Source of the DNA: Candidatus Fermentibacterota bacterium | GTDB lineage: Bacteria; JAFGKV01 | DNA: 38,090 bases | Direction of reading: 5' to 3' | Assembly (NCBI GenBank): GCA_016928395.1 | Contig: JAFGKV010000225.1 | Location: 1 to 38,090 of the forward strand | Shown here: positions 1 to 38,090 of the stretch, piece by piece | How the letters are laid out: every line of letters starts with the position of its first letter | Numbering within the stretch: the first letter of the stretch is position 1 | Made by a program: the position numbers and the translations under genes | The notes under the pieces: generated by a model | The model's input: only the letters and a program-made list of their open reading frames with translations | Told to the model about the DNA's origin: nothing | The model's database searches: none

Positions 1-92
1 GTCGCGCCCCGCGTGGGCGCGTGGATTGAAACACACCATAGCAGGGTAGCTGAGGATGAAAGGAGGTCGCGCCCCGCGTGGGCGCGTGGATT
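1..92 (+). CRISPR. Terminal part of a CRISPR array, type I-C-like repeat
   Basis: 32-bp repeat GTCGCGCCCCGCGTGGGCGCGTGGATTGAAAC at 1-32, a 33-nt spacer at 33-65, and a second repeat at 66-92 identical for 27 bp before losing the GAAAC end (typical trailer repeat). The internal palindrome and ATTGAAAC end fit I-C repeats. No cas genes in the window. Confidence 0.9.
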
Positions 93-276
93 TGTTCCTT
101 CTAGAGTCAAATCTTCAATCTACAATCATCTGTCCCGCGTCCTTGGCAGTGGCCCCCGTGGCCGGCTCTCTCCGCGCGGCCTGGATTCCCCGAACGCGTC
201 GGGCAATGACAGGGGAGCGAGTGGAGGCCGACCTGCCGTATGCCGTGTGCGCGCCATTGAGGGGGTCAGGTGAGCG

Positions 277-523
277 ACTAATGGACGTTACTGCAAGAAG
301 TGCCTCGCGGGGCGAAGGGGATGCCGAAGTCGAGGGCACTGTGCCACGAGGACCAGGATTGGACGCACCCGGAACCCTCAGAATGGAGGTGATCGCTCCT
401 ACCAAGCTGTCAAATCGAAACCGGCGACTCTGTCCAAGATGAAACCGGTGCTGACCGAGGCTGCCCGATCGATCCTCGACTCATGGCGTCCGTAATGCAC
501 GTTCTGCAGCAACGTCCCGTAGT
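277..523 (+). mobile_element. Miniature inverted-repeat element with a remnant of a RAYT-like (HUH/Y1) transposase 5' end
   Basis: Imperfect terminal inverted repeats at 277-303 and 497-523 (21/27 match, core GGACGTT.CTGCA). From GTG 341 it encodes VPRGPGLDAPGTL, resembling the MPRxxRLDAPG N-terminus of RAYT-like transposases, after which similarity stops. Confidence 0.55.
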
Positions 524-664
524 TTGTAGTTCCCAGGCCCGTTTCCAGCCTCCGGGGCGAGGAAGCACGGCGCACGAAGAGTCTCGCGCGTGCTGACACG
601 AAGCTGCCTGATGATTGCGAGGGGTCCCCGACCGGGCACCCAAACGCCCCGGTCGCCACGCCTA

Positions 665-700
665 TTGACGCGATGGTACTAGAATAGTATCATCGTGTCA
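665..700 (+). promoter_or_regulatory. sigma70 promoter and palindromic operator of hicAB (probably leaderless)
   Basis: TTGACG (665-670), 17 bp, TATCAT (688-693), 6 bp, ATG 700. Inverted repeat 666-680/686-700 (13/15). No SD sequence. Confidence 0.75.
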
Positions 701-894
701 TGCCACCCAAGATCCGAGATCTCATTCGGGACCTGAAGACCGCCGGGTTCGTGGACCGAGGCGGGAAAGGAAGTCACCGCAACTTCACGCATCTCAGGAG
801 AGCGAAGGTCACCCTGAGCGGCAGACTCGGCGATGATGCGAAGCCCTACCAGGTGCGGGATGTGCGGAAGGCAATCGAGGAAGTGAAGGAATGA
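700..894 (+). CDS. hicA: HicA-family toxin
   Basis: 64 aa with GKGSH motif and dsRBD-like pattern (DLIRDLKTAGF...AKPYQVRDV). Overlaps the next gene by ATGA. Confidence 0.9.
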   Translation: MPPKIRDLIRDLKTAGFVDRGGKGSHRNFTHLRRAKVTLSGRLGDDAKPYQVRDVRKAIEEVKE

Positions 895-1415
895 AACGGA
901 GCGACAGATACCTGAAGATCGTGGAGTGGTCGCCAGAGGACGAGTGCTATGTGGGCACCTGCCCGGGTTTGATGCTGGGCGGCGTACATGGAGACGACGA
1001 GGCCGCAGTGTACGCTGAGTTGTGCGACGTGGTCCGGGAGTGGATGCGCATCTACGAGGAAGATGGCGAGCCGCTGCCGGCTCCCACGGCAGGGAGGGAG
1101 TACTCGGGACGGTTCGTGCTCCGTGCCGGCCGCGAGCTGCACAAGGAATTGGCTACACGGGCAATGCGTCTAGGCGAGAGCCTGAACACTTACTGCGTGA
1201 AGGCGCTGGAGGCCAGGGTGCATGAAGCCCTAACTCCGCGTCGCGCGCGAGTCGTGAGGCATCGAAGCGTAGTTCCGCAGGGCGCTGGTGGTCGGGGGAC
1301 ACGTCTCGGGGACGTTGGTTCTGAAGTTACCGAACGAGACCCTGCAGGAGTGGAGCTGCAGGGGCGGTCTGGGCACGCAGGCAAGACGGAGACTTGCGCG
1401 CAACGAGATCGATGA
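891..1415 (+). CDS. hicB: HicB-family antitoxin with a non-conserved C-terminal extension
   Basis: WSPEDECYVGTCPGL...HGDD...YSGRFVLR...LHKELA...GESLNTYC HicB+RHH pattern. Homology ends near 1230; the rest reads into intergenic repeat DNA. Confidence 0.88.
   Translation: MKRSDRYLKIVEWSPEDECYVGTCPGLMLGGVHGDDEAAVYAELCDVVREWMRIYEEDGEPLPAPTAGREYSGRFVLRAGRELHKELATRAMRLGESLNTYCVKALEARVHEALTPRRARVVRHRSVVPQGAGGRGTRLGDVGSEVTERDPAGVELQGRSGHAGKTETCAQRDR
1307..1340 (+). repeat. GGGACGT-family dispersed end motif
   Basis: cggggacgttggttctgaagttaccgaacgaga. Its reverse complement aligns with 37940-37970, and it shares the core with 277-303, 497-523, 23451-23479 and 37980-38008. Confidence 0.55.
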
Positions 1416-1633
1416 GTGCGCGCCGATAGGTGCCGAAGGAGAATCTGAGCATGCGGGGTCAGCGTACCAGGGGACCGCAACGGGTTTCTTTCGACTTGTG
1501 ACACAAAGACTTCCTTTCGTACCGGCACACGCCCGTCTTCCAACACCCTCCCGGTCAGGGCTTCCGCGCTCGATGGCAACTCCCTCGAGATCTGACGTCG
1601 CCGGCGGCTTCCGGCCATGGACATCGGTGGTGG

Positions 1634-1685
1634 TTGACTGGGGATAGGCTGTAAGATATTCTATTACGGTACTTGGAGAGGAGGT
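1634..1685 (+). promoter_or_regulatory. sigma70 promoter and RBS of the RHH/PIN operon
   Basis: TTGACT (1634-1639), 17 bp, TATTCT (1657-1662). GAGGAGG precedes ATG 1690. Confidence 0.65.
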
Positions 1686-1689
1686 CATT

Positions 1690-1908
1690 ATGAGAAGCAC
1701 AATCACCATCAGCATTCCTGAGGACGTGCGGGAGGAATTGGACCGTGTGGCCACTGCAGAAGGCGTTTCCCGCAGCGACATCGTCCGGGAGTCCGTTCGC
1801 GACTACCTCTTCGTCCGACAGTTCCGATCCCTCCGAACGCGCATGATGCCCAAGGCTGCACGAAGGGGTGTTCACACCGATCAGGATGTGTTTGACCGCG
1901 TGTCATGA
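1690..1908 (+). CDS. CopG/ribbon-helix-helix antitoxin
   Basis: 72 aa, TITISIPEDVREELDRVA...GVSRSDIVRESVRDYL RHH pattern. Overlaps the PIN gene (ATGA). Confidence 0.9.
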   Translation: MRSTITISIPEDVREELDRVATAEGVSRSDIVRESVRDYLFVRQFRSLRTRMMPKAARRGVHTDQDVFDRVS

Positions 1909-2318
1909 AGATCGTCCTGGACACCAACGTGCTGGTGGCGGCGTTCATCGCTCGCGGGACCTGCCACGAGGTATTGGAACACTGCATGGTCCACCACGAG
2001 GTGGTGGTCTCCACCCAGATACTCGACGAATTGCAGGAAGTCCTCATGCGCAAGTTCGACTACAGCCAGGCAGAGACGCACGCGGTAGTCGATCTGCTGC
2101 AGACGCGGGTCTTCTGTGTCACCCCGGCTCCCATGCCACTCCAAGTGTGCCGGGATCCTGATGACGATGTGATCCTGGCGACGGCTCTGTGCGGTAGATG
2201 TACGGTCATCGTGACGGGCGACACAGACCTGACCGACCTCGGCCGATACGAGGGCATCACCATCCTGACTCCGCGGGACTTCTGGGCGTTCGAGCAGGAG
2301 TTCGGGGGAACTTCGTGA
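1905..2318 (+). CDS. PIN-domain (VapC-like) toxin
   Basis: IVLDTNVLV, CRDPDDDVILATA and IVTGDTDL are the acidic PIN motifs. Confidence 0.92.
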   Translation: MKIVLDTNVLVAAFIARGTCHEVLEHCMVHHEVVVSTQILDELQEVLMRKFDYSQAETHAVVDLLQTRVFCVTPAPMPLQVCRDPDDDVILATALCGRCTVIVTGDTDLTDLGRYEGITILTPRDFWAFEQEFGGTS

Positions 2319-2481
2319 GCCGCGAGCGGGGGTAACAGCCTGATCCGAGAAGAGGGTGGTCTTCGCCTTGCGGAACAAGCAGAGCGGGGGCTGAGAGTGG
2401 GGTCGTGTAGTGCATTGTGGGATTCGAGGTACGGGGATGAAAATCGGATTGAGGCCGCAGTGAGGAGACGGGGGAGGGGAC

Positions 2482-2661
2482 GCCGGTTCCGAACTGGAAA
2501 CGTCGTCGGATGAGGACCTTCGCCGCCTCGTACACGACAATGACGTGTTCGCACGTACTAGCCCCGAACACACGCTGCGTTTGGTGAAGGCCCTGCAGGC
2601 CAACGGCGAGGTTGTGGCCATGACGGGCGATGGTGTGAACGACGTCCCTGCGTTCGCGTAG
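2482..2661 (+). pseudogene. Internal fragment of a cation-transporting P-type ATPase
   Basis: Manual translation (not in the ORF track): [58 protein letters not shown], containing the VFARxSPE and MTGDGVND hinge motifs. No start codon upstream of the homology; in-frame TGA at 2461. Confidence 0.85.
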
Positions 2662-3201
2662 AGCACAGTGTGGATATCGCCCCACTGCGCACTCGATATG
2701 GATATGGCCATATCCATATCCCCATCACCGTCGACGTCGCCGAAGCTCGCCACACCGATCTCAACACAGAGACACGCTGCGCTCCAGGCATAGCGGAGGG
2801 TCCGGAGAATCGCCGCAGGTCAGGAACAGCTCCGGACGACCATTGCCATTGAGATCCGTCACCGCCACAAACCAGCGTGTCGCCCATTCCTCCTCCGGTT
2901 CTGTCGGCACCTCAAGCTGGATGTCCCCCGACCACTCCAGCCTCCGTTCCCAGGCGTCGTCACCCGGCAGCCCCGTCCCGCGGTAGATCTCGACTTTACC
3001 ATCCTGGGTCGTGAACACCATGTCGTCGATGCCGTCGCCGTCGATGTCGCCCGCATCCACCGACCAGGCGCGATGGGTGTAGAGCCCCCCCATGGAGAAC
3101 ACCCGATCATCCCGCACCCAGTCAGACGCCGTGGGTTGAGCTGCAGCGCTGGCGGTCAAGAGCGACAGACCGACCACCATGATGCCGATTCGTTGCCACA
3201 T
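2640..3201 (-). pseudogene. Frameshifted and truncated secreted FG-GAP/VCBS repeat protein
   Basis: RBS, signal peptide and GDIDGDGIDD and DLNGNGRPEL repeats in ORF 2761-3201. A third repeat (FGDVDGDGDMDM...LYANAG) follows in another frame from 2753, then the gene runs into the opposite-strand ATPase fragment. Confidence 0.75.
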
Positions 3202-3240
3202 GACAACCTCCTTCCCAGCGGGAAGACCTGACCCGGTCCT

Positions 3241-5943
3241 TCAGCGCATCAGCACCACCCGCTGGGTTTGCTCTTGCCCGTTCCAGCACAACCGAAGAAC
3301 GTAGACGCCTTGTGGGAGCAGGGAGGCGCCGCGCACCGTGTTCCACTCCAGGCGATGTGAACCGGCAGCCAGGCGTCCGTGTGCCAGCACCGCACGTTCC
3401 CTTCCACTGAGATCGAAGACCGACAGGCGAACAGGCCCGGCTTCGGGGATCGTGAAGCTAACGCTCACCTTCCCGGCAGTCGGGTTCGGCGCGACGCCGG
3501 ACAGCGTGAATTCAGTTGGGTCGGGCGAAGGCCCGGAACCTGATGCCGGTCCCACGGGGAGGATCGTGCGCCAATCCAGCAGGTTGCCAAATATGGATGG
3601 GCATTGGAACCAGAGGACGGCGTCACCCGGCCTCCATCCGACGGTGGTGAACGTGCCCTGGTAGTCGCACCAACTGAGCTGTTGCAGCGGCACGTCCAGC
3701 GTGTCACCGCCGGGCGTGAGGATGGTGAGCAGCGGCGGGTAGGGAGAGTCACAGTGGGAGTTCCAGTAGACGTCGACATCGACCTGCGTCCCCGTGTCCG
3801 GTTCCGCCGGGGTGAGGGTGAAGGAGAGCGAACCCACATACTTCCGCTCCGCGAAGTAGTTCCGTGGCATGGGGTTGAGGAGCGATTGGGATGCATCCCG
3901 GTACGATTCGGTCCACACAGGTGGCGCTGGTGGAGCCGAACCGGTGAGGAGCCCTCGCCACGCTTCGTCGGTCATCCGCTCATCGTACGGCACCGTGAAC
4001 TCGTAGTAGGGAACGTGCACGCCGCGAGTAAGCACTATCACGTCCGCACGGCGAACTGCCACCAGCATCACCCATGGATAGCCGACGCCTTCTTCAAGGG
4101 CCTGGAAAGTGACAAGGTCCGTGTGCACATCGGCGATTACCGGGGTCTGCGCTATCTCCTCCCAGTCAGGTTCGCCGGGGTGAAGCCATTCCTCCTCCAC
4201 CGAGATGATGACCTGCAGACTGGCACCGATGGCACCCAGGAGCCCATCCTGCGCGGGAGAGAGCTGCCCATCCGTCAACTCAAGCAACGATATCTCCCGC
4301 AGGTCGCGGCACAACGCGCCGAGGCGCGCCAGCCTCTCCGCTTCCAGTGGGCCAAGTAACCCAAGACCGCTGAGCCCTGAATGGGTATACTCGGCCAACG
4401 CCGCAAGCCTCGCCCAGAGGTAAGGATTGGGCTCGACATAGTTAAGGAGGAGTGCCGCTCCGGGCGGAGCACATAGCGCGTATGACTGCTTCGCATACAG
4501 GATCGTGTCATGGCGCAGCTCTCCCCAGCTCATGAGCGACGTTGACAGCTCCCTATCCGACCAGGCGGGATTGGTCATGAACACCGGCCACCCTTCGCCT
4601 TTCTCGAAGAGGAGCGGCATGAGGGAGTAGAGCCAGTTGTAGTAGAGGTTCCCGGCCCATGTCGAGTCTGAGACCGATGCCATGTACTCCCGCATGGAGT
4701 CGAGCTGCGCTACGTACTGCGGATCGGTGAACTCGCCGTAGACCTCATCGAGAATCTCCCGGGCGCGATCGCAGCCTAAGGACGCCATGATGTCCAGTCC
4801 GCGAGGTGTGGTTCGCACGCAATGAGGGAAGACGACCTGCTCGAAAACGTAGGAGTCGGGGATGAATCGCTGCCCCATGAGACGCATCCCCAGGAATGAG
4901 GCATTGGCGATCTGCGGGCCGGCGAACTCCTCCCGTGCCTGGTCAATGAACTGGCCCAAGAGCACCACGTCTGCCAGATCGGCCACGCTCAGGTCCGCCA
5001 GGGGAGCCCCGTAGACCGTCTCAGCAAGGGTCTCATACTGCTGGGGCGTCACGTCATCCGACCGCCCCACGAAGAACACTGTCGGCCAGTAGATGGCGTG
5101 CCAGTCGGTTTGAGTCTGTGAATGCAGTGCCATATCCCTGGCCAAGAGGAGAGCCGAAAGGGTGTGGTCCCGAACGAATCCGTCGGGGAACTCCTCGTCC
5201 AGCATGAAGGCCATCCTCCCGTACCACATCATTGCTCGGAAGTAGGCTGCCAGGGTATCGTTGGTGGTGTAGTGGCCCCTCACCAGGTACTGGGAGTAGT
5301 CTTCGTCATAGCTGAACGAGGGAGACATCTGCATTCCGGCGTGCTCGTAGATGAGGTTCAGCTCCTGGCTCACAAGGTTCGTAACGGAAGCCGGAGCCTG
5401 GAACGTCGAATCCAAGAGGCTTGCAGCAACACAGTGGAATGCCAGAAGCCTGGTAGCCGCGGAGAGCTCCGCGGCTGAGGACGCCTCATCGTAGGTACCC
5501 AGCGCCGCGGCGACCAAAGTGGTGTTCATGGTCTTCAGCGTGTCGAACAGATTCGTCAGTTCCGCCTTCTTAAGGATCCAGTCGAACAGCACGTGATAGG
5601 CATGCAGGAATGCGTCGGTCGAGACGAACGTGGGGACCCCGGTTTCGCGGTTTTCGTTGTAGACGTCGTACACTTCGGCCCTGCCCGGTGCCGGGATCAC
5701 GATGAAGGAGTTGGCCGCCAGCAGGGCTTTCTCCTGCTCGGTCAGCGTGAACTGGTCGGCGTTGATCACATTGGAGAGGTCGGGCTCGATCTCCCACGGG
5801 GCGACATCGGGCGTTACGGTCACCGGAATGGGCACATAGGTCCCGAACGGATTGGTCATCGGTTCGGTGATGTCCGCCAGCATGTGATCCAGCGCCCACC
5901 CAGACGCGGCCAAAACGATGATGAGAACAACTGCCGCCTTCAT
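3241..5943 (-). CDS. Secreted DUF3160-domain protein with C-terminal FlgD-Ig/T9SS-type sorting domain
   Basis: Signal peptide; EDYSQYLVRGHY, YFRAMMWYG, MGQRFIPDS, SWGELRHDTILYAKQSY, YVEPNP and IADVHTD motifs; C-terminal PNP...VFDLSGR...GVYVLRL domain. Confidence 0.85.
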   Translation of the reverse strand: MKAAVVLIIVLAASGWALDHMLADITEPMTNPFGTYVPIPVTVTPDVAPWEIEPDLSNVINADQFTLTEQEKALLAANSFIVIPAPGRAEVYDVYNENRETGVPTFVSTDAFLHAYHVLFDWILKKAELTNLFDTLKTMNTTLVAAALGTYDEASSAAELSAATRLLAFHCVAASLLDSTFQAPASVTNLVSQELNLIYEHAGMQMSPSFSYDEDYSQYLVRGHYTTNDTLAAYFRAMMWYGRMAFMLDEEFPDGFVRDHTLSALLLARDMALHSQTQTDWHAIYWPTVFFVGRSDDVTPQQYETLAETVYGAPLADLSVADLADVVLLGQFIDQAREEFAGPQIANASFLGMRLMGQRFIPDSYVFEQVVFPHCVRTTPRGLDIMASLGCDRAREILDEVYGEFTDPQYVAQLDSMREYMASVSDSTWAGNLYYNWLYSLMPLLFEKGEGWPVFMTNPAWSDRELSTSLMSWGELRHDTILYAKQSYALCAPPGAALLLNYVEPNPYLWARLAALAEYTHSGLSGLGLLGPLEAERLARLGALCRDLREISLLELTDGQLSPAQDGLLGAIGASLQVIISVEEEWLHPGEPDWEEIAQTPVIADVHTDLVTFQALEEGVGYPWVMLVAVRRADVIVLTRGVHVPYYEFTVPYDERMTDEAWRGLLTGSAPPAPPVWTESYRDASQSLLNPMPRNYFAERKYVGSLSFTLTPAEPDTGTQVDVDVYWNSHCDSPYPPLLTILTPGGDTLDVPLQQLSWCDYQGTFTTVGWRPGDAVLWFQCPSIFGNLLDWRTILPVGPASGSGPSPDPTEFTLSGVAPNPTAGKVSVSFTIPEAGPVRLSVFDLSGRERAVLAHGRLAAGSHRLEWNTVRGASLLPQGVYVLRLCWNGQEQTQRVVLMR

Positions 5944-5969
5944 GACGCGCCTCCTTCTTGTGGAAATCT

Positions 5970-8426
5970 TTACCTGATCAGCACCACCCTGGCCGACGCC
6001 CTCGCATCGCCTGCCTCTGCCGAACAGACGTACGTCCCGCTGGGCACGCGAAGGCCGCGGTCGTCGAGACCGTCCCAGACGAGACGGTGCGTGCCTTCCG
6101 GCAGAGGTGATGCGGCTACGATCCGGACGCGTCGTCCACCAAGGTCGAAGACCGACACATTAACCGGGCTTGGCTCCGCCAGGAACAGCCCAAACGGCGT
6201 CATCCCCGTGCTCGGGCACGGACCAACCAATCTCAGTTGCAGGCCTGCCTTCCAAGCGGGCAGCACGGGGCACCCCAACCCGGTCGACCTCGCCAGCCTC
6301 AGCGTGCCGCCCGAACGGAAACAGATGCAAGGGGCATCGTTCCCATCCAAGGCGAGAGACGTATAGTCGCCCAATTCATCCAGATCCTGAACACGCCACC
6401 CCGACTCATCGCGTTGGGCGTACCGCACTCTATGGAAGACATGGTTCTCCGGCCACGATTCAACAACCTCTGTCCTGCAGTAGCCGACATGCGGATTGCC
6501 GTTGCTGTCCAGTGCAAGGGAGGCATAGCGCCCCATGGTCCAATCATCGTACGGGATGTCGACGGTCTCGAATGTCCATTCGCCGTTCGATTTGAGGGCA
6601 TACTCGAGGCGGCCGTTCACGGAGTAGGCAACATGCGGTTGATTCGAGGCATCGACGGCCAGCGAGGCAGCATCTATCGCTCCACTCGAGTCCACCAGTC
6701 CACTGATCCATCCGGAGTCGGTCAGGTGAGCATACATGAGCGCATCGGTGCGCTGCATCCCCTCTTGCGAGACGGTGTAGCTGTACACGACGGAGGGAAT
6801 GCCAGCGAGATCAAGGGCAATTGACGGGCAACTCTGGCCGCGCTGGTCGATCAGGGACACTTCCCATCCCAGTTCGGTGGAGTGTGCGTAGAAGATCCCT
6901 GACCCGTCGAGCCCTGTGCTGATTATGTGCGGCCTGTTCATGGTGTCGACGGCAAGGTCGCACGCACCCGCGAAACCGATCTCGCTGGTGGTCCAACCGC
7001 TGTCATCGCGCACGGAGTAGCAGAGATTGCCGGGTGGAGACCAGAACGACACATGTGCACGACCATCGCCATCCTCCGCCAGTGACGAGTGCTGGCCCAC
7101 CGACTGGTTGATCAGATGTCCCATCGCGACAGTTTCATATCGCCACGAGAACCCATCCCAGAATGCATAGTCAAGATCACCACGCTCATATCCCAGCGAC
7201 CTGCAGTAGCTGACATGAGGATTACCCTCCGGATCCATGGCGAGCGAGCAGTACTCGCCCACCCCGAGGCCCTCACTGTCTGCCACTTCGAGGATCCACC
7301 CCGCGGAGTCAGGACACGCGTATTCCAGCATGCTGTGGAAGTTGTAGCCATCATAGTAGGCATAGCTGTAGACAATGCGTGGTGCACCCAAGGGATCGAG
7401 GCCTATCGAAGTACTGTGATGCGAGAGGATATCCTGGGTCCAGCAGATGGTCACGATCTCCCACGTCGAACCGACCTTCGTTGCATACTTGTGCTGCTCG
7501 CTTGCCCCAAAGCTGATGTGCGGAGTGCCATCTTCCTCAAGCACAAGCGATGTGGCGCCTCCGCTTGACCCTTCCGCTCCCACTGTCTCTTTCACCCAGA
7601 CCGATCCATCCCAGGAAGCATACTTCAGATTGCGGTGAGCCCAGTCCCAGTAGCTGATCCGGGGATACCCCTGGCTGTCCAGCGCGATCGAGCAGTACTC
7701 ACCCACCCGGTCTGACTCGTCAACTGTGTCGACCCGCCATTCGACAGCTATGCGCCATGCGTGCTTTAGGCTCTGCGCCGTGCTGTCGAAGTAGGCAACA
7801 TGAGGCGTTCCGTCCGCATCGAGCGCGAGCGATGTGTAGAACTCGGCACCTTCAGAGCCCGGTACGGCTTGGATGGTCCATCCGGAGGCGGTGAGAGCCG
7901 CAAACTTGAGCTTGTCGCCGGTCACATCACAGTAGCTGATCCGAGGGAAACCCTGATTGTCGAGGGCTACGGAGGTGGCGCTCCCCACGTCGCCTGCGCT
8001 GTCCACGGCATGGATCGACCATTGCGCACCATCCCAGAATGCGTAGCGCAGATCGCCGTTCCGGGCATCGAAGTAGCTGACATGCAGGTGATCGCCTTGA
8101 TCGATCGTCACGGACGCGTATGCCCCGACCTCGGCACTCTGGTCAACGATCTCATCATGCCATCCGGTTCCATCGCGCCAGGAGTGGTACAGACGATCGC
8201 CACCATAGATGAGGTGGGCTCGCCCCTGGCTGTCAATCGCCACGCACCGGTCAGTCGTGAGTTCGAACTCCCTGGGCCAATCGATGGTCTCAACCGCCCA
8301 GCCAAGGTCCTGAGCGATCGACGGTCGCGGAAGAGCTGTGCCGAAGAGTGCCACAGCCGCGAATATCGCTCGGCCGAGAGCCAGCCACGTGGCTCTGGCA
8401 GTTCTTGCCGTTTCTGACCGTTTCAC
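5970..8426 (-). CDS. Secreted repeat (probable beta-propeller) protein with FlgD-Ig/T9SS-type C-terminal domain
   Basis: Signal peptide, many W..ETVD...VG.Y.SLALD..G.PHISY...LKYA repeats, C-terminal VFDLGGRRVR...WDGLD...PSGTY. Confidence 0.85.
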   Translation of the reverse strand: MKRSETARTARATWLALGRAIFAAVALFGTALPRPSIAQDLGWAVETIDWPREFELTTDRCVAIDSQGRAHLIYGGDRLYHSWRDGTGWHDEIVDQSAEVGAYASVTIDQGDHLHVSYFDARNGDLRYAFWDGAQWSIHAVDSAGDVGSATSVALDNQGFPRISYCDVTGDKLKFAALTASGWTIQAVPGSEGAEFYTSLALDADGTPHVAYFDSTAQSLKHAWRIAVEWRVDTVDESDRVGEYCSIALDSQGYPRISYWDWAHRNLKYASWDGSVWVKETVGAEGSSGGATSLVLEEDGTPHISFGASEQHKYATKVGSTWEIVTICWTQDILSHHSTSIGLDPLGAPRIVYSYAYYDGYNFHSMLEYACPDSAGWILEVADSEGLGVGEYCSLAMDPEGNPHVSYCRSLGYERGDLDYAFWDGFSWRYETVAMGHLINQSVGQHSSLAEDGDGRAHVSFWSPPGNLCYSVRDDSGWTTSEIGFAGACDLAVDTMNRPHIISTGLDGSGIFYAHSTELGWEVSLIDQRGQSCPSIALDLAGIPSVVYSYTVSQEGMQRTDALMYAHLTDSGWISGLVDSSGAIDAASLAVDASNQPHVAYSVNGRLEYALKSNGEWTFETVDIPYDDWTMGRYASLALDSNGNPHVGYCRTEVVESWPENHVFHRVRYAQRDESGWRVQDLDELGDYTSLALDGNDAPCICFRSGGTLRLARSTGLGCPVLPAWKAGLQLRLVGPCPSTGMTPFGLFLAEPSPVNVSVFDLGGRRVRIVAASPLPEGTHRLVWDGLDDRGLRVPSGTYVCSAEAGDARASARVVLIR

Positions 8427-8522
8427 CTCAGCCCCCTTTCATCGCCTGTGCCTCGACTCAGAGCACCTGGTAGGAACACTGAGCCAACAGTCAAGACGGC
8501 GCTCCCAGTGAACACCCATCCC

Positions 8523-10937
8523 CTACCTGATCAGCACCACTCGCGTCGACGCCCACGCACCTCCCGCCTCCGCCGAGCAGATGTAGGTGCCACTGGGCAC
8601 GCGAAGGCCGCGGTCATCGAGGCCGTCCCAGATGAGGCGGTGGGCGCCCTCGGGCAGAGGCGAGGCTGCCACGATCCGGACGCGCCGTCCGCCAAGGTCG
8701 AACACCGACACATTGACGGGGCTCGGCTTCGCCAGGAACAGCCCGAACGGCGTCACGCCCGTGCTCGGGCATGGCCCTTCGATGCGGAGGGTCAGATCGG
8801 AAACGTCCGGCGGTGTGCCATGCACCCAGAGGCCTTCGCCGGTAGAGAACGCGTACTTGAGGGAACGCGTGCCAGGGTCGTAGTAGCTGACGTGGCGATG
8901 GTCTTGACTGTCCAAGGCGAGCGAGCAGTACTCACCTGTTCCATACGAATCGTCAATGATGCCGATGTGCCAGGTCTCCCCATCCTTCCAGGCAAACCGC
9001 AGATCCTGTTCCCCTCCTTCCTGGGAGTAGCAGATGAGAGCGCGGCCCTGGCTGTCAATGACAAGGGAGGAGTATCTGCCGACATTCGGCCACGGATCGA
9101 CAGGCTCTATCTCCCAGCCCGCCCCACCGTCGTGGGCGTACCGCAGTCCATAGTCGAGGGAGTAGCTGATATGCGGCCTCCCGGACGCGTCGAGTGCAAT
9201 GGATGGCGTCGAGCGGTAGGCCATGCTGCTGTCGATTCGATCGATGCGCCACTCGGAATCCCGTCGGCATGCATGGAAGAGGTGGTAGCCGTCCTGATAG
9301 GCGAGGTGCGGATTGCCACTGGCGTCGAGTGCCATGGAGGGACACCATCCGGCACCAACGGTCGTAGTCGTCCAGCAATTGGCGCGCTTGACGGCATAGG
9401 CAACGTTCTCACACCAGCTCAGACGTGTCGAGTATGCGACATGTGGCGCCAGTCCCTGATCAACGGCAACTGCAGTCCGGCACTGATAGTATGTAGATCC
9501 AGTGATCGACCCCACTGCATCGATGGACCATCCTTCGCCATTGTTGCGGGCGAACCTTACGGTGCTGCCGGAGTGGTAGGCGATGGAGGGAAAACCGGCA
9601 GCATCAACGGTGAGCGATGCAGCGGTGCCCGCTGAACCCAAGGTGTCTACACACTCCACGATCCAGGTCACGCCATCCCAACGAGCGTACCGCAGATCGG
9701 CTCGGGACTTGTCGTAGTAGGCAATCGACGGCGCACCTTCAGGTGATGCGGCAATGGACGACCACCAGCCCGGATCGTCTTCGTGATCGACAAGCTGACT
9801 ACCCTGCCAATTGATTCCCTCCCGCTTCATGATCCGAATCTGACAACGTTGCGTGGAAGGGTCCTTTCGTACCCAGGCCACCCACGGAGCACCATTCCCA
9901 TCGACGTCGAACGACAGGCACTGAGCGAGCGCACTCACCGGTGCGCCTTCCTGGTGCCACCCGGCGCTATCTTTCCATATGTAGCGGAGAGCGGGCCCGC
10001 TCAAGTAGCACGCGTGCACGTGATCCTGGCCGTCAACATCGCACGAAAGCCCCCTGACGTGGCCGGCATTCTGAACCGCGGTCTCAATAGCCCAGTGAGA
10101 TCCATCGTTCCAGGCATGCATCACCGAATAGGTGGGATAGCCCAGGGCGCCAACCATGTGTGGGTGATTCGCCGAGTCGAGCCCCAGGGAGACGTAGTAG
10201 GCGTCACTCCAGTACTCCTGGACAACCCAGCCCGACTCGTTCTTGAAGGCGTACTTGTTCCCGTTGTATGCGATATGCGGTCGGTTACTGACATCAATGG
10301 CGAAGGACAGAGTTCGCGAGTACCAGCATGTCTCCGTTCCGACCTGCGCGATGTACCAACCGTCATAGGTGGTTCGGTACCCGTAGAGGAGTCGCGCCGT
10401 GCCATCCATGCTTCGATAGCAGACGTTGACTTGATTGAGGCTGTCGATCGCAATGCATGGCTTAGTCGCCGAGTAGCCATAGTCCAGAACCCGGGTCTGC
10501 CAGCCTGACGAAGTCTTCGTGCCGTAGCGGAGCTCGTGCGAACCGTAGCCGCCCGAACGAGCGGCCCCATAGAGGACATGTGGAACGCACAGAGAATCCA
10601 CCGCAAGGGCAGCCGCGCCTTTCGAGAACTCACTCCCGTCAACCAGTTCCGTGTGCCAGGCGATCCCATCGGACCAGGCATACCAGAGCTGCAGTCCCGC
10701 GTACCCCCCCGTGTGCCAGTAGATGACATGCGGGTGTCCCTCCCGGTCGGTGCGGAGACTGCGTTCGCCCATAGAGTCGAACCACTTCGGCCCATCCACG
10801 AAAGTGATCTCCCAATCCTGGGCGAAGCAGGGCAAGGAAGTCGCGAGAACGGCCGCGGACAAAGTGAGAGCTGCGAGACGCCAGAGAGAGCCATGCCCCT
10901 TGAGTGCGAGAAACCAAGTTCTGCTCATCGATCCCAC
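8523..10937 (-). CDS. Paralogous secreted repeat (probable beta-propeller) protein with FlgD-Ig/T9SS-type C-terminal domain
   Basis: Same repeat type as 5970-8426; the last 84 aa differ from the paralog at only 8 positions. Confidence 0.85.
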   Translation of the reverse strand: MGSMSRTWFLALKGHGSLWRLAALTLSAAVLATSLPCFAQDWEITFVDGPKWFDSMGERSLRTDREGHPHVIYWHTGGYAGLQLWYAWSDGIAWHTELVDGSEFSKGAAALAVDSLCVPHVLYGAARSGGYGSHELRYGTKTSSGWQTRVLDYGYSATKPCIAIDSLNQVNVCYRSMDGTARLLYGYRTTYDGWYIAQVGTETCWYSRTLSFAIDVSNRPHIAYNGNKYAFKNESGWVVQEYWSDAYYVSLGLDSANHPHMVGALGYPTYSVMHAWNDGSHWAIETAVQNAGHVRGLSCDVDGQDHVHACYLSGPALRYIWKDSAGWHQEGAPVSALAQCLSFDVDGNGAPWVAWVRKDPSTQRCQIRIMKREGINWQGSQLVDHEDDPGWWSSIAASPEGAPSIAYYDKSRADLRYARWDGVTWIVECVDTLGSAGTAASLTVDAAGFPSIAYHSGSTVRFARNNGEGWSIDAVGSITGSTYYQCRTAVAVDQGLAPHVAYSTRLSWCENVAYAVKRANCWTTTTVGAGWCPSMALDASGNPHLAYQDGYHLFHACRRDSEWRIDRIDSSMAYRSTPSIALDASGRPHISYSLDYGLRYAHDGGAGWEIEPVDPWPNVGRYSSLVIDSQGRALICYSQEGGEQDLRFAWKDGETWHIGIIDDSYGTGEYCSLALDSQDHRHVSYYDPGTRSLKYAFSTGEGLWVHGTPPDVSDLTLRIEGPCPSTGVTPFGLFLAKPSPVNVSVFDLGGRRVRIVAASPLPEGAHRLIWDGLDDRGLRVPSGTYICSAEAGGAWASTRVVLIR

Positions 10938-11003
10938 CCTGCTTTCCTGATGCTCAGTCGGGGACCGAGTGGGCCAGGGCCATGATTCACAGTGCGTCCC
11001 TCC

Positions 11004-11999
11004 CTATCGTGCCAAGATGCAGCGTGTGGTGAGGACTGCACGTGGCGTCGTGAGGCGGCAGACGTAGGTGCCGGAGGGGATGTCGGAGGCGTCCCACGTC
11101 ACGGTGTGTCTGCCAGCTGATTGGCGGCCTTCGAACAGGATCTTCACCAAGGCTCCGCGCGCATCATACACCGCGACCCGCACATCGGCCGGTGTAGGGA
11201 GCGCGTAGAGGAACGACGTCCCGCTCGCGAACGGATTGGGCTTCGTCGCCAACAGGTGGTACGCGGGTCCTTCCCACGGTTCGGCCCCCATCTCGCAGTC
11301 CAGGGCAATCGACATCTCCACCGTGGTGTCGGGCCAGATCTGCACAGAGGTCAGCTCGATCGGGCATTCTTCGGCTTGGACCGACATGTACTGCAGCCTC
11401 GCATAGTTGTGAATCCGAAACTCCCCCGTCTCGTCCGTCATGGCGAAGATCGGGTTCCCCATGATGTCATTGCCGTACACGACGCGCACCCCCTCCATCG
11501 GTGTTCCGAGGCTGTCGGTCACGATCCCGTGGATGTCCCCCATGGCGTTCAGCGAGTCGTTCGGTGCACCCATGGTCGGCGACGCATCGAGGTAGTAGAA
11601 CGTGAGACTCGTCGAGATCGAATACCCCGGTGGAGGTGAGGCGATGAACGCCCCTTCCACGGTTCCGAAAATCAGCTCGTCGACGGGTAGATTGGGAAAC
11701 CACTCCGGCTTCCAGATACGCAGGGTGTCACCCTGCGGGTCGATGCGCAGCGGCCGGAGGAGGTCGTCTTGGGTGACGACCAGGTAGTCCTCCAAGGGAA
11801 CATCGGGTCTGAACTCTGCTGTGTCCGACATGGTGGTGAGAAACCATGTCGAGAGCTCTTCCCACGGGGTCATCTCGAGCCGCCAGCCGATCACGTCGAA
11901 AGTGAGTTCGGAGAACACCTGCTCGACAACGGGATTGGCCACTGTCGGCCCGACCGCTCCAAGCAGGACTGCTGCACCACAGATCACCAATCTCATCAC
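11004..11999 (-). CDS. Secreted protein with carboxypeptidase-regulatory-like domain and T9SS-type C-terminal domain
   Basis: Signal peptide, IHGIVTDSLGTPMEGVRV...TDETGEF, C-terminal PNPF...VYDARG...WDASDIPSGTY. Translationally coupled to the upstream gene. Confidence 0.8.
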   Translation of the reverse strand: MMRLVICGAAVLLGAVGPTVANPVVEQVFSELTFDVIGWRLEMTPWEELSTWFLTTMSDTAEFRPDVPLEDYLVVTQDDLLRPLRIDPQGDTLRIWKPEWFPNLPVDELIFGTVEGAFIASPPPGYSISTSLTFYYLDASPTMGAPNDSLNAMGDIHGIVTDSLGTPMEGVRVVYGNDIMGNPIFAMTDETGEFRIHNYARLQYMSVQAEECPIELTSVQIWPDTTVEMSIALDCEMGAEPWEGPAYHLLATKPNPFASGTSFLYALPTPADVRVAVYDARGALVKILFEGRQSAGRHTVTWDASDIPSGTYVCRLTTPRAVLTTRCILAR

Positions 12000-12592
12000 T
12001 CCACCTCCTTCCAGACGATGTCAAGGTCACACACCGGCATGAACTGGCTCCGATGGATACGGTGTATCCGCCAGGCGGCGGCATGCTCCACTGAGTCTGG
12101 GGCAATTGAAATGTGTGTGAGCTCCAGACTCCGCGGGATGTGAATGAGGAAGTCGGCGGAACGTAGCGGCCGGCCCCACCTCTGCGTCGTAGTCAGGATG
12201 TAGCGGAGCATGCTTCGGGGTGTGCGTTGGACATAGGTCACGCGAAAGTCGAAGGAATCGGAACCGGCGATCCGCGCCGGGAACCGGATGCCTTCTGCGT
12301 TTCCGGCATACGAGATGGGAAGCCCTGTGGCGAGATCGGTCACAGCCACGCTGTCGGGATACGGCAGGCCGGGGCCGATCGCGAACGGATAGTACAGCAT
12401 CCGTCCACCGGAATCGCCATCGGAGACCAGGTGATAGTCGCCGATGATCGTGCACCGGTCACCGTGAATGGTGATGTCGATACGTTCGGAGCGGAACTCA
12501 AGTTGACCGGGTGCCGCGTGGCCCGGCGCGCAGACGAGGAGTCCTGCAACGAGGGCAGGCAAGGTGTAAGATCCGGCGCGGTGCAGTCTCAC
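11996..12592 (-). CDS. Secreted hypothetical protein (weakly DUF4424-like)
   Basis: Signal-like N-terminus, F.SERIDI...RYILTTTQRWGRPLRSADF motif; stop overlaps the next start. Confidence 0.7.
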   Translation of the reverse strand: MRLHRAGSYTLPALVAGLLVCAPGHAAPGQLEFRSERIDITIHGDRCTIIGDYHLVSDGDSGGRMLYYPFAIGPGLPYPDSVAVTDLATGLPISYAGNAEGIRFPARIAGSDSFDFRVTYVQRTPRSMLRYILTTTQRWGRPLRSADFLIHIPRSLELTHISIAPDSVEHAAAWRIHRIHRSQFMPVCDLDIVWKEVE

Positions 12593-12737
12593 GGGGCACC
12601 TCTAGGGGCCGTTACGATGCGTGGACTTGGCACACATCACCCCTTCCCTCCTCGAACCAACGGCAAGAGAAGACACGTTTCGTGGATCAAGATACGCGCG
12701 ACATCGCCGAAGTGCACCCGTAGGCAAGGGTTCCCCG

Positions 12738-12805
12738 GCGCGTGGGCAGCGAGAGTCTCTGGGAGCCGACGACAATACCCATAAACGACCCTGCTGCCCA
12801 CGCGC
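12738..12805. repeat. Perfect 13-bp inverted repeat (REP-like)
   Basis: GCGCGTGGGCAGC (12738-12750) / GCTGCCCACGCGC (12793-12805), separated by 42 nt. Confidence 0.6.
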
Positions 12806-13188
12806 ACCCGCGCGATGTCGCGCGGGCCTGCCGATGCTCACCTGCTCCCGACCCCTCCTGCGAAGCTGTCCAACTGCCGGACGGCTTCTTCTGCGGCACA
12901 CGTTGCTGACTGCTGACGATACCACGGTGCCCGGCCGCGTGCGTCCCTCCGGATAAACCGGAGAGAAACGCATACCCGGTGCGTCCAGGCGCCATGGTGG
13001 GATACAACACCTCGTCTCAGTCGACCTCATGCCCGCCTCCCGGTCTGAGAGTTAGGCCGGAGTTCGCCGGGGCAGGGGACGGGGCGCGTCGATCCAGCGA
13101 TCCACACGCCCCGTCCCGCAGCCTCCTCCCTCGCAGCGATGGCAAGGCGTGCGATCCGGCATGCGACCGAAGCCGCGCGGGCTTCTAC

Positions 13189-13206
13189 TTGCACAGACCG
13201 TGCCGG
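13189..13206 (-). promoter_or_regulatory. Candidate sigma54 (-24/-12) promoter
   Basis: Minus strand reads CCGGCACGGTCTGTGCAA, i.e. GG-N10-GC, close to consensus TGGCACG-N4-TTGCA. It points towards the secreted-protein cluster. Confidence 0.55.
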
Positions 13207-13308
13207 AATCACGCAGGGCCACGAGACATCTTTGGGCGGCGCTCGCGGCCCCCGGGGGCCTGAGCCAAACCTCCACGGAGCCGAGGTGGGGCATACGCGG
13301 CACCGGCC

Positions 13309-13346
13309 CATGCAAATCGTGCACGCCCCGGCATGCAAAGCTTGCG
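13309..13346. promoter_or_regulatory. Candidate tandem upstream activator sequences for a sigma54 activator
   Basis: TGCA-N5-TGCA (13311-13323) and TGCA-N5-TGCG (13334-13346), 23 bp apart, both preceded by CA, about 105-140 bp upstream of the candidate -24 box. Confidence 0.4.
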
Positions 13347-13508
13347 CGGTGGAGAAGAAGGAACGGGAATCCGGTGGGTGAGGTTCGAAAGACCAGAAAA
13401 CCAAAGACCCGAGGGGGTGAACCGAAAGACGCGATGGATTCTTGGGTGGGATTACGGTGAACTCATACTCCGCTGTGTGTTCGCTCTCGCGCCGCCAAGG
13501 GGATCGAA

Positions 13509-13677
13509 TGTAGGGGCAGGGCTAGCCTCTTGCCCGCCCGCGGAGGCAAAGCTCCGCTTTCGCAGAGCAACCTTTGTGAACACATCTGTGGAACATGCGG
13601 AGGGCGACCAGAGGCGGTCGCCCCTACGACGGTTGGGGCGCACTATTTCCGTAGGGGCGAGACTCTGTACCCGCCCG
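13509..13677. repeat. GTAG-type REP-like palindrome cluster
   Basis: GTAGGGGCAGGG..TTGCCC, an inverted copy GGGCGACC..GGTCGCCCCTAC, and GTAGGGGCGAG..CCCGCCC. The same family occurs at 37367-37752. Confidence 0.75.
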
Positions 13678-13749
13678 TGAAAGCCACGACCTATCCAACC
13701 TTCGTCCGCCATTCATCGAATCATCCACCCGTCCAATCGGCCAACCCTC

Positions 13750-13825
13750 TACTCTCAACCTCGAAGAATCCGAGTGCACCCCGCGCCCTCTGAGGCCAGC
13801 CTGAACCCCTGAAACTGCGAGCGAA
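13750..13825 (+). repeat. Dispersed ~70-bp repeat, copy 1
   Basis: TACTCTC.ACCTCGAA...GAGTGC.CCCGCGCCCTC.GAGGCC...CTGAACCC; further copies at 20300-20370 and 37763-37845. Confidence 0.75.
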
Positions 13826-13839
13826 CCGGCAGACCAGCC

Positions 13840-14577
13840 CTAGTGCAGTGTGCCGCCTGCGGCGATCCCGAGGGAAGTTCCCGAGCCGATCACGCGAACC
13901 GAAACCGTCGGCCCGAGTAGCACATCCGCGACGCTGCCCGCCCACACGGCCACTACGCCGTAGCCCAGGAGACGCCGGATCTTGTGGGCTCGGTTGTAGT
14001 CATCATAGGCCGAGGAGATCTCGCCTCCCGTGGCACGCAGGTAGCGCGCATGGGTGTCGTCTTCCCACGTGGCCGCCGCAACCCATCCGGCCAACCCCGA
14101 TAAGCCGACCGCGGCGAAGGCCACTCCTCTGGTCTTGCGTCCCATGGTCCACTGGCCCCATCCCGGGACAAGCATGCTCCGAAACGCCGCGCCGGGGCGG
14201 CTGTCCTCCAGCACCAGGTAGACGGCCGCGGATTCGCCCTCGGCTTCCGCCCCGCTTAGAGCCCGCGCAGCCTCAAACTCGGAGAGGATCTTCGGCGACA
14301 CCTCGCGCGGATCCAGTTCGATGGACGGATCAAGGGAAAGCGCAACACCGAAGCTGGCCCGGGCTTTCGGGCGATCCCCCAATGCTGCCTGTCCGAATCC
14401 TTTCCACAGATGAAGCCCGGCCAGCTCGGGCAGGCTCAGCCCGATTGACTGGGCCAGCAACGAGTCCACCCGTCCGATCATCTGCTGATAGCGTCCAGAG
14501 TCGAAATCGTCGCGAAGCGGCGCCGGCATATCCGTCATGGAGAACACCGCACACGCCATGAGGGTGAGGATGACCAC
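13840..14577 (-). CDS. Exported TPR-like protein with C-terminal membrane domain (DUF5683-like)
   Basis: Hydrophobic N-terminus, helical TPR-like segment ending ALSLDPSIELDPREVSPKI, then AAFRSMLVPGWGQW and hydrophobic segments. Confidence 0.75.
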   Translation of the reverse strand: MVILTLMACAVFSMTDMPAPLRDDFDSGRYQQMIGRVDSLLAQSIGLSLPELAGLHLWKGFGQAALGDRPKARASFGVALSLDPSIELDPREVSPKILSEFEAARALSGAEAEGESAAVYLVLEDSRPGAAFRSMLVPGWGQWTMGRKTRGVAFAAVGLSGLAGWVAAATWEDDTHARYLRATGGEISSAYDDYNRAHKIRRLLGYGVVAVWAGSVADVLLGPTVSVRVIGSGTSLGIAAGGTLH

Positions 14578-14580
14578 GAG

Positions 14581-15798
14581 CTACCGGATCCTCATGATGG
14601 GCCGTGCCACATGCCCATCCGCGTCGATGCTGACCATGTAGACACCGGTAGGCATGTCGGCGCCCGGACGGAATCGGGCGTAGGCCTCATGTGACATCCC
14701 CTCAGTGCGACAGACCATCCTGCCGTCCAGCGAATGGAGTGCGATGCTCCACCGTCCGGCGACTCTCAGGCTCGCGGAGATCTCGACCTCGTGCCTGAAC
14801 GGGTTCGGCCAGACGGAGAGCAGGAGTGGCGGGGGACCAACCGGCTCATGCGCGAGAGCATCCACCGTCTCCAGGTCCGCACGCTCACAGGTTCCCGTGG
14901 CCTCATACCCGACCGGGCCGGTCCCCCCGGCCGCCACCACGTATCCTCCGACAGTACCCCCCGCCATACGCGACCGTGCGACTCCCATGTTCTCCAGAGG
15001 CACCCACGCTCCGGTGATCGAGGACATCACCAGAACATCCCGGCTTGCTCCCTCAGTGCCCTCCCCTCCCATCAGGATCAAAGAAGACCCGAACTCGCAG
15101 GCCAAAGCGCTGCCCCGGGCGCTGGGAAGCCCTGGGCCTTCCACCCATGTTCTGTCAGAGAACACCTCGGTGGTCCGGAGCGGGCCGTGGAAGTAGCCGC
15201 CGGTGATGACTGGGCTGCCCATGACCCCGCCCGCCGCGGCGACGCTGCGGGCCTGACTCAGCGCCTGCTCCAAGGCAAACCCTGTGGCAGGCCCGTAACG
15301 ATAGACAGTGGCCAGAAACTCGCCGCTCGCATCCAGCCCGCCAACGACCAGGGCGGATCCTCCGTCCAGAACCACGGCGCACGCTCCCCGAAGGGCGACG
15401 GGCAGCGTGTCAGCGTGGACGACCCAGGTGCCCTCACCAGGCCGCCACGACCACACGGTAGCGGAGAGTGTATTGTCTGCAGTGCTGCCGCCGAAGAGGT
15501 AGATCCTTTGCCCGATGAGGGCGCAGGCCATGTCGGCCCGGGGCGCGGGAAGACCGGGAAAACCTCCAACCCACCTGTCCTCGGCCGGCAGGTAGGCCTC
15601 CACCACACTCTGGAGGCCCTGATCTCCGGTGCCTGATCCGCTGCGCACACGGCCTCCCATGACATAGAGCGTGTCGCCCTTGACGGCCGAAGCCGCATCC
15701 ATCCGTGGCGTAATCATCCTCGCGCACGGATGCCACGCCGTCGCGAAGAGCGGCCATGCCGGGAATGCCAGCACAAGAACGATCAGTGTACGTCGCAT
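14581..15798 (-). CDS. Secreted Kelch-repeat protein with T9SS-type C-terminal domain
   Basis: Signal peptide; six GG-centred Kelch blades (YVMGG, YLFGG, LVVGG, VITGG, ILMGG, VAAGG); C-terminal WPNPF...TGVYMV. Confidence 0.85.
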   Translation of the reverse strand: MRRTLIVLVLAFPAWPLFATAWHPCARMITPRMDAASAVKGDTLYVMGGRVRSGSGTGDQGLQSVVEAYLPAEDRWVGGFPGLPAPRADMACALIGQRIYLFGGSTADNTLSATVWSWRPGEGTWVVHADTLPVALRGACAVVLDGGSALVVGGLDASGEFLATVYRYGPATGFALEQALSQARSVAAAGGVMGSPVITGGYFHGPLRTTEVFSDRTWVEGPGLPSARGSALACEFGSSLILMGGEGTEGASRDVLVMSSITGAWVPLENMGVARSRMAGGTVGGYVVAAGGTGPVGYEATGTCERADLETVDALAHEPVGPPPLLLSVWPNPFRHEVEISASLRVAGRWSIALHSLDGRMVCRTEGMSHEAYARFRPGADMPTGVYMVSIDADGHVARPIMRIR

Positions 15799-15830
15799 GA
15801 CGAGATCCTCCGTGTGGGCTCCATATGCAT

Positions 15831-17399
15831 CTACCGTTCCGGAGTCTTGCGTAGATCGATTTCGATGGAAATCGTATCGCCCGGGCCGAGGCGTACCCGT
15901 TCGGCCTGACTCGAAAAGAAGGGGTTCTCGGCCATCACTTCATGGGACCCCGGCCACAGCGCGATGGGTTCGGCCAGCGGAGTCGTTCCCACCGGCACGC
16001 CATCCACCTGCAAGGATGCCCATGGGTCGGTCAGCACGCGGAGAAACCCAAGGCTGTCTGCCAGCGACACGAAAAGCGATTCCCGGGCTCCGGGCGCCAG
16101 ATCCACAGCCGCGTGGACCTCGGGGAAGGTCAAGTGTCTCATGGTTATCTGGTACCGTCCCGCCGGCAAGGTCAGCGGATCGGTCAACGGTGTCGTGTCC
16201 CGTACCTCTCCGTCAATCATGATCTCGGCCCAGGGCACGGTAGCGATCCAGAGCGCGGCACGCGTGGGGTCTGCGGCCTCTGCAAGAGGTGGAATGCCTC
16301 TCGGGACCGGAGCAAAGACGGGTTCCGCCGGGATGAGGGTTGTGTTCCTCGAACGCTCTGAGACCTTTGCCGACGGAATCATGGATGATGAGTCGACCAC
16401 CGCCGCCGCAACTGGTGCTAGAGTGGGAGACGCGATCTGTGCGATGATCGTATCATGGGAACCGGCATTCGACCCTGGTCCGGCCGGGGCGAGTGACGCG
16501 GCGCGGCGGGGCATCCGCAGCACCGCCATCCCAACAAGTACACAGAGCACCGCCGCCCCACCGGCGACCCAGGCCCGAATCGGCCTCCGGTCAGCAGGCA
16601 CCACCGGGCCGGGCCCGCCCTGCAGGAGACCCCTGGCCTGGGCAACGCCCTCGGGTCTTTCCGACGGGTTTTTCTCCAAGAGTCCGGCGATGAATCGCCG
16701 TGCCTCCGATGGTGTGCCCGGCGGCAGGGACTTAACGGGATCAGCCTCCAGGAGCCCGTGTACGACCTCCTGGAATGTCTGACCAGGAAACGCCCGCCGC
16801 CCGGTCAATGCCTCGTACAAGGTCGCACCCAGGCTGAAGAGATCGGAGCGAAAATCGGTGGCGCCACCCCGGAGGGTCTCCGGATCAAGGTAGGCGGGAG
16901 TGCCGACCAGTGTGTCACTCTGGGTCGCCGCGGGGCTCTGTAGAAGACGGGCCAGGCCCAGGTCCGCCAGTTTCGGCCCCTTGTCGCTCAGCATGATGTT
17001 CGAGGGCTTGATGTCGCGATGAAGGATCCCTGCTTCATGCAGCGCTTCCAACCCGTCCAGCAGCGCCAGGGCCATTGGCTTCAGCTCGTCCCACGTCAGG
17101 GCACCCTCCCTGATTCGCTGTGCCAGGTCCGGGCCGCGCACGAACTCCGAGGCCAGGTAGAGCCTGTCTTCAGCTTCGCCGAAGTCCCAGACCTTGACCA
17201 CCGCGGGATGATCGATCCTGGCCAGGGCCTTTGCCTCCCGCTCGAACCTCCCCCGACGCTCGGGCCAGTTGAGCCCCCCCGCCACAAGTACCTTGAGGAA
17301 GACCTCCCGCTCCAGATGCACATGAACGGCGCGGTAGGAGAGGGCCTGCGCGCTTTCGCCGATGGGCGCGATGATCCTGTACGGGCCGATATCAGCCAT
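15831..17399 (-). CDS. Hanks-type Ser/Thr protein kinase with TM helix and two PEGA-like domains
   Basis: FEREAKAL, HRDIKPSN, KLADLGLA, GTPAYLDPE and SDLFSLG motifs; TM segment WVAGGAAVLCVLVGMAVL; two PWA.I.IDG...TTPL repeats. Confidence 0.92.
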   Translation of the reverse strand: MADIGPYRIIAPIGESAQALSYRAVHVHLEREVFLKVLVAGGLNWPERRGRFEREAKALARIDHPAVVKVWDFGEAEDRLYLASEFVRGPDLAQRIREGALTWDELKPMALALLDGLEALHEAGILHRDIKPSNIMLSDKGPKLADLGLARLLQSPAATQSDTLVGTPAYLDPETLRGGATDFRSDLFSLGATLYEALTGRRAFPGQTFQEVVHGLLEADPVKSLPPGTPSEARRFIAGLLEKNPSERPEGVAQARGLLQGGPGPVVPADRRPIRAWVAGGAAVLCVLVGMAVLRMPRRAASLAPAGPGSNAGSHDTIIAQIASPTLAPVAAAVVDSSSMIPSAKVSERSRNTTLIPAEPVFAPVPRGIPPLAEAADPTRAALWIATVPWAEIMIDGEVRDTTPLTDPLTLPAGRYQITMRHLTFPEVHAAVDLAPGARESLFVSLADSLGFLRVLTDPWASLQVDGVPVGTTPLAEPIALWPGSHEVMAENPFFSSQAERVRLGPGDTISIEIDLRKTPER

Positions 17400-18882
17400 G
17401 CCATTCCTTCAGCTTGTACTGCAGCCAACGAAGGGAGACGCCGAGGGAATAGGCCGCCTGGGTACGATTGCCGCCCGTACGCTCAAGCCTCGCCAGCACG
17501 GTGCGTCTGATCACGTCTTCCAGGGGTTGAGCCTCTGCCTTGTCCGAAGGAGGCGGTGGGGTCCGGCAGACGCCGAGCTCCAGATGCTCGTCGGCTATCC
17601 ACTCACCGTCGCTCACCAGAACTGCCCGCTGAATCACGTTACGAAGCTGCCTGACATTCCCCGGCCACCCATAGTTCAACAGAGATTCCCTAGCTTCCGG
17701 TGCCAGCTCCTTGAATGGCACACCGGCCTCACGGCAGAAACGGCGCACGTAGCTCATGGCGATGAGCAGCACATCGTCGCCCCGCTCCCTGAGCGGGGGC
17801 AGCGCGATGGTAAACACGTTAAGACGGTAGAACAGGTCTTCGCGAAACCTTCCGGCGCGGAGTTCCTCACCGATGTTCTTGTTGGTGGCCGCGATGACGC
17901 GCACGTCGACCCTTACAAGCCGGGAATCGCCCACCGGCCTGAACTCGCCTTCCTCAATGACGCGCAGTAGCTTGGTCTGAGTCACGGGGGCCATGTCGGC
18001 TACCTCATCCAGGAAGAACGTGCCGCCGTGGGCCATCTCAAAGAGGCCTTTCCGATCGGCCACGGCGCCGGTGAACGATCCTCGCTTGTGGCCGAACAGC
18101 TCGCTCTCCAGGAGTGTCTCGGTCAGCGAGCCGCAGAACTGCACCACAAAGGGGCCCACGCTTCGCGGCCCCTGGGAGTGGAGGCTTCGGGCCACCAGCT
18201 CCTTGCCGGTGCCACTCTCGCCGAGGATCAAAACCGGTGCGTGGGTGGGGAGCGCGGTCTCCATGAGCCGGAATACCTGACGCATGGCTGGGCTTTCTCC
18301 AATGAGACCTTCATCAGCGACCCGGTCGCGCAGGGAGCGGTTCTCGGCAGCCAGGCATTCCACCACTCGCGCCCCGTCCAGTGCCACGGCGCCAAGGGTC
18401 GCGAGGGCTTCGAGGAACTCCAAGGCATCCCGATCAACCGATGCTTCGGCGCCGCGCCAGTCAAGGTAGAGGGCTCCCAGAATTCGATCGCGGACTCTCA
18501 TGGGCACACACGCGACGGATCTGATACCGTGGAGTACCACACTTTCTGCCGAATCAAACCGTGGATCCGACGACGTGTCGATCGTGAGCACCGAGTTGCC
18601 CTGATCCAGGGCCAGAAGTACCGCGGATCCGGAAATGGCCAGCAGGCTGTGAGTCGCCTCCCTGTGGAACCCTCCCGCCGTTTCCACGCGAACAGCGCCC
18701 TCGGCGAATCCACCGGCCTCCGGCTCTTCACGAAGCACCGCAAAACCGCGCTCCGCCTCCAGCATGGTGCACGCCGTCTGGACGAGAGCGCGTAGTAGTT
18801 CGCCAGGATGGTGGATACCGGCCAGTTCCTTGGCCAGTGCCCGAAGTGCTTCATACTTCTCGCGATCGCTTCTCCTCTTCAT
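17392..18882 (-). CDS. GAF-domain sigma54-dependent (Fis-family) transcriptional activator
   Basis: N-terminal GAF (IRSVACVPM...LGALYLD), Walker A GESGTGKE, ESELFGH.RGSFTGA, FFLDEV, FREDLFYRLNV, WPGNVRQL, Fis HTH (GNRTQAAYSLGVS). Confidence 0.95.
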   Translation of the reverse strand: MKRRSDREKYEALRALAKELAGIHHPGELLRALVQTACTMLEAERGFAVLREEPEAGGFAEGAVRVETAGGFHREATHSLLAISGSAVLLALDQGNSVLTIDTSSDPRFDSAESVVLHGIRSVACVPMRVRDRILGALYLDWRGAEASVDRDALEFLEALATLGAVALDGARVVECLAAENRSLRDRVADEGLIGESPAMRQVFRLMETALPTHAPVLILGESGTGKELVARSLHSQGPRSVGPFVVQFCGSLTETLLESELFGHKRGSFTGAVADRKGLFEMAHGGTFFLDEVADMAPVTQTKLLRVIEEGEFRPVGDSRLVRVDVRVIAATNKNIGEELRAGRFREDLFYRLNVFTIALPPLRERGDDVLLIAMSYVRRFCREAGVPFKELAPEARESLLNYGWPGNVRQLRNVIQRAVLVSDGEWIADEHLELGVCRTPPPPSDKAEAQPLEDVIRRTVLARLERTGGNRTQAAYSLGVSLRWLQYKLKEWHG

Positions 18883-19904
18883 GGCACCACCTTGAACGCC
18901 GCTTCACGGGATCGGCCGCTGTTACCAAATGAATCGATGGTGTAGAGGGCCCAGTAGTATGTACCGACGCTCAAGGATGTACCCACCCGAGCCGAGTCGG
19001 TCAGCGCGGGGTAAAGCGGGCTTTCCCACGCCGTGGTCTGAACGCCGCTATCAATCCGGACCACGATGACCCGCAAGGCCGATGGATATGCCGGAACAGG
19101 GGGAACCCATTGAAGGAGGGGTGTTCTGCCTACTTCCTCCAGCCCCGTGGGTGATAGCAGCGTGGCGACCTCCCACACGACACGCACCAGGAGCTGTGTC
19201 TTCGGTGTTGACGTCGCCCCCTGCCCATCCATGGCCTGAAACAGAAACTCCTTGCCGACGAAATCCTCCGCATTGAACGGGAATCGGGTGGTCTCGTTCA
19301 GAATCGCGGAGAAGTTCCCCGGCACCGACCCCTGGTCCAATACCACCACGTCACTGCCGACGGTACACCACACGCTGTCGAGATCACCCATGCCATCGGG
19401 GTCATCGACTCGGGCGGTGAGGCTGATCCACTCCTCATACGAACCCGACGGCCACGTTTCCTCGTGGGCCGACGTCACGGATGCCTGAAAGATGACGGGC
19501 AGGGCGTTCAGGTAGAACTCGGCAGTGTTCCGCGAGGGGCCACTCGGAGGGACGACAAGGGTACAGGGAGCGAAAGCAGTTCCGGCCGTGACGACCACGA
19601 CCGACTCTGGCGGAAGGTAGAGCAGTGAGAAGGCGCCGCTGGAATCCGTGGAGTCGAGTATGCCGAAGCACGGTGCGGCCACCTGCACGCCCTCCAGGGG
19701 GCGATGGGGAGGAAACAGGCTCATCACGTGGCCGTACACGGGGGCGAATCTGCCCGACTGCGGGTCGAGAGGATTGTCGCGGGGGGCATCGCCCAGGCAG
19801 GAGCACATCGCGAGCATGATGAGCCACCACGGCCTCGGGATCCCCCGCTGTGGCCGCGGTACTCCGTACAGTGCTCCCTCTGTCGCTCTGAGAGTGTGGC
19901 CCAC
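18879..19904 (-). CDS. Probable lipoprotein with carboxypeptidase-regulatory-like and Ig-like domains (start uncertain, 19817-19904)
   Basis: Lipobox-like MLAMCSC followed by LGDAPRDNPLDP; PLEGVQV...TDSSGAF; VDDPDG..DLDSV; GTYYW. The stop overlaps the activator's ATG. The long N-terminal extension to 20309 looks non-coding. Confidence 0.75.
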   Translation of the reverse strand: MGHTLRATEGALYGVPRPQRGIPRPWWLIMLAMCSCLGDAPRDNPLDPQSGRFAPVYGHVMSLFPPHRPLEGVQVAAPCFGILDSTDSSGAFSLLYLPPESVVVVTAGTAFAPCTLVVPPSGPSRNTAEFYLNALPVIFQASVTSAHEETWPSGSYEEWISLTARVDDPDGMGDLDSVWCTVGSDVVVLDQGSVPGNFSAILNETTRFPFNAEDFVGKEFLFQAMDGQGATSTPKTQLLVRVVWEVATLLSPTGLEEVGRTPLLQWVPPVPAYPSALRVIVVRIDSGVQTTAWESPLYPALTDSARVGTSLSVGTYYWALYTIDSFGNSGRSREAAFKVVP

Positions 19905-20299
19905 TGCACTGCCCCGGTGCGTGCCTTGATGCAAGTGCCCGGCGTCTGCAATGCCGGGTGATGGTTGACACGAGAGAGAAACGCCCTGACGCGCGGGCGT
20001 CAACCCCCATCGCGGCGGTGGAGGTCGACGCACACCCAAAATCCGACGATCTCGGGCCGAGACCAAGCTGGTAGTCTGCAGCCGATGGCTGATAGATTCC
20101 TGCGCCGCGGGACCAGAGCTTGCCACTCGCGGATCGGTGAGACGATTCTTGGTGTTCTTCCCCTTGTTTGAGAGTCCGCCTTCAAAGGGCTGGAGGTGAA
20201 CCGCCCCAGGCTGTAGCCACGTCGCTCTGCGACGTGTCGCCCGGCGCAGAGCTTGGTCCAGCACCGCTGGATGCAGAGCGCCGGGGCTACAACTCGGCG

Positions 20300-20370
20300 T
20301 ACTCTCCACCTCGAAAACTGAGTGCGCCCGCGCCCTCAGAGGCCCGACTGAACCCTGGATCCTGAAACCT
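20300..20370 (+). repeat. Dispersed ~70-bp repeat, copy 2
   Basis: Aligns by eye with 13750-13825 and 37763-37845. Confidence 0.75.
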
Positions 20371-20392
20371 TGTCTGAGAAGGAGACTGGCGC

Positions 20393-21106
20393 GTGGATGA
20401 TTGGACGCAACGTGATGTGCTGCTCATATTCGACCTCGACGGTACGCTCTTCCAGAGTGAGACCGTCACGGTACCCGCGGTGCGTCAATCCTTCCATGGC
20501 ATTGGCCTGGCTGCCCCGCCGGACACTGCCATTCATGACTTCTTCGGTCGTCCCCATGCTGATTTTCAGGTATGGCTCCGTTCCCTCATACCCTCCGCAC
20601 AGGCAGATACGCTCCTCGCATCGGTCGACCGCCGCGAACTCGAACTCGTGGGTTTAGAGGGGAGGCTCTACCCGGGAGTGCCGGAGATGCTCCTCACCCT
20701 GCGCGCCCGCGTGAACCGAATGGCCATCTGCACCAATGGAGAGCGTGAGTACGTGAATCGCGTCGTCGAAGCGCAGGATCTTGGGCGTTACTTCGATGTG
20801 CTCCGTCACCGTCAAACCGATACCGACACCAAGACCACCATGGTCAAGGAGCTGCTGGCCCGGTTCCGGCCTGAGGCCGCCGTCATGATCGGCGATCGGT
20901 GGGACGATGTGGCGTCGGCTCGCGGCAACGCGATTCTGTCGGTAGGCGCCGGCTACGGCTACGGGGGGACGAAGGAGCTGTTGGAGACTGACGCAATAGT
21001 CGAAACTCCCCACCAGTTGCCCGAGGTGATCGACCGGCTGCTCGGAGGTTCGGCATGGTCCACTACACAGGTATCTACGTCGCACAGGAAGGGAGTGAAT
21101 GGATGA
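20393..21106 (+). CDS. HAD-family hydrolase (phosphatase-like)
   Basis: IFDLDGTL motif I, AICTNG motif II, MIGDRWDD motif IV; AAGGAG RBS. Confidence 0.92.
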   Translation: MDDWTQRDVLLIFDLDGTLFQSETVTVPAVRQSFHGIGLAAPPDTAIHDFFGRPHADFQVWLRSLIPSAQADTLLASVDRRELELVGLEGRLYPGVPEMLLTLRARVNRMAICTNGEREYVNRVVEAQDLGRYFDVLRHRQTDTDTKTTMVKELLARFRPEAAVMIGDRWDDVASARGNAILSVGAGYGYGGTKELLETDAIVETPHQLPEVIDRLLGGSAWSTTQVSTSHRKGVNG

Positions 21107-21894
21107 GTTGTAGGATCTTCCAGGTTGATGCATTCACCCGCGAGCCGTTCAAAGGGAATCCCGCGGGCGTCTGTCTGCTCGATGGCCCGCGAGATGATGA
21201 GTTCCTTCAGAATGTCGCCCGCGAGATGAACCTGTCGGAAACCGCCTTCCCTTTGGTAGAGGGAGAAGGTTTCCATCTGCGGTGGTTCACGCCGGCGGTC
21301 GAGGTGGAGCTGTGCGGACACGCCACGCTGGCAACCTCCCATGTCCTGTGGGAGGAAGGAATTGCGCCCCTGGAGGCGCCCATCCGTTACATCACGAAGA
21401 GCGGCGAGCTTCGTGCGACGTCTCGAGGGGGCGTGATCGAGCTGGACTTCCCCGCAAAGCCAGAGCAGGCGGTGGAGGCTCCTGAGAGCCTGATTCGAGC
21501 CATGGGTGTCATGCCGCGCTATGTCGGCCGCAACCAGTTCGACTACCTGTTCCTGCTCGACGACGAGCAGGCCGTGCGCCATGTCGAACCTGACTTCCAC
21601 CTCCTCCGGGGTGCAGGGGCCCGGGGAATCATGGTGACGGCGCCCTCTGACACCCCGGATTTTGATTTCGTCTCGCGCTTCTTCGCCCCGGGTGTCGGCA
21701 TCGATGAAGACCCTGTCACCGGCTCAGCGCATTGCTGCCTCGGCCCCTTCTGGGCGGCCCGCCTCGGCAAGACTGAACTGCGCGCCTACCAGGCATCAGC
21801 CAGAGGTGGTGAGCTTCTCGTCAGGGTTGAGGGAAACCGCGTTATCCTCGCCGGCCATGCCGTGACCGTACTGCGAGGGGAGCTGGTGGTGTAA
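21103..21894 (+). CDS. PhzF-family isomerase/epimerase-like protein
   Basis: QVDAFT..FKGNPAGV, EMNLSETAF, EVELCGHATLA, EDPVTGSAHC. ATG 21103 overlaps the HAD stop (ATGA). Confidence 0.95.
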   Translation: MSCRIFQVDAFTREPFKGNPAGVCLLDGPRDDEFLQNVAREMNLSETAFPLVEGEGFHLRWFTPAVEVELCGHATLATSHVLWEEGIAPLEAPIRYITKSGELRATSRGGVIELDFPAKPEQAVEAPESLIRAMGVMPRYVGRNQFDYLFLLDDEQAVRHVEPDFHLLRGAGARGIMVTAPSDTPDFDFVSRFFAPGVGIDEDPVTGSAHCCLGPFWAARLGKTELRAYQASARGGELLVRVEGNRVILAGHAVTVLRGELVV

Positions 21895-21906
21895 GACGAG
21901 CGGGCG

Positions 21907-21990
21907 GCAGTAGCCAGTCGGCAGTCGGCAGTAGGCAGTCGGCAGTCCGGCAGTAGCCAGTAAGCAGTAGGCAGTCGGCAGTCGGCGGTC
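21907..21990 (+). repeat. Degenerate heptamer tandem repeat (GCAGTCG/GCAGTAG)
   Basis: About 11-12 imperfect units directly after the PhzF stop. Confidence 0.8.
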
Positions 21991-22107
21991 AGGCCAGCCC
22001 CGCAAGCAGTCAGAAGGAGTCCGAAAGAGCTCGCGCGGAACCACTGCCGCAGAGCAGAGGAGGCGAAGGAGCCCAGACGTCACGACGGGGTGTCTGCCGC
22101 TGCAGAC

Positions 22108-22143
22108 CTTCCCTCTCCTGGGGGAGAGGGTGAGGGTGAGGGC
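22108..22143. repeat. CCCTCTCC..GGGAGAGGG palindromic element
   Basis: ccttccctctcctgggggagagggtgagggtgaggg: a hairpin plus GGGTGAGGG tail. Confidence 0.6.
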
Positions 22144-22259
22144 GTGGTTCCGCACCATTGGATGCGGGGATCAGTCGCGATCTGAATGGGCCTTTCCCTT
22201 TGCTCTACGGCGGCCACACCAACTCCCACGGGCGAGCATACTTCACACCAGGAGGTTCC

Positions 22260-22727
22260 ATGGATCCGTGTGAACATGCAGTGGTGCTGTTTGATAGGGG
22301 ATTCAACTGCGCGGAGTCGGTGCTCAGCGCACTGTGCAGCGCGTCGGGTTGCGAAATCGAACACCTGCGCCGGCTGGCCACCCCCTTTGGTTCGGGCATC
22401 TCCAGGCGGGGAACGGTGTGCGGCTGTCTCTCGGGTGCCGCTATGGCCATCGGCCTGGTGGCGGGTCGTTCTGAGCCCTCTGACGTCGACGGGAAGGATC
22501 GTGCCTACGGCATGGTGGAGAGGCTCATGGAGCTGTTCGGTCGGCAGTTCGACAGCATCGAATGCCGCACTCTGACCGGCCTCGATTTTCACGACCCCGG
22601 GGCAGTAGAGCGCTTCAGAGCGGATGCCCGAGACCGCGTCTGCGTCCCCGCAATCCGGTTCACTGTGGAGCGCGCGCTCGAGGAGTTGCGGGGAGCCGGT
22701 GTCGCGCCGCGGAATCAGGTTGAGTAG
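22260..22727 (+). CDS. C-GCAxxG-C-C family (putative redox-active) protein
   Basis: GFNCAESV, ATPFGSG...VCGCLSGA, IECRTL and VC motifs; GGAGG RBS before ATG 22260. Confidence 0.88.
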   Translation: MDPCEHAVVLFDRGFNCAESVLSALCSASGCEIEHLRRLATPFGSGISRRGTVCGCLSGAAMAIGLVAGRSEPSDVDGKDRAYGMVERLMELFGRQFDSIECRTLTGLDFHDPGAVERFRADARDRVCVPAIRFTVERALEELRGAGVAPRNQVE

Positions 22728-22901
22728 ATGTCTCCGGGTCGTCGAGCGAGATTGTCGCTATCCCGGCGAAGACCCCGCCCATAAAGATCCTGGCCCTGGA
22801 ACGAGAGACGGCCGGCACTACGGCCGAGCGGTTCGTCCCGCACCTCAAGGCGGTTGCCCTTCGAGCGTGGGAGCTGCATCAGGCGGGTGTCATCCACGAA
22901 C

Positions 22902-23211
22902 AGCATCCCGTGCCGGTCATCGCGAGGACCCGCGACCGTCAGACGCGGGGACGTGGCGATCTCCTTCTTTGTCATCGCGAGAACCTGCGCCGCCAGGCGC
23001 GGGGACGTGGCGATCTCGGCAGGAGATTGCCGCGCTTCGCTCGCAATGACAGCATCCTGTGCCGGTCATCGCGAGAACCTGCGCCGTCAGGCGCGGGGAC
23101 GTGGCGATCTCCTTCTTTGTCATCGCGAGAACCTGCGCCGTCAGGCGCGGGGACGCGGCGATCTCCCCTGCGACCGGGATTGCTTCCTCCTCCGGCGGAC
23201 TCGCAATGACA
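22902..23211. repeat. Tandem composite of GTCATCGCGAG...GCGATCTC palindromic elements
   Basis: Two ~150-bp units (22902-23050 and 23051-23211), each with two forward copies and one inverted GATTGC...CTCGCAATGAC copy. Confidence 0.85.
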
Positions 23212-23450
23212 CGCGCACACCTACGGCATCCTTCATGGTATCAGCTATCGCTCGTCTGGCACTATTCTCATATCAGAATAGTGCCCCGGGCGACCAGAGC
23301 CGGTCACCCCTCAACCCAATGCCGTGCCCCTCGTAGGGGAGGACGACCCTCCCGCATCCAACGGTGCGGGACCAAGTGCCCTCCCGACCACATTGATCCT
23401 TGCTCCCTCGCTGCTCTTCCGCGAACTTGGCCTATGAGAAAGAGTGCGGT

Positions 23451-23479
23451 CTAGGGACGTAGATACAATGTCAAGTTAC
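23451..23479 (+). repeat. GGGACGT-family end motif, inverted partner of 37980-38008
   Basis: ctagggacgtagatacaatgtcaagttac versus the reverse complement of 37980-38008, ctagggacgttggtaaaatgtcgagttgc (24/29). Confidence 0.7.
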
Positions 23480-23805
23480 TTGATCGATCACCAGTTCCCA
23501 CAGGTCTCTCTGGATGGCCCGCCGAGGCCGGATCCGTCGATCAACCGAGGGCCGCTCGACGGACGTTGATTCCGCGGCGACCTCGTCCCCGCCGAAGCCT
23601 CCCTCGAATCCTGTGTGCCTTGAGAGCTGTTCCACACAACAGTCGTTGGGTGGGGTACTGATGGGCAGATCGCGAGCCGGAACTCATCTCGACACACGAT
23701 CTCGACCCTTCGGTCATTCGGCCATCTGGCAACCAGGTGCCGACACGAAAGGCGGGATCACCGCTCTGTCGGAATCGGGGGAGAAATCAGCCCGCGGGTG
23801 CGTGG

Positions 23806-24123
23806 CTATCCGGCATGTGCGGCAGCAGTGTGCGGCCCGCGCCATGGTCTGATCTTTTCAAGAGCCGGGGCCAGTGCCTCCTCGACAACCTCAGTTTCGT
23901 ACGCAGCCTGGGCGCGCAACCAGTAGCCTTTCGACAGACCAAAGAACCGGCACAGCCGCAGGTCGGTATCTGCGGTAATCGCCCGTCTACCGGCCACGAT
24001 CTCACTGATCCGCTGGGCGGGCACGCCGATCTCCTTCGCCAGACGGTACTGCGAGAGCCCCATCGGCACGAGAAACTCCTCGCGCAGCAGTTCGCCGGGC
24101 GTGACCGGGCTGAGTCTTGTCAT
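23806..24123 (-). CDS. higA: HigA-family antitoxin (HTH)
   Basis: PVTPGELLREEFLVPMGLSQYRLAKEIGVPAQRISEIVAGRRAITADTDLRLCRFFGLS..YWLRAQ; GAGGTGA RBS. Confidence 0.95.
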   Translation of the reverse strand: MTRLSPVTPGELLREEFLVPMGLSQYRLAKEIGVPAQRISEIVAGRRAITADTDLRLCRFFGLSKGYWLRAQAAYETEVVEEALAPALEKIRPWRGPHTAAAHAG

Positions 24124-24135
24124 AGCCAATTCACC

Positions 24136-24414
24136 TCAATGATAGTCAACGATCTCGACATCCTTCGCGCCTCCTCTCGACCAGCGAAAGCATACGCGAT
24201 ACTGGTCGTTCACGCGGATGCTGTGCTGCCCCGCACGATCACCCTTTAGTGCCTCCAGTCGATTGCCTGGCGGAACGCGAAGGTCATCCAGACACCCAGC
24301 AATCTGAAGTTGCCGCAGCTTCCGGCGGGCGACTGCTTCAATACTGACGAATCGCTTGACTCGCCTGCCTTCCGACAAAGCCTTGGTCTGTGCATCCTTG
24401 AATGATCGGATCAT
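24136..24414 (-). CDS. higB: HigB-family (RelE/ParE) toxin
   Basis: MIRSFKD...ARRKLRQL...DLRVPPGNRLEALKGDRAGQHSIRVNDQYRVCFRW...VEIVDYH; true start ATG 24414 (92 aa). Confidence 0.95.
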   Translation of the reverse strand: MIRSFKDAQTKALSEGRRVKRFVSIEAVARRKLRQLQIAGCLDDLRVPPGNRLEALKGDRAGQHSIRVNDQYRVCFRWSRGGAKDVEIVDYH

Positions 24415-24449
24415 GAGCACATAGTAACGCCACGCGTGATTAGTGTCAA
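24415..24449 (-). promoter_or_regulatory. sigma70 promoter of higBA (probably leaderless) with palindromic spacer
   Basis: Minus strand TTGACA (24449-24444), 17 bp containing CACGCGTG, TACTAT (24426-24421), 6 bp, ATG 24414. Confidence 0.8.
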
Positions 24450-24799
24450 GAAAGCCCGTTCCGGATTGCCATGACGGCATGCCGGCCGCACGCATGGATC
24501 GACTCACGGCTATCAGCTTTCGGCTGGTACGTCGGGCGCACCCCACCACGTACCACGTCCATTCCCTTCCAATCGGCCGAGGAGCTTCTTGCCCGTATCC
24601 CGGCTGAGCAGCCTGTCTCTCGCCGCACAGGTGGAAGGTCCTCAGCGATAGTGCGGAGAAGCGTTTCCCATTGACTACTGACTGCCGCGCGCGCCACATT
24701 CGCCCCTCACCCTCCAATGATGGACTCATTCCCGCGGTGTCCTCCCTGCGGTAGGGCGCACGCATTTCGGCATCGCGGGACAACGGGAAGGAGACTTCC

Positions 24800-26701
24800 A
24801 TGCGCGCGCGCTGTCTGGTACTCCTCGGTATGCTTTGCTGTCTTCTCGTCTTCTCGGCCTCTGCCGAGATCCCCCACCTCATCAACTATCAAGGCAAGGT
24901 AAGCGATTCGGGCGGAACCCCGGTGGCTGATGGCAGCTACTCCATGACCTTCTCGATCTACGATGTCGCCAGCGGTGGCACGTCGGCGTGGAGTAGTGGA
25001 GCGGTGAACGTCACCGTGAGCGGGGGTGTGTTCAGCGTGTTGCTGGGTGAGAGCCCGCAGCCTGCCCTGAGTCTGGATTTCTCCGCCGACTACTGGGTAG
25101 AGACCAGCATCGAGGGAGATCTGCAGAGTCCACGCGCCAGACTCGGTTCGGTGGGCTACGCCTACATGGCCAGCGGACTGGTGGCCGGCACCGAGATCGA
25201 AGGATCGGTGGATAGCGGGAACCTTGCGGTGATCAGCGGAACCAATACGTCGACGGAGAGCGCGGCGCGGGGCCTGTACGGCAGTGCTTCCGGTCCCACC
25301 GGAAGAGGCGTGGAAGGCTGGGCCACCTCCTCGACGGGCTACACGTTCGGGGGACGGTTCGAGAGCCAATCGGCGGATGGGCGAGGCGTGCTGGGCCATG
25401 CGTCGGCGACCACAGGCATGACCTACGGTGTACGGGGTACATGCAGTTCGACCGCCGGGACCGCGGTCTGCGGCAGAGCGCTGGCGACCGAGGGGACGAC
25501 GTATGGGGTATACGGAGAGACTGATTCAACCGACGGCTATGCCGGTTATTTCGCGGGCAAGGCACGGGTCACGGGAGACCTGACCGTTGATGGTTCTCTG
25601 AATGCCTCAGGGCTGGGCGACATCACGGCGGTGACCGCGGGGACGGGGCTGACCGGCGGGGGCACCAGCGGCGCGGTAACGCTGAACGTGGCAGTGCCCT
25701 TGTCGTTGAATGGGTCAAACGTCAACGCCATCGTGGCGGGGACGAACAGCGGTGCAGGGGCGGGGATCTCCGGAGTGCAGACCGCCACCACGGGCGAGCA
25801 CTATGGGGTCTATGGGCAATCGAACTCAGCGGCGGGATACGCGGGCTATTTCGCGGGCAATGCGCGGGTCACGGGGAACATGACGGTCGATGGCACCCTG
25901 AGCGCGCCTGGCGTGGGTGACATCACGGCAGTGACTGCCGGGACGGGACTCACCGGTGGAGGCACGAGCGGCGCGGTAACGCTGAACGTGGCAGTGCCCT
26001 TGTCGCTCACGGGATCGGTCAACGACGCCATTGTTGAGGGAAGCAATGCTTCGACGGGATCGGCATCCTATGGCCTTTTGGGGAGAAGTACCGCCGCATC
26101 AGGTGTGACCTGCGGGGTCTGTGGCACCAGCGCGTCGACCGTCGGCGTGGGCGTCTTCGGCGCAGCGACCGCCTCCACCGGCCCAACCTGGGGAGTGTAC
26201 GGTCGATCGTTCTCTCCTTCCGGCTACGGTGTGTACTACACAGGCGGTCTTGCGGGCACGGGCACCAAGAGCTGCGTAGTGAAGACGTCGCAGGGGCCGA
26301 CGCTCATGTACTGCCAGGAGAGCCCGGAGAACTGGTTCGAGGACTTCGGGGAGGGGCAACTCGTGGACGGGCACTGCCATGTCGAGCTGGATCCGCTGTT
26401 TCTGGAGACTGTGACGATCGATGCGGCGAATCCCATGAAGGTTTTTGTGCAGCTGGAAGATGAGGAGAGTGCGGGGCTCAAGATCCGCAGGGGCTTCACC
26501 GGCTTTGATGTTGAGCACGGCACGAGCAAGACTACCTTCTGGTACAGAGTAGTGGCCAAGCGTAGGGGTTTCGAACGGAAGCGGCTGGATTACTGCAAGG
26601 CCGCGGAGACTGACTCCTATCTCTATCCTGAGCTTCGGGAGAAAGAACTCCGTGACATGGAGGAGGAACTGGATCGAATAGATACCAAGGGAACCCACTA
26701 G
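24800..26701 (+). CDS. Secreted Gly/Ser/Thr-rich repeat (fibre/adhesin-like) protein
   Basis: Signal peptide, IPHLINYQG N-domain, many GVYG.S repeats, a duplicated ~100-aa unit with GDITAVTAGTGLTGGG, C-terminal ESPENWFEDFGEGQL...WYRVVAKRRG domain. Confidence 0.8.
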   Translation: MRARCLVLLGMLCCLLVFSASAEIPHLINYQGKVSDSGGTPVADGSYSMTFSIYDVASGGTSAWSSGAVNVTVSGGVFSVLLGESPQPALSLDFSADYWVETSIEGDLQSPRARLGSVGYAYMASGLVAGTEIEGSVDSGNLAVISGTNTSTESAARGLYGSASGPTGRGVEGWATSSTGYTFGGRFESQSADGRGVLGHASATTGMTYGVRGTCSSTAGTAVCGRALATEGTTYGVYGETDSTDGYAGYFAGKARVTGDLTVDGSLNASGLGDITAVTAGTGLTGGGTSGAVTLNVAVPLSLNGSNVNAIVAGTNSGAGAGISGVQTATTGEHYGVYGQSNSAAGYAGYFAGNARVTGNMTVDGTLSAPGVGDITAVTAGTGLTGGGTSGAVTLNVAVPLSLTGSVNDAIVEGSNASTGSASYGLLGRSTAASGVTCGVCGTSASTVGVGVFGAATASTGPTWGVYGRSFSPSGYGVYYTGGLAGTGTKSCVVKTSQGPTLMYCQESPENWFEDFGEGQLVDGHCHVELDPLFLETVTIDAANPMKVFVQLEDEESAGLKIRRGFTGFDVEHGTSKTTFWYRVVAKRRGFERKRLDYCKAAETDSYLYPELREKELRDMEEELDRIDTKGTH

Positions 26702-27033
26702 GGTCAGGCCCCCAGCATCCGGTGGTGCTGGACCACGCCCAGCATCCAACGGTTAGCGGCGTGGGGTATGATCCGTTGGTGGTCTTGGCAATCCGCCGCC
26801 TGTGGGTGCTGGACCAAGCTTTGACATGTGACAAATCTGCCATATGGTGCGAGCACACGGAACTATGCAAACCCAGGGCTTTCGTGCTCCTACCAGGCTC
26901 TCCGGACAGGTCGTAGGAGCCCCGGCGATGATGCGGTCACCAGGGGGTGACCCATCACCGAGGCGGCAGTCTTCCGTCGGCAGTAGGCAATCAGGCAGCG
27001 GAGACAGCAGGAAGCACGACATCCGAGAGACTG

Positions 27034-27372
27034 TCATCTGCCGATGATCTCATTCAGGCCGTCCACCAGGTGATCCAACTCTTCGGGAGTGATGCGTCCG
27101 ATTCGCTCGCCCAGGCGGTCAACCGATAAGGTGCGGATCTGGCTGATCTTCACCCATGACCGCTTCGGCATGCACGCGATATCCAGCTCTCGCGTCAGGG
27201 GGAATCCTGCGCGTTGCGGCTGACTGGTGATGGCCATTGCGATCACTGTGCCGGACCGCTCGTTGAAGACATCGTGGCTCAGCACGAGCACCGGCCTCAC
27301 ACCAGCCTGCTCACGTCCCCTGACTGGATTCAGATCAGCCCAGCGTATCTCACCCCTCAGTATGGGGGCCAT
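27034..27372 (-). CDS. mazF: MazF/PemK-family toxin
   Basis: [27 protein letters not shown]...FN...ITSQ...SQIRTLS..RL. Confidence 0.93.
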
Positions 27373-27599
27373 TGGCCGATCTCCTCACCCATCCCTTCTT
27401 CAGCCAATGCCTGCTCAAAGGCGGGGTCGAGCTTCGAGCATTCCGAGGCTAATCGGCTTCGCTTCATCCGATCCAGCTTCTCCTGGACTGCCTGCTGGAT
27501 TGCCCTGCTCCGGTTGGGAAACACAGCCTCACGAACAAGCCTGTCGAGTTCAGTCAGTGTAGTCTCCTCGATCGTGACGGCGACCTTGGCGGTAGCCAT
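27357..27599 (-). CDS. Ribbon-helix-helix antitoxin
   Basis: KVAVTIEE...ELDRLV...[23 protein letters not shown]; overlaps mazF. Confidence 0.9.
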
Positions 27600-27622
27600 T
27601 GAATCCTCCTTGGTGAAAGTCA

Positions 27623-27656
27623 GTATGACGATATATCATACCACGAGGCTTGTCAA
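27623..27656 (-). promoter_or_regulatory. sigma70 promoter and operator of the RHH-mazF operon
   Basis: Minus strand TTGACA (27656-27651), 17 bp, TATCGT (27633-27628), overlapped by inverted repeat GTATGA-N7-TCATAC (27623-27641). Confidence 0.75.
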
Positions 27657-27703
27657 GCACGTCACACGTGGTGTCACCACTGGTTTCATAGTGGACAGCA
27701 GCG

Positions 27704-27900
27704 GTAACAGTTTCGCGGAATCCGGAGGGAGTCAGGAGGAGTCGAAGGCGGGGATAGGGCAGGGTCGTAGAGGGCATGGTGCGGAGTGGAGTGGCCATGG
27801 AGGAGGAGGGTTGTGAAGAGCTGGATGGGGTCGCTGTGTTGGCGTTTGGCGGTGGTGAGGAGGGTGAGATTGGCGGCCAAGGCCTGAGTGAGCGGTGCGG
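27704..27900 (-). mobile_element. Probable IS66-family 3'-end remnant
   Basis: Encodes TQALAANLTLLTTAKRQHSDPIQLFTTLL, resembling the IS66 TnpC C-terminus. Ends in GTAACAGTTTC (plus strand 27704), like GTAA-starting IS66 inverted repeats. Strong local strand skew. Confidence 0.5.
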
Positions 27901-28009
27901 GGGCAGGCCTTTACATGTGACGAATCTGATGTGTGGTGCGAGGCGGTGACAGTATGTGAGATAAGGACTTTTGGGCTCCCGGCGGGCTCTACGGACAGGC
28001 GGGCGAAGT

Positions 28010-28055
28010 CGGATCGACTCACGGCTATCAGCTATCAGCTAGCAGCTATCGGCTG
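28010..28055 (+). repeat. GCTATCA heptamer repeat element
   Basis: ggatcgactcacggctatcagct is shared with 24496-24518; a related heptamer run lies at 37270-37325. Confidence 0.7.
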
Positions 28056-29201
28056 AGGGCTGGCATCAGGGTGAATCCCAACACTTACCGCCCCCGCCCG
28101 TACGAACCAGCCGAGGAGCTAGTGAAACGGGGACTAGGGTCAAGTCCTGCTTCTTGATGTGTAGGCGAGGGAGTCTACGTGGCGCGCGGCACGCTGGAGA
28201 GACCGCACCTTCATGAGAGAATCAGAGAACAGGTCACAGAATACGCAGAAGTATAGGCCTCTTCGGGCCCTGAAGGGCAACAGAGTCACCCAAGTCTCCC
28301 ACTCTCCCGCCCACCTCCCCGAGTGATTCCATGAGGTGCCGCCGTCGCAGGCATAGTCGCACGGCGCAAAGTCGTCTCATGCTGGAGGTCTCGCGCTCGA
28401 ATCCAGTCCGATGGTCCCTCCGCTGCGTGAACGGGCAACCGCACCTGTGTTCCTTATGTCGTGCTTGGTCCTGCACCGCTGGATGCTGGGGCTTCGGGCT
28501 TCGGTTTTCCCGCGAAGCGGTCCTCTTGACGATCCAACAACTCACCCGTTCGTTCGTGTTGTCCTGTCTCGACACTCATCTTAACCTGGGGGCAGAGATG
28601 GACGCGAGCGGATCTCAGGCACATTCGTGGCAGTTGATCACACGTCCGTCGGCGCGGAGGGTTCCCACTCGATTCAGGGCGTTCACACCCCGCAACCCAA
28701 TACCTGAACTGAACCTCTCCTCGGCTGTCCCGGTGTCTTCAGATCTTCCGCTCTCGGACACAGAATCCGGGGGTCTGTGCGTGGGTGGCCGTCGGGCTCA
28801 GGCCTGGTCCGATCATGGTGTGTGCAGCCGTTCTCTGACCTCCAGAGCCCTGGGCTGTGGGGTCAGGTGTCAGGAGAGGCGTCGAAGCTGCTCAGCAGTC
28901 CGCACCAGGCAATAGGCAGTGGGACCCCGGCCCCAGCATCCAACGATGCTCGACCAACGGCGAACTGCGAGAGGGACGATCTCGGCAGAAGCCGCTTTCC
29001 GAGTGCGGCCACTGAGGGATCTGCCAAAGCGTGACTTCGAGGTGCTATGTGCCGGCTCTCTGACGAGCTGCATAACAGGCTGGCTTGCGCGGCCGGATTG
29101 CCGTGAGTACCCTCAAGAAGATCTTTAAAAGAACTCTTGCGGAATTTCATCCATGGTGTAGTATGGTCCCGTCAGCGATCAAACAGAGGAGGACAGCGAT
29201 C

Positions 29202-30551
29202 TTGGTTCCGAAGACTGACTGCGATCCGCGTGGCTGCTCAGCCGGATCAGGACTCGAACGCGAGGACCTTCCCCGTTTCGGCGGTCTCGATGGCCCAGTA
29301 CGCGCGGGATCCATTGCCGATCTGGGCCGCCGGATCGCGAAGGTTGCCGACGCGCTGCTAGGATCCCTGCCTCAGGTGCTCCAGTCGGCCGCGGGAAGCA
29401 GCACACGGCCATCGCGGCTTGTGCGCGAGCTTTCCCTTGACAAGTCGCTGGCCAGCCGCCTGGTCCGCAGCCTCCGCGCAGAATCCCCGCTGCAGCTTGC
29501 GCACCTCGCTCCATCCCCCATCGGTCTACGGATCGTTCTCGATGCCGCTGAGTCCAGGGGTGTAGACGCAACGCTCATCACCCGCGCCCGGGGCGCGGTG
29601 AGCGAGTTCGAGAATCTCCTGGAGGACATGCCCGGCGGGCGAAGTAGTCTTGATGCGCTCCTCTCCACCGCCGTCCCGGAAGTAAAGGAACGAACCGAGC
29701 TGAGCGCCAAGCAGACCGTCTATCGGGCGATGAAGCAGCTTCTGGGACTGCACTGCGAGACGAACACCACCGCGCTCATCCTGCAGCCGTCAGACTCAGA
29801 TCCGCGGTTCGCCGACGCCATCGATCTCCAGCAACGGCTGGGAATCTGCCACCTGCGGCCTCACACGCCAGTGGCGCTCCACTCCGCCACCTACGGGACC
29901 GAGGGAGGCGGAGAAGGCCCGCGAATGGAGACCATCCAGGGCGCCGTCCCGCAAAGGGGGGTGGAAACTTTCCTGCTTCCTGAGTTCTGCACCCAGCCTC
30001 TCCCGGCGATGTGCATGTACCACGAGGGTCCCCACACCATTCTCGCCCTCGACGAACGCAAGGTGCGGCTTCACTCGCCCATCACCATCACCACCGGGTT
30101 CATCGTGCGCAATGGGTTTCTGCGCCACGCGCAACCTGACGTGTGGGAGGAGTGGCGCTGCTACCTCCTGGCCTATCCGTCCAGAATGATGGTGCGTGAT
30201 CTGTACATTCGGGATGACCTCTACGTCGGATCGATGCCAGAGGTCCGGCTGGAGTTTCCCCTGCCCCCCGGCGCCAAGAGGATTCACTCCAAGGATCTTC
30301 CCACACGCCTGACGCAACTGGACCTGTCCGCCCCGGTGCAGCAGCTCGGGCGCGGCCTGTTCCAGGCCGCCATCGCGGGTGTTCCCAGGCACGCCCGGAT
30401 TCTTGCCTACGCCTTCGAGCAGGCGGGGTGGGACCCCGCTCGCTTTCGCGGGTATCGGTGTCGGATCCCCTATCCCGTTCCGATGATCTCGACGGGATGG
30501 TGGATTCCTCTGCCGCAAGAGCCCCGCCGCTCCACGCGGGCGGGCCCATGA
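29202..30551 (+). CDS. Uncharacterised cytoplasmic protein with putative N-terminal HTH
   Basis: Long ORF; GAGGAGG RBS before TTG 29202; HTH-like RPSRLVRELSLDKSLASRLVRSL; beta-rich C-terminal half ending FRGYRCRIPYP. Confidence 0.7.
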   Translation: MVPKTDCDPRGCSAGSGLEREDLPRFGGLDGPVRAGSIADLGRRIAKVADALLGSLPQVLQSAAGSSTRPSRLVRELSLDKSLASRLVRSLRAESPLQLAHLAPSPIGLRIVLDAAESRGVDATLITRARGAVSEFENLLEDMPGGRSSLDALLSTAVPEVKERTELSAKQTVYRAMKQLLGLHCETNTTALILQPSDSDPRFADAIDLQQRLGICHLRPHTPVALHSATYGTEGGGEGPRMETIQGAVPQRGVETFLLPEFCTQPLPAMCMYHEGPHTILALDERKVRLHSPITITTGFIVRNGFLRHAQPDVWEEWRCYLLAYPSRMMVRDLYIRDDLYVGSMPEVRLEFPLPPGAKRIHSKDLPTRLTQLDLSAPVQQLGRGLFQAAIAGVPRHARILAYAFEQAGWDPARFRGYRCRIPYPVPMISTGWWIPLPQEPRRSTRAGP

Positions 30552-30680
30552 GGGGAGCGCGGCTCACGGTGCGCCCCGTTTCATGGTTATGGAGTCACTG
30601 AGTCGCGTGAGATCGTCCGGAGATAATGATCGCCGGGCTGGAGATAGAAGCGATCGGGTTCAACCATCTCTCAGGAGGTA

Positions 30681-32408
30681 GTGGCAATGAAACGCGTCAC
30701 CGGAATCTGTTCAATCGGGCTGATCGTCCTGCTCGCGGCCGGGGTCAATCCCGCGGCCGCCCAGTGGCCTGATGATCCGGCGGTCAATCTCGCGATCGCC
30801 GACAATGGCTCGGGCGATCAGTCGGTGCCCAAGGTCGCCACCGAACAGGGCGGGGGCTGCTATGTCGGTTGGTATGACAACTCCCGTACGGGGAACTACG
30901 ACGTGTACCTGCAGCGGCTGGACGAGACCGGCACGGAGATGTGGCCCCACAACGGGATCTGCATCAGCAATCACCCGCAGAACAGCTGGCTCACCGATTG
31001 GGACCTGATCGCCGATTCCCAGGGCAACTGTATCCTGGCCTTCAACGACATCCGCGATGGGGCTGATTGGGACATCTTCGTCTACAAGATCGATTCAGAC
31101 GGGAACCAGCTCTGGGGCTCTGACGGGCAGGCGGTCTCAGCGGGCGATGCCCTCGATGAGGTGACTCCCTCCCTGGCCGAGGCCTCCGACGGAGACATCG
31201 TGGTCGCCTGGTGCCGGATGGAGGCGCCGGGAGCCATCAGAATGCAGCGTCTCGCGCCTGACGGCACGTGGCGTTTTCCCACCGGACCAATCTCGGTGGT
31301 CGTCGGCTCGGGCACCGCAGTCCCGGCGTTCCCGGACGTCATCCCCTCCCTCAACGGGGACGTGATCGTCTCCTACGTCCGCGACATCAGCTCCTACGCC
31401 AGCCCGCGGCACTTCCTGGCTCAGCGATTCTCCCCCGCGGGTGCGGCCGTCTGGGCGTCGACCGTGGGCATCATGGACGATACCTCCCTGCCCATGGGGT
31501 ATCAGCCCACCATCCAACCGGACGGTTTCGGTGGCTTGGTCACTGCGTGGCACCGCAGCCCTGGTTCGTATTTCAGCTCCCTGGTTCAACATGTCGATGC
31601 CCAGGGAGTCGAGCTCTGGGCCCATAACGGCATCCTCGTGTCCACCCAGGGCGCGCAGCACATCATTGATCCTGCGTACTGCTATGACCCCGCCGAAAGC
31701 CTGCTCTACGTGTTCTGGAACCAGCGCAACGCCAACCAGACCGCCTGGGGGATCTACGGGCAGAAGATGACCTCCGCTGGGGCGCGGGCGTGGACTGACC
31801 TAGGCCTGATGGTGCTCCCGGTCAACACCACCTACAAGTCGTTCCCTCGAGTGCTCCAATGCGGTTCCGACGCGATCCTATTCGTAGCCGAAGGGTCCTC
31901 GGTTGCGGCGCAACTCATCGGTCGGCGGATCACTCCGGCCGGATCCGATGCATGGCCGGCGCCAGTCACGGTCTCTTCCTACCCAAGTTCGAAGAGCCGG
32001 TTGCCGGTGACCATCAACGGGTCGGGCATGAGCGTGATCATCTGGGAGGATGAGCGCAGCGGAAATGCGGATGTCTATGGACAGAATCTCAATGCCGATG
32101 GGACGCTTGGCGTTGAGTCAACACTCCCTGCGCCGGTGATCACCAGCATCACTGCGGTTGGGGGCACGGTATATATCGTATGGAATCCTGTTCCCGGCGC
32201 ACTCTCGTACCAGATGCAGTCCTCGGTGAACCCCTATGCTGCCTTTGCGACCGACGAGACCGGAGTATTCGCCGATACGACCTGGTCGGCGCTTCCGAAT
32301 GGCGAGACGCGGTTCTACCGTGTGAGTGCGGTGGCGGATCCCGAGGTGAGCGATCCCTCCAACGTAGTCGGCTACGAGCAATTCACGGTGGAGGACGGAC
32401 CGAACTAG
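30681..32408 (+). CDS. Secreted repeat (beta-propeller-like) protein with C-terminal FN3-like domain
   Basis: AGGAGG RBS, signal peptide (AAA-Q), repeats of D..GG..V.W.D.R...DVY.QR.D..G...W..NG, C-terminal PAPVITSI...WNPVPGALSY...FYRVSA. Confidence 0.82.
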   Translation: MAMKRVTGICSIGLIVLLAAGVNPAAAQWPDDPAVNLAIADNGSGDQSVPKVATEQGGGCYVGWYDNSRTGNYDVYLQRLDETGTEMWPHNGICISNHPQNSWLTDWDLIADSQGNCILAFNDIRDGADWDIFVYKIDSDGNQLWGSDGQAVSAGDALDEVTPSLAEASDGDIVVAWCRMEAPGAIRMQRLAPDGTWRFPTGPISVVVGSGTAVPAFPDVIPSLNGDVIVSYVRDISSYASPRHFLAQRFSPAGAAVWASTVGIMDDTSLPMGYQPTIQPDGFGGLVTAWHRSPGSYFSSLVQHVDAQGVELWAHNGILVSTQGAQHIIDPAYCYDPAESLLYVFWNQRNANQTAWGIYGQKMTSAGARAWTDLGLMVLPVNTTYKSFPRVLQCGSDAILFVAEGSSVAAQLIGRRITPAGSDAWPAPVTVSSYPSSKSRLPVTINGSGMSVIIWEDERSGNADVYGQNLNADGTLGVESTLPAPVITSITAVGGTVYIVWNPVPGALSYQMQSSVNPYAAFATDETGVFADTTWSALPNGETRFYRVSAVADPEVSDPSNVVGYEQFTVEDGPN

Positions 32409-32619
32409 TCACACAGCAGGCGAGCGCCATGTGAACCCGGTCTGTGGCGCCCTGGTGGCGCTCTGGGTACGTTGGTAAGATGGCAAACTGCTGACTCAAC
32501 CGGAGATGCACAAAGCCCTTCCGCGGCGAAATGAGGCGCTGTGCGCGATCGCTGATGCGATCAAGAAGAGGGTGACGAAGGCATCCGCCCGCGCCGCATC
32601 GGTTGACGCAATCCACCCT

Positions 32620-32964
32620 CGCGAAGGCAGCACTGAAGCCACCGGGGATGCCTTCTAAGGCGTACGCATCGGCGATGCAGACCTCAACGTTGGCCAGGTG
32701 TCCACACCGCTCCCGTGTCATGGACACCAAGGCAGGGTCGGCATCGATGGCCAGAATCGAATGGGCAGTCTCGCCAACAGCCGCGGTCCAATAGCCTGTT
32801 CCGCACGCGATCTCCAGCACGCGATGCCCCTCGAATCGCTTCCGGTATCGCTCCTTGATCGGCTCACGCAACCTCTCCGCTTCGGGATCGAGATAGCCCG
32901 CGGTCTCATCGTACCAAGGCGCACGAGCCGCGTAGTACCGAGCCACGTCGTCACTCAACGACAC
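32620..32964 (-). pseudogene. C-terminally truncated class I SAM-dependent methyltransferase
   Basis: YYAARAPWYD, VLEIACGTGYWT, AIDAD, ADAY and FSAAFA motifs; the sequence then abruptly loses methyltransferase character. Confidence 0.75.
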
Positions 32965-32991
32965 TATCAATTCCTGCCACGTTCGATGGCG

Positions 32992-35900
32992 TCATCCCGG
33001 CGATCCCGATACTCGCTCCCACTCGCGCAAGAGCTCCCGATGAAGGGGCACTTTCTCAAGATAGGAGCGTTCCAGGTCGGTTCCTGAGAGGGTGTTCGCA
33101 CGCGCTCGAACCAGACCGACGGCTTGTTCCAGTAGCCCTTTAGCCCGTGGGTCGCCAACGGTGTTCAGCACTTTGCAGCACTCAAATCGGATTGAGAGTA
33201 CATCGGTCTCACCGGGGACACTCTTGGACGCGAGTTGACTCAGGGCCATCTCGGCGTGGCTCAGCGCCCCGGGGAAGTCACCCAGGGAGCACAGCGTCAC
33301 AGCGAGACCAGCGCGGATCCCCACACACTGAGACTCAAGGTCAGGCGTCGAGGCGCCTTCGAGTGCCTGTCCAAACGTCGCCGCTGCCTCCTCCAGTCGG
33401 CCCATCGCGAGTTTGGCGTGCCCCAGTTCTTGCAGCGCCAGGATCCGCTCGACAGGAAGCTCGATGCTTTCGGCGGCCTGGAGGGCTCGCCGACTGAGCT
33501 GCTCGGCCTGGTCAAGGTCAGCCGTGTTCATCGCAGCTCGTGCCAGCGACCGATATATGCTGGGGACGTTGCGCCGGAACCCGCTGGTGCGGCCCAGCGT
33601 GAGGGCCTCCTCCAGGAATGCCCCTCCCTCCTCGTATCTGCCGCACGTGATGGTCAAATCCCCAAGATTGGTCAAGGCAATACCGACACCTCGATCATCG
33701 CCCATGTGTCGATACAGCTCCACTGCGTTTCGGGCGCACGCCAAGGCAGCGCCCAAATCCCCAATCGCTTGGTTGACCACCATGAGATTGGAGACCGCCG
33801 CTGCTTCACCCTGACGGTGGCCGATCTCACGGCTGATCGTCAGGGAGCATTCGAACCGGTCCTTGGCACTCGTGAAATCTCCCCGCTGAAACGCAACCCC
33901 ACCCAGCATCTTGAGGGCGTTGGCTTCGCCGTGCCGCTCGCGGAGCTCTCGCTTGATGCGAAGGGCCTCTTCAAGCCATGCCTCTGCCTGGTCATAGCTG
34001 CCATTGTCGAGTGCGCACATGCCCACATTGAGCAGTGCCCCGCCCTCCCCACGGCGATCCCCGATCTCCCGGAACGTCTCCAGCGCCTGCACGAGCAAAT
34101 CGTTAGCACTGCTCGAGTCGCCCTGCGCCCGGGCACTTAGGGCGATGTTCGAAAGAAGGCCGCCCTCCATCCGCCCATCTGCCCTACGCCTCGCAATAGC
34201 GAGCGCGCGGGTTGACAAATCGATCGATTCACCGGCCCGACCGCGATCCCATGCAAGAAGCCCCAGACTCATGAGTATTCTCGCTTTCGCGTCCTCGGCC
34301 TTGTCCTGAGAGACCGACGGAACCTGCCCTGGAATACCGTTCTCACGTGACACCCATCCGCTCATGTTGCGCTCGACAGCGTCAAGCGCATCTCGCATGT
34401 GCTCCTCTGCCTCGTCATAGCGAGCCAGGAGCATGAGGCACCGACCCCAATGCAGAAGCCCGTCGGCTTGCTCCAGCGGATCCCCGGCCGTGCGGGCGTG
34501 CTCGAGTGCGACGCGGGCTGCGGCAACACCGCCCGCATAGTCGCCGGTGGCCTGAGAGTAGTCGGCCCTCCGATTAGCAGTCACTGCCAGCATGCGATCA
34601 TCTGATAGGGCAGTCGCCACCGTCTCCATTTCCACGAGGTCGGAAAGCTGGGCGTCGCGGGCACCTAAGAGATTGCGGGCTCTTTCCCGCGCCAGAAGAA
34701 TCTCGAAACGTCGTGCGGGGTCATTGGGAGAGAGGATATCGAGTGCTCGGCAGAAGAACACCACAGCCTCCGCATTCGCGAACCGAGCAATAGCCGATCG
34801 TCCCGCAGCAACGAAGCGATCAATGGCCTCCTCAGTCCTCCCGGCCAGAAGCAGGTGTTCGGCAACAATGGCAGCATACTCTTCCTCCCTATCGCCACAC
34901 CGCGCTGCAAGCCACTCCGCAGCTCGTGCGTGATAGCCGGGTCTCTCTCGCTTCAATACGCTTTCGTAGGCAACATCATGCAACAGGGCATGCTTGAAGA
35001 TGTACTGGGATGTCTCGGAAAAAGACGAGGGGTGCTGCTCGAACACCAGAAGTCTACCGCAGAGACTCCCGATGGCCTGTTCCAGAGATGCACACGACCC
35101 ATCGTCTCGCGGACTCACCAGAAACGAAATGGCATCACTCCAGAACACCCGACCAATGACCGCGGCACACTGGAGGATTCGTCGCTCGAGGGGTGTCAGC
35201 GCGTCGACCCGAGCCTGGAGAATGCCTATCAGGGTGGTCGGCACTCGCTCCAAGTCCTTGCATTGGACCATTGTGTCCCAGCCGGCGTCGCTTCGCCTGA
35301 GCCCACCACCTTCCATGAGCATTCGTACCAGTTCTTCGAGAAAGAGGGGATTGCCTTCAGCTCTCTCCGCAATCATATCGATCAGATACGAGGGGGCTTC
35401 CTCGGGTTCTTGCAGGAGCCCCTTCAAGAGCTGACGACTTCCTTCATCCGAGAGCGGCGCCAGCTCAACAATCGCCTGAGGATCGCCGTCCTCTCCCCAC
35501 GAGGGCCGATGCTCGAACAGACTCGGCCTGGCGGTGCTCACGATAAACACGGCGCCTCTGGCGGTCGCCATCACTCGCTCGACAAAAGACAGCGAACTCT
35601 CATCTGCCCAATGGAGGTCCTCGAGCAGGACTATTACCGGCTGCCGTCTCGCTTCCTCCGTGATGAACAGGCTCACGTCGCGGGTCGCCCGATCCCAGAT
35701 CTCCCGGGGATCGGAGGCCTGGCGGAGAGGAGAGGCTTCGTCACGGCCGAAGCCCAAGAGCTGCGCGATGAGCGCGACTCGTGCCGTGTACTCCCCCTCG
35801 TGTCCAAGCATCGATGACACCCCATGCGCGACTTTCTCCTGGGCGATGCGGCGGCTATCGCTCTCCCGAATGCCGAAACGGGACACCAGCAGATCGCGGA

Positions 35901-36870
35901 TGAGACCGTAGGGAGTGTGCATCGTGCGAAGCATCGCACGACCTCTGAACAAGGAATAAGCATCCGGATGCAGCTTGAGGGACGTATCGAACTCCTTGAT
36001 AAGGCGGGACTTCCCCACACCGGCATCTCCAACGACGGTAACGGCCTGCGGTCGTCCATTACGGATAGTTGAGTCGAGGGCGTGCTTCAGATACTGGAGC
36101 TCCTTGTCCCTTCCGATCATGGGTGGCATGATGTTGGTAAATCCCCTGTCAGAGCGCCAGAAGGCTTTCTCCCTGGTGCCAAGTACCAGATATCCCGGGA
36201 TCTCCTGTTCTTTGCCTTTGAGTGACAGCGAACCGGCAGGAGCCGCACTGAACAGATCCTCTACCTGACGGTACGTGTCCTGCGAGATCAGGATCTCGCC
36301 GACTGGACACATCTGCTGCAGGCGACTGGCGGTATTGACCGTGTCTCCGAACACCGAATGCCCCTCGATTCCCCCGTCGACGGCGGCTGATACCACCACC
36401 GGACCGGTGGTGATGCCGACGCGCATGGCAAGTGATACCCCATGGGACTGGCGCAGCTGCTCATTGAGCGAGATCAGCGTGTTCCGCATGGCCAAGGCCG
36501 CCATGATTGCGCGCTCAGGATCATCTTCGCGAGCGATTGGCACGCCGAACACCGCCATGACCGCATCGCCAATGAACTTCTCGACCACCCCGCCCTGGCA
36601 TGCAATGGCCTCCTGCCACCGCGAGAAGTAGGCGCCCATCACCGCGCTGACATCCTCCGGATCCCTGCCTTCGGCCAGCGAGGTGAACCCTTCCACGTCC
36701 GCGAAAAGCACGGTGACCTGCTTGCGCTGTTCCTCGATCCCCGATCCCTCGAACGACTTCAGTCGCTTCCTCAGGCCCGCCAGGGCCGCGCCAACTGCCG
36801 CATCACCCAACGTGTGGCGCTGCTGCTCCAAGGCATCCATCGCCTGCCTGATCTGCTCTCGTTCGTTCAC
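32992..36870 (-). CDS. Class III adenylate/guanylate cyclase - AAA/STAND ATPase - TPR protein
   Basis: VTVLFADVEGFT, EKFIGDAVMAVFG and GDTVNTASRL cyclase motifs; Walker A GDAGVGKS; LEDLHWAD; GNPLFLEE; many TPRs. Likely start GTG 36870 after GAGGGA. Confidence 0.95.
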   Translation of the reverse strand: MNEREQIRQAMDALEQQRHTLGDAAVGAALAGLRKRLKSFEGSGIEEQRKQVTVLFADVEGFTSLAEGRDPEDVSAVMGAYFSRWQEAIACQGGVVEKFIGDAVMAVFGVPIAREDDPERAIMAALAMRNTLISLNEQLRQSHGVSLAMRVGITTGPVVVSAAVDGGIEGHSVFGDTVNTASRLQQMCPVGEILISQDTYRQVEDLFSAAPAGSLSLKGKEQEIPGYLVLGTREKAFWRSDRGFTNIMPPMIGRDKELQYLKHALDSTIRNGRPQAVTVVGDAGVGKSRLIKEFDTSLKLHPDAYSLFRGRAMLRTMHTPYGLIRDLLVSRFGIRESDSRRIAQEKVAHGVSSMLGHEGEYTARVALIAQLLGFGRDEASPLRQASDPREIWDRATRDVSLFITEEARRQPVIVLLEDLHWADESSLSFVERVMATARGAVFIVSTARPSLFEHRPSWGEDGDPQAIVELAPLSDEGSRQLLKGLLQEPEEAPSYLIDMIAERAEGNPLFLEELVRMLMEGGGLRRSDAGWDTMVQCKDLERVPTTLIGILQARVDALTPLERRILQCAAVIGRVFWSDAISFLVSPRDDGSCASLEQAIGSLCGRLLVFEQHPSSFSETSQYIFKHALLHDVAYESVLKRERPGYHARAAEWLAARCGDREEEYAAIVAEHLLLAGRTEEAIDRFVAAGRSAIARFANAEAVVFFCRALDILSPNDPARRFEILLARERARNLLGARDAQLSDLVEMETVATALSDDRMLAVTANRRADYSQATGDYAGGVAAARVALEHARTAGDPLEQADGLLHWGRCLMLLARYDEAEEHMRDALDAVERNMSGWVSRENGIPGQVPSVSQDKAEDAKARILMSLGLLAWDRGRAGESIDLSTRALAIARRRADGRMEGGLLSNIALSARAQGDSSSANDLLVQALETFREIGDRRGEGGALLNVGMCALDNGSYDQAEAWLEEALRIKRELRERHGEANALKMLGGVAFQRGDFTSAKDRFECSLTISREIGHRQGEAAAVSNLMVVNQAIGDLGAALACARNAVELYRHMGDDRGVGIALTNLGDLTITCGRYEEGGAFLEEALTLGRTSGFRRNVPSIYRSLARAAMNTADLDQAEQLSRRALQAAESIELPVERILALQELGHAKLAMGRLEEAAATFGQALEGASTPDLESQCVGIRAGLAVTLCSLGDFPGALSHAEMALSQLASKSVPGETDVLSIRFECCKVLNTVGDPRAKGLLEQAVGLVRARANTLSGTDLERSYLEKVPLHRELLREWERVSGSPG

Positions 36871-37366
36871 CGGTTCCCTCACGGCCGCAGCTACCGGGGT
36901 GTGCGCGATGGCATACTGAGCCTGCAACCCCGTTGATCGCCCCGCAGCCTACGCGGCGAATTGGTCCGGCGCAAGTGCTCAGGGAGGTGGCGCGGGGGAG
37001 ATCACTGGAGCCCTTAGATGACGTGGAGCATCCCGAAAGACCTGGAGAGGCCAACGGTCTCGCGCAGGCGCCACGCCGCTGAGCTTGTCGTGGTCCCCGG
37101 GCTGATTTCGTAGTCTCTGGCCCGGTGTGGCGCCCCTTCCCCTGAAGTCGAGGGGGGGAGCCCCGCTTCGCTCGCAGCTTCTGGTCATGGGAGTTCTCAG
37201 TTATCAGTCCTCAGTAAGGCCTCTGGATGCGAGAGCACCCAGGTCTTTCGAGGTGGAGAGTACGGCCGGCCATCAGCTATCGGCTGTCCGCTATCGGCCA
37301 TCAGCTATCGGCTGTCAGCTGTCAGGCCCTCCCAGCGCTACGAAAAACCGTTGCCTCGCAGGCCTC

Positions 37367-37752
37367 CGTAGGGGAGGGCGGCTCTGCCCTCCCGTGCAAC
37401 GTGCTCGAAGCCCCAGCTCATCGATACCGATACCGATACCGACCCCGAACCCCGACCCCCTCGGGAGACCAGGGGCGGTCGCCCCTACGGCTATTTGTTG
37501 ACCATCAGACACCCGTAGGGGCGGGACACTGTGCCCGCCCGCAACGACACCGTGCGCTCACCCCCAAGACGCATGATGTCGAAGCGCGCCCTCTGCCTCG
37601 GTAGCGAAGCCGCTCTCGAATGGGCCGCCGAGTCGATACCGACAGCGATACCGACCCCGGCCTCCGCCCCTCGGGCGACCAGGGCGGGTGCCCCTACGGC
37701 TAGTGGTTGACCATCAGACACCTGTGGGGGCGGGACACTGTGCCCGCCCGCC
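37367..37752. repeat. BIME-like mosaic of GTAG REP-like palindromes and GATACC/GACCCC hexamers
   Basis: Alternating GTAGGGG.. and ..CCCCTAC palindromes; a ~120-bp segment is duplicated at 37421-37542 and 37633-37751. Confidence 0.85.
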
Positions 37753-37762
37753 CAGTATGCCG

Positions 37763-37845
37763 TACTCTCAACGCGGAGAAGCCTGAGTGCCCCGCGCCTT
37801 CAGAGGCCCGACTGAACCCTGAACCCTGGAGACTGCGAGCGGAGC
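37763..37845 (+). repeat. Dispersed ~70-bp repeat, copy 3
   Basis: Aligns by eye with 13750-13825 and 20300-20370. Confidence 0.75.
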
Positions 37846-37979
37846 GAAGCGGCAGTCGGTTGTCGGCTGGCAGAGAGCTGATAGCAGAAAGCAGAGAGCT
37901 TGCCGCACAGCGGCTACGTGCCCACACCACAGCGCAGATTCTCGTTCGGCAACCTCGGAATCGGCGCCCGTGACTCCCC

Positions 37980-38008
37980 GCAACTCGACATTTTACCAAC
38001 GTCCCTAG
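37980..38008 (-). repeat. GGGACGT-family end motif
   Basis: gcaactcgacattttaccaacgtccctag; inverted partner of 23451-23479; a degenerate copy lies at 37940-37970. Confidence 0.7.
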
Positions 38009-38090
38009 CCCGCTCCTGGATCCACGACGAATCGCCTCTGTCACACAGCACTGCGTTGTTCTATCCGCAACTTCCGTGCCCCGCGCGAGA

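Follow-up and report, generated by a model that had tools for sequence, protein, structure and literature searches.

A conserved FCB-group gene cassette proposed to link an envelope Ser/Thr kinase, a sigma-54 activator and type IX secretion cargo

Activators of sigma-54 promoters are controlled, by the textbook account, through receiver domains or ligand-binding domains. A gene cluster that places a GAF-type activator directly beside a membrane Hanks kinase raises the question of what sets the state of that activator, and which genes it serves. The cluster lies in a window of 38,090 nt (the whole stretch of DNA that was analysed) and comprises five co-oriented, tightly packed genes, g1 to g5 (Table 1), read in the original prediction as a signalling pathway. 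Re-derived coordinates all agree with the arrangement claimed there: g1 and g2 overlap by 4 nt (18879-18882) and g2 and g3 by 8 nt (17392-17399), with gaps of 32 nt between g3 and g4 and 3 nt between g4 and g5. Codon-position GC gives a coding signal for all five genes, the coding-like GC3 in g1 reaching 19904 and being absent from the extension of the frame at 19905-20309. A scan of 11900-20500 found no sigma-70 promoters, and 6 terminator-like sites versus 4.8 expected. Pfam searches of the five proteins bore out the claim that histidine kinase, receiver and FHA domains are lacking (no match at E <= 0.01). As for the five protein types proposed, the GAF-sigma54 activator, the PEGA kinase and the Kelch protein were recovered by Pfam, whereas the T9SS tail of g4 fell below its cut-off and the TPR of g5 reached only E 0.0061.

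Table 1. Genes, candidate regulatory elements and candidate targets, with their positions in the window
Feature	Position	Strand	Remarks
g1, lipoprotein (predicted)	18879-19904	(-)	ORF; open frame extends to 20309
g2, GAF-AAA+-HTH_8 sigma-54 activator (predicted)	17392-18882	(-)	ORF
g3, Hanks Ser/Thr kinase with PEGA (predicted)	15831-17399	(-)	ORF
Candidate sigma-54 -24/-12 element CGGAACGGTAGATGCA	15826-15841	(-)	9 of 12; overlaps g3 stop codon, 43 nt upstream of g4 ATG
g4, Kelch beta-propeller (predicted)	14581-15798	(-)	ORF
g5, TPR/DUF5683-like membrane protein (predicted)	13840-14577	(-)	ORF
Non-coding spacer, 1.25 kb, g5 to next convincing gene	12593-13839		Repeat copies, palindromes, promoter; no coding GC pattern
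Tandem candidate activator sites GCGCAAGCTTTGCAT (13333-13347) and GTGCACGATTTGCAT (13310-13324)	13310-13347	(-)	GYGCA-N5-TGCRY matches
Sigma-54-like -24/-12 element CGGCACGGTCTGTGCA	13190-13205	(-)	10 of 12, imperfect
d4, exported, no family	11996-12592	(-)	First candidate target
d5, CarboxypepD_reg and T9SS type A tail	11004-11999	(-)	First candidate target
BNR_4/FlgD_ig paralogues, two	8523-10937; 5970-8426	(-)	Co-oriented cargo
DUF3160 protein with T9SS tail	3241-5943	(-)	Co-oriented cargo

Conservation of the cluster was evaluated with 142 g1 relatives from species-representative genomes, from which 80 loci were retained; all were picked through g1 and are mutually related, and the counts are thus not independent. 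Carriers, by their record titles, are Bacteroidota, Ignavibacteria-type, Calditrichota, KSB1, Kryptoniota, Rhodothermales, WOR-3, Eisenbacteria and Fermentibacteria, and all those found are metagenome-assembled genomes from poorly studied lineages. Among loci with room for the neighbour in question, g2 directly follows g1 in 67/72 and the order g1-g2-g3 is kept in 60/64, so that the co-occurrence of homologues in other FCB-group genomes, which had been set as a test, was found. The g5 gene follows in 52 of 58 loci, and only 24 of the 58 have a Kelch gene placed between g3 and g5; a fixed five-gene operon is therefore replaced by a four-gene core (lipoprotein, activator, kinase and TPR/DUF5683 protein) in which Kelch is an optional insert. 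The g1-g2, g2-g3 and g3-g5 gaps have medians of 2, -9.5 and -4 nt, with g2 and g3 coupled or overlapping in 50/60 loci and 30 of the 32 g3-g5 gaps at Kelch-less loci (the same median) no longer than 30 nt. From this spacing, g1, g2, g3 and g5 are predicted to be a translationally coupled unit.

The activator, g2, matches GAF (4.2e-14), Sigma54_activat (PF00158; 2.7e-65, residues 193-359), AAA_lid_14 and HTH_8 (1.1e-07) in Pfam. It shows features expected of a bacterial sigma-54 enhancer-binding protein: an AAA+ domain with Walker A (GESGTGKE at residue 221) and Walker B (FLDEV at residue 290), a GAFTGA-type sigma-54 contact loop, an HTH, and a sigma-54 in the genome, where a 484-aa rpoN frame on contig C243 gives a Sigma54_DBD match of 200 bits. 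The contact loop in the window is GSFTGA at residue 268; in 63 aligned sequences (62 orthologues and the window) it reads GAFTGA in 47, GSFTGA in 15 and GTFTGA in 1, with the Phe retained in 62/63 and the Thr in 63/63. Because of this loop and the two Walker motifs g2 looks functional, with the Ser loop variant assumed to be active. The best NCBIfam match of g2 is the NifA equivalog model (TIGR01817, residues 11-437), and identification as NifA was rejected, since the score of 338.2 bits lies below the cut-off of 528.85.

For g3, Pfam found only Pkinase (5.9e-46) and PEGA-type domains (1.9e-07 at residues 461-519), and a hydrophobic stretch occupies approximately residues 276-295. The protein is thus predicted to be a bitopic Hanks Ser/Thr kinase, in which one transmembrane helix separates a kinase domain in the cytoplasm from two PEGA-type domains beyond the membrane. 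It carries the Hanks-type motifs (catalytic Lys, alpha-C Glu, HRD, Asn, DFG and APE), with DLG for DFG in the window and DFG in 57/60 orthologues, and 46 orthologues all keep K36, E55, H127, D129, K131, N134, D146, G148, T167 and E174. By these residues the kinase looks catalytically competent.

The other two core members appear to belong to the envelope. g1 of the window has no Pfam family; its own family is marked, in 46 aligned sequences, by an invariant Cys followed by D..R.NPLDP (invariant C36, D39 and N44-P48, numbered from the GTG at 19904). The Cys is placed after a hydrophobic stretch, and a candidate lipobox is read from the alignment. CarboxypepD_reg is matched by 45 of the 46 orthologues, the window's own g1 falling below threshold. 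An AlphaFold2 model (pLDDT 89.6) has three beta domains, and g1 is accordingly a predicted lipoprotein with three tandem beta-sandwich domains, for which Foldseek returned generic Ig/Fn3 tandem matches only. Complex prediction of mature g1 with the PEGA ectodomain of g3 (residues 375-522), from 46-row alignments, scored 0.00 and gave no verdict for or against contact. g5 combines a signal peptide, a stretch of TPR and, in the membrane, a DUF5683-like domain that contains two hydrophobic helices. Its only Pfam match in the window is TPR_2, at the E value given above, and a profile compared with structures matches TPR at E 2.7e-8. DUF5683 (PF18935) is matched by 5/44 orthologues (best 5.7e-08), though not by the window's g5 at E <= 0.01, and is found on 12-22% of members in the Atlas clusters nearest g5; a profile search of a 5.8-billion-protein set yielded 16 close relatives, none informative. 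The kinase, PEGA, TPR and DUF5683 modules reappear together, shuffled, elsewhere in the same genome, where at two other loci a Hanks kinase is followed by a Zn-ribbon-TPR-PEGA-PEGA-DUF5683 protein.

The optional member, g4, is a predicted secreted Kelch beta-propeller (Kelch_1, 1.4e-21) with a weak C-terminal T9SS-type domain (Por_Secre_tail 19 bits versus a cut-off of 27); its KSB1 orthologue matches FlgD_ig (3.2e-7) and CHU_C (2.5e-5). The original prediction took the Kelch protein as a surface sensor. A sigma-54 element of at least 10 of 12 is, however, present in the g3-g4 gap of 8 of 25 Kelch loci (0/25 on the opposite strand), which favours a role of the Kelch protein as output over one as sensor. 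The window's own element ahead of g4 is a weak candidate, and no palindrome of the kind described below lies near it.

The region following g5 supplies a candidate output that the original prediction lacked, and the signalling reading, itself strengthened by the conserved cluster, gains from it a putative activator-binding palindrome and a putative -24/-12 promoter placed ahead of T9SS cargo genes. The palindrome GYGCA-N5-TGCRC occurs within 450 nt after g5 in 42/56 loci, compared with 1.3% of random 450-nt windows from the same loci, the pattern having been derived from the same 80 loci in which enrichment was counted; the present window lies outside the set from which the motif was discovered. 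Sigma-54 elements of at least 10 of 12 are found in the same 450 nt in 24/56 loci on the operon strand, and in 0/56 on the opposite strand or after shuffling. In 28/56 loci the palindrome precedes a -24/-12 element by 57-185 nt, and in 12/56 it is in tandem; after g5 it is absent from 14/56, and no element of at least 9 is present in 22/56.

In the window, GYGCA-N5-TGCRY has two matches, both in the tandem pair. That total is not above chance (mean 1.40), and the telling feature is placement only, the two copies standing 142 nt and 119 nt ahead of the -24/-12 element after g5. The minus strand of the window has two sites that score at least 10, of which this element is one; about 600 nt separate it from the first convincing gene downstream, compared with about 70 nt in two other loci. 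A search for TGGCAC-N5-TTGC with 2 mismatches was uninformative (33 matches versus 37.6 expected). Three ORFs listed inside the spacer (13452-13712, 13027-13404 and 12602-13030) have no codon-position GC support and are probably not genes; the spacer ORF translation is Arg-rich and not protein-like. Rfam gave no real match on 12400-13900, none of the ORFs in the retrieved loci was matched by the spacer in blastx, and the two closest genomes matched the spacer and the d4-d5 DNA in repeat fragments only. Elsewhere in the genome, contig C30 has a second palindrome with a sigma-54-like site ahead of GDSL-like and sulfatase genes; as a single site it was too weak, and was rejected as a regulon member.

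Across loci, the gene next after g5 encodes a T9SS-tailed protein rich in CarboxypepD_reg domains. At the KSB1 locus the d4-d5 pair likewise follows g5, behind two palindromes and TGGCACGATAATTGAA. The T9SS-tail model TIGR04183 (cut-off 23) gives 33 bits for d5 and 28.8 bits for the DUF3160 protein, and the genome contains a SprA-like 1892-aa frame (463 bits), with all its PorV-like matches under cut-off. The BNR_4/FlgD_ig and DUF3160 genes (3241-10937) may form one transcription unit with d4-d5 and would be putative members of the regulon; in a genome of the same family, a DUF3160 gene has its own palindrome and sigma-54-like element.

Taken together, we consider it somewhat probable that the locus is a conserved FCB-group cassette in which an envelope kinase unit sets a sigma-54 activator, which in turn drives T9SS-tailed surface or secreted proteins. 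The switch would consist of the periplasmic lipoprotein g1, the activator g2, the single-pass PEGA kinase g3 and the TPR/DUF5683 membrane protein g5. g3, with g1 and g5, would act as the envelope sensor of some signal and most likely set the state of g2, by phosphorylating or binding its GAF/linker region such that GAF inhibition of the AAA+ ring is relieved. g2 would then bind the palindromes just downstream of the cassette and open the -24/-12 promoter for T9SS-tailed proteins. In the window its targets would be d4 and d5, probably joined by the BNR and DUF3160 cargo genes that follow, and in some lineages an inserted Kelch gene would be driven by the same kind of promoter. Control of the activator by the kinase is suggested by the gene coupling, by the invariant catalytic residues, and by four giant ORFs, all of those examined, that are Pkinase-AAA_16-TPR-GAF-Sigma54_activat-HTH_8 fusions. 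No other contig of the genome carries a Hanks kinase together with an activator.

The strongest alternative, unlikely but deserving weight, is that g2 works alone, its GAF domain directly sensing an intracellular small molecule, metal or redox state in the manner of NifA, NorR and PexR, and that the kinase, g1 and g5, although co-transcribed with it, serve other targets such as cargo secretion or processing. Self-contained sensing is established for GAF-AAA+-HTH activators in the accessible parts of two reports (PMC12754779; PMC2941729), many residues of the g2 GAF domain are conserved among orthologues and would also suit a ligand pocket, and Pfam finds in g2 no recognisable kinase docking site, neither FHA nor receiver domain. 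Yet a four-gene order kept across several phyla is hard to explain with an unrelated kinase, and the coupling of g2 to g3 in most loci and the existence of the kinase-GAF-activator fusions also speak for a connection. Less likely still, g3 could be a stoichiometric partner resembling an anti-activator, which holds g2 inactive at the membrane and frees it upon an envelope signal, phosphotransfer to g2 being dispensable and autophosphorylation serving solely as the switch. The g2/g3 gene overlap, which suggests equal production, would suit such a partner, and NifL-NifA offers a precedent of a GAF activator controlled by protein-protein contact, as described in the accessible part of PMC12998190; but g3 has no PAS or GHKL domain of the NifL type, and the invariance of all its catalytic residues argues that catalysis matters. 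Chance adjacency in one genome, with no system at all, is highly improbable because of the synteny over 80 loci with many phylum-level labels and the strand-specific enrichment of promoter and palindrome at one fixed position.

Within the preferred reading, in which the kinase unit sets the activator, a more speculative extension to which we give little credence is that the kinase gauges the level, periplasmic or at the surface, of the T9SS cargo under its own control, and gates the FHA- and receiver-less activator by Ser/Thr phosphorylation of its GAF region. Related prealbumin-like beta-sandwich domains (PEGA or CarboxypepD_reg-type) occur in the g3 PEGA ectodomain, in g1 and in the cargo proteins. 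If true, such feedback would add a new class of input to those of enhancer-binding proteins, and type IX secretion would have its first dedicated regulator at cargo level outside PorXY-type systems. The cassette also places DUF5683, PEGA and an unnamed lipoprotein family in a concrete, testable context, with a predicted read-out consisting of a binding site, a promoter and a type IX secretion cargo set. The predicted regulon is one of few handles on surface-protein control in these poorly studied lineages, because all carriers found are metagenome-assembled genomes.

A literature search, covering main texts outside subscription journals, found no description of the cluster, and a 2018 review of Hanks kinases does not contain the words "enhancer", "NtrC" or "PEGA". 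Several known systems bear comparison. The NtrB-NtrC pair is a two-component system acting on sigma-54 promoters that have tandem sites upstream; the locus resembles it in having tandem palindromes approximately 100-150 nt upstream of a -24/-12 element, with half-site cores like TGCA/GCAC, but the five cluster proteins have no HisKA, HATPase_c or Response_reg domain in Pfam. NifA-type activators share with g2 the order GAF, sigma-54 AAA+, Fis-type HTH, and NifL-NifA shares the co-encoding of an activator with a sensory partner and, as predicted here, action at a nearby upstream site with a -24/-12 promoter. The partner here is, however, a membrane Hanks kinase with PEGA domains and not a PAS/GHKL protein, the apparent targets are T9SS-tailed proteins and not nif genes, and the candidate site is GYGCA-N5-TGCRC, whereas the NifA site is TGT-N10-ACA. 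In Myxococcus xanthus, FHA-domain sigma-54 activators are said to have been proposed by Jelsbak et al. in 2005 to be coupled to Ser/Thr kinases; the pairing of a Hanks kinase with a sigma-54 activator is alike, and g2 differs in having no FHA domain. PexR of the same species is a GAF-AAA+-HTH activator whose GAF domain inhibits the AAA+ domain until the signal arrives; the signal is H2O2, detected at a metal centre within that GAF domain, and the targets are peroxide-defence genes, according to the accessible text of the report, which describes no kinase partner and uses the word "kinase" once, for a reagent enzyme (PMC12754779). Domain order is thus the same in PexR and g2, but g2 lies beside a Hanks kinase and PexR has no such partner in that text. 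The fusion proteins (1591-1738 aa), which come from the same genus, from the same family and from two further genomes, likewise unite a Hanks kinase and a GAF sigma-54 activator in one unit; they are cytoplasmic STAND-type single polypeptides without PEGA, lipoprotein or DUF5683 partner, whereas here the genes are separate and the kinase sits in the membrane. Retained in several FCB-group phyla, the cassette points to a different route from envelope to transcription.

The five minus-strand reading frames of the original prediction were recovered with the same coordinates, overlaps and gaps in an ORF check of the window, an entire contig of 38,090 nt from a MAG of 4.79 Mb in 343 contigs that is 94% complete. 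Codon-position GC backed each of g1 to g5 as a gene, and spoke against extending g1 upstream and against the three small ORFs that separate g5 from position 12592. In Pfam searches, the activator g2 showed GAF, Sigma54_activat (2.7e-65), AAA_lid_14 and HTH_8 domains, the kinase g3 Pkinase (5.9e-46) and PEGA, g4 Kelch repeats with a T9SS tail below threshold, and g5 a marginal TPR match; the window's g1, a putative lipoprotein, had no match, and histidine-kinase, receiver and FHA domains were indeed absent from all five proteins. With a GSFTGA loop and Walker A and Walker B motifs, g2 looks functional from its sequence. The catalytic residues of the g3 kinase do not vary in 46 orthologues. Relatives sharpened the weak domain calls of g1 and g5. 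Alignment of the g1 family revealed a hydrophobic leader followed by an invariant Cys, then D..R.NPLDP, and a CarboxypepD_reg domain in 45 of 46 members; an AlphaFold2 model (pLDDT 89.6) has three beta-sandwich domains in tandem, with generic Ig/Fn3 folds as its only structural look-alikes. The public record nearest to g1 is labelled Candidatus Eisenbacteria, and the second nearest Candidatus Fermentibacteria. Profile comparison with the PDB identified a TPR segment in g5 (E 2.7e-8), which is followed by a DUF5683-like membrane domain with two helices.

Conservation of the cassette was evaluated by scanning one genome per species with the g1 alignment; among 142 relatives, 80 loci were kept, all from MAGs, with labels of Bacteroidota/Bacteroidetes, Ignavibacteria-type, Calditrichota, KSB1, Kryptoniota, Rhodothermales, WOR-3, Eisenbacteria and Fermentibacteria; one locus has the label Ignavibacterium album. 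For the synteny counts, tblastn queries were the window genes plus three sets of divergent orthologues, and loci with room were the denominator. With counts that are conditional on the fetching gene and related genomes that are non-independent, g2 lies immediately 3' of g1 in 67 of 72 loci, the order g1-g2-g3 is kept in 60 of 64, and g5 joins these three in 52 of 58, so that the co-occurrence expected across FCB-group genomes is borne out. As a set of five, the prediction stands for g1, g2, g3 and g5 and falls for g4 as a fixed member, a Kelch gene lying between g3 and g5 in 24/58. Gaps between predicted ORFs show that the core genes g1, g2, g3 and g5 are a coupled unit: the median is 2 nt at g1-g2 (<=30 nt in 56/66), -9.5 nt at g2-g3 (<=30 nt in 50/60) and, where the Kelch gene is absent, -4 nt at g3-g5 (<=30 nt in 30/32); where it is present, the g3-g4 median is 36 nt (<=30 nt in 6/22). 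A search started from g5-like matches in a 401-genome sample, with 20 regions fetched, found a g2-like activator together with g1 in 10, and g3 as well in 8 of these 10. Five Calditrichaceae-type loci have g1 followed by Kelch and nothing else of the cassette. At three loci of one genome family (L146-L148; genomes G012, G333 and G181), a divergent g2-like activator adjoins a g5-like gene, with neither a kinase nor a g1 match, an arrangement that may represent a reduced version of the cassette.

Three lines of evidence, the coupled or overlapping genes, fusion proteins and a sole contig with both, would connect kinase and activator. Each of the four giant ORFs examined (1591-1738 aa) proved to be a fusion of the order Pkinase-AAA_16-TPR-GAF-Sigma54_activat-HTH_8; their sources are the same genus, the same family and two further genomes (loci L090-L093 at G002:C108, G001:C273, G024:C54 and G006:C11). 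The host genome encodes 7 Hanks kinases and 13 activators, and both occur together on the window contig only. A real alternative is that the GAF activator senses on its own in the manner of PexR, a GAF activator whose own sensing is described in PMC12754779. Coupling of kinase to activator is the reading to which the shared contig, gene overlap and fusions point. A link between the kinase and g5 is suggested by two other contigs of the host genome, C51 (L128, 359-3412) and C117 (L129, 2255-5600), where the gene immediately after a Hanks kinase encodes a Zn-ribbon-TPR-PEGA-PEGA-DUF5683 membrane protein, a single chain that unites the domains of g5 with those of the g3 ectodomain. An Atlas cluster with DUF5683 and PEGA together is a lead only. 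On C51 the next gene encodes an FGE-sulfatase-domain protein. Elsewhere in the window, a STAND-type protein has an AAA_16-TPR scaffold in common with the kinase-activator fusions.

Outputs of the cassette were sought by scanning the 80 loci for sigma-54-like -24/-12 elements (TGGCACG-N4-TTGCW, with GG and GC fixed, scored out of 12). Within 450 nt after g5, elements of at least 10/12 were found on the operon strand in 24/56 loci, versus 0/56 on the opposite strand and 0/56 in shuffled sequence; at a threshold of at least 9/12 the corresponding numbers were 34, 4 and 1. The gap between g3 and Kelch contains elements of at least 10 in 8/25 loci versus 0/25 on the opposite strand. A palindrome, GYGCA-N5-TGCRC, recurs ahead of these elements and is a candidate activator site. 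Counted in a form relaxed at one end, and on the same loci in which the pattern was discovered, it follows g5 in 42/56 loci versus 1.3% of random 450-nt windows from those loci, is tandem in 12/56, and lies 57-185 nt (median 67.5) upstream of an element in 28/56; independent checks come from the control windows and from the window, which was left out of the discovery set. The next gene after this region, in two annotated loci, encodes a protein of ~770 aa that combines a T9SS tail with several CarboxypepD_reg domains. In the Calditrichaceae-type loci the palindrome instead lies ~160-220 nt upstream of g1.

In the window, GYGCA-N5-TGCRY has only two matches, 142 and 119 nt upstream of the candidate element CGGCACGGTCTGTGCA, which is one of two minus-strand sites of at least 10/12. 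In the host genome as a whole, a palindrome is paired with an element of at least 9 at 10 places, and only the window site has two separate palindromes, the two matches at the C157 place overlapping. The case for this output is weakened by the palindrome total, 2, which is no higher than chance (mean 1.40), and by the ~600 nt of non-coding DNA, with neither an Rfam nor a protein match, before d4, the first convincing gene. A KSB1 locus has the same d4-d5 pair after g5, preceded by two palindromes and TGGCACGATAATTGAA. Behind d4-d5 in the window lie two BNR_4/FlgD_ig paralogues and then a T9SS-tailed DUF3160 protein, whose gene in a same-family genome has a palindrome and a sigma-54-like element of its own. 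A weaker element (9/12), 43 nt ahead of the Kelch ATG, overlaps the stop codon of g3. The host genome also encodes rpoN and an SprA-like translocon. Around 4832 on the minus strand of contig C30 of the same genome, a 10/12 sigma-54-like element has a single palindrome, 89 nt upstream, and precedes a weak GDSL-like gene and a gene for a sulfatase; this activator, or a related one, may have a second target there.

The window also carries several repeats. An interspersed family of ~65-80 nt, present at ~114 places in the genome (blastn-short) and probably an intergenic element of REP or MITE type, brackets the five-gene block with two copies and has a third near the contig end; short GC-rich types are common to the post-g5 spacer and the contig end.

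Features of the window, with positions on the contig
Feature	Position	Strand	Remarks
g1, putative lipoprotein	18879-19904	minus	
g2, GAF-sigma54 activator	17392-18882	minus	
g3, PEGA Ser/Thr kinase	15831-17399	minus	
g4, Kelch	14581-15798	minus	
g5, TPR/DUF5683-like	13840-14577	minus	
Palindromes	13333-13347; 13310-13324	operon strand	
Candidate -24/-12 element	13205-13190	minus	CGGCACGGTCTGTGCA, 10/12
d4	11996-12592	minus	exported
d5	11004-11999	minus	CarboxypepD_reg, T9SS tail
BNR_4-like/FlgD_ig paralogues	5970-8426; 8523-10937		~810 aa each; last 254 nt 85% identical; internal repeats at multiples of ~141 nt, as expected of propeller blades
STAND-type protein	32992-36927	minus	1311 aa; adenylate/guanylate cyclase, AAA_16, TPR
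~65-80 nt repeat	13750-13817; 20300-20364; 37763-37828		
Short GC-rich repeats	13602-13682; 37365-37755		CCCCTACG... and GGGCGGGAC... types (families D7, D10, D17)
Intergenic tandem arrays	21884-22004; 28011-28065; 37258-37324		period ~14-15 nt; GGCAGT-rich and GCTATCAGC-rich (families D2, D9, D11, D12)
82-nt repeat	22936-23165		three copies, 70-96% identical, in or beside the 160-aa ORF
160-aa ORF	22854-23336		no Pfam match
633-aa ORF	24800-26701		no Pfam match; internal direct repeat 239 nt, period 300 nt, 76% identical
Toxin-antitoxin remnants or modules	891-1415; 24136-24885		HicB-family match; HigB-like toxin domain at C-terminus of 249-aa frame

In summary, no description of the cluster was found in the main text of openly accessible papers. 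The architecture of g2 is like that of NifA, but its score falls under the NifA cut-off, and by Pfam the cluster lacks the domains that define NtrB/NtrC, NifL-NifA and FHA-coupled systems. What is known here is the ordinary sigma-54 and enhancer-binding machinery; what appears new, judged from sequence, is an undescribed, widely conserved sensor cassette with a predicted regulon of candidate T9SS cargo genes.
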